In this document: positions 1 to 51,440 of the stretch, one piece after another
Numbering within the stretch: position 1 is the stretch's first letter
Layout: each line of letters starts with the position of its first letter
DNA from: Deltaproteobacteria bacterium
GTDB taxonomy: Bacteria; JACQOV01
NCBI GenBank assembly: GCA_016202395.1
Contig: JACQOV010000022.1
Location: 1 to 51,440 of the forward strand
DNA length: 51,440 nucleotides
Direction of reading: 5' to 3'
The notes under the pieces: model-generated
The model's database searches: none
Told to the model about the DNA's origin: nothing
The model's input: the letters and a program-made list of their open reading frames with translations, nothing else
Position numbers and translations under genes: made by a program

Positions 1-70
1 CTGCGTCGGATTTCACAAAAAGTCCTCAACGTACCTTCCAGGTACGTTTCCGGGCTTTTTGCTCATCCTC
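1..70. repeat. REP-like palindromic element, probably truncated by the window start
   Basis: Nested stems CAAAAAGTCC/GGGCTTTTTG and AACGTACC-ttcca-GGTACGTT in non-coding sequence. Confidence 0.55.
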
Positions 71-126
71 CTTGTCTCGGCTCAGATCATGATTTTTCGT
101 CGCGAACATAGTTTTTAGAGGTGCCC

Positions 127-366
127 TTATTTCACTTTCGTTTTTTTGTAGATTGCGATCTCATATTTCATGACATCCACATCGTACACATGATCTTTTA
201 GAGGGACTGAGTAGAGCTTGAGCTCTTCAAACTCGCTTCCCGTTTCGTCAAAGGCCCTCTCTTCGATGAGATGGTCGAGGATCTCTTTCGCTTCATCGAA
301 TGTCAGATCATAATCTGTAAAGATGCGAAAAAATAGGCCTTTATGTTGGAAGACATACTCTTCCAT
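127..366 (-). CDS. small acidic hypothetical protein (79 aa)
   Basis: Intact ORF with protein-like composition and no competing long ORF; no recognisable motif. Confidence 0.6.
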   Translation of the reverse strand: MEEYVFQHKGLFFRIFTDYDLTFDEAKEILDHLIEERAFDETGSEFEELKLYSVPLKDHVYDVDVMKYEIAIYKKTKVK

Positions 367-428
367 TGGGATGGCGGCAGATTAACAGATCAGTTTCGGT
401 GCGTCAATAACGGGTTGTTGGAAAGAAT

Positions 429-470
429 GAGGCTCGGCATGAACCCACTAACGGGGGTTAGCCAAGCCTC
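429..470 (-). terminator. imperfect hairpin, possible terminator of 507..833
   Basis: GAGGCTCGGC...GCCAAGCCTC inverted repeat, followed on the minus strand by ATTCTTT. Confidence 0.4.
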
Positions 471-506
471 TTCTGTCCTGCGTTAGGGGGCCTTTGTTTG
501 CAGGAT

Positions 507-833
507 CTATTTGAGTTGAATAGAGATTGCATTCAAGCTTCCGTTATCGGCTTCGCGATAACGAACGGTGACCTTGCTCTCTACTTTCAGATCCGCTCTT
601 TCAATCGTTTTCCCGTCGGCATCTCGATATCGAGTGGCTTCTGTGAGGCTAAAGGTTTGACTCTCCTTCTTTTTGGCCACTTCAATCGATCCGCTCGTGA
701 CCTCCTGGACAGTTCCGGTAAACTGGCGAGCCTTCTTCCCCGAATCTTCCTCGGCAGCCCAGCTACTGGCCAGCCCCGCGACCATTAGCCCCAAGAGCAT
801 CCCTAACAACATCCGTTTTTTCGTTCTAACCAT
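507..833 (-). CDS. small secreted beta-rich protein (OB-fold/DUF5666-like)
   Basis: Signal peptide (KKR + hydrophobic core + SWA); 'FTGTVQEV...DLKVESKVTVRY...A.SI' pattern; AGGAGG RBS. Confidence 0.7.
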   Translation of the reverse strand: MVRTKKRMLLGMLLGLMVAGLASSWAAEEDSGKKARQFTGTVQEVTSGSIEVAKKKESQTFSLTEATRYRDADGKTIERADLKVESKVTVRYREADNGSLNAISIQLK

Positions 834-969
834 TTTGGTGCCTCCTTTGTGTTTTTATGGTTCCATATACTCTATCGACTCCAGAGGTCCGAATGTTGCT
901 TGGTTCGTAAAATTTTTTTGAGGTAAGGGAAGGGATATCGGTCTTAGTCAGAAAAGGTGAGAAAGAAAA

Positions 970-1042
970 TGGGCGGTACTGGGATCGAACCAGTGACCTC
1001 TGCCGTGTGAAGGCAGCGCTCTCCCAACTGAGCCAACCGCCC
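970..1042 (-). tRNA. tRNA-Val (anticodon CAC), CCA not encoded
   Basis: Reverse complement GGGCGGTTGGCTCAGTTGGGAGAGCGCTGCCTTCACACGGCAGAGGTCACTGGTTCGATCCCAGTACCGCCCA folds as a cloverleaf; anticodon arm CTGCC-TTCACAC-GGCAG. Confidence 0.97.
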
Positions 1043-1054
1043 GGAGTTAAAGTC

Positions 1055-1114
1055 ATCGTATTAAAGGTTATGACCCCCTGTCAAGTTGACTAACCTACTG
1101 ATTTTCAGTAATTT
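1055..1114. promoter_or_regulatory. back-to-back sigma70 promoters for the tRNA (minus) and the hem operon (plus)
   Basis: Minus: TTGACA-N18-TACGAT (1084..1055). Plus: TTGACT-N17-TAATTT (1086..1114). Confidence 0.55.
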
Positions 1115-1123
1115 TCCCCTATT

Positions 1124-1798
1124 ATGCCGAGGAGATATTACCCCATCTTTTTAGATATCAAAGGGTTTCCATGCGTGGTCATTGGAGGGGGGGCGGTCGC
1201 CGAGCAGAAGGTTCGGCAGGTTTTGGCGGCAGGGGCTAAGGTTCGCGTCATCAGCCCTCGTTTAACCCCTACTTTGAAGGAGTGGGCTCGAGGAAAGCGT
1301 TTCGAATATAAGAAAAGACTTTATCGTCGAGGGGATCTTCGCGGAGCTCGCCTCACCTTTGCCGCCACCAACCATCCCAGAACGAATGCTAGGATTCTAA
1401 AAGAGGCTCGATCTCAAAAGGTTTGGCTCAATGCCGTGGACGATCCCAAAAATTGTGATTTTGTTGTTCCATCGATGGTTCATCGGGGGAATCTAACCGT
1501 TGCAATCTCAACCAACGGCTTAAGCCCGGCTCTCTCTAAAAAAATTCGCAAAGACCTCGAAAATCAGTTTGGCCCCGAATATGAGATTTTTCTTCAGCTC
1601 CTGGGAACTCTTCGGAAACGCCCTCTTCCCGAAGGGGCCGATGGGAAAATCCGGTCGGAACGATTGAGCGCTTTGGTGAATTCTTCTGCGCTCCATTGGA
1701 TACAAAAAAAGGATGGGATTTCCATGAATCGTTTGCTTCGGAAATTGTTTGGTAAAGAAATCACTCTCGAAAATTTAGGAATCGAGCTTAAATTATGA
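1124..1798 (+). CDS. precorrin-2 dehydrogenase/sirohydrochlorin ferrochelatase (SirC/CysG N-terminal/Met8 family)
   Basis: YPIFLD...VIGGGAVAEQK Rossmann motif; NAVDDP..CDF; AISTNG.SPALSK. Confidence 0.92.
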   Translation: MPRRYYPIFLDIKGFPCVVIGGGAVAEQKVRQVLAAGAKVRVISPRLTPTLKEWARGKRFEYKKRLYRRGDLRGARLTFAATNHPRTNARILKEARSQKVWLNAVDDPKNCDFVVPSMVHRGNLTVAISTNGLSPALSKKIRKDLENQFGPEYEIFLQLLGTLRKRPLPEGADGKIRSERLSALVNSSALHWIQKKDGISMNRLLRKLFGKEITLENLGIELKL

Positions 1799-2607
1799 TT
1801 GAAAGCTTGCAGTTAACATTCTTCAGCTATCTTTTAGCCACAGCTCTATTGCTAGGCTATTTTGTTCGTCCAGAGCGGTTTTTTGCTCGCGGCGGGGTGA
1901 TCGTTCTGTTCGTTGGAGCTCTGGCGCATCTGGTGGTTCTTGTGGCGGCCTCACAGAAGTTGGGGCATTTGCCCGTAACGAATCTCTCGGAATCGCTCTC
2001 CCTTTTGAGTTGGGTGGTGGTTGTGGTTTATCTCGTTTCGTCATCGCGACAATCGCTCCCTGGGATTGGGGCTTCGGTGAGTTTAATGGCCTCCCTCTTG
2101 CTTCTCATCTCTTTTTATCTGCCGAAGTCGGCAACCTTAGAGCCCCAAGAACTGCGCATCTTTTGGTTTCCGCTGCACATCCTTTTTTCCATCGGTGGCG
2201 ATGCGTTCCTTTTAGTGGCCTCCCTCGGCGGCCTTTTTTATCTCCTTCAAGAACGACAAGTAAAATGGAAACACCTGGGGCTCCTTTTCAAGCGACTTCC
2301 TTCACTCGAGGTTTTAGATGAGCTTAGCTATGCAGGTCTCGCTGTGGGATTCGTTCTTTTGACCCTTGGGATCTTGTCTGGAGCGCTCTGGGCCGAGCAT
2401 GCTTGGGGGAAATTTTGGAGTTGGGAAGCTAAACAAACCCTCTCCTTTGTCACATGGTTTGCCTACGGGGTCGTTTTGCAAGGTCGCCTTTTTTGGGGAT
2501 GGCGGGGTCGTCGCTCCTCACTCCTCTCTCTCTTGGGGCTTGCGGCTTTAATCTTTAGCTTTTTGGGAGGGTTCCTCTTTAGTTCCGGCTCCCACAATTT
2601 TTTCTAA
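1795..2607 (+). CDS. cytochrome c assembly protein CcsA/HemX-like membrane protein
   Basis: Multiple TM helices; WWD-type motif GALWAEHAWGKFWSWEAK; lies before hemA. Confidence 0.85.
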   Translation: MIESLQLTFFSYLLATALLLGYFVRPERFFARGGVIVLFVGALAHLVVLVAASQKLGHLPVTNLSESLSLLSWVVVVVYLVSSSRQSLPGIGASVSLMASLLLLISFYLPKSATLEPQELRIFWFPLHILFSIGGDAFLLVASLGGLFYLLQERQVKWKHLGLLFKRLPSLEVLDELSYAGLAVGFVLLTLGILSGALWAEHAWGKFWSWEAKQTLSFVTWFAYGVVLQGRLFWGWRGRRSSLLSLLGLAALIFSFLGGFLFSSGSHNFF

Positions 2608-2618
2608 AGGTATTGACG

Positions 2619-3896
2619 ATGAATGTAGTGGTTATCGGTCTCAACCATAAAACCGCTCCTCTCCATTTGAGAGAGCGTCTCTCGTATCGAGTGGAGGAGC
2701 TAGGCGATTCCCTAAAAGAGCTTCGCGCCATTCCTTCGGTCTGTGAGGCGCTGATTCTTTCTACCTGCAATCGTGTGGAATTTTATAGCGTGACCGATTC
2801 TATGGAGGAGGTGTCTTTAAGGGTAGAAGAATATCTTTCCCGATCCCGGAAAATTTCTCAAGGAGATTTTTCGCCTTATCTTTATCGGCTCTTGGGGCGC
2901 GAGGCTGTTTGTCACACCTTTCGTGTGGCCTCGAGTTTGGACTCGATGGTCGTGGGAGAGCCCCAAATTCTGGGTCAAGTGAAGGAGGCCTATCATGCGG
3001 CTACCTCGGTTCATGCGACGGGAGTGATCTTAAATCGATTGATCCATCATGCGTTTTCCGTTGCAAAGCGAGTTCGGACCGAAACGGGGGTCGCAAAAGA
3101 GGGGGTCTCCATTGGCTCAGTGGCGGCCGATCTGGCCGAGAAGATCTTTGGCGGAATGAAGGATTGCAGCGTTCTTGTGGTGGGGGCCGGGGAGATGTGC
3201 AAGGCCGCCGTTCGTCAGTTTAAAAATCGGGGAGTTTCTCAACTGAATATCGTCAACCGCACGTTGGATCGCGCCGTGGAATTGGCCGAGCGATTCCAAG
3301 GGACCCCGCTCCCGTGGAATCAATTAGAGAAAGCTTTGCATGAGGCTGATATTGTTATTACCTCTACGGGGGCTTTTGAGCCCATCTTTTCTGCGCCACT
3401 GATTCACCGAGTGATGAAGGAGAGACGGTGGAGGCCGATGTTTTTTATCGATATTGCGGTTCCTCGAAATGTGGCTCCGGAGGTGCACCAACTGGAGAAT
3501 GTTTATCTCTACAACATTGATGATTTGGAGGGGGTGGTTCGGGAGAACAGGAAAGAGCGGATGAAAGAGGCGGAGCTGGGAGAGCAGATGATTTTGGAAG
3601 AGGCGGATCGGTTTGAGGCCTGGCTCCAAGGGTTGGAGGCGGTGCCAACGATCATTTCGTTGAACGAGAAATTGGAAAGGATTCGAGAGCAAGAACTTCA
3701 GAAATGCGCCGCGGCGCTGCAAAATGGAGCTAAGGATCCGATGGCCGAGGCGGAACGGATGAGTCATGCCATCGTCAACAAGATTTTGCACGAGCCTCTC
3801 GATGAGCTCAAGCGAGCCAGTCGAGGTCCTGAGCGTTATCTCTACATCGAAGCGGTGCGGAAACTTTTTGGTTTGGGAACAGAGGAAAAGAAGTGA
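2619..3896 (+). CDS. hemA: glutamyl-tRNA reductase
   Basis: GLNHKTAP, STCNRVE, SLDSMVVGEPQILGQ, GAGEM, DIAVPRN motifs. Confidence 0.97.
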   Translation: MNVVVIGLNHKTAPLHLRERLSYRVEELGDSLKELRAIPSVCEALILSTCNRVEFYSVTDSMEEVSLRVEEYLSRSRKISQGDFSPYLYRLLGREAVCHTFRVASSLDSMVVGEPQILGQVKEAYHAATSVHATGVILNRLIHHAFSVAKRVRTETGVAKEGVSIGSVAADLAEKIFGGMKDCSVLVVGAGEMCKAAVRQFKNRGVSQLNIVNRTLDRAVELAERFQGTPLPWNQLEKALHEADIVITSTGAFEPIFSAPLIHRVMKERRWRPMFFIDIAVPRNVAPEVHQLENVYLYNIDDLEGVVRENRKERMKEAELGEQMILEEADRFEAWLQGLEAVPTIISLNEKLERIREQELQKCAAALQNGAKDPMAEAERMSHAIVNKILHEPLDELKRASRGPERYLYIEAVRKLFGLGTEEKK

Positions 3897-4816
3897 AACT
3901 TCGCATTGGAACACGAGAGTCTCCTTTAGCGCTTCGTCAAGCGGAGATGATTAGAGCCGCTTTGATGGAGAAATATCCTGGGACGGTTGTTGACCTTGTT
4001 CCGATTCGAACTCGTGGCGATCATCCATGGAGCCATCCCAAGCTTTCTCAGTTTGGAGGAAAAGGACTTTTTACAAAAGAGATTGAAGAGGCTCTTTTAG
4101 CTGAGAAGGTGGATTTAGCAGTGCATAGTTGTAAGGATCTCCCTTCGGAGATCCCTTTGGGGCTTTGTTTGGCGGCTTTTCCAGAGCGGGAGGATCCACG
4201 GGACGTCTTTATCGCTGGCCAACCTGGACGTTTTCAAGATCTTTCAAGGGGAGCGACGGTGGGGACAGGGAGTTTGCGCAGGAGGGTTCAGCTTCTTGCG
4301 ATGAGAGGGGACATCCAGATTCGAGCGATTCGCGGAAATGTCGACACTCGCATCGCAAAACTTCAGTCTGAGAAATTGGATGGGATCGTTCTCGCGGCGG
4401 CTGGGCTTAAAAGATTGGGGAAGGATCTCAGTTCCGTGGAGTATTTTTCAGAAGATCAACTGATTCCCGCTGTGGGACAGGGAGCCTTGGCCATCGAATG
4501 TCGCAAGGAAGATCCCTCGACGCGAGAGAAAGTCCTATCGTTGAATCATTTACCGACAGAGATCGCTATCCGCGCGGAACGGGCTGCTTTGAAAAAATTA
4601 GGGGGAGATTGTAATGTTCCTATGGCTCTTCATGCTGGGGTTCAAGGGGGAACTCTCAGAATGGTGGGGATGGTAGGGAGTTTCAATGGACAGCGTGTGG
4701 TGAGGGAATCGATCGAAGGATCGATTGCAGATCCCGAAGCATTAGGGTTGCGATTGTCCGAGCAAATGTTGGAACAAGGAGCTGGAAAAATTCTAAAGGA
4801 GTTTCAAAGTGTCTAA
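3893..4816 (+). CDS. hemC: porphobilinogen deaminase
   Basis: IGTRES.LA..Q, GKGLFTKE, AVHS.KD, RGNVDTR, GGDC cofactor Cys. Confidence 0.97.
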   Translation: MKLRIGTRESPLALRQAEMIRAALMEKYPGTVVDLVPIRTRGDHPWSHPKLSQFGGKGLFTKEIEEALLAEKVDLAVHSCKDLPSEIPLGLCLAAFPEREDPRDVFIAGQPGRFQDLSRGATVGTGSLRRRVQLLAMRGDIQIRAIRGNVDTRIAKLQSEKLDGIVLAAAGLKRLGKDLSSVEYFSEDQLIPAVGQGALAIECRKEDPSTREKVLSLNHLPTEIAIRAERAALKKLGGDCNVPMALHAGVQGGTLRMVGMVGSFNGQRVVRESIEGSIADPEALGLRLSEQMLEQGAGKILKEFQSV

Positions 4817-6356
4817 AGCCAAGATTATTGGGAAGGTCTATTTGGTGGGAGCGGGGCCTGGGGATCCCGAATTGATCACGCTCAAGGGGATTCGAACGCT
4901 CCGTCGGTCCGATGTGGTTCTTTATGATCATCTCGCCAATCCGGAGCTGCTCGCTTATGCTCCTTCTACAGCCAGGAAGATCGATGTTGGGAAAGAAGGG
5001 GGAGGGCGATCGATGAGGCAGGATCGAATCATTCAAAAGATGATCCAACTGGCCCAATCGGGAAAAATCGTTGTGCGACTTAAAGGGGGAGATCCTTTTC
5101 TCTTTGGTCGTGGGGGGGAAGAGGCGGAGGCCCTTGCGGAGGTCGGGATTTTCTGTGAAGTGATTCCCGGAGTGACCTCAGCGATTGCCGTTCCTGCCTA
5201 TGCGGGGATTCCTGTGACCCATCGAAGGTTTGCCTCGGCCGTCACCATTGCCACAGGGCATGAGGATCCTGAAAAATCGGAGTCGATCCTTCCGTGGATC
5301 GAGATGGCTCGCGCCGGACAAACGCTAGTCCTTCTCATGGGGGTCAAAACTTTAAAGCGCAATGTGGGTTGTCTCCTCTCCTCAGGATGTGATCCTAAAA
5401 CGCCGGTGGCGTTGATTCAGTGGGGAACTTATCCCCAGCAGAGAACGGTGATTGCGCCTCTGAATCAGATCGTTGCCGAGGCAAAGAAAGCTCGGGTGGG
5501 GCCTCCTTCGGTGATGGTGGTGGGAGAGGTTGTTTCGCTTCGAGGAAAGATTGGATCACGAGAGGAGAGGCCCCTTTTGGGGAAACGGATTCTTGTAACA
5601 AGAGCGCGAGAGCAGGCCTCGGAATTCGTTGACCGTTTGAAGAACCTGGGCGCAGAGTCGATCGAGATTCCTGCGGTCGATATTCAACCTCCCAAGAGTT
5701 GGAAAAAGTTTGATTCCATAGTTAAAGAGACGACAAATTATGATTGGGTTATTTTTACGAGCGTCAACGGAGTTCGAGCCGTTGCGGATCGATTGCGGAA
5801 ATTGGGGCTAGAGTTTTCCAAATTATTTAGGTCTGCCTCTATTTGTGCCATTGGGCCTCGAACCGCTGAAGAGATAGAGTTGCAAGGATTGAAGGTGAAA
5901 AAAATCCCTTCGGAGTATCGGGCGGAGTCGATTCTGGAGGCTTTCGGCTCGCTCGATCTTAAAGGGAAAAGTTTTTTAATCCCTCGCTCCGAGATCGCCA
6001 GAGATCTTTTGCCCCGGGAACTCCAGAAGAGGGGAGCCAAGGTCGATGTCGTCGATGTTTACCGAACGGTTCCATCTCGGATCGATTCACGGGATCTCCA
6101 AGGCCGGCTTAAAAACGGAGAGATCGACGTTTTGACCTTCACCAGTTCTTCGACCGTTCATTCCTTGGCTCGACATTTTGGGCGAAAGGGGTTAAAAAAT
6201 TGGACCGATGGGGCGGTGGTGGCCTGTATCGGGCCGATTACGGAAAAGACGGCTCGATCGTATGGTTTAAGATCGGAAATTGTCGCAAAGAAATACACGA
6301 TCGGTGGCTTAACCCAAGCGATCGTTGATTATTTTAAACGTGGAGGGGAAATATGA
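4809..6356 (+). CDS. cobA: uroporphyrinogen-III methyltransferase/synthase fusion (CobA-HemD)
   Basis: [30 protein letters not shown]-terminal half ILVTR, FTSVNGV, FTSSSTV, CIGPIT. Confidence 0.95.
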
Positions 6357-7411
6357 GGTTTAGGAAGATTCCGGGGACTGAGATTCGATGTTCCGACGTG
6401 GGGTTTGGGGTGTGGACTGTTGGAACAACGTGGTGGGGAATCAACGATGAAAAGTTTGGGATTCAGTTGCTCCAAAAGGCCTTCGATCTTGGCATCAACT
6501 TTTTTGATACTGCCGATACCTATGGAAATGGCTACGGGGAGGAGATCTTAGCGAAAGCCCTCGGTTCCAAACGAGACAAGATCGTTATCGCCACCAAATT
6601 TGGCTACGATATCTACAACCATGGCGGAGAGAATCGTGGCCAACGCGAACTCCCCCAGGACCTTTCCCCGAAATTCATTCGCTTTGCTTTAGAAAAAAGC
6701 TTGGAGCGCCTAAAAACCGATTGTATCGATCTCTACCAGATCCACAATGCCAAACTCGAGCACGTTCAGTCCGATGAGTTATTTGAGCTTCTCGACCGAT
6801 TAGTGGAAGAAGGGAAAATCCGCTCCTATGGGGCTGCTATGGGGCCTGCCATTGGGTGGTTGGTGGAATCGGTTGCAGCGATGAAGGCACGCCCGAGCGT
6901 CTCCATCCTTCAGATCATTTACAATTTGCTCGAGCAAGAGCCGGGAAGATCCCTTTTTCGGCTCGGTGGGGCCACGGATACCGGTTTTTTGGTCCGAGTC
7001 CCGCATTCTTCTGGGATTTTGGAGGGGAAATATTCGTTAGAGACCACCTTTGCGCCTAACGATCATCGTCGGCATCGCCCCAAAGAGTGGTTGACCCACG
7101 GGCTCCAGAAGCTTCAAACTCTCCAATTTCTAACCCAGAGCGGGGAACGAACGATCGGTCAGGCCGCTTTGAAATTTGTTCTGGCTCAGCCGACGGTTGT
7201 TTCTGTGCTTCCAAACATTTATAATGAGGAGCAGTTGATCGAGTTGGCTCACGCCTCCGATGTCCCGGATCTGACTTCGGAAGAGCTGGCGCGGATTGAA
7301 AAACTCTATCAAAAGAACTTTAATGTGGAAGAGCCACCGATGGAGTTTAAGGGGATTTCGGTTGACGCTCCGGAGGCAAAGGAGATTCTTAGTCAAGGGC
7401 GCCTCCTTTAA
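6353..7411 (+). CDS. aldo/keto reductase
   Basis: [35 protein letters not shown]. Confidence 0.93.
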
Positions 7412-7427
7412 GGGGTGACGCAAAAGT

Positions 7428-9137
7428 TTGTCAACACTTCTTTTAATCATACGTCGCTTTTCGACAATCCTGAATTTCGCTCTGAGCGTTCTTTCGGTAT
7501 TAACCCTCTTTTTCTACCTTCTTTATTTTGGGGGGGATCTTCCAAAGTGGGCAGAGCCTCTCTTTCCGCTTTTTCAAGAAGGGGTTTTGACGATCTTTAT
7601 CGTCGACATGGTTCTTCAGTTTGTATTGAGTCGACCCAAAAGCCTCTACTTTCGGGATCACCTCATCGATTGGATTATCTTGATTCCTTGGATTTTCACA
7701 GCGGAAGTGACCTATTCTGTCCCTCTTATTTTGATTCGCCAAGGGTTTTGGACTTGGAGATCTTTTACGGCCACTAAAACGGCTGTTACCTTGCTGGCCG
7801 ATTTCCGACGTTACCCCGCAAAGATGCTTGCGGGGAGTTTTTTTGCCGTCATCTCCATGGGGACTATTTTGTTGGTTTTTCCCATTGCGACTCACAAAAC
7901 TGGAGGAATGGATCTCATCGACGCTTTATTTACTGTCACTTCTGCAACCTGTGTCACCGGACTCTCCATCTACGACACCTATTCCTATTTCACCCCTTTC
8001 GGTCAAGGAGTCATTTTGGCTTTAATTCAGATCGGAGGATTGGGGATGATGACCCTTTCGAGCGCCGTTGCCGTTATCTTGGGGGAGAAACTCACCATTC
8101 GAAATCGTGTTCTTCTTCAGGATATTTTAGAGGAGACCAATGTTGAAGACTTCAAGCAACTTCTCATCACAATTCTCCGAACCACGTTAACGATCGAGTT
8201 GGTGGGGGCCCTAATCCTTACGTTAAACTGGAAGGAGGAGCTGGGAAGTTGGGGAAAATCGATCTACTTTGGGGTTTTTCATTCCATCTCGGCCTTTTGT
8301 AATGCCGGTTTTGCGCTGTTCCCTGACAGTTTGATGCAATTCAGCTCGGATGGGGTCACCACTTTTACCATGACCACTCTAATCATCTTAGGCGGAGTTG
8401 GCTTTCCCGTGTTAGCAGGACTGCTCCACAGCCGTTTTTGGTCTCGCGATCCGGCAAAGAGAAAGGCCATCAGCATCCATACCAAATTGGCCTTAATGAT
8501 ATCCTTGATCCTGCTGGTTGCGGGGGCCACCTTCCTTTTCTTTGTGGAATTTTCCCATGCTTTTGCCAATCTGGATATGTCGACACGCATTCAAGTCGCG
8601 TGGTTTCAATCGGTCACCCCTCGAACAGCGGGATTTAACACGATTAGTTTAAACGCGCTCACCCAGAGCTCTCAGTTTCTTTTGATTGTCTTGATGTTTA
8701 TTGGAGCCTCTCCCGGCTCCACCGGAGGAGGAATTAAGACAACCACCTTTGGTGTTTTGATGTTGGCTTTCCTTGCCATGCTTCGAGGGCGTGAAGATGT
8801 AGAGTGTTTTGGTCGTCGGGTCCCTGTTAATATTATTAATAAATCGATTGCGATCCTAATGTCCGGTTTCGGAGTGGTGACCCTTGGGGTTCTTTTCTTG
8901 TTAATGACGGAGGTCTCTTATCCGTTGATGACCGTTTTATTTGAGGCCATGTCCGCCTTTGGAACGGTGGGGCTTTCTTTGGGACTGACTCCGTATCTGA
9001 GCGATGTTGGTAAAATTTTAGTTTCGGTGTTAATGTTTATAGGGAGGATTGGGCCGCTGACGTTGGCTTTTATTGTGGGGCAGCAGCTTTCGGTGGCTCA
9101 TTATCGATACCCTTATGGAAAGGTGATGGTGGGATAA
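7428..9137 (+). CDS. TrkH/KtrB potassium uptake protein with N-terminal TM extension
   Basis: Four pore motifs: SATCVTGLS, SAFCNAGF, RTAGF, SAFGTVGLS; also GSTGGGIK and MFIGRIG; start codon uncertain. Confidence 0.92.
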   Translation: MSTLLLIIRRFSTILNFALSVLSVLTLFFYLLYFGGDLPKWAEPLFPLFQEGVLTIFIVDMVLQFVLSRPKSLYFRDHLIDWIILIPWIFTAEVTYSVPLILIRQGFWTWRSFTATKTAVTLLADFRRYPAKMLAGSFFAVISMGTILLVFPIATHKTGGMDLIDALFTVTSATCVTGLSIYDTYSYFTPFGQGVILALIQIGGLGMMTLSSAVAVILGEKLTIRNRVLLQDILEETNVEDFKQLLITILRTTLTIELVGALILTLNWKEELGSWGKSIYFGVFHSISAFCNAGFALFPDSLMQFSSDGVTTFTMTTLIILGGVGFPVLAGLLHSRFWSRDPAKRKAISIHTKLALMISLILLVAGATFLFFVEFSHAFANLDMSTRIQVAWFQSVTPRTAGFNTISLNALTQSSQFLLIVLMFIGASPGSTGGGIKTTTFGVLMLAFLAMLRGREDVECFGRRVPVNIINKSIAILMSGFGVVTLGVLFLLMTEVSYPLMTVLFEAMSAFGTVGLSLGLTPYLSDVGKILVSVLMFIGRIGPLTLAFIVGQQLSVAHYRYPYGKVMVG

Positions 9138-9204
9138 AAATTATGAAGCAGATCCTTTGAGCGAAAAGGATCTGCCTCATAATTTTCAACCACGGAGGAG
9201 AAGT

Positions 9205-9891
9205 ATGCAAATTGCGATTATTGGGGTGGGGCGTTTTGGGACCAAATTAGCGACGACGGTGGCCCGTTTGGGGGCCGAGGTCATTGCGGTGGACACACGG
9301 GAACACAATGTGGAAGAGGTCAAGGACCGAGTAGCTCAGGCCGTCGTTGCCGATTGCACGGATGAACGCGCGATGCGGGCCATCGGAATTTCAGATGTTG
9401 ATGTTGCTGTGGTGGCCATTGGTGAGGATCTGGAGATGAGTGTCATGAGTACCGTGGTGTTGAGACGTTTGGGGGTTAGTAAGATCGTGGCTCGCGCCGT
9501 CTCGCAGATTCATGAACAGATCTTAAAAGAGATGGGAGCTAGCCAGATCATTCGAATTGAGGAGCAGATGGGAGAACAGGTTGCGCACTGGCTGGTTGCT
9601 CCCGATGTTTTACAGCGGATCAGTTTTCCAGGCGGGTACACGTTAGTGGAGATGCGGGTTCCAGAAAAATTCATGGGGAAAACGTTGGTGGAATCGAGGG
9701 TCCGAGAAGATTACGGTCTCACGGTCGCTGCCATTCAGAAGAGAATCCCCGAGATCAATGAAGAAGGGAAGAGTCATTATCGGATCAAAACGATGACCCC
9801 TCCCAATCCAACGGATCAGATGGGTGAAGATGACATCCTGGTGGTGATTGGCGAGGATGAGAAGATCGATCAGTTTCTGAGGGAGGATTAA
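9205..9891 (+). CDS. TrkA/KtrA RCK regulatory subunit
   Basis: IIGVGRFG, DVAVVAIG, RCK-C domain; GGAGGAG RBS before ATG 9205. Confidence 0.92.
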   Translation: MQIAIIGVGRFGTKLATTVARLGAEVIAVDTREHNVEEVKDRVAQAVVADCTDERAMRAIGISDVDVAVVAIGEDLEMSVMSTVVLRRLGVSKIVARAVSQIHEQILKEMGASQIIRIEEQMGEQVAHWLVAPDVLQRISFPGGYTLVEMRVPEKFMGKTLVESRVREDYGLTVAAIQKRIPEINEEGKSHYRIKTMTPPNPTDQMGEDDILVVIGEDEKIDQFLRED

Positions 9892-9895
9892 TCCT

Positions 9896-10879
9896 ATGCA
9901 GCTCTCTATTCAACGACGCATTCAGATGAGTTATTTTATTGCCATCCTTTTGGTGGCCCTCATTGGATTATTTTCGTTTTATTACTTGCATCGAATCCAT
10001 AAATCGCTTGAATCTATTTTCTCGAACGACCTGGAACGGGCTCAAACAGGAGAGGAGCTTCAAACCCAGTACCAGCAACTAGACCGCTATACTCAGGCGT
10101 TCCTGGCTCATCCTGAGGATGTGGCGGAACAAGAACGGTGGAAGAATGCTTTAGATCAGTTGATCCAAGAGATTCAGAAGGGGAAATCGGTTTCACTCGC
10201 TTCAAGCCAGCAAAATCTCCAAAAACTTCAGCTGCAAACGCAGAGAAACATGGGGCTTGTTTTGTTCCTCACTTTCTTTGGCGGAATTTTTATCGCCTTC
10301 TATTTCCCCAGCCGCGTCGTTTTGCCTATGCGCCGTTTTGTTTCAACGTTGCGAGAGGTTCAAGACTGCAATTTTGAGGCCTCCCTCAATATGAAGGGGG
10401 GGGATGAACTCGCTCAGGTTGGGCATGAGATCGATCGTTTGATCTCTCGAATTCGCGAGTTCGATGACATGAAAGTGAAGAAGATCGCTTTTGAACGTCG
10501 CAGATTCGACACCTTGGCCAACATGGTTGATATCGGCGTCGTTGTGGTGAACATTGAGAATCAGATTGTTTATATGAACTCGCAGCTCTTCACTGTCCTT
10601 GGCTTGGAGTCGGAGGAGGTCATCGGGAACGAGGTCGATTCAGCCCCGCTTCCCGATGAATTGAAAGATCTCCTAAGGGAAAGTTTGGATAAGAAGGAGA
10701 AATTTGATAATCACGAGATAACGATGTCGATTCGCAATAAAGAAGAAAAGGTGACCCCGGTCACAGTGAATGTGGATCTGGGGATGGTTCGGAACCATGC
10801 GGGGGATGTGGTGAATCTGATTGTGACGTTAGAGGAAAAGCAGACAAGCTGGGCGGAGAAGTTATTTCAGAGGATTTAA
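9896..10879 (+). CDS. membrane sensor-like protein (2 TM, HAMP, PAS) lacking an output domain
   Basis: TM-helical loop-TM; P..R...DELAQV HAMP; D.GVVVVN..NQIVYMN PAS; ends without an H-box or ATPase domain. Confidence 0.75.
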   Translation: MQLSIQRRIQMSYFIAILLVALIGLFSFYYLHRIHKSLESIFSNDLERAQTGEELQTQYQQLDRYTQAFLAHPEDVAEQERWKNALDQLIQEIQKGKSVSLASSQQNLQKLQLQTQRNMGLVLFLTFFGGIFIAFYFPSRVVLPMRRFVSTLREVQDCNFEASLNMKGGDELAQVGHEIDRLISRIREFDDMKVKKIAFERRRFDTLANMVDIGVVVVNIENQIVYMNSQLFTVLGLESEEVIGNEVDSAPLPDELKDLLRESLDKKEKFDNHEITMSIRNKEEKVTPVTVNVDLGMVRNHAGDVVNLIVTLEEKQTSWAEKLFQRI

Positions 10880-10881
10880 AG

Positions 10882-11874
10882 ATGGCATTCCCAAAAACTC
10901 GGATGAGGCGTCTTCGCAGAAACACAACGATTCGTCGCTGGGTGCGGCAGACGCGTTTAACGGCGGATCAGCTCGTCTACCCTTTGTTTGTTCAGTCGAA
11001 GCCAAAAGGGAGGCAAGCGATCTCTTCGCTACCCGGGCAATTTCGATATTCTGTCGATCCGATTGCTAAAGAGGCTAAGGCCGTTTATGCATTGGGGATT
11101 CCCGCAATTCTTCTTTTTGGAATTCCCAAAACGAAAGATGAAGCGGGCTCGGAGGCCTACGACGACGAGGGGATTGTTCAAGAGGCGGTTCGGGCCATTC
11201 GGAAAGCCGTTCCCGATCTTCTTGTCATTACCGATGTTTGTCTCTGTGAGTACACGAGCCAGGGTCACTGCGGTTGGGTCGATTCCTCTAGCAAAGAAAT
11301 TCGTGTAGACAATGATCGTTCTTTAGAACTTTTGTCTCGCATTGCAGTTTCACACGCAAAGGCGGGAGCTCACATCGTGGCTCCTTCCGATATGATGGAC
11401 GGGCGAGTGGCGGCGATTCGAGAGGGACTGGATCAAGAGGGTTTTACCGATGTTGCGATCCTTTCCTATGCCGCGAAGTTTTGTTCGAGCTTCTATGGCC
11501 CTTTTCGAGAAGCGGTTCGCTCCGCTCCGGAGCGAGGCGATCGGCGAACGTATCAGATGGATCCTGCCAATTCAAGAGAGGCTTTGAAAGAGATGGAGCT
11601 GGATTTGGAGGAGGGGGCCGATTTGCTGATGATTAAACCCGCGCTCCCTTATCTGGATATTATTGCCCTAGCTCGGCAGCGTTTTGAGGCTCCGATTGTT
11701 GCTTATCAGGTGAGTGGCGAGTATGCCATGATTAAATCCTCTGCTAAAAATAAAGATGAGGAGAGAGCATTGGCTCTGGAGACTCTAACGGCAATTCACC
11801 GTGCAGGGGCTGACATCCTGATCACCTATTTCGCCAAGGCATTGGCTCCTTATCTCTATCGTTTACGTCACTGA
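10882..11874 (+). CDS. hemB: porphobilinogen synthase (Zn-type)
   Basis: R.RRLR, DVCLCEYT..GHCG, APSDMMDGRV, YQMDP.N, IKPA, AYQVSGEY. Confidence 0.97.
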   Translation: MAFPKTRMRRLRRNTTIRRWVRQTRLTADQLVYPLFVQSKPKGRQAISSLPGQFRYSVDPIAKEAKAVYALGIPAILLFGIPKTKDEAGSEAYDDEGIVQEAVRAIRKAVPDLLVITDVCLCEYTSQGHCGWVDSSSKEIRVDNDRSLELLSRIAVSHAKAGAHIVAPSDMMDGRVAAIREGLDQEGFTDVAILSYAAKFCSSFYGPFREAVRSAPERGDRRTYQMDPANSREALKEMELDLEEGADLLMIKPALPYLDIIALARQRFEAPIVAYQVSGEYAMIKSSAKNKDEERALALETLTAIHRAGADILITYFAKALAPYLYRLRH

Positions 11875-13370
11875 ATGCGGATTTTTTCGAGAGGGAGTTG
11901 AGGATCCTCTTTAATGAGAATCTTTCGGTTGAGCTCTTTCTCAGCCTCTTTGATGAGGATGGCGTCTCCGTTCCTTAGCATCGCGCTGAGTTGGGGATGG
12001 AGGTAGACCGTCACCTTTCCCTTCTTCAATTCTAGCGATTTCCGTTTGATCTCGCGATAAACCTCAGAACAGATCGACTCCTCATTCTCAATCCAGCCCC
12101 GTCCCTCACAGGTGGCACAGGGTTGGGTGAGTGACCTGGTGAGGCTTTCCGCAACCCGGCGTCGGGTCATCTCGATGAGCCCCAGTTCCGAGATTTTAAA
12201 GACATTCGTTTGAGCGCGATCTTTTCGCAAGGCCTCCCTCATGGAGCGGAAGACCTTTTGTCGGTCGCTCTCTCGATTCATGTCGATGAAGTCAATGATG
12301 ATAATTCCTCCAATATTGCGCAGAATCAATTGGTGAACCACTTCTTCAGCCGCTTCAAGATTGGTCTTGAGGATGGTGTCTTCCAAATTTTTCTTTCCGA
12401 CAAATTTTCCGGTGTTTACGTCGATCACCGTGAGAGCCTCCGTTTCTTCAATAATGAGATAGCCTCCTGATTTCAGCCAAACCTTTTTGCTCAAGCCCTC
12501 GCGGATCTTGTTTTCAACTCCATAGTAATCAAAAATCGGCTCCGGACGATCAAAGTATTCAATGATCCCTTTTTGTCGTGGCAAGAACTTTTCAACGAAT
12601 TTAAGAATTTCCTCGTATCCCAGTTTCCAGTCCACAATAATCCGACGAACGTCGGGGGTTAAAAGATCTCGAACCGTCCGAATCGACAGATGGGGTTCTT
12701 CATACAACAGCGCGGGGATAGGGGTTGTTTCTCGCTTCTTTTGAATCTCGGACCAGAGAGCGAGGAGATAATCCAAATCGGCCTTGAGATCCTCCTCTCG
12801 AGCGCCGCAACTCGCGGTTCGAGCGATCACTCCTCCGCGAGAAGGGCGGATGGAGTCGATAAAACGTTTAAGCCTTCGTCTTTCCCGATCATTCTCAATT
12901 TTTTTGGAGACCCCTGTTAGGTCGAGTGTGGGCATTAGAACAAGGTATCGTCCCGGAAGAGAGATGTGGGAGGTGAGGCGCGCCCCTTTGGTGCCCAGCG
13001 GTTCCTTCGAGATCTGAACGATAACCTCTTGTCCCTCTTTCAAAAGGTCTTGGATCTGATCCGAGCGGCGTCCCCTAGAATATCTACGAAAATCCTCATC
13101 CTCTTCGGGCTCTTCTCCGGAGATCTCTTCAAGGCTTTTTAAGTCTTCGACGACGTCCGAGACATAAAGGAAGGCGGTTCGCTCCAAGCCAATTTCGACG
13201 AAGGCGGCCTGCATTCCTGGGAGAACTCGAACCACTTTCCCTTTGTAGACGTTCCCAACAACGCGCCGGTCTTTCTTGGATTCATAGTGAAACTCTTCAA
13301 GGACGTTGTTGTCGATGATAGCCACCCGTGTTTGGATGGGGTTGGATTCAATTAGGATCTTTTTAGGCAT
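11868..13370 (-). CDS. rng: ribonuclease G (Rne/Rng family, no long C-terminal scaffold)
   Basis: S1 domain VLPGMQAAFV; KGARLT; IDVNTG; GGIIIIDFIDM; CxxC. Confidence 0.93.
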   Translation of the reverse strand: MPKKILIESNPIQTRVAIIDNNVLEEFHYESKKDRRVVGNVYKGKVVRVLPGMQAAFVEIGLERTAFLYVSDVVEDLKSLEEISGEEPEEDEDFRRYSRGRRSDQIQDLLKEGQEVIVQISKEPLGTKGARLTSHISLPGRYLVLMPTLDLTGVSKKIENDRERRRLKRFIDSIRPSRGGVIARTASCGAREEDLKADLDYLLALWSEIQKKRETTPIPALLYEEPHLSIRTVRDLLTPDVRRIIVDWKLGYEEILKFVEKFLPRQKGIIEYFDRPEPIFDYYGVENKIREGLSKKVWLKSGGYLIIEETEALTVIDVNTGKFVGKKNLEDTILKTNLEAAEEVVHQLILRNIGGIIIIDFIDMNRESDRQKVFRSMREALRKDRAQTNVFKISELGLIEMTRRRVAESLTRSLTQPCATCEGRGWIENEESICSEVYREIKRKSLELKKGKVTVYLHPQLSAMLRNGDAILIKEAEKELNRKILIKEDPQLPLEKIRIQ

Positions 13371-13403
13371 AGGCCCTTACTGTATCGATTACTCCTCAGA
13401 AAA

Positions 13404-13526
13404 ACAAGCGTCCTCGGAAAGACCCACGGGTCCTGTCATGGGGCTTCCCCCAGGCGTGCTCCACTGTCCGCGCGCCTGGGGGTCCCCCGCCCCATGCCAC
13501 CCGTGGGTCTTTCCGAGGCGGCTTGT
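13404..13526. repeat. long palindromic element, copy 1 (76-bp core 13427..13502)
   Basis: Perfect 20-bp outer stem 13412-13431/13499-13518 plus nested stems; core repeated at 36201..36276. Confidence 0.9.
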
Positions 13527-13661
13527 GCTGTTTGAGTCCGAAGGGCGAGTTGAAGATTCCCCGCAACTTGGCTCTCGGGGAGCTTCAAATTTTGCCATCT
13601 CTATCAACTCACTGGGATATCTTTTCGAAGTAACGTTACGAAATTTTGGGGTATCCGTTAG

Positions 13662-13874
13662 GGGAGGTAGGTCTCTGAACGAGCGGTTCATTTCGAGCTG
13701 TGTCACTGTTGGCTCCGCAAAGCAGCGGAGCGGATGGCTCACAATCGGTGTCGATCCGTGAAGCCTGTCCTTTCCGTATGTGTTTCTCCAGGGTGAAATC
13801 AGGGGACGTAGCTGCTTTGCGAAGCTTACAGTGGCTAGGCGAGAAATGCTAGCGAGTTCAGAGACCTACCTCTC
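13662..13874. mobile_element. 213-bp MITE-like element
   Basis: 19-bp TIRs G(G/A)GAGGTAGGTCTCTGAAC with 1 mismatch; TTAG direct repeats at 13658-61 and 13875-78; internal stems. Confidence 0.65.
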
Positions 13875-13990
13875 TTAGAGGAGTTGAAAATTTCGTGAGA
13901 GAGTGAGGAAAAAACATTCCGGTGGATTCGAAATGGGAATAAGGTCGTCACCTTATTGATATCTTTATGCTTTTTTGATAGCTTAAAAAC

Positions 13991-14590
13991 ATGGTCAATA
14001 GCGCCGTTCTGGTGGTCAATCGGCTGTATGTCCCGATCCACGTAACAACAGTTCGTCGAGCCTTCACGCTTCTCTACGCGGGCATCGCCAAAGCGATCGA
14101 TCCGCAATTTCAGACCTTCGATTTCAAAAGTTGGGCCGAACTCTCGGTGATCGCTCATGAGGAAAAAGTGGGGCTCGTGAATCGCGCCATTCGAATCCCT
14201 CGTGTGATTGCGTTGCAAACCTATGATCGGATTCCGCGAAAACATATTCGGTTTAGTCGGATCAACATCTTTCTTCGAGACAAGAATACATGCCAATATT
14301 GCGGGCGGCATTTTTCCAAGGGCGAACTGAATATCGATCATGTGATTCCTAGGTCGCGAGGTGGGAAAACGGAGTGGGAAAACGTCGTTTGCAGCTGTTT
14401 CGATTGTAATCGCAGAAAAGGGGGCGAAACCCCGGGAGAGGCGAATATGACGTTGATTGCTCAGCCGCGAAAACCTCAACTCGCAACATGGGGGCGGATC
14501 TCGCTCCGGGGTTGTCCCTATGAGGAGTGGCGTCCGTTTTTGAGCTGGATCGACGCCTCCTATTGGAACGTGGAGCTTTCTCAAGAGTAA
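13991..14590 (+). CDS. HNH endonuclease (McrA-like, Zn-binding)
   Basis: RD..TCQYCG, IDHVIPRSRGG, WENVVCSC..CN..KG. Confidence 0.93.
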   Translation: MVNSAVLVVNRLYVPIHVTTVRRAFTLLYAGIAKAIDPQFQTFDFKSWAELSVIAHEEKVGLVNRAIRIPRVIALQTYDRIPRKHIRFSRINIFLRDKNTCQYCGRHFSKGELNIDHVIPRSRGGKTEWENVVCSCFDCNRRKGGETPGEANMTLIAQPRKPQLATWGRISLRGCPYEEWRPFLSWIDASYWNVELSQE

Positions 14591-14608
14591 CCCCCTAAGG
14601 AGGTTGGA

Positions 14609-15610
14609 ATGGAGATGTCTGTGCCTCAGGTTTTGGAACTTGTGCCCAAACGCGCGGCGGTGCGCTCGGTTTTGAAAGAGAAAGGGAATCTTCGACCTCC
14701 CATCGTTTGGGCTGTGGGAGGGGGGAAGGGGGGAGTGGGTAAAAGTTTTGTCGTGAGCAATTTGGGGATTTTCCTCGGCAAACAGGGGCATCGAACTCTT
14801 TTAGTGGATGCTGATTTTGGAGGCTCCAATCTCCACACCTTCTTGGGAATGTCCGCGCCGACGCGAGGCCTTCACGATTTCTTCGCGAAGCGTTCTCGCA
14901 ATATTGGGGAGTTGGTTGTTCCTACCGAGATCTCGGGAGTCTCCCTTTTGGGAGGGGCGCAATATTATTTGGAAGCGGCCAATCCGAAGTTCGCTCAGAA
15001 GGAACGGCTGCAACAAATTTTAACTCGCGCCGATACGGACTATGTGTTACTGGATCTTGGAGCCGGGACCGCTTTTTACATCCTGGATTTGTTCCTCTTC
15101 GCTCAAGAAAAGATAGTGGTCGTTAGCCCTGAGCCGACATCAGTGGAAAATGTCTATCAGTTTCTAAAAAGCGCCTTTTTCCGTTGGGTGAAGCGAGAGA
15201 TCTCCTCTCCACAAATCAAACAGTGGGTCGATCGAGCGATCGATCAACGCGCTGATAATGGAATTAAAACCCCGGTGGATCTTATCCAGCGGATCTCGGA
15301 GATGGATCCGCAACTGACAGAAGAGGTGGAAAATCTTCGCCGATCGTTTCGAGTGAAGCTGGTTGTCAATCAGGTCCGAACTTCAAAGGATAGTCGGTTG
15401 CTCGATGCGATTGTGCAAGCTTGTGATAAACATCTGGGATTAACGGTGGAGCCCTTGGGGTGTGTCCCATTTGATGATACCGTGTGGAAGTCCATCCGAA
15501 GTCGAAAACCTTTTGTGCAGCACTATTCTCATTCTGCCTCAGCTCGCCGTTTAGAGATATTGCTTAAAAAATTGGTTTTACCGGAAAAGGGTAAACATGG
15601 AGTTGCCTGA
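14609..15610 (+). CDS. MinD/FlhG(FleN)-family P-loop ATPase
   Basis: GGKGGVGKS deviant Walker A; DAD.G..NL; DLGAG; PEPTS. Confidence 0.88.
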   Translation: MEMSVPQVLELVPKRAAVRSVLKEKGNLRPPIVWAVGGGKGGVGKSFVVSNLGIFLGKQGHRTLLVDADFGGSNLHTFLGMSAPTRGLHDFFAKRSRNIGELVVPTEISGVSLLGGAQYYLEAANPKFAQKERLQQILTRADTDYVLLDLGAGTAFYILDLFLFAQEKIVVVSPEPTSVENVYQFLKSAFFRWVKREISSPQIKQWVDRAIDQRADNGIKTPVDLIQRISEMDPQLTEEVENLRRSFRVKLVVNQVRTSKDSRLLDAIVQACDKHLGLTVEPLGCVPFDDTVWKSIRSRKPFVQHYSHSASARRLEILLKKLVLPEKGKHGVA

Positions 15611-16193
15611 AGATTATTATTCTTTGCTTCGCATTCCTCACAACGCGACGGATGACGAGATTCGCCAGGCCTATGAGGAGGCCATGGAGATGTATGAGGA
15701 AGATGGAGTGGCCACCTACGGTCTCTTGACATCGGAAGAGAGGGCTGAGTTGTTGAAGCATGTCCGAGAGGCCTATCGAGTTTTAAGCGATGTGCTCCAT
15801 CGGCGGCGCTATAATGCTTCTCTGCCAAAGAAAGCTGCGGAGGCGAAAATTTCCCCTCAACCCGTCCCTTCTGCCGAGTCCGCAAAGGTGCCGTCAACGG
15901 TAGAGCCTCACAAGGTCCCAGACGAGATTTTACAAAAAGGGGGGCCGTTCGATGGCCCCACGTTGCGTTCTATTCGTGAACAAATGGCTGTTTCTTTGGA
16001 GGAGATCTCCGAATACACGAAGATCAGTATTGGGACTCTTCGTTTTGTGGAGGAGGAAAGGTTTCAAGTGCTTCCACCCCTTATCTATCTTAAAGCTTTT
16101 ATTAGCCAATACGCACGGTATCTCGGTCTGGATCCCCATCGAGTGGTGGAGGACTATCTCACTCGTTACCATCAAGCCATAGGGAAGTCCTAA
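15597..16193 (+). CDS. J-domain-like + RodZ-type HTH protein
   Basis: DYYSLL....AT..EI..AY...EAY.VLSD...R..Y N-terminus without HPD; C-terminal LR..RE...SLEEIS..TKI...YARYLGLD. Confidence 0.8.
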   Translation: MELPEDYYSLLRIPHNATDDEIRQAYEEAMEMYEEDGVATYGLLTSEERAELLKHVREAYRVLSDVLHRRRYNASLPKKAAEAKISPQPVPSAESAKVPSTVEPHKVPDEILQKGGPFDGPTLRSIREQMAVSLEEISEYTKISIGTLRFVEEERFQVLPPLIYLKAFISQYARYLGLDPHRVVEDYLTRYHQAIGKS

Positions 16194-16196
16194 ATC

Positions 16197-17117
16197 GTGA
16201 AACCCTCTGGATCACCGCGAATCGGTTTGGCCTTAGGGGGGGGCGCCGCAAGGGGGCTCTCTCATATTGGGGCGCTCGAAGGTTTGGAAGAGGCTGGTAT
16301 TCCGATGGATGTCATCGCAGGAACCAGCATGGGGGCTTTGGTGGGGGCTTGTTACGCTGCCTTTCCCAATGCCAGGAAGGTTCATGAAGCATTTCTCCGT
16401 TTCATCTATAGCGAGCACTTTCCAATCGATCGTTTTGATTTTCTTCGAGATCATCTCTCCGCCGAAGAGATGGAGGAGCCGCTCCCTGGACCGATCCAAC
16501 AGTTCAAGAAGGTTGTTCAGAAAGGGTTTTTTTATGGTTCCTCCGTGGTTCGCCGATCGTTTGTTCCTGAGGAGGATTTTCGCAAAGGGATCGAGATGCT
16601 TCTCCCCGACCTCAGAATCGAGCAGCTTTCTATCCCCTTTGTCGCCGTAGCCACCGATCTTAGTTCGGGTCGCGAAGTTCTTCTCTCCAAAGGTCCTTTG
16701 AGAGAAGCGGTTCTTGCAAGCTCTGCCATCCCGGGGGTTTTCCCTCCCGTTTCTTATGAAGGGCGCGAGCTGGTGGATGGGAGTTGGGTTCACAATATTC
16801 CAGTGGAACCGGTTCGAAAGCTGGGGGCTGATATCGTGATTGCAATGGATATCTCCAGGGATATCCAAGACACCTCCCATTGGAGACGAGGGCTCAATAT
16901 CGTGTTCCGCACCAATGCGATCACACGGAGTGTTCTTCAAAAAATCCAACTCCAAGGGAGCGATGTCTGTTTGCGCCCCGACATTGGGAGGATGCATTGG
17001 GGGGATTTTCGTGAACCCGAAGAGTGTATTGCCATCGGGAGGGAAGAGGCGTATCGAAAACTTCCTTTAATTCGATCGGTCATCAATCAATGGGCTTCGA
17101 AAGACATCAAAAGTTAA
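16197..17117 (+). CDS. patatin-like phospholipase (NTE/RssA family)
   Basis: LGGGAARG, GTSMG nucleophile, S.AIPG.FPP, DGS. Confidence 0.92.
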   Translation: MKPSGSPRIGLALGGGAARGLSHIGALEGLEEAGIPMDVIAGTSMGALVGACYAAFPNARKVHEAFLRFIYSEHFPIDRFDFLRDHLSAEEMEEPLPGPIQQFKKVVQKGFFYGSSVVRRSFVPEEDFRKGIEMLLPDLRIEQLSIPFVAVATDLSSGREVLLSKGPLREAVLASSAIPGVFPPVSYEGRELVDGSWVHNIPVEPVRKLGADIVIAMDISRDIQDTSHWRRGLNIVFRTNAITRSVLQKIQLQGSDVCLRPDIGRMHWGDFREPEECIAIGREEAYRKLPLIRSVINQWASKDIKS

Positions 17118-18034
17118 CGGTACTGAAAGAACAGGAGGGGGCTCGACTCGATCTGTTTCTTAAAGAAAGGCTCATCGATTCCACCCGTTCGCAGATTCAT
17201 CGTTGGGTGGAAGAGGGATACGTTGCGATCAACTCCAAAATGGCCCGTAAAGCGGGCAAGAGATTGCGCTCTCAGGATTGTGTCGAGATTGCTGTTCCAG
17301 CTATCCCCAGCGCTTTAGAGCCAGAGCCGATCCCCTTAAAGATTTTGTACGAAGATGAATCGATTGTGGTCATCGATAAGCCCGCGCATCTCGTCGTTTA
17401 TCCCGGAGCGGGGCATCGCACGGGGACTTTAGTTCATGCTCTCGTTTACCGATTTCCTTCGATCGCCTCTGTCGGTGGAAAAGGGAGGCCCGGGATCGTT
17501 CATCGTTTGGATAAGGGGACCTCGGGGGTTTTAGTGGTTGCAAAGACGGCCGCCGCCTATCATTCCTTAGTGAGGCAGTTTGAGAAACGAACCGTGGATA
17601 AACGTTATCGGGCCGTTGTCTTGGGAGAACTTTCTCGCGATTCTGGCTCCATTGAACTTCCGATCGGTCGCGATCCCCATCAACGAAAGAAGATGTCAAT
17701 TCGATCGCGCCGAGGGAAAGAGGCATGGACTCAGTATTGCGTGAGAGAACGATTGAAGGGGGCCACCGATGTGGAATTGGTCCTTCATTCCGGAAGAACT
17801 CATCAGATTCGGGTTCATATGGGTGCGCTGAGTCACCCGGTTTTTGGCGATAAAACCTATGGGGGGATGCCACCGAAGGGGGGCCGACTCTATCTTTTAG
17901 CGGAGGCGCTGGGTCGCCCCGCTCTTCACGCGGCACGAATGGGGTTGGATCATCCGGCGAGTGGAGAAAGGATGAACTTTGAGGCCTCCTTGCCAGAGGA
18001 TATGGAGTTGCTGCTCAAAAAATTGCATTTATGA
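17090..18034 (+). CDS. rluD: RluD-family pseudouridine synthase
   Basis: N-terminal S4 domain (RLDLFL); HRLDKGTSG; GRTHQIRVH; start at ATG 17090 inferred. Confidence 0.9.
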   Translation: MGFERHQKLTVLKEQEGARLDLFLKERLIDSTRSQIHRWVEEGYVAINSKMARKAGKRLRSQDCVEIAVPAIPSALEPEPIPLKILYEDESIVVIDKPAHLVVYPGAGHRTGTLVHALVYRFPSIASVGGKGRPGIVHRLDKGTSGVLVVAKTAAAYHSLVRQFEKRTVDKRYRAVVLGELSRDSGSIELPIGRDPHQRKKMSIRSRRGKEAWTQYCVRERLKGATDVELVLHSGRTHQIRVHMGALSHPVFGDKTYGGMPPKGGRLYLLAEALGRPALHAARMGLDHPASGERMNFEASLPEDMELLLKKLHL

Positions 18035-18822
18035 TCGAAATACTTCAAGATTCTCATTGGGAGAAAATCCCCAATTTAGTGTATGGATTCACCACGCGTT
18101 GGGGAGGGGTTTCCAGCCCTCCTTATGAAGAGTTCAATGGGTCTCTTTCCGTTGGGGACGATCCATTGGCTGTGGAGACGAATCGAAAGCGATTCTCGGA
18201 GCAATTAGGCATTTCCCTCTCTCAGTGCTTTACGGTTCGTCAAGTTCATGGGAATGATATTCTCGTGATCGATAAAGAAGGGTCTCTCCCCGATTCGAAA
18301 GATTTACAGAAAGGGCACGATGCTTTAATCACGAATCGTGTAGAGGTGTTGTTGGGCATTCAGACAGCCGATTGTTTACCCCTCTTAATGGTGGATGTTG
18401 AGAAAAATGTGGCGGCTGCGGTTCATGCGGGGTGGAAAGGAACCTACCTTGGCATTGCCATGAAGGTGATTGCGGAGATGAGCCGGCTTTATCAATCCTC
18501 ACCGCGAGAGGTTCAAGTTCTTTTAGGGCCGTCGATAGGGCGCTGCTGTTATCAGTTTGGAGATCCAGAGATCCAGGAATTCAAAGAACGTTACCTTCAT
18601 CACGCCCGCTGGATTGAGTCTCGGAGCGGTTCCTATTTTCTGGATATTCGAGAAGCGAATCGCTGTCAATTATTATCGCGAGGAGTTCCTGCCGAAAATA
18701 TTCGATCGATCACCCGATGCACTTGTTGTGAAAGGGAGGAATTTTTCTCTGTCCGTCGCGAAGAAACCACAGGTCGGCATCTCAATTTTATTATGCTCCG
18801 CTCTAAAGGGGGTCTCCGATGA
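18031..18822 (+). CDS. pgeF: PgeF/YfiH purine nucleoside phosphorylase (laccase-like)
   Basis: TTR.GGVS, QVHG, TADC.P, HAGWKG, GPSI..CCY; follows rluD. Confidence 0.93.
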   Translation: MIEILQDSHWEKIPNLVYGFTTRWGGVSSPPYEEFNGSLSVGDDPLAVETNRKRFSEQLGISLSQCFTVRQVHGNDILVIDKEGSLPDSKDLQKGHDALITNRVEVLLGIQTADCLPLLMVDVEKNVAAAVHAGWKGTYLGIAMKVIAEMSRLYQSSPREVQVLLGPSIGRCCYQFGDPEIQEFKERYLHHARWIESRSGSYFLDIREANRCQLLSRGVPAENIRSITRCTCCEREEFFSVRREETTGRHLNFIMLRSKGGLR

Positions 18823-19307
18823 TTTGGATTCTCTTAAGCGCCCTCCTTTTGTATCTTGTGATTCAAATCTATGGAGTGGATCAACGGTTAGCCACCCTTG
18901 TGGAGGAGGCCCAAGAGGTGATTTTACGTTTGCTTCGCAGACGTTGGCAACACGTGGCCGAATTTCTAAAAAAAGAGCCTGCTCTCACATCCTCATTTTC
19001 CTTCCCCCCTCGGCTTCCTTCCACGGAGAGTCCCTATCCCGAGGGGTTGACTTGGGATGAAGAGCTCCGATTAGCGGACCAACTGGCCCACTCGTTACGA
19101 TCCACCCCGGGCCCTCTTCTAAAAGAACTTCAAGAGATCGAATCCCAGTTGCAGATGGCGGTGCAGTATCATCGAAGCGCAAGCCGCTCTTGGAATGAAT
19201 TCCGGAAGCCTGTTTGGAGAGGTTGGGTCCGCCTTTTCTCAAGGCGAGGTTTTGCCGCGGAACCGATCCTGCCTTCCATCACCGTGGTTGTTCAAAAAAT
19301 ACGATAA
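18819..19307 (+). CDS. membrane-anchored helical protein, LemA-like
   Basis: N-terminal TM; 'L..RW..V.' and 'EL..IE..L..A..Y......WN' patterns. Confidence 0.5.
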   Translation: MIWILLSALLLYLVIQIYGVDQRLATLVEEAQEVILRLLRRRWQHVAEFLKKEPALTSSFSFPPRLPSTESPYPEGLTWDEELRLADQLAHSLRSTPGPLLKELQEIESQLQMAVQYHRSASRSWNEFRKPVWRGWVRLFSRRGFAAEPILPSITVVVQKIR

Positions 19308-19361
19308 ACCGATTCTGCTTGATAAAACATTGTTTTCGTGATAGTTTCATCCCACCTCTGC

Positions 19362-20942
19362 ATGGAAGAGAACAGCTCCAATATCTTTCCGAAGCCTGTT
19401 CCGGGCGATCTCGTTGATCGTCGTTTTCGGGTGAGTCGTCTCCTCGAGAACTGCATCTTGGGAGCCTCCTATGGGGTGCAAGAAGGGGAGAGGCCGAAGG
19501 TCCTCCGGCTCTTCGATCCGGTATCAGGGTTAGGGCATCCTTCCGAACAGAATCTTCCCAACGTTGTCGAGTATTGGCAAACCCATTTGGAATCCGCTCT
19601 CATCCCTTTTGAAACATGGGGAAAGTGTGAGGGATCCTCGTATCTCGTTCGCCCTTGGGTGGAAGGGGTGAGCCTAGCCCAAATCTTGGCTGAAAGGGTT
19701 CAACACGGCGCTACGATTTCGGAGCAGGAACAAGAAACTTGGATTTTAGGGCTGCTCGAGGCGATGCGCACTCTCCATCGTTATGAGGTTTTTGGGACCC
19801 TAAAGCCATCCAATATTTTTCTCACCAAGGACTCTAAGATTGTTCTCACCGATTTTGCTTTGATGTCTCTCATTCCACATGCGGAGTTAATCGGTTGTTA
19901 TCTGACGAAAGATTCCTATTTCTATCTGGCTCCAGAGCTCATTGGTGGGGATCTTGTGACTCCCCAAAGCGATATTTATTCTATCGGTGTTATCTTGGAA
20001 GAGATGCTAACGTTGACGCTTCCCAAAGGGAGGGGCTTGGATCCTGTATTGAAAGGTTCCCCTTGGGAATCGGTTCTGGCTCGTTGTTTGGCTGTCGAGC
20101 CGGGTGAGCGATTTCAATCGGTGGAGGCGCTCGAAAAAGCGATTCGGCCCATTCTTCTCAGGGAACCCACTCTTTCTGAACATGTCCCAGCAGCCGTTGG
20201 ATCTGAAGAAGAGGGGCCGATCACGATTCCTATTCCATTGGAAGATTCACGGCCTTCCTCGTCTCATCGGCTCGGATGGGGTGCGGTCTTGTTCGTTGGA
20301 GTTCTTATCGGGTTTGGTTATTTTGCGCTTCAAAAACAGGAAAAGCCGGCTCCTTCCCTGCAGATCGAAGAAAGATATGATTTGGCTTTAGAGACCTCCC
20401 TCCTTTCTCCCCCTCTTATGGGTGATGAGATCGGTATCGATGAGCCTGTGGAGCCTGAAATCATGATTCCTTCTCCTCCAGCGCCCCAAGAGAGTGTCAT
20501 CCCCCCGTCTTCTAAAAGTGTTTTGCCAGGACCTGCCTCTCAGCAGGAGGAGGGGTTTACCTCTGTTCCAGTCTGTCCTAAAGAGATGATCCTTTTGAAC
20601 CGCGCGAAGAAGAGGGTTTGCATCGATCCACATCCTTTTCCGAATGTGTCCGAAGGCAGCCCCGTGAGGACTCAAACTTTTGATGAGGCATTGGAGCGTT
20701 GCCGATCGGTCGGGAAGGAGATCTGCGCGGAGATCTCGTGGGAATACGCCTGTGAAAAAGGGATGATTCATCGTCAAACGCAGATTCCAGAATGGGTTGT
20801 CGATGCGGTGGGGCAAGCCCAACTGAAGGAAGGGGAATCGTGTTCGGACCGAGGCGCTCATTCTTTGGAGAACTCTCCCGCCAATGCGGTATTCCACTGT
20901 TGCGCCTCTCCATTCTTGAGGTGGGTCTCTTCTCGCAGATAA
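19362..20942 (+). CDS. Ser/Thr kinase-fold membrane protein (probable pseudokinase) with Cys-rich C-terminal domain
   Basis: LKPSNI, YLAPE and SDIYSIG present; HRD replaced by FGT and DFG by DFA; one TM; Pro-rich linker. Confidence 0.75.
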   Translation: MEENSSNIFPKPVPGDLVDRRFRVSRLLENCILGASYGVQEGERPKVLRLFDPVSGLGHPSEQNLPNVVEYWQTHLESALIPFETWGKCEGSSYLVRPWVEGVSLAQILAERVQHGATISEQEQETWILGLLEAMRTLHRYEVFGTLKPSNIFLTKDSKIVLTDFALMSLIPHAELIGCYLTKDSYFYLAPELIGGDLVTPQSDIYSIGVILEEMLTLTLPKGRGLDPVLKGSPWESVLARCLAVEPGERFQSVEALEKAIRPILLREPTLSEHVPAAVGSEEEGPITIPIPLEDSRPSSSHRLGWGAVLFVGVLIGFGYFALQKQEKPAPSLQIEERYDLALETSLLSPPLMGDEIGIDEPVEPEIMIPSPPAPQESVIPPSSKSVLPGPASQQEEGFTSVPVCPKEMILLNRAKKRVCIDPHPFPNVSEGSPVRTQTFDEALERCRSVGKEICAEISWEYACEKGMIHRQTQIPEWVVDAVGQAQLKEGESCSDRGAHSLENSPANAVFHCCASPFLRWVSSRR

Positions 20943-21013
20943 TCCCACAAAGGAGTTGCTTCGTAAGAGCCACCTGTGGTAAGAGCAAGCTACGTTGTTT
21001 GGAGTGAGAAGCC

Positions 21014-22387
21014 ATGCCTAAAGTGCTCATTGTCGATGATGACCCATCCGTTCGTGAATTTCTCAAAATCACGTTAAAGCCGGACTATACGCTTTTAGAG
21101 GCCTCCCAGGCTCGAGAGGCGATCGAACTTTTTCGCCAAGAGCGCCCCGACCTTGTTTTGCTCGATATCCTTCTTCCCGAGATTAGCGGGATGGAGTGTC
21201 TGAAACAGTTCGTTCAGGAGCGCCCCGATGCCAAGGTAATCATGATCACGGCGGTAGATCGAGTGAAGGTTGCGGTAGAGGCGATGCAGTTGGGAGCTTT
21301 TGACTACATTCCAAAACCGTTTGATGTTGAAACACTGAGATTGGTTGTGGATCGGGCCATTCATAGCCGCCAGATGGAACAAGAGATCCATCTACTTCGC
21401 TCCGAGGTTGACCAAAAATATCAATTTCAGAATATTATTGGCAAATCCCCACAGATGCAGGAGATCTTCCGAGTGATAGAACAAGTGGCCGATAAAGATT
21501 CCACCGTTCTCATCTTGGGGGAAAGCGGAACTGGGAAAGAGCTTGTGGCCCGGGCCATTCATGAGATGAGCTCTAGAAATGATAAGAACTTTGTGGGTCT
21601 CAATTGTGCCGCTATTCCAGAGCATCTGATCGAGAGCGAGCTGTTCGGCCATGAAAAAGGGGCCTTTACCGATGCCTTTGAACGTAAAATGGGGCAATTT
21701 GAGGCGGCCAATAATGGAACCCTCTTTTTAGATGAGATTGGAGATCTCTCTCTCTCAACACAGGTCAAAATTTTAAGGGTCTTGCAGGAAAAGGAGTTCC
21801 ATCGGGTGGGGGGAACGACGCCGATTAAGGTGGATGTCCGATTGATCGCGGCAACAAACAAGGACTTGGAAGAGGCGATTCGTCAAGGGAAATTTCGTGA
21901 AGATCTTTATTTTAGAATCAACGTGGTTCCAATTACAATCTCTCCCCTTCGTCAAAGGAGAGAGGATATTCCCATTTTAGCAAACCACTATGCGGAGCTT
22001 CTCTCCAAAAGGGAGAATGGCAAGGTGAGAACCCTTTCGCAAAAGGCGATGGAGGTGTTGATGAGCTACGATTGGCCGGGCAATGTGCGGGAGCTCCAGA
22101 ATGTCCTAGAACGGACATTGGGTCTTGTGGATCGCGATGTTATTTATCCCGATGATCTCCCTCCCGAGATCCGGGAGGCTTATCGATTTGTGAAAAGGAA
22201 AGAGTCGGTTCTTGAAGGAGAGGTGACGATGGGAGAAGCGGAAAAAGAGTTTGAAAGAGAATTAATCCTTAATGCTCTCAGAAAATCAAAGGGGATTCAA
22301 ACAAAAGCGGCTCAGATGTTAGGAGTCTCTCGAAGGATCCTCAAATATAAGATGGACAAATATTCCATAAATTATAAAGATTTATAA
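21014..22387 (+). CDS. sigma54-dependent response regulator (NtrC family: REC-AAA+-Fis HTH)
   Basis: VDDD/LLD/KP receiver; GESGTGKE; ESELFGHEKGAFTDA; FLDEIG; WPGNVREL; HTH. Confidence 0.96.
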   Translation: MPKVLIVDDDPSVREFLKITLKPDYTLLEASQAREAIELFRQERPDLVLLDILLPEISGMECLKQFVQERPDAKVIMITAVDRVKVAVEAMQLGAFDYIPKPFDVETLRLVVDRAIHSRQMEQEIHLLRSEVDQKYQFQNIIGKSPQMQEIFRVIEQVADKDSTVLILGESGTGKELVARAIHEMSSRNDKNFVGLNCAAIPEHLIESELFGHEKGAFTDAFERKMGQFEAANNGTLFLDEIGDLSLSTQVKILRVLQEKEFHRVGGTTPIKVDVRLIAATNKDLEEAIRQGKFREDLYFRINVVPITISPLRQRREDIPILANHYAELLSKRENGKVRTLSQKAMEVLMSYDWPGNVRELQNVLERTLGLVDRDVIYPDDLPPEIREAYRFVKRKESVLEGEVTMGEAEKEFERELILNALRKSKGIQTKAAQMLGVSRRILKYKMDKYSINYKDL

Positions 22388-22391
22388 CGCA

Positions 22392-22663
22392 GTGCACAAA
22401 AATGTTCATGACTAGCAACTTTTTTCTGAGTTCTGAACATTTTTGAACAACTTCGTTTTTTTAAGAATAACCTCATTAAAAACGGTTCCTTGAGACAGAT
22501 GTGGATAACTTGTGCACAGAAATGTTCAAGAAACGGGAGTGGATCAGCTTTTGTAGATGAAAATTGGACTCTAAGGAATTCTGTATAACCCATTGAAAAT
22601 GAATGGATTTTATTGAAAATGAATTTATTTTTAGAAGAGGCGTGGTTTTGGCACGATTCTTGT
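22392..22663 (+). promoter_or_regulatory. sigma54 promoter with upstream activator-like repeats
   Basis: TGGCACGATTCTTGT at 22649-63; GTGCACA(A/G)AAATGTTCA at 22392 and 22512; inverted variant at 22434; IHF-like site at 22586. Confidence 0.7.
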
Positions 22664-22703
22664 ATAGCCTTAGCCTGTGGAATTTGTATCGAGAGGAAGG
22701 AAA

Positions 22704-23828
22704 ATGTCAAACGGAAATTCGCAAGTCCTTGTTGTGGACGATGATTTAGGGCCTCGTGAGACCTTGAAGATGATTCTCAAGGCTCACTACGGCGTATTCA
22801 CGGCAAGTGATGGGGAGGAGGCCCTCCAGGTTCTTGGGGCAGAGCCGATCGATTTAGTGACCTTAGATCTCAAAATGCCAGGGCTTTGTGGGACCGACCT
22901 TTTGAAAGAGATCAAGCGGCGCCACCCCGAAGTCCAGGTGATCATCATTACGGGCCATGGCACGATGGATACGGCGGTGGAGGGGATCCGACAAGGGGTC
23001 TGCGATTTTATCCAAAAACCGTACAACCTGATGGATCTTTTAAGCGCCGTCAAACGTTCGATTCAGGTTCGGGAATCCCAGAAGATGATGCGCTCGTTGT
23101 TTGAGGAGTTGAACGAGGCGGTCCGTTTCCGAGATACCACCTACGATGTGTTGGATCGAGTGAGGGCTCATCAAGAGGTTGTCCGTAAGGTCGAAGGTTT
23201 GATGCACCAGCCGACTTCGGAGAGAAGGCCTCAAGAGAATTCGAGTGAAACGTTGGAGTTTGCCAAAGTTTTGGCCCACACCCTAGAGAGTCAAGATCCT
23301 TACACCCATGGTCACTCTTGGCGAGTCTCTCACTATTCGATGTTGATTGCCGAGAAACTGGGCCTTAGCGATGGAGAGAAGCAAGATCTTCAGTTAGCGA
23401 GTTTCCTTCATGACATTGGGAAGCTTGGCGTGAATCTCCAATACATTCGGAAACCTGCAAGTCTCTCTAAGGAAGAATGGAAGACGATGAGACAACACCC
23501 GGTGAAAGGGGCAGATTTGGTAGCGCCACTCAATGTTCCGGAAGCGGTTCGGCAGGCGATTCGCCATCACCACGAATTTTATGATGGAAGCGGTTATCCC
23601 GACGGGCTCAAAGCGGAGCAGATCCCGCTCCCTGCGCGCATTGTGGGGATTGCCGACACCTATGATGCCATGGCCACCGACCGGCCCTACCGAAAAGCCC
23701 TATCCCGCGAAAAGATTATCGACGAATTCACCCGATTCTCCGGAATTCAGTTCGATCCTCGACTCGTGAAGATCATCTTGGAGCTGATTTCGGAGCAAGG
23801 GGATCTCCAAGCCAAACTTTTCTATTGA
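22704..23828 (+). CDS. REC + HD-GYP c-di-GMP phosphodiesterase (RpfG-like)
   Basis: VDDD..LDLKMP receiver; DPYT.GHS.RV; LHDIGK; HHE..DGSGYP; D.YDAM...RPYR. Confidence 0.94.
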   Translation: MSNGNSQVLVVDDDLGPRETLKMILKAHYGVFTASDGEEALQVLGAEPIDLVTLDLKMPGLCGTDLLKEIKRRHPEVQVIIITGHGTMDTAVEGIRQGVCDFIQKPYNLMDLLSAVKRSIQVRESQKMMRSLFEELNEAVRFRDTTYDVLDRVRAHQEVVRKVEGLMHQPTSERRPQENSSETLEFAKVLAHTLESQDPYTHGHSWRVSHYSMLIAEKLGLSDGEKQDLQLASFLHDIGKLGVNLQYIRKPASLSKEEWKTMRQHPVKGADLVAPLNVPEAVRQAIRHHHEFYDGSGYPDGLKAEQIPLPARIVGIADTYDAMATDRPYRKALSREKIIDEFTRFSGIQFDPRLVKIILELISEQGDLQAKLFY

Positions 23829-23831
23829 AAA

Positions 23832-23868
23832 TGTCATTGCGAGGAGCCGAAGGCGACGAAGCAATCTC
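23832..23868. repeat. GTCATTGCGAG-type REP/RPE-like palindrome
   Basis: TGTCATTGCGAGGAGCCGAAGGCGACGAAGCAATCTC just after a stop codon; related copy at 44675..44713. Confidence 0.75.
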
Positions 23869-23879
23869 CTCCCCTCTTT

Positions 23880-23919
23880 TGTATCATTTCTGTTACAAAG
23901 TTGTATCAGAACTGTTACA
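23880..23919. promoter_or_regulatory. tandem 18-bp palindromic operator TGTATCA-N4-TGTTACA x2
   Basis: Copies at 23880 and 23902; same motif at 46444 and 46465. Confidence 0.65.
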
Positions 23920-23984
23920 AACCCCCCTTCTGTTAGATCATTCCATTCATCGCTAGTTTTCGGAACCTTTAAAACGAGCTATGA

Positions 23985-25084
23985 ATGAACCTGATGATGG
24001 AGATGCAGAGAAAGTTGGGGCTTTGGGATTCGAGCGCCATTGTGGTGGGGAATATCATTGGGGTAGGGATCTTTATGACCTCCGGCTTTGTCGCCACTCA
24101 TCTGCGCGATCCTTTCCATTTTCTCATGGCTTGGATTGTCGGTGGATTTCTCGCTTTTGCTGGCGCTTTGACCTTTGCAGAATTGGGAGCGGCGATGCCT
24201 CATGCCGGTGGAGACTATGTCTATCTCAAAACGGCCTATGGACCTCTCTGGGGATTTCTCACCGGTTGGGCCTCGTTTCTGGTGACCTTCTCAGGTTCGA
24301 TTGCAGCATTGGCAGTGGCTTTTGCCGGCTACGTGAAAGGGGGGATGCTAACAGCCATCGGCGTAATCTTTTTTCTCACCTTTTTGAATCTTATCGGGGT
24401 CTCGTGGGGGAAATGGGCTCAGAACCTTTTAACCGCTTGGGGATGGGGGTTGTGATCTTGTTGTATGTTGGGATCAACGCCGTTTTCGTTTTTGCGGCCC
24501 CTTTGTCGGAGATGTCGGGGGTGATGGAGGTTGCAGATCTTGCAGCGGCGAATCTATTTGGGAGTTTCGCCTCGAGAGGGGTCTCGTTCCTCGTGGCTTT
24601 GAGTATCCTGGGGGCCTTGAATTCCCTGATCTTGATTGGCCCCAGGATCTATTACGCGATGGCTCAGGACGGTCTCTTCTTTCAAAGAGTGGGATCGATC
24701 CATCCTCGGTTTAAAACCCCTGCCGCCTCGATCCTGTTGCAGTCCCTTTGGGCTACGGTTTTAATTTTGACAGGGACGTTTGGGCAGTTGTTAAACTACG
24801 TGACGTTTGTGATCCTCCTATTCTCTTGCTTGACAGGAGCCGCTGTCTTTGTCATTCGGCATCGGTTCTCTGAGAGGGATCGCCCCTTTTCGATGTGGGG
24901 CTATCCATGGATTCCTTTGCTCTTTATTGGAATCTCTCTTTGGATCATGGGGAATGTACTGGTGACCAAACCTCTGGAGGCCCTTGCTGGTCTTGGATTC
25001 GTTTCATTGGGGATCCCGGTTTATTTCTATTGGAGAAGAAAATTGAAAGGAGAAAACTATGTTCAAAATCGATCGGCATCCTAG
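23985..25084 (+). pseudogene. APC-family amino acid permease, frameshifted with an internal deletion
   Basis: N-terminal half (GNIIGVGIF, AELGAAMP.AGG.Y) in 23985..24455; C-terminal half (PRIYYAMA.DG, HPRFKTP, RPF...GYP) in another frame from about 24445. Confidence 0.8.
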
Positions 25085-25790
25085 AGGAAAGTTTTTGTTG
25101 ATCTTTTGGGTATTTTTCGTGGTGGGTTGTGCCTCCACCTTGCCCAAAGAGGAGGTCTTCGAACGGAACCAAGAGCATTTCGATCGGCGCGCCCAGACTT
25201 ATGATAAGAGCTTTGACCAGTGGGTTGCTTTTGAGCCGGCCCACAATCTCCTTTTAAGGGAGGCTGAAAAAAGGGGTCTTTCTCCCGAGGCTCGGATCCT
25301 GGACGTGGCCTCCGGGACCGGCATTTTAGCCCTTCGTCTGGCGGAGAAGGCTCCTCGGGGAGAGATTGTCGGCATGGATATCTCTCCAGAGATGGTAGAG
25401 ATCGCGAATCAAAAAGCGGAAGGGTTTCCGAATGTAGAGTTTGTTGTTGGGAACGTGGAGGCCATGCCATTTCCAGATGAGACTTTTGATGTCGTCACCT
25501 GTTCTTATTCTTTTCATCATTTTCCCGATCCGGATGTTGCCTTGGAAGAGATCCATCGGGTTTTGAAGAAGGGGGGGAAACTTTACATCATCGATCCGTA
25601 CAAGGCCATCCCGTTTGGTTACGTGAACTGGGCCCTCGATCAAATCTTTGAGGGGCCGATCTGGTTCCAGAGCGCCCGCGGTTTTAGGAAACTTTATCAG
25701 CAGCATGGCTTTCAGAAGATTGATCAGAAACGCCAGTTGCGTCGCTTAGGGATTGTCGTTCCCGCGATATTAACCGTGGGGACAAAATAG
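25059..25790 (+). CDS. class I SAM-dependent methyltransferase (UbiE-like) with a lipoprotein-like signal
   Basis: ILDVASGTG, G.DISPEM, PFPDETFD, RVLK.GG; N-terminal hydrophobic stretch ending VVGC. Confidence 0.85.
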   Translation: MFKIDRHPRGKFLLIFWVFFVVGCASTLPKEEVFERNQEHFDRRAQTYDKSFDQWVAFEPAHNLLLREAEKRGLSPEARILDVASGTGILALRLAEKAPRGEIVGMDISPEMVEIANQKAEGFPNVEFVVGNVEAMPFPDETFDVVTCSYSFHHFPDPDVALEEIHRVLKKGGKLYIIDPYKAIPFGYVNWALDQIFEGPIWFQSARGFRKLYQQHGFQKIDQKRQLRRLGIVVPAILTVGTK

Positions 25791-25903
25791 AAGGGAATCT
25801 CGTCCAAAGTCAACCACGGCATGTCAGAATTACCGAGTGAAATTTACTGATGAAGTCTTCACAAATTTGTATTGTTGACGATGACGTGATATGCTAACAA
25901 CTA

Positions 25904-26140
25904 ATGTATAGAGAGTTGATTCAGTCCGATCCTGCCATTATGATGGGGAAGCCAGTGATTGCCGGCACTCGTATTACGGTGGAATTAATCTTGGAGAAGC
26001 TTGCAGCAGGGGAGGCCGTTGATCAAATTCTTCAAGCTCACCCTAGGTTGACGTCGGAAGCGATACACGCGGCCCTTGCTTTTGCGGCAGAGGTTTTACG
26101 CGCCGACGTTGTCTATCCTCTTAACAGGATTGTTTACTGA
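25904..26140 (+). CDS. DUF433-family antitoxin-like protein
   Basis: DP.IM.GKPVI.GTRITVE.IL..LAAG...I...HP.LT...I.AAL.FA signature. Confidence 0.9.
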   Translation: MYRELIQSDPAIMMGKPVIAGTRITVELILEKLAAGEAVDQILQAHPRLTSEAIHAALAFAAEVLRADVVYPLNRIVY

Positions 26141-26249
26141 GGCTAAAACGGTTGCGATTCTGGAAGCAATTGAAGTTCATGGGGATGAGCTTATTCGAAA
26201 CTTTACCGTTATCACACCGGGCGCAGTCCGTATCCGACGGCAACTGTGA
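26121..26249 (+). pseudogene. C-terminal remnant of a DUF5615/PIN-like toxin
   Basis: Frame reads LTGLFTEAKTVAILEAIEVHGDELIRNFTVITPGAVRIRRQL*; no start codon and no N-terminal PIN core. Confidence 0.65.
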
Positions 26250-26378
26250 CGATTGGGCCTTTTTGTTCCCGCCCTCTTGACCGTGGGGATCCAGTGAGAA
26301 AGCTTCAGGTATTTTGAAGATTATGCGGAAAGAACCCGGCATTTATGCCCGTCGAAAAAAAGGATTGGAAGCAAAAAA

Positions 26379-27077
26379 ATGGACATACAATTTCGAGCGG
26401 CAAAACCGGAGGATGTCGAAGAGGCTTGCCTTCTCATTTACAGTGCCGCTGTAGAGGCGTTCGATTACGTTTTTGCTACCACTTGGAACCGCGCCCTCGA
26501 TTTCCTTCGATTCACTTTCAGAAGAAGGGGGTTGTTTGGATACAATAATCATGTCGTTGTTATAGTAGAAAGCAAGGTTGTTGGGATTGGTGCTTTTTAT
26601 AGTGGCTTTGAATTCAATCGTCTCAATTGGGAGAATATAGTTCAAATTTTCCGGTTCTTTGGGCCGATCCGAGCGTGGGGAGTTTTAAGGAAGGGATACC
26701 TCACTCAAAGATTGATTCCTCCTCCAAAACGATATATGGAATACATTGCCGATTTGGGGATCCATCCCGAGATGAGAGGGAAGGGGATCGGAACCGCGTT
26801 ACTTCTCCATCAGATGAAGATCGCGCACCATCGAGGGAAGAAGCTCTATGCCTTGGATGTGGCAGCAAACAATCCCAAAGCCCAAAGGCTCTATGAGCGA
26901 TTAGGGTTTAAGGTGGTTCAGGAAAGGGGGACGTCTGTAGATAGCGCCGTGGGTCTCGTTCCTGCGATTCGTCGCATGGAGATGAAGTTAGAATCCACCT
27001 CCTCTTTAGGAATCTCTTTGTCGGAAGTTCGAGACAAGCAGCTTGAGGTTGGGAGGAACGATGTATCGACTTTATGA
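26379..27077 (+). CDS. GNAT acetyltransferase
   Basis: I.P..RGKGIG..LL; LDV...N..A..LYE.LGF. Confidence 0.9.
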   Translation: MDIQFRAAKPEDVEEACLLIYSAAVEAFDYVFATTWNRALDFLRFTFRRRGLFGYNNHVVVIVESKVVGIGAFYSGFEFNRLNWENIVQIFRFFGPIRAWGVLRKGYLTQRLIPPPKRYMEYIADLGIHPEMRGKGIGTALLLHQMKIAHHRGKKLYALDVAANNPKAQRLYERLGFKVVQERGTSVDSAVGLVPAIRRMEMKLESTSSLGISLSEVRDKQLEVGRNDVSTL

Positions 27078-27663
27078 ATTCAGTCCGTCTGGAAATTGTT
27101 ACAAGGCGCGTCTTTTGTTGACGCAGCTGGAAATTCCCTTTGAACGGGTGGAGATCGACATTGTACGAGGAGAGTCGCGAACCCCGGATTTCTTGAAAAA
27201 GAACTTCAATGGTCGAGTTCCTGTCTTAGAGATTAAGGAGGGGCAATTCTTAAGCGAATCGAATGCGATCCTTTATTACCTGGCTGAGGGAACTCCATTT
27301 TTACCGAGTTCTAAGCTTGAAAGGGCTCAGGTTTTACAGTGGATGTCTTTTGAGCAGTATAACCACGAGCCCAACATTGCGACCTCGAGGTATTGGATCC
27401 AATATTTAAAGAAAGAGAAGGAGTACGCGGAAGCTTTGGTGAAGAAGCGAGAGTTGGGCTATGAAGCATTGAAAGTGATGGAGAGGCATTTAGCCGATCG
27501 CCATTTTTTTGTGGCCGACACCTATTCAATTGCCGATATTGCATTGTACGCTTATACCCATGTGGCCGAGGAAGGAGGTTTTGATCTTTCCGACTTTCCC
27601 AGGATCCAGATATGGCTTGAGCATGTTAAGGATCAACCCCATCACATCGCAATAACCGATTGA
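27061..27663 (+). CDS. glutathione S-transferase family protein
   Basis: SGNCYK, N.NGRVPVL, ESNAIL.YL, SIADIAL. Confidence 0.93.
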   Translation: MYRLYEFSPSGNCYKARLLLTQLEIPFERVEIDIVRGESRTPDFLKKNFNGRVPVLEIKEGQFLSESNAILYYLAEGTPFLPSSKLERAQVLQWMSFEQYNHEPNIATSRYWIQYLKKEKEYAEALVKKRELGYEALKVMERHLADRHFFVADTYSIADIALYAYTHVAEEGGFDLSDFPRIQIWLEHVKDQPHHIAITD

Positions 27664-27680
27664 AACGCCGAGGGCGCCCA

Positions 27681-28796
27681 TTAGTCAGTCCAATTCAGAT
27701 CATAGCTGACGTTTCGTCCTTTACCGGCATTTTGGCGCAAGGTTTTTTTATTCACAAGATCCGATATCTCGCGATAACCTGTAGCTCTGCTAACCCCTGT
27801 CAACGAAACGTATTTTCTTGTTGTTAAGCCTCCCTGGAATCCTCCCCGTCCACTATCCAGAAGGCGATTGAGAACCTTTCGTTGACGTTCGTTGATCGTC
27901 GTTTGGCCATGCTTCTTCCAGAATTCTGCCTTGGCCAGAACTTTTCCAATTAACCTTTCGGATTTTTCCATAGCCCGCAGTAAACATTCCAGAAACCAGG
28001 ATAGCCACGGCGTTATGTCCTTTTCCCCCTTCTGACATCGTTTGAGAGTAGCGTAATAGATGTCTCTCTCTTCCATAATCTGAGACGAAAAGCTGTAAAA
28101 TCTTATGGGAAGTTTTTCATCCTGGGCCAAAGCCATATCGGTTAGGGCTCGAGCCATGCGTCCATTTCCGTCCTCAAAAGGATGGATCGTTACAAACCAA
28201 AAGTGAGCAATGGCGGCTCTTAGAAATCCTTCCGTTGGCCCTAAGCTCTCCTTCCACCAGTCCAAAAAATGTTTCATTTCTTTCTCAATTCTTTCTCTCG
28301 GAGGGGCTTCAAAGTGGACTTTTTCTTTCCCAATGGGGCCAGAGACCACTTGCATCGGCCGCCTTCCACGCCAGCGCCCTACACGGATTTTACGCAAACC
28401 AGAAAATCCTGTCGGGAATAAAGCTACATGCCAGGATTGCAATCTTTTTATTGAAAGGGGTTGGTCATAGTTTCGTGTCGCTTCAAGAAGAATCTCTACT
28501 AATCCGTCAATATGCCGATCTGCGCGAGCCGTTCCTGCGTAATGCAATCCGAGATGCCTTGCAACAGAGGATCTCACCGAATCTCGATTAAAGGCTTCTC
28601 CTTCGATCGCGGCTGTTTTAATAGTTTCTTCAATCAGGATTTCGGCTTGGGCTTGATGTTCTAGATGGAGTCCTAGCTCTTTGACCCGAGTTAACAGCTT
28701 CCCCTGACAAAGCCGTACCTTTCCCAAGACGGGTAAGAGTAGATCGCTCTTCCAAGAGAATTGATACCAATCTTCATCGTGCCAAATGTATTTCAT
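27681..28796 (-). CDS. Fic family protein (DUF4172 N-terminus, C-terminal wHTH)
   Basis: HPFEDGNGRMAR Fic motif; YIW...W..F.W start; TAAIEGE; S.ATG.REI..L HTH. Confidence 0.92.
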   Translation of the reverse strand: MKYIWHDEDWYQFSWKSDLLLPVLGKVRLCQGKLLTRVKELGLHLEHQAQAEILIEETIKTAAIEGEAFNRDSVRSSVARHLGLHYAGTARADRHIDGLVEILLEATRNYDQPLSIKRLQSWHVALFPTGFSGLRKIRVGRWRGRRPMQVVSGPIGKEKVHFEAPPRERIEKEMKHFLDWWKESLGPTEGFLRAAIAHFWFVTIHPFEDGNGRMARALTDMALAQDEKLPIRFYSFSSQIMEERDIYYATLKRCQKGEKDITPWLSWFLECLLRAMEKSERLIGKVLAKAEFWKKHGQTTINERQRKVLNRLLDSGRGGFQGGLTTRKYVSLTGVSRATGYREISDLVNKKTLRQNAGKGRNVSYDLNWTD

Positions 28797-28880
28797 GGTT
28801 CTCCATTATCGCTTCATTTTATGAAGCAATTATACAGTTTAATCGCTTCAGAGGCAAGTATCATGGTCGGGAATAAAGAA

Positions 28881-28947
28881 AGGGGCCAGGCCGTTTGTGG
28901 ACTCATTTTTAAGCTGAAATAATTGGCCAACAAACGATTTGACCCCT
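28881..28947. repeat. imperfect inverted repeat (REP-like)
   Basis: AGGGGCCAGGCCGTTTGTGG ... CCAACAAACGATTTGACCCCT. Confidence 0.5.
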
Positions 28948-29029
28948 CTCTCCTCAAAGATCAAAATCCCTACATTCCATCTCTCTTTTTTCATTTATGA
29001 GGTAGGTTAACACAAATAAAATATTAAAA

Positions 29030-29059
29030 CACTGGATCCCCGCTTCCGCGGGGATGACG
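29030..29059. repeat. 30-bp palindromic REP (dRS3-like), copy 1
   Basis: CACTGGATCCCCGCTTCCGCGGGGATGACG, the exact reverse complement of 43070..43099. Confidence 0.85.
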
Positions 29060-29116
29060 AATAAAGACTGCGGGATAACGAAGAAGGACCGTGAAGATGA
29101 CATTCTGGGTCAAGAG

Positions 29117-30226
29117 TCAAGAGGACAGGAGAGAATCCAATAATTTTTTAATTCCTGGCAAATTCACAATCTCAGAGGTGTGTTCGGGGATTAGAAGCAG
29201 AGGGAGATCGGTTTCCTTTCGGAGGCGATCGATCTGTTGGGAATCTCTCTGAGCCAGTATTTCTAGATTTCGAAGGTTTTCTAGGAGCTCTTTTTCGAGA
29301 TTCGCATCAGGCATGTCCAGTGAAGGGATCCGATCCCGATTCGCATTGGCGGAGAGGTAGGAACGATGGACGCGATTCACAATGAACCCTCCGCAAGGAA
29401 TCTGAGCTTGGCTCAACTGCTGGTGAAAGAATAGGGCTTCCTCAATAGCGCCAGGTTGCGGGGCGGTTACGATCAGAAAAATGGTTTCTTTGGAATGGAG
29501 GAGCTGATCGATCTTTTGGGCCCTTTCTCGGAAGCCTTCATACATCCCCTCAAAGTTGAGAGCAAATTCAGAGAGGTCTTTTAAAATTTCAAACCCGGTC
29601 AACTTCTCCGCCGTCTTTAGGAAAAACGCAGCCCCTTTTTGCAGAGCCTTCATGCCAGAGCGCCCCACGATCTTGGAGGGGAGAAAGATCCAACGTAAAA
29701 TCGATTCATCGATGAGATGGAGCATCTTCTGAGGCGTTTCAATGAAATCCAGCGCATGCCGAGAAGGAGGGGTATCTAGAACACAGAGATCGAATTCACT
29801 TTGTTGATAGATCTCTTGCAGCTTCTCCATCGCCATGTATTCATGAGAGCCAATCAGGGCAGTCGAGAGATGTTGGTAATAGCGATTCGATAAGATCTTT
29901 TTCGCTATTTCTCGAGAAGGGGCATATTTTTCAATCAAAAGATCAAAGGTCCGTTTGGTGTCGAGCATCATCGCAGAAAGGGTTCCGGGTGTCCCATTCG
30001 TTTGAAGCTCTCCCCATGGGATTGGATGAGGATCGTTTTCGAGAGAATTTAAGCCGAGAGCATTGGCCAGACGCCGCGCTGGATCAATCGTTATCACAGC
30101 GCTTCTCTTGCCTTCAAGGGCTCCATGCAAAGCAATGGCCGCGGAGAGGGTAGTTTTTCCAACCCCTCCACTCCCCACACAGACAATGACGCGACCCCCT
30201 TTAAGAATGGAATTGACCTTCTTCAT
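29117..30226 (-). CDS. ArsA/Get3-family ATPase (Rv3680/BagB-like)
   Basis: GSGGVGKTT, TIDPARRLA, EYMAMEKL, DTPPSRHALDF; ATGA coupling with the upstream gene. Confidence 0.88.
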   Translation of the reverse strand: MKKVNSILKGGRVIVCVGSGGVGKTTLSAAIALHGALEGKRSAVITIDPARRLANALGLNSLENDPHPIPWGELQTNGTPGTLSAMMLDTKRTFDLLIEKYAPSREIAKKILSNRYYQHLSTALIGSHEYMAMEKLQEIYQQSEFDLCVLDTPPSRHALDFIETPQKMLHLIDESILRWIFLPSKIVGRSGMKALQKGAAFFLKTAEKLTGFEILKDLSEFALNFEGMYEGFRERAQKIDQLLHSKETIFLIVTAPQPGAIEEALFFHQQLSQAQIPCGGFIVNRVHRSYLSANANRDRIPSLDMPDANLEKELLENLRNLEILAQRDSQQIDRLRKETDLPLLLIPEHTSEIVNLPGIKKLLDSLLSS

Positions 30227-31140
30227 AATTTTTCCGCCAAGATTTGGAGCTCCGGTTCTCGGATCGATTCTCTGAAAAGGAAGGGGAGCTCCGCACATTC
30301 CAGTGGATAGATCGCCTGTCGAAATTGTTCAAGATGGGTTTGCTGTCTTCGCTCGTAATAGTACATGTCTTCCGCCGCGTTAAGGGTCGCCTCCAGACAA
30401 GGGTTTTCAGAGCCCCTTAAACCCATCAGCCGCGAGGGGGCCCAACGGTGATCGAGCCTGGGGAATAGCGCATTCACAAAGAGCCGGCCTAACGCAACAG
30501 GAAACCCTTTTTGCACTTGCGCAATCATTTCCAAAGTTTCGTTTACAGGCATCTCTTCGGCAAGGGTCACTAAGTGCAGCTGTGTTCGCTCCGGGTTTCG
30601 AAGGATCTGAAGCACTTTCTTTGCCTCGCGATGAATGGGACCGACCTGAACGGCGTCGACCGTGACTTGGGGTGTTTTCAAAAAAAGAAGCCCATGACCT
30701 GTCGCTGGGGCATCCACAACGATAAAAGGGTAAAGGGGGCCTCCTGTTTCTGGATCTTTCCTTCTCTCTGCGAGGTGCCAGATCTTCCCAAGGATCAAAA
30801 GCTCTTTGAGCCCTGGAGCGGCGGAGAGGAGCTGCCGCACCACTTTCATATTCAGGAAAGGCTCATAGAGCCGTCGAACTTTGAGGCGGATATGGAGATA
30901 CTCCTTCATGGCGTCGAAGGCATGGAGGTTGATGCCGTAGAGGTGAGGGCGAAGTTGAACCTCGCGATAGCCGATCGGTTCTGCAAAGTTAAAGGACTGG
31001 CGCATGAACTCGTTGGATTCAATCTCCACTAAAAGGGTGCGTTTCCCTTGTTCAGCAAAGCGCAAGGCCATGGTGGCCGCCACCGTGCTTTTGCCGACCC
31101 CTCCTTTGCCTGAGATGAAGTTGAGTTGTGGGTTTATCAT
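30223..31140 (-). CDS. ArsA/Get3-family ATPase (Rv3679/BagA-like)
   Basis: GKGGVGKST, APGLKELL.LGK, DAPATGHG, LAEEMPVNET. Confidence 0.88.
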   Translation of the reverse strand: MINPQLNFISGKGGVGKSTVAATMALRFAEQGKRTLLVEIESNEFMRQSFNFAEPIGYREVQLRPHLYGINLHAFDAMKEYLHIRLKVRRLYEPFLNMKVVRQLLSAAPGLKELLILGKIWHLAERRKDPETGGPLYPFIVVDAPATGHGLLFLKTPQVTVDAVQVGPIHREAKKVLQILRNPERTQLHLVTLAEEMPVNETLEMIAQVQKGFPVALGRLFVNALFPRLDHRWAPSRLMGLRGSENPCLEATLNAAEDMYYYERRQQTHLEQFRQAIYPLECAELPFLFRESIREPELQILAEKL

Positions 31141-31146
31141 AAGGAA

Positions 31147-32364
31147 CTAAAAGGTGGCTTGGAGCATGGCGTTGCCTCCATCCCACGGGTGATTGACGAT
31201 CTCATCCAAATCCCAATTGGCGTTCAGAATCAGACGGAGGCTCTCTTTGGGATGAAACTCTAGCATCCATATCCCTTTATGTTCCGGCTCAAAAGAATCA
31301 AAATCGGACGCCGGATTGTTAGGAAACTCTCGCGTCCGCGCAATGTTTCCGAAAACATAACCGAGGTGAGGAGTGAGCCAGGAAAGCCATGGTTTTTGAT
31401 AAAGGAGATAAGGAATCCACTCCGTCCTTGCGAACTGGTTTTCGTTTTGAGGAGAGTGGGGTTGCTCCGTGTCCGTTTCTCGCTTTATCCATTGGAGCCC
31501 TAGCGTGAATTTTCCCCAGACTCCCCATTCCCTTTCGTAATACCCCTCCACGGTCCAGAGATTACGTTGGTAATCGATGTCATTGACCGTGAGCTCTGCG
31601 GTGTTAAAGGCCTCTCCTTCTCGCTTGTGTTCATAGGCCAAAAGTCCTCCAAGGATATTTTTCAAAAATCTATCATACCGAAGATCAATTTTTGCCTGAG
31701 TTCGGTTATAGTGGTAAAGAAGCCCCTCTTCGGCGTTATTAAAAAGGGTAGGGATATCCCGTTCAAAGAAGAAGAGGAGGTCCCATCTCGCAGGGAGATG
31801 CCATTCCCCTTCGGCGCGAAAGGTTTGTGGAAAATCAACATAGCGATTGGCGCTGTTCGTTCTTTTATTGAAATCGAAGTCGACATAGAGATAGCTCAAG
31901 CGTAGAAACCTCCGGATCGATTTTCGGTAGGTGAGGGCAAAGCCGGCATCATGCTCTTCTTTATTAAAGTGAGGTTCTCCCCAAACGCTTGCGTAGAAAG
32001 GTCCCACGGCTCTCGTTTCGAACTCCAAAAACTGGTGGAATTCCTCGAGATCTTGGTCTTCTTGCTGGAGAAGGTTGTACCGGAAAGCGACGCGAGAGGT
32101 AACGGGCAGCCGTAGCTTAAGCTCTTGATCGATTCGGAAGTGACAGCAGTCGAGACTCCCCACGGTGGTTCGAAATCCTTGCCAAGAGTCTCTCCATCTT
32201 TCTTCCCAATCTTTTGGAAAACGGAAAGCGAGATAATCCATAAACTCCTCTGAGTCGAACTGATCCTCTCTGTCAATCTCTTCCATCTGCTCCGGAATAA
32301 AAATCGCAAAAGCGCGTGAGGATAATAGGGAGAGCAATACAAGTAGAAAAGATTTCATCAACAT
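31147..32364 (-). CDS. predicted outer-membrane beta-barrel protein
   Basis: Signal peptide ending RAFA; alternating aromatic-rich strands; C-terminal Phe (LQATF). Confidence 0.65.
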   Translation of the reverse strand: MLMKSFLLVLLSLLSSRAFAIFIPEQMEEIDREDQFDSEEFMDYLAFRFPKDWEERWRDSWQGFRTTVGSLDCCHFRIDQELKLRLPVTSRVAFRYNLLQQEDQDLEEFHQFLEFETRAVGPFYASVWGEPHFNKEEHDAGFALTYRKSIRRFLRLSYLYVDFDFNKRTNSANRYVDFPQTFRAEGEWHLPARWDLLFFFERDIPTLFNNAEEGLLYHYNRTQAKIDLRYDRFLKNILGGLLAYEHKREGEAFNTAELTVNDIDYQRNLWTVEGYYEREWGVWGKFTLGLQWIKRETDTEQPHSPQNENQFARTEWIPYLLYQKPWLSWLTPHLGYVFGNIARTREFPNNPASDFDSFEPEHKGIWMLEFHPKESLRLILNANWDLDEIVNHPWDGGNAMLQATF

Positions 32365-32823
32365 CTAGGCTTCAATGGTCACTTCGCGAAGTGTGGTCGA
32401 CCTCTTTTGTTTGGAACGCTCAATAAGAACTTCAATCTCTTTAGCAAAGATCACTTCAATCGATTGAAGCGCCGCTAAACGACTCTGTTCCTCTAGATTC
32501 AAGAACTCTTTCTTCTTTAGAGTTTCCATCTCTCGATGGAGAACCTCTTGAACCGTTTGATACGCCTCTATACGGGCTTGATCCTTATCCATTCCCGATT
32601 CTGGCATCCGATGGATCGCAAGATCAATGATAGAGCGAAGCGCTTCACAGAGGGATTGAATGGAGGCCCCCACCGGAGTTCCTTCATAGCTTTGAGCCAT
32701 CTCCAAAAACAGCTGGAGCATGGAGCTTACGGCGAGAAGAAGCTCTTTTTGAGCCAAAAGAAAGTGAGTGAAGGCCTCCTGCAAGGCCTCATGGGTTTCC
32801 GAAGTAGACTTGGAATCGTCCAT
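32365..32823 (-). CDS. helical hypothetical protein
   Basis: Intact ORF inside the operon; amphipathic helices; C-terminal REVTIEA. Confidence 0.7.
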   Translation of the reverse strand: MDDSKSTSETHEALQEAFTHFLLAQKELLLAVSSMLQLFLEMAQSYEGTPVGASIQSLCEALRSIIDLAIHRMPESGMDKDQARIEAYQTVQEVLHREMETLKKKEFLNLEEQSRLAALQSIEVIFAKEIEVLIERSKQKRSTTLREVTIEA

Positions 32824-33952
32824 CTTGAAGCGCCGCCTTTTTCAATTGAAGTCTCGCCAGGGTATGGGGGAGAAAAATGTGCCGTCGCACCTCTTTCAAT
32901 TGGATGATCAATTCATCCCCTTTTACCCAGAGTTTTAAATCCCCCTTATCCGTGCCAGGAAGGAGGATCGAGACTAAATAATCCTCGTTTACAGGGCGGA
33001 TGTCAATGGGGTTTTCGTTATAGAAGGTCGCTGTGGGGTCTTTGTCCCCAAAAAGTTCGTGGGCCATTCGGGAAAGGAGCGCAACCCCCACAATCTCTTC
33101 TTCAAAGTAAGGGGAGATCAACAGCGGCAAAGGGTCAAAACGGTCCTTTGCCTCTTTCAGGTGTCGTTTCTGGATGGCGACCCATTTTTTAAGAGCGGGG
33201 TTATTCCATTCGTTGGGGAAAAGTCGATTCACAGCCACTGCGTCGACTCGATAGCCAAAGAGGCTTAAGGTCGCATAAGCCCTTTGGGCCTCTTTAATTA
33301 CCATTTTTTCAGGTTGAATCACCAATCGAATGTTGGTGTCGGGACCGGTGAGTAATCCGTGAATGCCTTCAATCCGCCGGTAGAGGTTTTCAACCGAGGC
33401 ATAAACGTCATCGTGGGGGAGAGGAAACTTCGTGATCTTTTCGGCAATAGGTCGGACCGCTTTTAAGATCTTTCGCTCGATGGGAAAAAAACGTTCCATG
33501 TACCAACGAAGAGCGTCGGGGAGACTTAAGAGCCTTGCAGTGGCCGCGGTTGGAGCGCAATCGACAATCACGACATCAAACTCTCCTGTTCCTGAGTATT
33601 CTTGAAGTTTGAGAAGATTGAAAAGCTCCTCCATCCCCGGCAGGATTGCCAGCTCTTGAGCCACGATGTCATTCAATCCTTGTTTTCGCAGAACCTGTGA
33701 GATGTAGGCGTGAATAGTTCCCCAATGGCTCTGGAGCTCTTGATGAACATTAATCTCTTGAGCGTAGAGTTTCTCTGTGATGGGGGTTGGATCAGCGCCG
33801 ACCGGTTTGTCGAAAGAGTCCCCTAAGCTGTGGGCTCCATCGGTGCTGATGACCAAGGTTTTGTGTCCTAGCTCAGCGCAACGCAACGCCGTTGCAGCGG
33901 AGATGGTCGTTTTGCCGACTCCTCCTTTACCGGTGTAAAGTAAGATCCTCAT
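32789..33952 (-). CDS. ArsA/Get3 ATPase with C-terminal alpha-crystallin (HSP20-like) domain (Get3d-like)
   Basis: GKGGVGKTT, STD.AHSL.D, PGMEE, DCAPT; C-terminal GDELII....RRHI.LP..L......A....G...V.F. Confidence 0.9.
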   Translation of the reverse strand: MRILLYTGKGGVGKTTISAATALRCAELGHKTLVISTDGAHSLGDSFDKPVGADPTPITEKLYAQEINVHQELQSHWGTIHAYISQVLRKQGLNDIVAQELAILPGMEELFNLLKLQEYSGTGEFDVVIVDCAPTAATARLLSLPDALRWYMERFFPIERKILKAVRPIAEKITKFPLPHDDVYASVENLYRRIEGIHGLLTGPDTNIRLVIQPEKMVIKEAQRAYATLSLFGYRVDAVAVNRLFPNEWNNPALKKWVAIQKRHLKEAKDRFDPLPLLISPYFEEEIVGVALLSRMAHELFGDKDPTATFYNENPIDIRPVNEDYLVSILLPGTDKGDLKLWVKGDELIIQLKEVRRHIFLPHTLARLQLKKAALQDGRFQVYFGNP

Positions 33953-33981
33953 TTCAGTAGGCTGTTGAAGTGTCGGAGTGT

Positions 33982-34188
33982 TTAAGTTTTTGAAGAATCA
34001 TCCCCAGTTTTTTTGGGGGCATCCTTCTTGGGAGTAACGTCAATGGCATCCGGCTCTTTAAGAGATTTCTTAAACCCTCGGATAGCTTTACCCAGTCCCT
34101 CCCCAATCTGTGGGAGACGAGAGGCGCCAAAGATAATCACCACAATCAACAAGATCACAATGAGTTCCCACATCCCTAGGCCAAACAT
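33982..34188 (-). CDS. tatA: twin-arginine translocase TatA/E subunit
   Basis: [26 protein letters not shown]. Confidence 0.93.
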
Positions 34189-34218
34189 GCTTTTCTCCTT
34201 TCATGGATTCTTCGACGT

Positions 34219-35055
34219 TCAAGCCACATTCGGACGCACCACCCGAAGCGCTGGCAGTTTCGACTTTTCACCGAGAAGCCTTTGCAGCGCCTCGAAAACC
34301 TCTGAGGAATAAAGTAATCCCCAATGCCCCACAGAATCGATTGCGATGTCGGCGGTGTCCTGTGGCCAACGGGCATATTCGGAGGGAAGTATCATTAAAT
34401 CATAGGCGGACCAAACGGAGGCCGTGTAGATGTAGCGAAGTTTGTCGAGATTGTCTTGATTAATCTTAGTGATGAATTGCCCTCTTGGATTGAGTTGACG
34501 ACCGCACGGAGTGACTGCAAAAAGATAAAGCTCAGTTCCCTGATTAGGACAGGCCAGAGTAATGCAACGTTCCACCTTCTTATACCCTTCAAGGAATTGG
34601 ACATAGTACCTTGCCACTAAACCTCCCATGCTATGCGCGATCACATCCACTCGATGAGCTCCCGTTTGATGCAGAATCTTGTCCACGTCTTCAGCAAGCC
34701 TTTCCGCGCTTTGTTCGATCGTTTTTTTCGAGGAGAGATTGATAGAGTAGACATGCCTCCAACCGGCCTTCTCTAGGCGATGTTTTAGAAGAAGGTAAGC
34801 CGACCCATTATGGAAATAACCATGGATTAGGAGGACCGGATTCTTTTCCTTGTCTTTGTTCTTTCTCCAATCGCCAGCGACTCGGTTCCCTTCCAGTTTA
34901 AGCCGATCCCAAGGGACCAGACCAATCGGATAAAAGATTCCTGCAAGCCACAAGAAGAAGAAGTCTTTGACCGTGACCGCTCCTATACGTGGCAGCCAGT
35001 TCCATTGAAGGAGAGAACCCACGAGGCCAGACCTCCTTTTAGTTTGTTGGGGCAT
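34219..35055 (-). CDS. alpha/beta hydrolase, lipase/esterase (AHSMG type)
   Basis: PVLLIHG, AHSMGG nucleophile elbow, D and GH triad candidates. Confidence 0.88.
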   Translation of the reverse strand: MPQQTKRRSGLVGSLLQWNWLPRIGAVTVKDFFFLWLAGIFYPIGLVPWDRLKLEGNRVAGDWRKNKDKEKNPVLLIHGYFHNGSAYLLLKHRLEKAGWRHVYSINLSSKKTIEQSAERLAEDVDKILHQTGAHRVDVIAHSMGGLVARYYVQFLEGYKKVERCITLACPNQGTELYLFAVTPCGRQLNPRGQFITKINQDNLDKLRYIYTASVWSAYDLMILPSEYARWPQDTADIAIDSVGHWGLLYSSEVFEALQRLLGEKSKLPALRVVRPNVA

Positions 35056-35149
35056 AGACCCTCCTTTTCAAGCCTTTTCAAGGAATTGAGCTCACGCTCA
35101 TTCTAGCTCTATATGTTGAGCCACGTCAAGGGACTAAGCCAAACTTGGC

Positions 35150-35200
35150 TTGACATCGTAAATAAAACACTTTATCTTAGTAAAGAAGTAAAGAGTAAAG
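35150..35200 (+). promoter_or_regulatory. sigma70 promoter with AGTAAAG direct repeats
   Basis: TTGACA-N17-TATCTT (35150..35178), then three AGTAAAG repeats before the RBS. Confidence 0.65.
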
Positions 35201-35210
35201 GAGTTTTACC

Positions 35211-35435
35211 ATGAAGACATCTCGATTATCACAAAAAAGCCAGGTGACGATTCCAAAGGAGGTTCGGGAGGTTCTAGGACTAGAGCCTGGGGATGTCATT
35301 GTTTATGAGTTAAAAAATGGGGTTGCTACGCTTCATCGGGCCGGGCCTCTAGATATCGCTTTTCATGCAAGTCTCTCCAAGATCCTCGATGAGTGGGACT
35401 CTCCTGAAGATGACGAGGCTTTTAATGATCTGTGA
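35211..35435 (+). CDS. AbrB/MazE-family antitoxin
   Basis: S.K.QVTIPKEVRE.LGL.PGD; acidic tail EWDSPEDDEAFNDL. Confidence 0.88.
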   Translation: MKTSRLSQKSQVTIPKEVREVLGLEPGDVIVYELKNGVATLHRAGPLDIAFHASLSKILDEWDSPEDDEAFNDL

Positions 35436-35754
35436 GCCCTGGGACGTGGTTGTGGTCCCTTTTCCATTTACCGAGAGATCTCAAACCAAGAGAAGACCAG
35501 CGGTCGTTTTAAGTCACCCCGAATTCAATCAAAACGGCTACACCATTTTATCCATGATTACCACTCGGACTCATGCTCCATGGCCCGGCGATACAACCCT
35601 TGGAGATTTTCAGATAGCCGGCTTAAAACTTCCATGCATCGCGCGTTTGAAATTATTTTCTCTCGACAACCGTCTAATTTCAAAGAAAATTGGCGCTCTT
35701 TCTTCAGAAGACCAACAGCAAGTTCATGCGTCTTTGCGGCGATATCTGATTTGA
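35425..35754 (+). CDS. PemK/MazF-family endoribonuclease toxin
   Basis: DVVVVPFPF....KRRPAVVLS, MITT, GL...C.AR, KKIG.LS; overlaps the antitoxin stop. Confidence 0.9.
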   Translation: MICEPWDVVVVPFPFTERSQTKRRPAVVLSHPEFNQNGYTILSMITTRTHAPWPGDTTLGDFQIAGLKLPCIARLKLFSLDNRLISKKIGALSSEDQQQVHASLRRYLI

Positions 35755-35758
35755 ATCC

Positions 35759-36184
35759 ATGACAAAACAAAAGCATTACGAACCCTTTGAACATACGGCG
35801 GATGTGGGATTGCGAGTTTGGGGGAGCGATCTCGAAGAGCTTTTTCGAAATAGTGTTGAGGCGATGTTTAGTTTGGTTGTGGATGTCAACACCACTGAGC
35901 CCAAAGAGACTTTAGAAATCAAAGTGGAGGGAAGGGATTTACAAACCCTCTTCTTTAATTGGCTTGATGAGCTTCTCTATTTGCATCTAACGAAGTATTT
36001 TCTTTTTTGCGAGGTAGAAAAGATAGAAATGAGCCCAAATCATTTACAAGCCTCTGTTCGGGGGGAAACGATCGATCTAGAGCGCCATCAGCTCTTGACG
36101 GAACTCAAGGCCGTTACTTATCATCAATTTGAAGTCCAGCAAACCAAGGAAGGCTGGCAAGCGATCGTCATTTTTGATGTGTAG
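35759..36184 (+). CDS. archease
   Basis: EHTADVG N-terminus; WLDELLY; KAVTYH; C-terminal FDV. Confidence 0.94.
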   Translation: MTKQKHYEPFEHTADVGLRVWGSDLEELFRNSVEAMFSLVVDVNTTEPKETLEIKVEGRDLQTLFFNWLDELLYLHLTKYFLFCEVEKIEMSPNHLQASVRGETIDLERHQLLTELKAVTYHQFEVQQTKEGWQAIVIFDV

Positions 36185-36186
36185 TT

Positions 36187-36291
36187 TTTCGCTGAATCCG
36201 CGGGTCCTGTCATGGGGTTTCCCCCAGGCGTGCTCCACGGTCCGCGCGCCTGGGGGTCCCCCACCCCATGCCACCCACGGATTCAGCGAAA
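36187..36291. repeat. long palindromic element, copy 2 (core 36201..36276)
   Basis: 73/76 identical to 13427..13502; own outer stem TTTCGCTGAATCCG/CGGATTCAGCGAAA. Confidence 0.9.
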
Positions 36292-36309
36292 GAATTTTGA
36301 TGTTGTTTT

Positions 36310-37749
36310 ATGGAAATCAAACTCCAAAAAGTGGATGCATACCGGTGGCGAGTTCCAAAGGAAGGTCCGATGAGGGTTCCAGGTCTTATCTTTGCCACTG
36401 AAGAGCTGATGCGTGATATTCATCAGGATCAATCGATTCAGCAGGTGGCCCATGTAGCCCATCTTCCAGGGATCCTCAAACACTCCATCGCCATGCCCGA
36501 CATCCACTGGGGCTACGGCTTTCCGATCGGTGGTGTTGCCGCCATGGATCCTGATGAAGGGGTCCTTGCTCCCGGAGGAATCGGCTACGATATCAATTGT
36601 GGGGCGAGGTTGATTCGAACCGATCTTGAGAAAAAAGATTGGGAGCCGAAGAAGAAAGAGGTGATGGATGCGCTGTTCCAGAATATTCCTTCCGGTGTTG
36701 GCTCCAAAGGGGCTTTGAATCTCAATGATTCGGAATTAAAAAAAGTTTTAACGGAAGGGGTGAAATGGGCGATCCAGAATGGCTATGCGACGGAGGCCGA
36801 TCGGGAACACATGGAGGAATCAGGTTGTATGCCCCATGCCGATCCCACCCAGGTGAGCGTTCGAGCCAGAGAGCGAGGGAGGCCACAGCTCGGAACGGTA
36901 GGCTCTGGCAATCATTTTGTGGAAGTTCAGTATGTCGATGAGATTTATGATGAGGCAACGGCCCATGCCTTTGGCCTTTTCAAAGATCAGATTACGGTCA
37001 TGATTCATTCGGGCTCTCGCGGGCTGGGCTACCAGATTTGCGATGATTATCTTAAAATGATCTCCCAGGCCTGCAATCGTTATGGAATCTCTGTTCCGGA
37101 TCGTCAACTCTGTTGTGTTCCCTTAACTTCTCCGGAGGCCCATGATTATTTTGGCGCAATGAATTGCGCAATCAATTTCGCTTTCACCAATCGCCAGATC
37201 ATGACCCATGGGGTTCGGGAGACGTTTGAACAAATTTTTAGAAGAAGCCGAGAAGATTTGGGGATGACCCTTGTTTACGATGTCTGCCACAATATCGCAA
37301 AGTTCGAAGAACACGTTGTGGATGGAAAGAAGAAGCGGGTTTGCGTCCATCGTAAAGGGGCTACACGCGCTTTTCCGCCGGGGCATCCCTTAGTTCCAAA
37401 AGCCTATCGCGAAGTAGGGCAACCAGTTTTGATCCCGGGGGACATGGGGCGCTATTCCTATGTTTTGGTCGGAACCGACCGAGCGATGGAGGAAACGTTT
37501 GGCTCGAGCTGCCATGGAGCCGGCCGCGTTATGAGTCGTCATCAAGCGAAGAAAATCGCAGGGGGGAGAAATCTTTTCAAGGAAATGGAGGAGAAAGGGA
37601 TTCTTGTCCGCGCCCCCGGGCGTGGCACGGTGGCGGAGGAGATTTCGGAAGCCTACAAAGATGTCGCCGATGTAGTGGATGTGGTGCACGGCGCGGGCAT
37701 CGCCCGCAAAGTAGCCCGCCTCAGGCCCCTCGGCGTCCTGAAAGGCTAA
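36310..37749 (+). CDS. rtcB: RtcB RNA ligase (long archaeal/eukaryote-like type)
   Basis: MPDIH.GYGFPIGG, GYDINCG, GSGNHF.E, HSGSRG, HRKGATRA, SSCHGAGR. Confidence 0.96.
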   Translation: MEIKLQKVDAYRWRVPKEGPMRVPGLIFATEELMRDIHQDQSIQQVAHVAHLPGILKHSIAMPDIHWGYGFPIGGVAAMDPDEGVLAPGGIGYDINCGARLIRTDLEKKDWEPKKKEVMDALFQNIPSGVGSKGALNLNDSELKKVLTEGVKWAIQNGYATEADREHMEESGCMPHADPTQVSVRARERGRPQLGTVGSGNHFVEVQYVDEIYDEATAHAFGLFKDQITVMIHSGSRGLGYQICDDYLKMISQACNRYGISVPDRQLCCVPLTSPEAHDYFGAMNCAINFAFTNRQIMTHGVRETFEQIFRRSREDLGMTLVYDVCHNIAKFEEHVVDGKKKRVCVHRKGATRAFPPGHPLVPKAYREVGQPVLIPGDMGRYSYVLVGTDRAMEETFGSSCHGAGRVMSRHQAKKIAGGRNLFKEMEEKGILVRAPGRGTVAEEISEAYKDVADVVDVVHGAGIARKVARLRPLGVLKG

Positions 37750-37816
37750 GAGGGATACGGTGATTGATCCTGTGGGATAGAAATGATACCTTCAGGAGGC
37801 TTCAAGGAGGATAAAA

Positions 37817-39751
37817 ATGCTGGATATTTTAAGAAGAAAGAAGGGGAGCTGGGTGGTGAAGGTCATCCTCATCGCCATTGCTTTGTCTTTTGTGATCGGC
37901 TTTATGCTTTTGCCGGAGCTTCGCCAGGCCTTAACTGGCAAACTCGATTCCACGGTTGCGGCCAAGGTGGGAGATGAAAAGATTCCGCTCAGCGAGTATC
38001 AACGAGCTTATCAAAACACGCTGGCTCAATTCAAAGAACTTTTTAAGGACGGCCTTCAGGACCAGATGATCCAGCAGCTCAACCTGAAACAGCAGGTGAT
38101 CCAACAGATGGTGGATCGCCGGCTCCTCATCCAAGAGGCTCTCAACCTCGATCTAACGGTCACCGATGAAGAATTGAAAGAATCGATTTATAACTATGAG
38201 GTTCAAGGGGAGAAGATTTTCATGGATGAAACCGGTTGGTTCGATCGTGAACGGTACATCCAGATTGTGGAGGCCTCGGGCCTTTCGGTGGGGGAGTTTG
38301 AGGAGAGTTTTCGGCAGGATCTCCTTGCGGAAAAGATTCGGCAGGTGATCCTAGAGCCGATTCAGGTCATCGATTCCGAGGTGCGAGACCAGTACCGGTT
38401 GGATAACGAAAAGGTGAACCTTCGTTATGTCGTTATCAATCCCAGCGCCGTCGAGATCGGAAAAACAGCCGATGCGGAGCTCCTGGCTTTCTATGATAAG
38501 GATAAAGCGCAATGGGTCACCGGAGAGCGGCGCAAGGTCGACTATCTCCTGATCAGTCCCGCAACACTCCGAGAAAAGATCGAAATCTCCGATGCCGAGA
38601 TCAAAACCTACTACAGCGAGCATCGCAAAGATTATGAAAGCCCCGAAGAGATTCGGGCTCGGCATGTTTTGATTAAAGTGGAGGCCGATGCCAAAGAGGA
38701 GGATCGAGTCGCGGCGAAGAAGAAAGCGGAAGAGGTTTTAGCGCGCGCGAAAAAAGGGGAGAGTTTTGAAGAGCTTGCGAAAAGCTATTCGGAGGATCCA
38801 GGAAGCAAAGAGAGTGGTGGCGATCTGGGATTCTTTGGCCGTGGCCGAATGGTGAAACCTTTTGAGGATGCGGCCTTTGCGTTGAAAGAGGGGGAGGTGA
38901 GTGATTTAGTGGAGTCCCCCTTTGGCTACCATATTATTCGGCTGGAGGAGCGGAAGAAAGAGGGGTATCGAGCCTTAGAAGAGGTTAAAGCCCAAATCCA
39001 GAATAAATTGAGACAAGAAAAATCGGAGGAAGAGGTTGAAAAGGTTGCCAAGAAACTGGAGCGAGGGGCAAGAAAAGGGAAGAATTTGAAAGGGGTCGCT
39101 GAGAAACAGAAACTGGAGGTGAGAACGATCGAGGTCGAAAAGGGGAATAATTATCTTTCCGGAATCCCCGATTCCAAGGTCTTCATAGAGGCGGCGGAGG
39201 CCCTCGAGGTGGGAAAGATGAGCCCCTTGGTGAAAGGATCCCGCAATCAATATCTGTTGCAGCTTGTCACGATAGAGCCCCCCGCAGAGCGTCCCTTTGA
39301 AGAGGTGAAGGCCGAGGTGGAGAGGGAATTTGAGAAGGAGTATCGCCAAACGAAGGCCACTCAAGAGGCCGAAAAACTTTTAAGCGAGGCCAAGAAATTA
39401 AAGAGTCTGGAGAAAGCGGCAAAGAGATTGGGTCAAAAAACTGAGGAGACGGGGCTATTTGCCAGACGCACCGACTACGTCCCGCGGATCGGAACAGCCG
39501 TAGAGATTTCGCGGCTTGGATTTTCTCTCGTGGCCGAGAGTCGGTGGCCGGAAAAATCGATCGTTTACAACGACCGCTACTATGCTTTGGAATTGATCGA
39601 GCGGAAAGAACCCGATTGGGGGGAGTTTGACAAGAATTTTCTGAAAGAGAAGGAGAAAGTTTTAGAGCGGTTGCGCCAATCGGCTTTTCAGGAATATCTC
39701 TCAAAGCTTCGAGAGAAAGCGAAAGTAGCCATCAACTACGAAGCGCTTTAA
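37817..39751 (+). CDS. ppiD: PpiD/SurA-family membrane-anchored peptidyl-prolyl isomerase
   Basis: N-terminal TM; SurA-like N domain; parvulin domain ARHVLI..SED.GS...GGDLG..ESPFGYHII. Confidence 0.88.
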   Translation: MLDILRRKKGSWVVKVILIAIALSFVIGFMLLPELRQALTGKLDSTVAAKVGDEKIPLSEYQRAYQNTLAQFKELFKDGLQDQMIQQLNLKQQVIQQMVDRRLLIQEALNLDLTVTDEELKESIYNYEVQGEKIFMDETGWFDRERYIQIVEASGLSVGEFEESFRQDLLAEKIRQVILEPIQVIDSEVRDQYRLDNEKVNLRYVVINPSAVEIGKTADAELLAFYDKDKAQWVTGERRKVDYLLISPATLREKIEISDAEIKTYYSEHRKDYESPEEIRARHVLIKVEADAKEEDRVAAKKKAEEVLARAKKGESFEELAKSYSEDPGSKESGGDLGFFGRGRMVKPFEDAAFALKEGEVSDLVESPFGYHIIRLEERKKEGYRALEEVKAQIQNKLRQEKSEEEVEKVAKKLERGARKGKNLKGVAEKQKLEVRTIEVEKGNNYLSGIPDSKVFIEAAEALEVGKMSPLVKGSRNQYLLQLVTIEPPAERPFEEVKAEVEREFEKEYRQTKATQEAEKLLSEAKKLKSLEKAAKRLGQKTEETGLFARRTDYVPRIGTAVEISRLGFSLVAESRWPEKSIVYNDRYYALELIERKEPDWGEFDKNFLKEKEKVLERLRQSAFQEYLSKLREKAKVAINYEAL

Positions 39752-39754
39752 TTC

Positions 39755-40579
39755 ATGAAAGACCTCAAAGATAAGATTGCTTTGGTGACCGGGGCGGGTC
39801 AAGGAATTGGGCGAGAGATTGCCTTGGCGTTGGCTCGTGAAGGGTGTCAGGTGGTGGTCAACGATATTGTGAAGGAAAAGGCGGAAGAGGTTACCCGTGA
39901 GATTGTTTCTCGAGGTTGTTCTTCTCAGTCGATGGTTGCGGACATCTCGGATCGGTCTCAAATGGAGTCGATGTGTATCGAGGCTTTGAGTCGGTTCGGT
40001 CGGATCGATATTATGGTCCATAATGCGGCGGTGCGTGTGGCGGGGAGGGTCGAGGAAATTCCCGTTGCCGAATGGGAGAGGATCCTCAATGCCAATGTTT
40101 GGTCCCAGATCATTGCCACTCGGGTGTTATTGCCCTCGATGCTTGAGAAAAAACGAGGACATTTCGTTCATATCGCTTCCTTGGCTGGGCTTTGGGCAGG
40201 AGGGATGATCCTCCCCTATGCCACCACTAAATTTGCCAATGTGGGATTTGCCGAGGCGCTCTCAGCCCAGGTTCGCTCCAGCGGGATTAAGGTCACATTG
40301 GTTTGTCCTGCCTTTGTCAGAACTCCTTCCGTGGGGGCCTATCGTGTTTCGGGAAAGGAGCCGTCTCAAGAGTCGTTTGTGAAAAGCCACGATTGGTTTA
40401 ATAACCATTGGGGGATGGATCCCGAAAAAGTGGCCGAAAAGGTCGTGCGTGCTATTCGAAAAGACCAGTTTCTTGTGCTCATTCCCGCGATCTCTCGCCT
40501 GCTTCTCTTGGGTCGGGTCCTTTTTCCCCAGGCTTTCCTTCGACTCAACAGCCGGATCACTGATCGGGTGCTACGTTGA
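39755..40579 (+). CDS. short-chain dehydrogenase/reductase
   Basis: TGAGQGIG, HNAA, YATTK. Confidence 0.92.
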   Translation: MKDLKDKIALVTGAGQGIGREIALALAREGCQVVVNDIVKEKAEEVTREIVSRGCSSQSMVADISDRSQMESMCIEALSRFGRIDIMVHNAAVRVAGRVEEIPVAEWERILNANVWSQIIATRVLLPSMLEKKRGHFVHIASLAGLWAGGMILPYATTKFANVGFAEALSAQVRSSGIKVTLVCPAFVRTPSVGAYRVSGKEPSQESFVKSHDWFNNHWGMDPEKVAEKVVRAIRKDQFLVLIPAISRLLLLGRVLFPQAFLRLNSRITDRVLR

Positions 40580-40584
40580 GGATT

Positions 40585-42639
40585 TTATTCCTCAATAGTA
40601 GGGATGCCGTCGCGGATTAACGTTTCTAAAAAATAGCCGTATTGTTGCTTGGGTTCATCGAGTTGAAAAGCCACCCAATGTCCATGTCGAATTCCATCCT
40701 CCAGGTATCGAACAACTCCAGCCGTTCTAGGGCCTTGTCTCGGCACGAAAAAGTTCCCCGAGGCAGGGTATGAGAGTTGATCCCCTCCGGCCAGTTCAAT
40801 CACAGGAAGCAACTGATCCTCCGGATTTTCAGCCACCTCCGGGCCTATCAAGTCCACTCCCAGCGAGGCCACAAAAGCGCGTTGCGAACCAGAGTTGGTG
40901 ATACGATCTTCATGACCTGAGATCACAAAGACGTGGGGCGCAGATCGGTTCTGTGGCGGTCGCCGCAGTATCCTATCCAGAAAGTGGATTACGTCGGATT
41001 GACCCAAGGAAAGATCAAAAAGGGCTAAGACCGGATGCCAAACGTCCAGGGATTCACCCGGTGGAAGACGGCCAATCAGGTTTTCAAGAACCCACTGAAG
41101 ATCCACAGGATCTTCCAGGCCTAAAGGGAACTCAATCCAGGAACCTCCTGCCCCCGATAAGATCATCCCTTGTGCGGCAAGGGGATCGACCGCATTCAAG
41201 AGGCCTGACGCGAAAGCCCCTTGGGATTGTCCCATAATCACCACTTGGTTCGGATGGAGTCGAATCTTTCCATCCCGCGAAAGGGCTGTGTTTATTTTAG
41301 GACATAAGCTGTGATCAAGGGTCAAATCTCGCATCAGTCGGCGGAAGAGCAGATGCTCGATCACCAGTTGCGAGAAATTATCTCGAAGCGCTCTTGGATT
41401 TAAAAAATTGTAAAGGGCAAAGCCCCCCAAAGCCAGTGGGCCGATATGTTCATAACTCAAATGAGCGGCCATGCCGGAACTTGCCCAACCCTTCTCTGCG
41501 GCGATCAAAGCAGGGCCTTGTCCTGGAGGTTGGTTTCCTGCGGCATCGATGGGGCCCAGATTGTAGACCTCATCACTCGATCCTCCTCGCTCATGGATAT
41601 AAAAGAGAAGAGGGAAGCCCTCCGAGGGCATCTCTGTTTTTGGGATAGTTACCACAAAAGGGGCTGTTCGATACCCGACAATAACGGGATTGCCATGGGC
41701 ATCTAACTTGAATTCTCCCCCTTCAGAGAAGTAGGGTGGAACCCCTTGTTGGAATAAAGGGACCTCCCAACTTCCTTCATAAATGCAGTAGGGAAGGTCC
41801 TCTTCTAAATCGAGCGTGCTTCTCTTGAGCCTTCCATTGGCAACGGGAGCGGGTAAGTGGGATGCCCAATCGGCAAATTTAAACAAACGCTCTGTGGGAA
41901 AACCGGTGGTGAAAACAGTGGCTCCGACCATTCGGTCCGGATCCATAAAATCTGTTTCTTCCAGGAATCTCGCGAGCGGAGCATAAACTCGAACGGCTTT
42001 CTCACCCAAATCCCCTCCCGGGTTATTTCCTTGGAGCAGCTGTGTTAGAATCTCGGGCTGAGAGGGGACAAACCCTGGCGGGGTCTCTACAGCGTCGGTC
42101 AAGATTAAGGCATAAGTGGTGCGTTCCAACAGCTCGATGCCGGGGACGGGAAGGACTTGGAGCGTCCATCGTCGGCGATAGCTATCCGCAAGAAGGTTGA
42201 AATTCACCTGAATCGGAAAGCAACGCCCTCTTTGGACCGAAGCAGGGTCGATATCCACCAAAACGATCGGCTCTTCACAGGATGTGTAATCCTCAGGGTT
42301 GTCGCTAAGTGAGCGTGTGTCGATAAGACCCGTTAGCGGCAGGTAGATCGGTCCACTGGGGCTCCATCCCACCAACTCTTCTTCAGCCAGCCCTCGCATC
42401 TGATCGAGGACTTCAAGAAACCTGGGATTGGGAAAACCCTCTAACATGGGATGGCCACGATCATCAAGACGGAGATTTGAAGGGTGTGGGAGATCGTAAA
42501 AATTTCCATAACCGGATAGATCCAAAATCATCCCCACCTTGCCACAGCCCTCTTTAGATCCCATGAGAAAGATCGAACATCCTAGTGCGGCGCCCACCGT
42601 CATCATGAATCGGACATGCCCCCATTTTTTGAAATTCAT
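40585..42639 (-). CDS. large exported/lipoprotein alpha/beta-hydrolase-fold protein
   Basis: Signal-like N-terminus with Cys; GQSQG nucleophile elbow; Asp and HGH near the C-terminus; GAGGAGG RBS before ATG 42639. Confidence 0.7.
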   Translation of the reverse strand: MNFKKWGHVRFMMTVGAALGCSIFLMGSKEGCGKVGMILDLSGYGNFYDLPHPSNLRLDDRGHPMLEGFPNPRFLEVLDQMRGLAEEELVGWSPSGPIYLPLTGLIDTRSLSDNPEDYTSCEEPIVLVDIDPASVQRGRCFPIQVNFNLLADSYRRRWTLQVLPVPGIELLERTTYALILTDAVETPPGFVPSQPEILTQLLQGNNPGGDLGEKAVRVYAPLARFLEETDFMDPDRMVGATVFTTGFPTERLFKFADWASHLPAPVANGRLKRSTLDLEEDLPYCIYEGSWEVPLFQQGVPPYFSEGGEFKLDAHGNPVIVGYRTAPFVVTIPKTEMPSEGFPLLFYIHERGGSSDEVYNLGPIDAAGNQPPGQGPALIAAEKGWASSGMAAHLSYEHIGPLALGGFALYNFLNPRALRDNFSQLVIEHLLFRRLMRDLTLDHSLCPKINTALSRDGKIRLHPNQVVIMGQSQGAFASGLLNAVDPLAAQGMILSGAGGSWIEFPLGLEDPVDLQWVLENLIGRLPPGESLDVWHPVLALFDLSLGQSDVIHFLDRILRRPPQNRSAPHVFVISGHEDRITNSGSQRAFVASLGVDLIGPEVAENPEDQLLPVIELAGGDQLSYPASGNFFVPRQGPRTAGVVRYLEDGIRHGHWVAFQLDEPKQQYGYFLETLIRDGIPTIEE

Positions 42640-42667
42640 GTGGATTCCTCCTCTATTACGTAAAACA

Positions 42668-42890
42668 TGCAAAATCTGTGCCGTTTTAGGTCTTGAAGGG
42701 GTTTTTAATAAGTCGTTGATTTTATTTGTATTTTTTATGGGTTCCCTTAGAAGGGGATATGGGAACTGCCAAGAGAATTTACACCCCCCTTGTTAATTAT
42801 AGGCTTATAGTAGCTAATTTTATCAAGAAATCAATGGATTATCCCTATGTGAAATAAACTTTACACCAGGGTTGTGGAATTTATTTCACA
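42668..42890 (-). promoter_or_regulatory. sigma54 promoter with IHF sites and two upstream 18-bp boxes
   Basis: Minus strand CGGCACAGATTTTGCA (42683..42668); IHF consensus matches at 42709-21 and 42829-41; TGT-N12-ACA boxes at 42848 and 42873. Confidence 0.78.
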
Positions 42891-43069
42891 TGATTCACAC
42901 GCTCTAAAACAGTCGCTATCCCTATTTTCTGTTCAGATCGTCAAGGCCCGGCGATTCCTCGAGATCTTAAAACAAACATAGCAGTCCCGGAATTTATTTG
43001 TGCCGCGGTGCGCAAAATAGGGAGTAAAAATCTGTTTGTGTTTTTGACAGAGCGTGGTATGTTGCCTAC

Positions 43070-43099
43070 CGTCATCCCCGCGGAAGCGGGGATCCAGTG
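43070..43099. repeat. 30-bp palindromic REP, copy 2
   Basis: CGTCATCCCCGCGGAAGCGGGGATCCAGTG. Confidence 0.85.
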
Positions 43100-43151
43100 G
43101 TATAAAAAACCCGTTAGTCTCTAAGCCCAACCTAGCCAGGAGGTGGTTTGG

Positions 43152-45914
43152 ATGAGTAAGCAAGATCCTCTCAAGCTCGCTTTCCAGGATCAAAAAATTG
43201 CTGCAGCCTTTTCCCACGAATTAAAATTCTTAAAGGCTAAGGGATTGAAGACCATGTGTCTCTTGGCGCTGACGCTTAATCCCGCGTTTTGCATCGTCGA
43301 TTATTTTGCTGTACCGGAAGATTCATTACATTTTTGGTTAGTTCGACTTATAGTCACCATCATTTGCGCTGGATTATTCCTTTTGTCCACAAGCAGGTTA
43401 GGTCCTAAGTATGCTGATTTGGGAGGTGTGTTTTTCTTTTTTCTCATAGGGATCATGATTTCTTACCTTATCAGGAAATCCGGTGGATACAGTAGCCCTT
43501 ACGCTTCTGGATTGACCGTAATTTTTATCGGGGGTGGGCTTCTGATGCCATGGAGTGGTTTGAAATATGCGTCTGTTTCCCTGTGTGTGTATTTAACCTA
43601 TTTTGTCCCCGCCCTGGTCTATGATGATATTTTGAATTCTAGCTTGTTTATTGCCAACAATGCGGTTTTGTTTTGTGGGGTCGTTATTGCGATTGTTGCC
43701 AGACGTGTCATTACGGTTTCAAATAAAAAGGAATTCTTAAGTCGATATAAACTTGGGCAAGCCCATGAGCAGTTAAAAAAGTTAGACGAGTTAAAGTCCC
43801 AGTTTTTTGCGAATGTATCGCATGAGTTGAGGACACCGCTCACGTTAATCCTGGCGCCGTTGGAGTCGATGCTTTCTGAGGAGGTTGGGGAAATGAAGGC
43901 TGAGCAGCAGCGGCATGCCAAACTGATGTACAACAATGGGCTTCGGTTGCTGAAGCTGATCAACAATTTGTTGGATTTGGCGAGATTGGATGCGGGGAAG
44001 ATGGAATTGAAGGCGCAGCCTGGGGATTTGAAGGTCTACATTCAAGGGTTGGTGGAGGGGATTGTACCGATGGCGAAGAAGAAGGGGCTCACGCTTTCCT
44101 TTGCCAATGGTCATGAGTTGCCGAAGGTGTCGTTTGATGAGGAGAAATTGGAGAAGGTGATTCTCAACCTAGTGTTTAATGCGATTAAGTTTACGCCGAG
44201 TGGAGGGAAGGTGGTGGTGAGGGTTGGGCAGAAGGACAGAGAGGTGAAAGTTGAAGTTGCTGACACGGGGATAGGGATTGCGAAGGAGCATCAGCAGAAG
44301 GTGTTTGATCGGTTTGCGCAGGCCGACTCCTCACTCACCCGAAAGTATGGAGGCACAGGGATTGGATTAGCGTTGGCCAAAGAGCTGGTGGAGTTGCATG
44401 GAGGCAAGATTGGGCTAACGAGTGAATTGGGAAAAGGGACGACGGTGGGGTTTACATTACCGGTGGTGAAAGGAGAGGCCGTTCATGGTTCGACAAAGCC
44501 TGTCCTGAGTTTATCGAAGGGCTCACCACGAACGGGGGAAGTGACGGAGGGGGGGGAGTGGACGGAGAAGCTTTACTCGGAGGCGGCACGAGCGGATTTG
44601 GATTTTGAGAAAGCGGAGATTGCGGAGCCTGTCCTGAGCGAAGTCGAAGGACCCACTCGCAATGATACTTCATCTGTCATCGCGAGGAGCCTGAAAGGCG
44701 ACGTGGCGATCTCATCCAAGCATCCTAAGATCTTACTCGTGGAGGACAGCTCTGAGATGAGGCAGTTTTTGCGATTCGAATTAAGCCCCTCGTATCAAAT
44801 TCTAGAGGCTCAGGATGGGATCGAAGGCTGGGAGAAGATGACTACAGAGAGGCCGGATCTGATTATTTCCGACATCATGATGCCTGGGATCGATGGGTAT
44901 GAGCTTACCCGTCGTTTAAAAACTAACGAGGAGACCCGACAGGTTCCGATCATTCTATTGACGGCCAAGACCGATCTCACGGATAAGATTGAAGGGTTAG
45001 AGGTTGGGGCGGACGATTATTTGATGAAGCCATTTAAGCCCAAGGAAATGAAAGCGAGAGTGAGGAATTTGCTTCAAGTGCGGCATCTTCAGGGGGAGCT
45101 TCAGGTCCGCAACCAGGAGTTGGATCAACTGAATTCAGGGTTGCAGGAGGAGGTAGAGAAACGAACACAAGCGTTAGTTCAATCGGAGAAGATGGCGATG
45201 TTAGGGGGGATGTTTTCGAGGTTAGCCCATGATTTAAAGAGTCCGTGGGCTTCCATTTATGAAGATGTGGGGATTCTGAAGGAGGTAGTGTCAAAAATGC
45301 AGCCGCATTTGACGAAGGAAGGAGTGGAATCGTATCAAGAGGTCCAGCAATGGACCGATTATATTGACAGCTCCGCCAAGATTATGGGGGAGATACTGGA
45401 AGGACTCAATGCCTATGGGAGGTCGGTGGAGGAGTGGGGGGAGGTGGATGTTGTCGACGGGATTCAGAGGATCTTAGGGATCTTTCGGAGGCAATGGAAG
45501 GGGAGGATCGAGATTCAAGAGGAATATGAGCCGCTCCTTCCTAAGATTTGGGGGCAATCTTCGACCTTAAATCGGATTTGGCTCAATCTTTTGTCGAATT
45601 CGGCTCAGGCGATGGAGCCTCAGGCGAAGGAAGGAAAAGGGATCGTCAAGATCGTCGCTCAACGCAATGAAACGGGGATTGGGGTGAAGATTCGAGACAA
45701 TGGGCCTGGGATACCGAAGGAACGGCTCTCCAAATTGTTCCAACCCTTCTACACCACCAAAGAGGAAGGCAAAGGAATGGGTTTGGGGCTCACGATCGCG
45801 CATGAGATCGTAGAGCGGCATGGAGGAAAGATCACCGTGGATAGCGAACCCGGCTCCTGCTCCTGGACTGAATTCACCGTGTGGCTCCCGATAAAAAGCC
45901 CCCAAAGCTCTTAA
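43152..45914 (+). CDS. hybrid sensor histidine kinase (TM sensor-HisKA-HATPase-REC-HisKA-HATPase)
   Basis: SHELRTPLT, NAIKFT, DTGIG, GGTGIGL; REC SDIMMP/KPF; second AHDLKSP, DNGPG, GMGLGL. Confidence 0.94.
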   Translation: MSKQDPLKLAFQDQKIAAAFSHELKFLKAKGLKTMCLLALTLNPAFCIVDYFAVPEDSLHFWLVRLIVTIICAGLFLLSTSRLGPKYADLGGVFFFFLIGIMISYLIRKSGGYSSPYASGLTVIFIGGGLLMPWSGLKYASVSLCVYLTYFVPALVYDDILNSSLFIANNAVLFCGVVIAIVARRVITVSNKKEFLSRYKLGQAHEQLKKLDELKSQFFANVSHELRTPLTLILAPLESMLSEEVGEMKAEQQRHAKLMYNNGLRLLKLINNLLDLARLDAGKMELKAQPGDLKVYIQGLVEGIVPMAKKKGLTLSFANGHELPKVSFDEEKLEKVILNLVFNAIKFTPSGGKVVVRVGQKDREVKVEVADTGIGIAKEHQQKVFDRFAQADSSLTRKYGGTGIGLALAKELVELHGGKIGLTSELGKGTTVGFTLPVVKGEAVHGSTKPVLSLSKGSPRTGEVTEGGEWTEKLYSEAARADLDFEKAEIAEPVLSEVEGPTRNDTSSVIARSLKGDVAISSKHPKILLVEDSSEMRQFLRFELSPSYQILEAQDGIEGWEKMTTERPDLIISDIMMPGIDGYELTRRLKTNEETRQVPIILLTAKTDLTDKIEGLEVGADDYLMKPFKPKEMKARVRNLLQVRHLQGELQVRNQELDQLNSGLQEEVEKRTQALVQSEKMAMLGGMFSRLAHDLKSPWASIYEDVGILKEVVSKMQPHLTKEGVESYQEVQQWTDYIDSSAKIMGEILEGLNAYGRSVEEWGEVDVVDGIQRILGIFRRQWKGRIEIQEEYEPLLPKIWGQSSTLNRIWLNLLSNSAQAMEPQAKEGKGIVKIVAQRNETGIGVKIRDNGPGIPKERLSKLFQPFYTTKEEGKGMGLGLTIAHEIVERHGGKITVDSEPGSCSWTEFTVWLPIKSPQSS
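44479..44713. repeat. REP/RPE-like palindromes inserted in frame in the kinase linker
   Basis: 44479..44535 CCGTTCATGGT...ACCACGAACGG and 44616..44713 GAGATTGC...GCGATCTC; both contain AGCCTGTCCTGAG...TCGAAGG. Confidence 0.8.
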
Positions 45915-45951
45915 AACCAACCCTTAAAGCCCAACCCCCGAAATGACGATT

Positions 45952-46224
45952 TTAAGTAGGCTCTTGCTTTTTTTTGACCTCTTCCCAATCCACTGTTTCC
46001 CCCTTTTTGAAAAGTTCGCGACCTCTCTTAACGATCTTTTCGTACATCGCAAAATCTTCTTCATCCACAACCCGCTTAGGCGTCATCACGATTTTTTGGT
46101 TCTTTTCTTCTACTTCGAGATAACTTCCTTTGATCAATTTTAGATGCCTTGCGATAGGAATAGGGATCACCACCTGATTGTTGGAAGTCAGTCGAACAAG
46201 TTTTCTTAAAGGGTATCCTGCCAT
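45952..46224 (-). CDS. orphan AbrB/MazE-family DNA-binding protein
   Basis: VRLTSNNQVVIP..IAR.LKL..G.YLEV....KIVMTP. Confidence 0.8.
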   Translation of the reverse strand: MAGYPLRKLVRLTSNNQVVIPIPIARHLKLIKGSYLEVEEKNQKIVMTPKRVVDEEDFAMYEKIVKRGRELFKKGETVDWEEVKKKQEPT

Positions 46225-46443
46225 AGTAAGAATCTCCAATTTTAGTATTTACATAGATTCATAGTACCATTGATTTCCCCAAGCGTCAACCTCTTCACCT
46301 CTTCACATTCGACTTTAGTTAAATGCAGCCGGAAGTTTTCTTCCGCTCACTCTAAAACAAAACCCCCGATTTTGTTCTCAAAACCACTAGATTCGGTGGA
46401 TTTTATCCCAAAAGCTCCCTCCCCGTGCGTTAACGCACAGCGT

Positions 46444-46482
46444 TGTAACATTTTTGTTACAAAATGTAACAGTTTTGTTACA
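46444..46482. promoter_or_regulatory. tandem perfect palindromic operator TGTAACA-N4-TGTTACA x2
   Basis: Copies at 46444..46461 and 46465..46482, upstream of the FAAL gene. Confidence 0.7.
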
Positions 46483-46569
46483 AACTTATCCATAACTGTG
46501 TATAATTCTTCCGTCTGCAAGCTGGGTTTTTAGGGTACTATAAATAAGCAGTAAAGCATTAGGGAAGAC

Positions 46570-48294
46570 ATGCCATTTAGCTCCAATCTTGATGTTTCAA
46601 CCTTGATTGAGCTTCTTCGGTGTAGGGCTCAGCGGCACCCCGAGCAGTACGCTTACACTTTTCTGGATGACGGTGAAACCAACGAACTTCATTTGACCTA
46701 CAAAGAGTTAGACCGGAAAGCTCGGGCCATCGGCGCTTTGCTTCAGCGTATCGCGGCCGAGGGAGAACGTGCTCTGCTACTTTATCCTCAAGGATTAGAA
46801 TATATTGCTGCCTTTTTTGGATCAATTTACGCTGGCACTGTGGCCGTTCCTGTTTATCCTCCAGATCCTCTAATGCTAAATCGAACTTTGCCTCGGCTTT
46901 TAGGAATTGCCAAAGATGCTCAGGCATCAATAATCTTAACCACTTCCATCGTTCAGTCCATGGCTCAATCCATGATTGATCAGGCTCCCGATTTAAAAGA
47001 TTTGAAATGGTTAGTGACGGATAATCTTGAAGACGGAGCAGAAGAGGATTGGCAGGAACCCATTGTGGACAAGGAGACGGTTGTTTTTCTTCAATACACT
47101 TCTGGTTCAACCTCAGCGCCTAAGGGTGTGAAGATAAGTCACGGTAATCTCTTGCACAATCAACGAATGATTCAAGAGGCATTCGAACATACTGATCAGT
47201 CGACTTTTGTGGGATGGTTGCCCCTTTACCATGATATGGGACTCGTTGGTAATCTACTTCAACCCCTTTATATTGGCGCTCGGTGCATCCTCATGTCGCC
47301 GTTTCACTTTTTAAAGCGCCCAGTACGTTGGCTACAAGCGATTTCCCGCTATCAAGCTCAGACCAGTGGTGGACCCAATTTTGGCTATGACTTATGCGTA
47401 CGTAAAGTCACTGCTGAACAAAAGAAAGATTTAAATCTGAGTAGTTGGAGCTTGGCTTTTAATGGCGCTGAGCCTATCCGTGCAGAAACATTAGAACGTT
47501 TTGTAGAAGCATTTGAGCCGTGTGGATTTCGGCGCGAGACATTTTATCCTTGTTATGGACTTGCGGAAGCGACTTTGCTTGTTTCGGGGGGGATGAAGAA
47601 GGCGCCTCCTTTTGTACGAACCTTTTTGAAAACAGAACTTCAACGAAACGAGGCAATTGACATTTTTCCAAGTCAGGAGAGAACACAAACATTAGTAAGT
47701 TGCGGCCATGCGTTCTTGGACCAGAAAATTGTAATTGTTGACCCAGAGACATTGAAAGAATGTTCTTCTGGGCATATAGGTGAAATTTGGATAGCAGGCC
47801 CCAGTGTGGCTCAAGGTTACTGGAACCGAGGTGTGGAGACAGAGCTAACTTTTCGCGCGTACCTAGTAGATACCGAAGAAGGTCCCTTTTTAAGGACAGG
47901 CGATCTTGGTTTCTTGAAAGAAGGTGAATTGTTTGTCACCGGTCGCCTCAAAGATTTAATCATTATGGCTGGACAAAACTATTATCCACAAGATATCGAA
48001 TATACAGTAGAGCGAAGTCATTCCGTTTTGCGCCCGGGTTGTAGCGCGGCTTTTTCAATTGATTTTAACGACGCAGAACAATTAGTGATACTGGCAGAAA
48101 TAAATGCAGCGCAAAACTTTAGTTTGGATGAAGTAACAGGGATCATTCGAAGAACAGTAGGGCAGAATCATAACATACCTGTTCACGACGTGTGTCTTTT
48201 AAAGGCTGGGACCATTCCCAAGACTTCGAGCGGAAAGATTCAGCGTCATGCTTGTAAGACGAATTTTTTAAATAGAACTTTGGATTTTTTATGA
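46570..48294 (+). CDS. fatty acyl-AMP ligase (FAAL)
   Basis: LQYTSGST..PKGV, WLPLYHDMGL, YPCYGLAEATL, FAAL-type insertion, LRTGDLG, IPKTSSGKIQR. Confidence 0.93.
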   Translation: MPFSSNLDVSTLIELLRCRAQRHPEQYAYTFLDDGETNELHLTYKELDRKARAIGALLQRIAAEGERALLLYPQGLEYIAAFFGSIYAGTVAVPVYPPDPLMLNRTLPRLLGIAKDAQASIILTTSIVQSMAQSMIDQAPDLKDLKWLVTDNLEDGAEEDWQEPIVDKETVVFLQYTSGSTSAPKGVKISHGNLLHNQRMIQEAFEHTDQSTFVGWLPLYHDMGLVGNLLQPLYIGARCILMSPFHFLKRPVRWLQAISRYQAQTSGGPNFGYDLCVRKVTAEQKKDLNLSSWSLAFNGAEPIRAETLERFVEAFEPCGFRRETFYPCYGLAEATLLVSGGMKKAPPFVRTFLKTELQRNEAIDIFPSQERTQTLVSCGHAFLDQKIVIVDPETLKECSSGHIGEIWIAGPSVAQGYWNRGVETELTFRAYLVDTEEGPFLRTGDLGFLKEGELFVTGRLKDLIIMAGQNYYPQDIEYTVERSHSVLRPGCSAAFSIDFNDAEQLVILAEINAAQNFSLDEVTGIIRRTVGQNHNIPVHDVCLLKAGTIPKTSSGKIQRHACKTNFLNRTLDFL

Positions 48295-48309
48295 GTGAGG
48301 AATGAGTGA

Positions 48310-49572
48310 GTGAATAGGATGGAAATGCTCGGAATAAATAGTGAGAAAAATAGACTCTACTCTGATTGGAAGTATTGGGGGAGCAAATTAAAAACAGAAG
48401 AACTTCCGAATTTAACGATTTCAGAGGAAGAAAGAGAAGTATTGGAACTTGCTTATCGGGTATGTGAAAAAGAGATTGTTCCCGTTCGGGCCGAGTTAGA
48501 TGAGAAGGAAGAATTCCCTGAGAAGATTTTTGAAAAATTCAGGGAGGTCGGATTTTTTAGAGCAATGTTTGATTCTAAATACGGTGGCATGGGGTTGAGC
48601 AGAATGATGCCTTTTTACTTGCTGGAAGTAATCGCAGAACGTTGCTTAGGAGTTGCAACGGCTTTTGGCGCTTCTACTAGGTTAGCAGCTCTCCCAATCG
48701 AGTTGGGGGGAACAGAAGAGCAAAAGAAAGGATATTTAACAAAGTTAGCTAGTGGAGAATTTATAGGAGCTTTTGCTCTCACGGAACCTTCGGCGGGTTC
48801 TGATATTTCAAATCTTTCAACAACGGCAGTTAAGAAGGGAGCCAAGTATATTTTGAATGGGACGAAACAGTGGATAACGAATGCGGGGCGAGCGGATATT
48901 TATTGCATTTTTGCCTTAACAGATCGGAATAAAGATCCTCGTGCTAGCATTTCGTGTTTCATAGTGGAGAAAGGTTGGCCGGGTTTGTCTTTCGGAAAGT
49001 TAGAGAGAAAACTTGGTATCCGTTGTTCCCATACTCGGCAAGTGATCATGGAAGATTTAGAAGTTCCAGAGGAAAATTTGATTGGACTTGTTCCCAATAA
49101 AGGCTTAGCTCAAATCTTGAGAACTTTAAATCGCTCTCGATCAGGGGTGGCAGCGATCGCTGTGGGATTGGCGACAGGGGCCTATAAAGAGGCAGTTAAG
49201 TATGCATTTCAAAGGGAGCAGTTTAAACAGAAGGTGGTTCATTTTCAAGTGATACAGCATATGTTAGCGGACATGTTAACGAAGATCGAATCAGCTCGAT
49301 TATTGGCTTATAAAGCAGGGCGTTATTCTGCTGTAGATCATCCGGACGCGGGCCTGTTTTCTGCAATGGCCAAACATTATGCTTCAGAAATGGCGATGCA
49401 AGTTGCGACCGACGCATTGCAGATTCATGGAGGATATGGGTTTAGCCGAGAGTATCCGATAGAGAAAATGTTTCGAGATGCGAAGATTTTGTCAATATAT
49501 GAAGGAACCAATCAAATGATGAAAAATCAAATGAGTGCTTACATTGTTAAAGATGCTGGTAGGTTTTGTTAA
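48310..49572 (+). CDS. acyl-CoA/acyl-ACP dehydrogenase
   Basis: FALTEP.AGSD, LNGTK.WITN, KLGIR, REQF, QIHGGYG, IYEGTNQ. Confidence 0.94.
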   Translation: MNRMEMLGINSEKNRLYSDWKYWGSKLKTEELPNLTISEEEREVLELAYRVCEKEIVPVRAELDEKEEFPEKIFEKFREVGFFRAMFDSKYGGMGLSRMMPFYLLEVIAERCLGVATAFGASTRLAALPIELGGTEEQKKGYLTKLASGEFIGAFALTEPSAGSDISNLSTTAVKKGAKYILNGTKQWITNAGRADIYCIFALTDRNKDPRASISCFIVEKGWPGLSFGKLERKLGIRCSHTRQVIMEDLEVPEENLIGLVPNKGLAQILRTLNRSRSGVAAIAVGLATGAYKEAVKYAFQREQFKQKVVHFQVIQHMLADMLTKIESARLLAYKAGRYSAVDHPDAGLFSAMAKHYASEMAMQVATDALQIHGGYGFSREYPIEKMFRDAKILSIYEGTNQMMKNQMSAYIVKDAGRFC

Positions 49573-49607
49573 TGTTTTCTGAGCACCCAAACGGAGGGTC
49601 TAAGACG

Positions 49608-49868
49608 ATGCTTACAAAAGATGAAATGCAAAAAGAATTGATTCCCAAGTTTGCTGAGGAGTTAGGCCTCGAGGAACGAGGCATTGACATTAAAAAAGAT
49701 TTTAATGAATATGGTTTAAGTTCAGTGACAGCTGTTGGTTTAGTAGGGGAATTAGAAGAATTGTTAAGACAAGAACTTTCTCCTACTCTTATATTAGAAC
49801 ATCCTACCATTGAGTCATTAGCTCAATATCTCACTGATAAAGCAAACAATGGGATTGAAAAGGATTGA
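49608..49868 (+). CDS. acyl carrier protein
   Basis: F.EYGLSSV (Ppant Ser), L..EL....EHPTIESLAQYL; GGAGG RBS. Confidence 0.88.
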   Translation: MLTKDEMQKELIPKFAEELGLEERGIDIKKDFNEYGLSSVTAVGLVGELEELLRQELSPTLILEHPTIESLAQYLTDKANNGIEKD

Positions 49869-49953
49869 GGAAGGACGACCGCTTCCGATTAAGATTTATC
49901 TTGGTAGTTTAATGAAAAATCTAAATACTTGCTTGCATACCCGAGAGATCTAA

Positions 49954-51440
49954 ATGGATGCAAAATTACCCATACGCGAAGGCTCAAATAGTTATATTGA
50001 CCGTAGGCAAGTCAAGGCTCTTATTTTTCAGGATAGGCGCAAACAAGATAGAAGGAGGAAAAATGAAACTATACCGCGTGACTTACGTAAAAAAAAGATT
50101 GTGGGTGGGGATCCGAGGAGACGCGAGATTCGACGAGGTTTCTTTTGTCCTATTGAAGTGATGCCGGAATCTACATCGAGTCCAAATGTCGATATTAAAC
50201 ATGGTAAGATTCTCGATATATCCAACGGAGGGATGGCTATTATTGTGGAAGGTTCATGCGATTGGTTGGATTCTTGTGAGCAGATAAATGTGAAATGGTC
50301 TCCTTCTGAAACCGTTCTTGGAAAGGTTGTTTGGAAAAGAAATGTAGTGGGGTATTTGGGTAATGGCAACACATGGTTGCTTGGTTTAGAAATTAATCAG
50401 AAGGGTAAGACGGAAAATCAGACGCCCCAAATAATTTCAAAACAACCTGATAACCTTAAAAAAATTGCTTCTATATCTGAACTAACTGAAATAAAGTTTC
50501 ATCCTTGTTACATTGCAGGTGAAGACATTGATTCAGGAGTTTATCAATTTGCGATAAGCACTGATGGGTTGATTTCTGATCCGCAGAAAACAGTGGGGGA
50601 TTTAGAAAATCTAATGAAAGGTATAGTGCCTCATAATTATTGGGAAAGTGTTTATGGCGTTTACTCAATAGCGACGGAAGTTCTCATTGAGAAAGCCATT
50701 GATGGTGCGCACAAGGCTTGGCAGCAATTTCGTAATGTATCGATTTCTAGAAGAAAACAGGTGTTTTCTAGCATTTATGAGAATCTTATTAAGCATGAGA
50801 GGGAGTTGATCAATTTGATGGTAAAGGAAGGGCATCCCTTACGGCTTGCAAGATGGGAATATGCTGGGATGGTTAAGGGATATGAACCACAGACAATCAA
50901 TTTTTATGCAGATCAGTTGTTCAAGAAACTGGGTGTCGATAATGGCGAACATCTTTTCCTCGCTAGAAAACCAGATGGCGTAGTTTGTATCTTTCCCCCT
51001 AGCAACGCTCCTTGCCCTAATTCTTTGGTGTCAGCTTTCGCATTACTAGCAGGTAATTCTGTAATTGTCAAACCACCTCTTCGTACTCCCATATCCACTT
51101 TGTATTTGTGGAAAAATATTATCATCGAGGCACTAGAAGAGAATGGTGTAAACCCAGGAATAGTCAGTTTAATTATTGGTGATTCATCAAAAATATTGGA
51201 TAAATGCATGTCAAGTCCAAAAGTTAATGATATAGTGTATTTCGGGGACAGTGATAGTGGATTGAAAATCGGGCTACATGCCTATGCAAAAGGAAAGAAG
51301 CCTATCTTGGAAATGTCTGGTAATGATGCAATGGTTATATGGAAAGATGCAGATCTTGAGGGTGCTGCTACTTCTCTTGTCGAAGGGTTTTTAGGATCAA
51401 TGCAGATGTGTATGGTAGCCAGGCGTGCGATAGTTCATCC
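49954..51440 (+). CDS. PilZ domain-aldehyde dehydrogenase fusion (partial, runs off the window end)
   Basis: Manually translated open frame from ATG 49954: RREIRR and DISNGG PilZ motifs; then P.N.P, AGNSVIVKPP, YFGDS, LEMSGND, GSMQMC ALDH motifs. Confidence 0.85.
   Translation, partial: MDAKLPIREGSNSYIDRRQVKALIFQDRRKQDRRRKNETIPRDLRKKKIVGGDPRRREIRRGFFCPIEVMPESTSSPNVDIKHGKILDISNGGMAIIVEGSCDWLDSCEQINVKWSPSETVLGKVVWKRNVVGYLGNGNTWLLGLEINQKGKTENQTPQIISKQPDNLKKIASISELTEIKFHPCYIAGEDIDSGVYQFAISTDGLISDPQKTVGDLENLMKGIVPHNYWESVYGVYSIATEVLIEKAIDGAHKAWQQFRNVSISRRKQVFSSIYENLIKHERELINLMVKEGHPLRLARWEYAGMVKGYEPQTINFYADQLFKKLGVDNGEHLFLARKPDGVVCIFPPSNAPCPNSLVSAFALLAGNSVIVKPPLRTPISTLYLWKNIIIEALEENGVNPGIVSLIIGDSSKILDKCMSSPKVNDIVYFGDSDSGLKIGLHAYAKGKKPILEMSGNDAMVIWKDADLEGAATSLVEGFLGSMQMCMVARRAIVH

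Follow-up and report, generated by a model that had tools for sequence, protein, structure and literature searches.

An uncultured groundwater bacterium carries, at the end of one contig, an operon of four forward-strand genes (FAAL, ACAD, ACP and PilZ-ALDH, in this order), the last of which is, judged by its sequence, a true fusion of a PilZ domain to an aldehyde dehydrogenase (ALDH) half with intact catalytic residues. The ALDH half is assigned to an uncharacterised subfamily whose usual setting is an ALDH gene followed by a HisKA_7TM-GAF histidine kinase and then a receiver, and what is new here is the PilZ-fused form of this subfamily together with its FAAL-ACAD-ACP link. Our favoured reading, held with modest confidence, is that this is a foreign operon whose PilZ-ALDH is a c-di-GMP-controlled ALDH acting on an ACP-linked fatty chain.

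The window, that is, the whole stretch of 51,440 nt that was analysed, is a complete contig and stops inside the PilZ-ALDH gene. Open reading frames and Pfam place the genes of the block where a sequence-only reading had put them: a fatty acyl-AMP ligase (FAAL; 46570-48294, + strand, 574 aa) with an AMP-binding domain (234 bits) and a DIP2-like C-domain; an acyl-CoA/ACP dehydrogenase (ACAD; 48310-49572, + strand, 420 aa) with three Pfam domains (Acyl-CoA_dh_N, _M and _1); a free ACP (49566-49868, + strand, 100 aa; PP-binding 54.2 bits); and the fusion frame, which runs on the + strand from an ATG at 49954 to 51440 (last codon to 51438; 495 aa in view). The ACAD and ACP genes overlap by 7 nt, and 85 nt separate the ACP and ALDH genes. 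The fusion is missing from the ORF track, as that reading had also remarked, for the simple reason that its frame is open at the 3' end. Because the window is the whole contig, every gene downstream remains unassembled, as do about 200 C-terminal ALDH residues (by comparison with homologues that measure 698-717 aa), and because the contig ends inside the ALDH gene, the signalling context of the subfamily is invisible in the window. An assembly search did not find the missing ALDH C-terminal part elsewhere in the assembly; homologues possess the ALDH domain in full; contigs from the sequencing runs reach 37-146 nt beyond the window end.

The PilZ domain and its fusion to ALDH

The N-terminal domain appears to be a canonical c-di-GMP-type PilZ with intact motifs. 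Pfam, motifs and model together place it at residues 55-147 (50116..50394, + strand); the Pfam match itself (PF07238) covers residues 55-134 with 25.0 bits, just over the cut-off of 22.5, and scores 28.5 bits in a six-frame genome search. The motifs lie where they had been seen from the letters: RRR-x2-RR occupies residues 55-61, from nt 50116, with R56-x3-R60 as the RxxxR switch, and DISNGG starts at nt 50215 (D88-I-S90-N-G-G93) and matches the (D/N)xSxxG motif. Ahead of them stands the Arg-rich segment of (D/E)RR repeats (residues 16-35; 49999..50058, + strand), in which D16, R18 and R29 are invariant among seven close homologues; in divergent fusions similar repeats stand before or after the PilZ domain. 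An alignment of seven close sequences keeps R55, R56, R60, I89, S90, G93, E453 and C486 invariant, and ten divergent N-domains, 14-22% identical to that of the window, have just five positions invariant throughout (R56, R60, S90, G93 and G144), the first four being c-di-GMP motif residues. The N-domain models as a PilZ barrel, with an AF2-predicted beta-barrel at residues 61-147 (pLDDT 74-92), and all 13 Foldseek matches to the PDB at E <= 0.001 are PilZ c-di-GMP receptors (BcsA, YcgR, MrkH, PlzA, PP4397, MapZ and MotI), with modest TM-scores (TMq 0.35-0.45).

Retention of the binding residues as four of five invariant positions across very divergent fusions makes it quite improbable that the PilZ domain is a structural or oligomerization appendage, or a binder of some other ligand, on an ALDH that c-di-GMP does not regulate. 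The marginal Pfam score would suit such an appendage, as would one fused copy (L076) in which the catalytic Glu and Cys are both lost. A preprint bears on both sides: some PilZ domains are known to have lost binding, but those in fusion proteins are stated to retain their motifs (10.1101/814665). Enzymes of c-di-GMP metabolism in the host also argue against an appendage: profile searches of the assembly returned seven GGDEF and three HD-GYP matches, besides four to PilZ.

The ALDH body (50476..51438, + strand) begins with a subfamily-specific N-terminal segment from residue 175 and continues into the Aldedh domain (PF00171, 139.5 bits), which covers residues 231-495 and, owing to the contig end, profile positions 17-278 of 461. 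Its catalytic set comprises Asn351, the NAD(P)-binding Lys373, Glu453 (in LEMSG) and Cys486 (nt 51409), so that the fusion, the Glu and the Cys recognized in the sequence-only reading all stand. These four residues are invariant in the ALDH alignment and are kept in all context classes where the sequence is complete. That reading had also allowed for an indel artefact at the A8 run (50089-50096). We found none: the reading frame is conserved on either side of the run in the homologue alignment, and contigs from four runs of one study, in which coverage is low and fragmentary, show 0 differences and 0 indels. The ORF is matched over 96-97% of its length by six proteins of 656-717 aa (50-53% identity), and the architecture is not unique: counting that of the window, 15 representative clusters can be aligned starting at the PilZ region. 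No NCBIfam ALDH model came near its cut-off (best 112-154 bits versus 650-770), LuxC (PF05893) gave no match to the ORF at E <= 0.1, and among PDB sequence matches no solved chain spans both the PilZ and ALDH parts. A literature search found no description of a characterised PilZ-ALDH enzyme, in agreement with the earlier statement that none was known.

A predicted complex places the two halves in contact. Docking of PilZ (residues 50-170) against ALDH (185-703) of the homologue P0002 together with two c-di-GMP gave a score of 0.78, against 0.40 for the best of three controls. Of the solved complexes 116 of 157 attain this mark, of the mismatched pairs 2 of 215; these counts hold only roughly here because the alignment was self-made and the ligand rode along; c-di-GMP was present in the docking and is itself not part of the score. 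At least 58% of contacts recur between the runs, partner pLDDT is 72 or higher, and the modelled interface would involve PilZ residues 65-70 and 91-93, adjoining both c-di-GMP motifs.

Origin of the low-GC block and identity of its upstream genes

At the left edge of the block lies a divergent gene for a small AbrB/MazE-type (SpoVT-AbrB) DNA-binding protein (45952..46239, - strand; MazE_antitoxin 31.6 bits, Pfam), from which GC drops. Block GC is 0.419 compared with a genome mean of 0.494 (sd 0.0195; z = -3.85), a value this low in only 6 of 2822 same-size genome windows, two of which are the block itself. The four block genes are alike in low GC and GC3, the latter being 0.29-0.38 versus 0.58 in the adjacent kinase gene. 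The block had been called AT-richer than the rest of the window and read as horizontally acquired; its composition is indeed atypical and fits acquisition.

The position at a contig end, a GC 3.85 sd under the genome mean and the low, fragmentary run coverage would fit an assembly or binning chimera as well, with a low-GC block from another organism wrongly joined to the contig. We consider this very improbable, given that the upstream region of the block shares a predicted operator with other parts of the assembly. Two tandem 18-bp palindromes (TGTAACA-N4-TGTTACA; 46444-46461 and 46465-46482) form an operator-like site, and the palindrome has 10 exact genomic copies over 8 contigs, mostly in pairs 22-23 bp apart. 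Eight of the copies lie outside the block, spread over 7 further contigs of the assembly, and a pair with one mismatch occurs at 23880/23902, in the normal-GC part of the same contig; comparably low GC is also found elsewhere in the genome (contigs C74, C90 and C51), which further argues against a chimera. The palindrome copies adjoin genes with envelope or lipid functions and genes for sigma-54 activators, with no transposases among them. The last half-site overlaps the best sigma-70-like promoter match (GTTACA-18-TATAAT; 46477..46506, + strand), which agrees with the consensus at 10/12 positions and lies 64 nt before the FAAL start; it is a consensus match only, the regional site total being no higher than in shuffles. 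The best explanation is a compositionally foreign operon that is now part of the host chromosome and has a predicted operator of the host type.

The best NCBIfam matches of the FAAL are FAAL models (PRK12476 467, PRK05850 464 and FadD32 452 bits), all below cut-offs of 775-975. It is about 60% identical to thousands of FAALs; its nearest relatives are generic and many are cyanobacterial, and the closest in the databases carry the name 'fatty acyl-AMP ligase'. The ACAD is closest to AcrC/butyryl-CoA-dehydrogenase types (best NCBIfam match AcrC-type, 360 bits versus a cut-off of 640), and the ACP, one of only two PP-binding matches in the assembly, resembles PKS-type ACPs. Equivalence to MbtM and MbtN was considered and rejected, with 210 bits for the FAAL against MbtM (cut-off 621) and 51.2 bits for the ACAD against MbtN (cut-off 700), and the analogy with MbtM/N/L or friulimicin drawn from the sequence thus fails at the family level.

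These scores also weigh against a secondary-metabolite starter cassette, in which FAAL, ACAD and ACP would prime a lipopeptide or polyketide encoded past the contig end, in the style of MbtM/N/L or friulimicin, and PilZ-ALDH would be an unrelated neighbouring signalling gene. Such a cassette would account for the PKS-like ACP, the gap between the ACP and ALDH genes, and the resemblance (about 58-61% identity) of the FAAL to FAALs that are joined to, or lie beside, ACP and condensation domains, a puwainaphycin PuwI entry among them. However, no NRPS or PKS gene occurs within the window, the adjacency of ACP and ALDH recurs in seven loci without biosynthetic genes, and all four genes share the low GC and GC3, and we regard the cassette as improbable.

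Genomic contexts of the ALDH subfamily

Although the block had been described as a biosynthetic cluster, what is conserved around the subfamily is a signalling unit consisting of a 7TM-GAF kinase and receivers. The window ALDH shares 40-49% identity over residues ~180-495 with the ALDHs of most loci (27-36% with a few distant ones), and a quick tree groups it within the subfamily, where it forms a clade with P0002/3/5/6/7 at 100% support. A HisKA_7TM protein, usually with GAF, directly follows the ALDH in 33 of 43 assessable related loci and is itself often followed by a receiver gene; other direct downstream neighbours are GAF-HATPase (two loci) and a GMC oxidoreductase (four loci). L043 and L046 share the gene order rho-L31-ALDH-kinase-REC-RF1. 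Near-duplicates (L020/L021, L043/L046, L058/L059 and L066/L067) mean that locus counts overstate independence, and the counts were made without the genomic neighbourhoods of the six closest fusion homologues. The host's own two HisKA_7TM genes (C95 and C57) were rejected as the partner kinase: they are sigma-54 activators elsewhere, without an adjoining ALDH fragment.

What precedes the ALDH varies. Pfam detects a fused PilZ in 8 of 63 loci with an ALDH ORF, and the 63 hold further cases in one split PilZ ORF and in two PilZ domains recognized by BLASTP to sister copies. REC is fused to the ALDH in L039, P0086 and P0185, and the gene directly upstream encodes REC in 15 loci and ACP in 7. These patterns are best explained by a regulatory input that is interchangeable between loci, being supplied by a PilZ or REC domain fused to the ALDH or by a separate REC gene upstream, and the upstream ACP gene is a further variant. 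HD-GYP or REC-HD-GYP genes occur in four related loci; L041 and L073 encode additional PilZ proteins. Lipid-type neighbours include FadL (L047 and L055), MMPL (L039 and L016) and a PlsC-type acyltransferase (L057); L041 has an ACAD with ETF, and L073 a LuxD-like acyltransferase fused to PilZ upstream. By tblastn, a FAAL lies near the ALDH in 1 of 71 related loci and an ACAD in 2 of 71, and neighbourhood comparison thus does not bear them out as conserved partners. Since, in addition, the other ACP-linked loci have no ACP-loading enzyme beside the ACP and the relatives of the FAAL are generic, the operon could be two units that came together by chance.

The same contexts bear on a LuxCDE-like reductive synthase, in which the FAAL would load the ACP, the ACAD make trans-2-enoyl-ACP and the ALDH, as an acyl-ACP reductase, release the (2-en)al, with c-di-GMP controlling output via PilZ. 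The gene order FAAL-ACAD-ACP-ALDH with overlapping ACAD and ACP genes, the ACP gene directly upstream of the ALDH in seven other loci, weak LuxC (PF05893) matches on some relatives (P0013 and P0073 by precomputed annotation, L074 at 24 bits and P0079 at 16.5 bits) and the LuxD-like protein of L073 all point towards it. On the other hand, the window ORF itself lacks a LuxC match, complete members, ACP-linked ones included, keep the general-base Glu of hydrolytic ALDHs, and four loci place after the ALDH a GMC oxidoreductase, the type of enzyme that classically turns alcohol into aldehyde for an oxidising ALDH. Such a synthase is possible, but we think it rather unlikely.

Proposed mechanism and comparison with known systems

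In the favoured reading, that of a c-di-GMP-controlled ALDH acting on an ACP-linked chain, c-di-GMP would bind the RxxxR and DxSxxG site of PilZ, and binding would shift the packing of the PilZ barrel on the ALDH catalytic half, turning the enzyme on or off. A fatty-chain aldehyde of hydrophobic character, or the corresponding ACP thioester, may serve as substrate, with the free ACP as the presumed partner of the ALDH; FAAL could load a fatty acid onto this ACP and ACAD could form a 2-enoyl chain on it. Because the general-base Glu is universally kept, we lean slightly towards the oxidative direction (aldehyde to acid or acyl-ACP) over reductive release. Gene order, ACP adjacency and the weak LuxC matches in a few relatives fit the reductive direction equally well.

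The next gene beyond the contig end is expected to encode a 7TM-GAF kinase. More speculatively, ALDH and kinase may form an undescribed lipid-signal circuit, in which the kinase reads a ligand (a fatty aldehyde or a 2-enoyl-type compound) that the enzyme produces or breaks down, kinase output returns via receivers or HD-GYP and c-di-GMP, PilZ-ALDH closes a DSF-like loop, and FAAL, ACAD and ACP supply the ACP-bound 2-enoyl chain. We hold this circuit to be doubtful; if it is real, PilZ-ALDH would be the first case of direct c-di-GMP gating in a redox enzyme.

Several known systems share parts of this design. The Rpf/DSF (RpfF/RpfB/RpfC/RpfG) and CqsA/CqsS systems pair a lipid-derived signal with a fatty-acid-activating enzyme and a sensor kinase in the membrane; Rpf additionally couples its signal to c-di-GMP by way of an HD-GYP response regulator. 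Related ALDH loci likewise show 7TM kinases, REC-HD-GYP or HD-GYP genes and PilZ proteins, but their enzyme is an ALDH, without a crotonase (RpfF) or a CqsA-type synthase, and the kinase sensor is HisKA_7TM-GAF. The LuxCDE fatty-acid reductase combines an AMP-forming acyl activator, an acyl transferase/carrier and an ALDH-like reductase, and LuxD-like and weak LuxC matches occur among the ALDH relatives; unlike LuxCDE, the window pairs an ALDH that has no LuxC match and keeps the hydrolytic Glu with an ACP as carrier and an ACAD. The acyl-loading and desaturating trios MbtM/MbtN/MbtL and friulimicin LipA/B/D have the same three Pfam types as the window's single operon, but by bit score its FAAL and ACAD are not equivalogs of MbtM and MbtN, and no siderophore or lipopeptide genes lie within the window.

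The cellulose synthase BcsA resembles PilZ-ALDH in being an enzyme with a covalently fused canonical PilZ, and its structure (4hg6_A, E 1.1e-4) is the best match of the N-domain model. In BcsA, c-di-GMP binding at RxxxR/DxSxxG changes the packing of PilZ on the catalytic domain, as proposed here for PilZ-ALDH. PilZ-ALDH differs in that its PilZ is N-terminal and its enzyme a predicted soluble NAD(P)-dependent dehydrogenase, whereas BcsA is a membrane glycosyltransferase. A precedent for a carrier-served ALDH is 10-formyltetrahydrofolate dehydrogenase (ALDH1L1), chains of which (7yjj_B and 2o2p_A) are among the distant PDB sequence matches and in which the 4'-phosphopantetheine arm of a fused carrier brings a thioester-bound formyl to the ALDH active site; in the window, by contrast, the ACP has a gene of its own, and a long chain is the presumed substrate.

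A genuine PilZ-aldehyde dehydrogenase fusion

The frame that opens at ATG 49954 on the + strand (495 residues seen) had been read from sequence as a PilZ domain joined to an aldehyde dehydrogenase (ALDH), and a Pfam run on this ORF found both families, PilZ at 25.0 bits (cut-off 22.5) and Aldedh at 139.5 bits. The DRR repeats, the RxxxR motif near 50119, DISNGG at 50215, LEMSG, the Cys at 51409 and an A8 run at 50089-96 all lie where that reading placed them. The ORF is missing from the ORF track because its frame is open at the 3′ end. A search of 5.8 billion proteins returned 77 matches, six of which, 656-717 aa long, span 96-97% of the ORF with 50-53% identity; these six include one protein from Candidatus Manganitrophus noduliformans (P0002) and one from a Thermodesulfobacteriota metagenome-assembled genome. 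Precomputed annotation gives PilZ plus Aldedh on nine matches, namely P0007, which is one of the six, and eight more divergent proteins. In a seven-sequence alignment, R55, R56, R60, I89, S90 and G93 of the PilZ domain and N351, K373, E453 and C486 of the ALDH are invariant. Invariant residues also flank the A8 run on both sides, with D16, R18 and R29 upstream. An indel artefact at this run was rejected, since the homologues keep frame on both sides and contigs from four runs of one study span the run and the domain junction with 0 differences and 0 indels; as these runs possibly include the source sample, more weight falls on the frames of the homologues. The fusion is genuine.

Structure prediction bore out the assignment of the N-terminal domain to PilZ. 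Among ten N-domains with 14-22% identity to that of the window, the sole invariant positions are R56, R60, S90, G93 and G144, and a model folded with this alignment forms a beta-barrel over residues 61-147 (pLDDT 74-92). Its 13 PDB matches at E ≤ 0.001 are without exception PilZ proteins that bind c-di-GMP (BcsA, YcgR, MrkH, PlzA, PP4397, MapZ and MotI). An exhaustive profile search across 1.84 billion representatives yielded 760 matches at E ≤ 1e-30, among them a compact ALDH subfamily in which ~35 representatives exceed 400 bits. Fifteen representatives, one of them the window's own, have alignments that start in the PilZ region, and PilZ plus Aldedh was found by Pfam in 12/12 of those scanned; the architecture is therefore rare, yet a family and not a one-off. 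Profile scans of genome contigs gave no match with a single fusion protein and only 4 distant unfused loci with the seven-sequence alignment. No covering match to residues 1-216 was found among 40 sampled relatives of the organism. Arg-rich (D/E)RR repeats, which match no Pfam family, accompany the PilZ domain in the window (49999-50058), in five fetched loci (L055, L031, L060, L033 and L082) and in the homologues P0014, P0025, P0029 and P0032. They precede PilZ in the window's clade and in L033/L082, and follow it, within the PilZ-ALDH linker, in other fusions.

The ORF ends at position 278 of 461 of the Aldedh profile, leaving ~200 residues missing. Neither an Aldedh family search of the assembly (5 matches, none a 3′ fragment) nor tblastn with the C-terminal parts of P0002 and P0006 (other ALDH paralogues only) recovered the end of the gene. 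The runs give fragmentary, 3-9x coverage, which accounts for the contig break inside the gene; run contigs reach 146, 37 and 65 nt beyond the end of the window.

A low-GC block in a sparsely sampled host

The window is contig C103 in full. Its assembly (1.9 Mb, 108 contigs, 89% complete) represents an organism whose 40 sampled relatives are all kin at domain level only, and which therefore sits on a sparsely sampled branch. Runs holding the window sequence are labelled groundwater metagenome, and none of them is RNA data. Positions 1-45.9 kb are ordinary chromosome, with genes for haem synthesis, Trk, RNase G, RtcB, SurA, a sigma-54 response regulator, a REC-HD-GYP protein (22677-23825) and a hybrid kinase (43143-45911). 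Three ArsA-type ATPase genes in a row and two ORFs (405 and 152 aa) without Pfam match occupy 29120-33952 on the - strand. Domain searches of the assembly matched 7 GGDEF, 3 HD-GYP and 4 PilZ domains; judged by this gene content, the host can make and break c-di-GMP.

From ~45.95 kb to the window end GC falls. The fatty acyl-AMP ligase (FAAL, 46570-48294), the acyl dehydrogenase (ACAD, 48310-49572), the free acyl carrier protein (ACP, 49566-49868, overlapping the ACAD by 7 nt) and, after an 85-nt gap, the PilZ-ALDH ORF follow one another on the + strand. The block had been described as AT-richer, as it is: its GC is 0.419 versus 0.494 for the genome (z = -3.85), a value as low is found in 6/2822 genome windows, and GC3 is 0.29-0.38 versus 0.58 in the adjacent kinase gene. 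Horizontal acquisition, as the sequence-only reading proposed, is thus graded probable, and the block is probably an acquired island, one that carries host-type palindromes in its promoter region. Two tandem 18-bp palindromes (TGTAACA-N4-TGTTACA, 46444-46482) stand in the FAAL promoter region, the second overlapping the -35 of the best sigma-70-like match; no sigma-54 promoter (GG-N10-GC) was seen by eye between them and FAAL. The genome holds 10 exact copies on 8 contigs, mostly in pairs 22-23 bp apart: besides the two here, these are on contigs C15, C41, C52, C55, C79, C88 and C106. A further pair, with 1 mismatch, lies at 23880-23919 of the window. Their neighbours are PBP1, MMPL, a DAG-kinase-like gene with a Tam41-like gene, two sigma-54 activators and several genes of no assigned function; with such neighbours, and without a transposase, a mobile-element end was rejected. 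The palindrome looks like an operator or UAS of an envelope or lipid regulon. Its sharing with other host contigs argues against a chimeric assembly and suggests a foreign block under a host regulator.

A kinase-linked ALDH subfamily with changing inputs

We collected 71 loci encoding relatives of the ALDH part (4 genome and 67 metagenome), called ORFs with a simple greedy caller, crude especially in high-GC DNA, and scanned neighbours with Pfam. Near-duplicates remain within the counts (L020/L021 at 99.6%, L043/L046, L058/L059 and L066/L067), and 28 of the 71 were not assessable downstream (8 without an ORF spanning the match, 19 ending before the next gene and 1 unscanned duplicate). In 33 of the 43 assessable loci the gene directly after the ALDH encodes, on the same strand, a HisKA_7TM protein, usually a membrane sensor kinase of 7TM-GAF-HisKA-HATPase layout (~700-770 aa). 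Two have a GAF-HATPase kinase without 7TM match, four a GMC oxidoreductase and four something else (actinobacterial L016 and L019; L074; L077). After the GMC oxidoreductase comes a 7TM-GAF kinase in L050, and GAF-HD-GYP and 7TM-GAF-HD-GYP proteins in L040. Where loci are long enough to show the next gene, a single-domain receiver follows the kinase in about 14, and tandem 7TM kinases recur. L043 and L046 (9482-15212) place the ALDH, GAF-kinase and REC genes between rpmE (L31) and prfA, downstream of rho.

The element upstream of, or N-terminal to, the ALDH varies. Of the 63 loci that have an ALDH ORF, PilZ is fused in 8 by Pfam, occurs as a split ORF in 1 (L052) and is recognized in 2 by BLASTP to PilZ-bearing sister copies (L024, 67%; L030, 79%). 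A receiver (REC) is fused in 1 (L039), as also in proteins P0086 and P0185, and a stand-alone REC gene lies directly upstream on the same strand in 15. An ACP gene lies directly upstream in 7, as in the window, and an HTH_17 gene in 5. The N-extensions of L077 and L085 match no Pfam family. Further relatives of the same ALDH lineage are an EF-hand+ALDH fusion from Streptomyces (P0052, 743 aa) and an ALDH+P450 fusion (P0101); a 5578-aa protein (P0162) contains an ALDH-like stretch. In L016 (Thermoleophilaceae) the ALDH stands beside a P450-fusion, a methyltransferase, MMPL and a divergent FAAL. A quick, unrooted IQ-TREE tree of 63 ALDH domains, from which eleven short rows were left out, groups the window's ALDH with P0002/3/5/6/7, PilZ-fused throughout, at 100% support. 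Elsewhere PilZ-fused forms are scattered, interleaved with REC-linked and ACP-linked forms, and well-supported branches force at least 4 changes of PilZ state. Repeated gain and repeated loss fit the root-less tree alike.

Every member with a complete sequence, whether PilZ-fused, REC-linked, ACP-linked or HTH-linked, retains the Asn, Lys, Glu and Cys of the ALDH, with a sole exception. In that PilZ-fused copy (L076:9608-11398), two genes downstream of an IS110-family transposase, Glu is replaced by Lys and Cys by Arg, and it is probably degenerate or non-catalytic. The closest NCBIfam ALDH models reach 112-154 bits against cut-offs of 650-770, and the best solved relative, a glyceraldehyde dehydrogenase (E 2.5e-31), matches the ALDH part only. 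Hydrolytic ALDHs need a general-base Glu, and its retention is a modest argument for the oxidative direction. A GMC oxidoreductase partner likewise points to an oxidative ALDH, so the four such loci argue the same way. The retained Glu is compatible with thioester chemistry with the ACP.

Signalling and lipid genes recur nearby. HD-GYP genes occur at L025, L040, L050 and L073; L041 has three extra PilZ proteins, including a PilZ-methyltransferase, and L073 a PilZ-LuxD-like-methyltransferase. Lipid-handling neighbours are FadL (L047 and L055), MMPL (L039 and L016) and a PlsC-type acyltransferase (L057), and L041 carries an ACAD with ETF alpha/beta. Just upstream of the ALDH unit in L039 (2385-6393) and L057 (5851-9593) sits a second enzyme-kinase pair, in which a 526-530-aa SRPBCC (Polyketide_cyc) and NAD-binding protein is directly followed by its own 7TM-GAF kinase; kinases of this type seem to have various lipid-type enzymes as partners. 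The host's own HisKA_7TM proteins (C95:2304-5123, in L093, and C57, L094:6977-9925) have 7TM-GAF fused to a sigma-54 activator and Fis HTH, not to kinase domains, and one has a PDZ. Genes for ETF alpha/beta and a patatin-like phospholipase are found close to the C57 copy, and the C95 copy lies beside an ORF of at least 2939 aa with SpvB and RHS-repeat matches (L093:5182-13998) that runs off the fetched stretch.

The window's FAAL and ACAD are local additions to this unit. By tblastn of window proteins against the 71 loci, a FAAL lies near the ALDH only in L016, on the divergent strand, and an ACAD in just two loci, L041 and L066, where it is 4-5 kb upstream and 45-46% identical; by Pfam, no ACP loader or AMP-ligase stands beside the ACP in the other ACP-linked loci. 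An MbtM/N/L-type trio, one of the precedents first offered, does not fit the NCBIfam scores: the ACAD reaches 51 bits with the MbtN model (cut-off 700), and the FAAL 210 bits with the MbtM model (cut-off 621). The ACAD is instead nearest AcrC/butyryl-CoA-dehydrogenase types (360 bits). An unlikely alternative is that the three genes form a starter cassette for NRPS or PKS assembly. Thousands of FAALs share ~60% identity with the window's, and many of these are cyanobacterial lipopeptide starters. The assembly has only two PP-binding genes, the ACP among them. Organisms with the closest fusions are not named among the top 120 FAAL relatives, a weak observation because most entries are unnamed. 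For both the fusion homologue P0003 and the FAAL relative P0326 the longest contig listed has 5226 bases; they might share one contig, which would put a FAAL next to a close PilZ-ALDH.

Proposed regulation of the ALDH and comparison with known systems

The changing inputs point to the ALDH as the regulated output of a two-component or c-di-GMP pathway. The observation behind the earlier reading is confirmed and its interpretation partly supported: the enzyme is best filed as a putatively PilZ-gated ALDH from a signalling subfamily linked to kinases, here combined with genes that would load and desaturate fatty acids. Literature listings gave no description of a PilZ-ALDH, a REC-ALDH, the ALDH/7TM-kinase unit or a gene cluster of FAAL, ACP, ALDH and ACAD, and, by title, nothing relevant was found on Manganitrophus and aldehyde dehydrogenase. 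A term search of the available text of a preprint listing PilZ domain architectures (10.1101/814665) found neither 'dehydrogenase' nor 'enzym'. The two papers found to mention HisKA_7TM treat it as a sensor domain and name no ligand for it. The ALDH substrate or product is an obvious candidate, so the unit offers a route to the ligands of these kinases, and the window's FAAL-ACAD-ACP genes narrow the search to fatty chains. The exchange of input modules (PilZ, fused REC and stand-alone REC) on one enzyme scaffold amounts to a natural experiment.

Docking of the PilZ part (residues 50-170) against the ALDH body (185-703) of P0002, with a 24-row alignment and two c-di-GMP included, scored 0.78 versus 0.40 for the best of 3 controls. 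This mark is reached by 116/157 solved complexes and 2/215 mismatched pairs, rough counts given that the calibration used neither own alignments nor ligand. Docking runs share at least 58% of contacts, with partner pLDDT of at least 72; these values express model confidence rather than measurement. The confident interface joins ALDH residues 534-567 to two PilZ stretches, 65-70 immediately behind RxxxR and 91-93 where the NxSxxG motif starts. To our knowledge, the enzymes under PilZ control are polysaccharide synthases or co-polymerases, and other PilZ partners are signalling proteins; a PilZ-gated dehydrogenase, if true, would also bring redox or lipid metabolism under direct control by c-di-GMP. 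The docked interface would fit a BcsA-like logic in which ligand binding changes packing, with c-di-GMP bound to PilZ altering how this domain packs on the ALDH.
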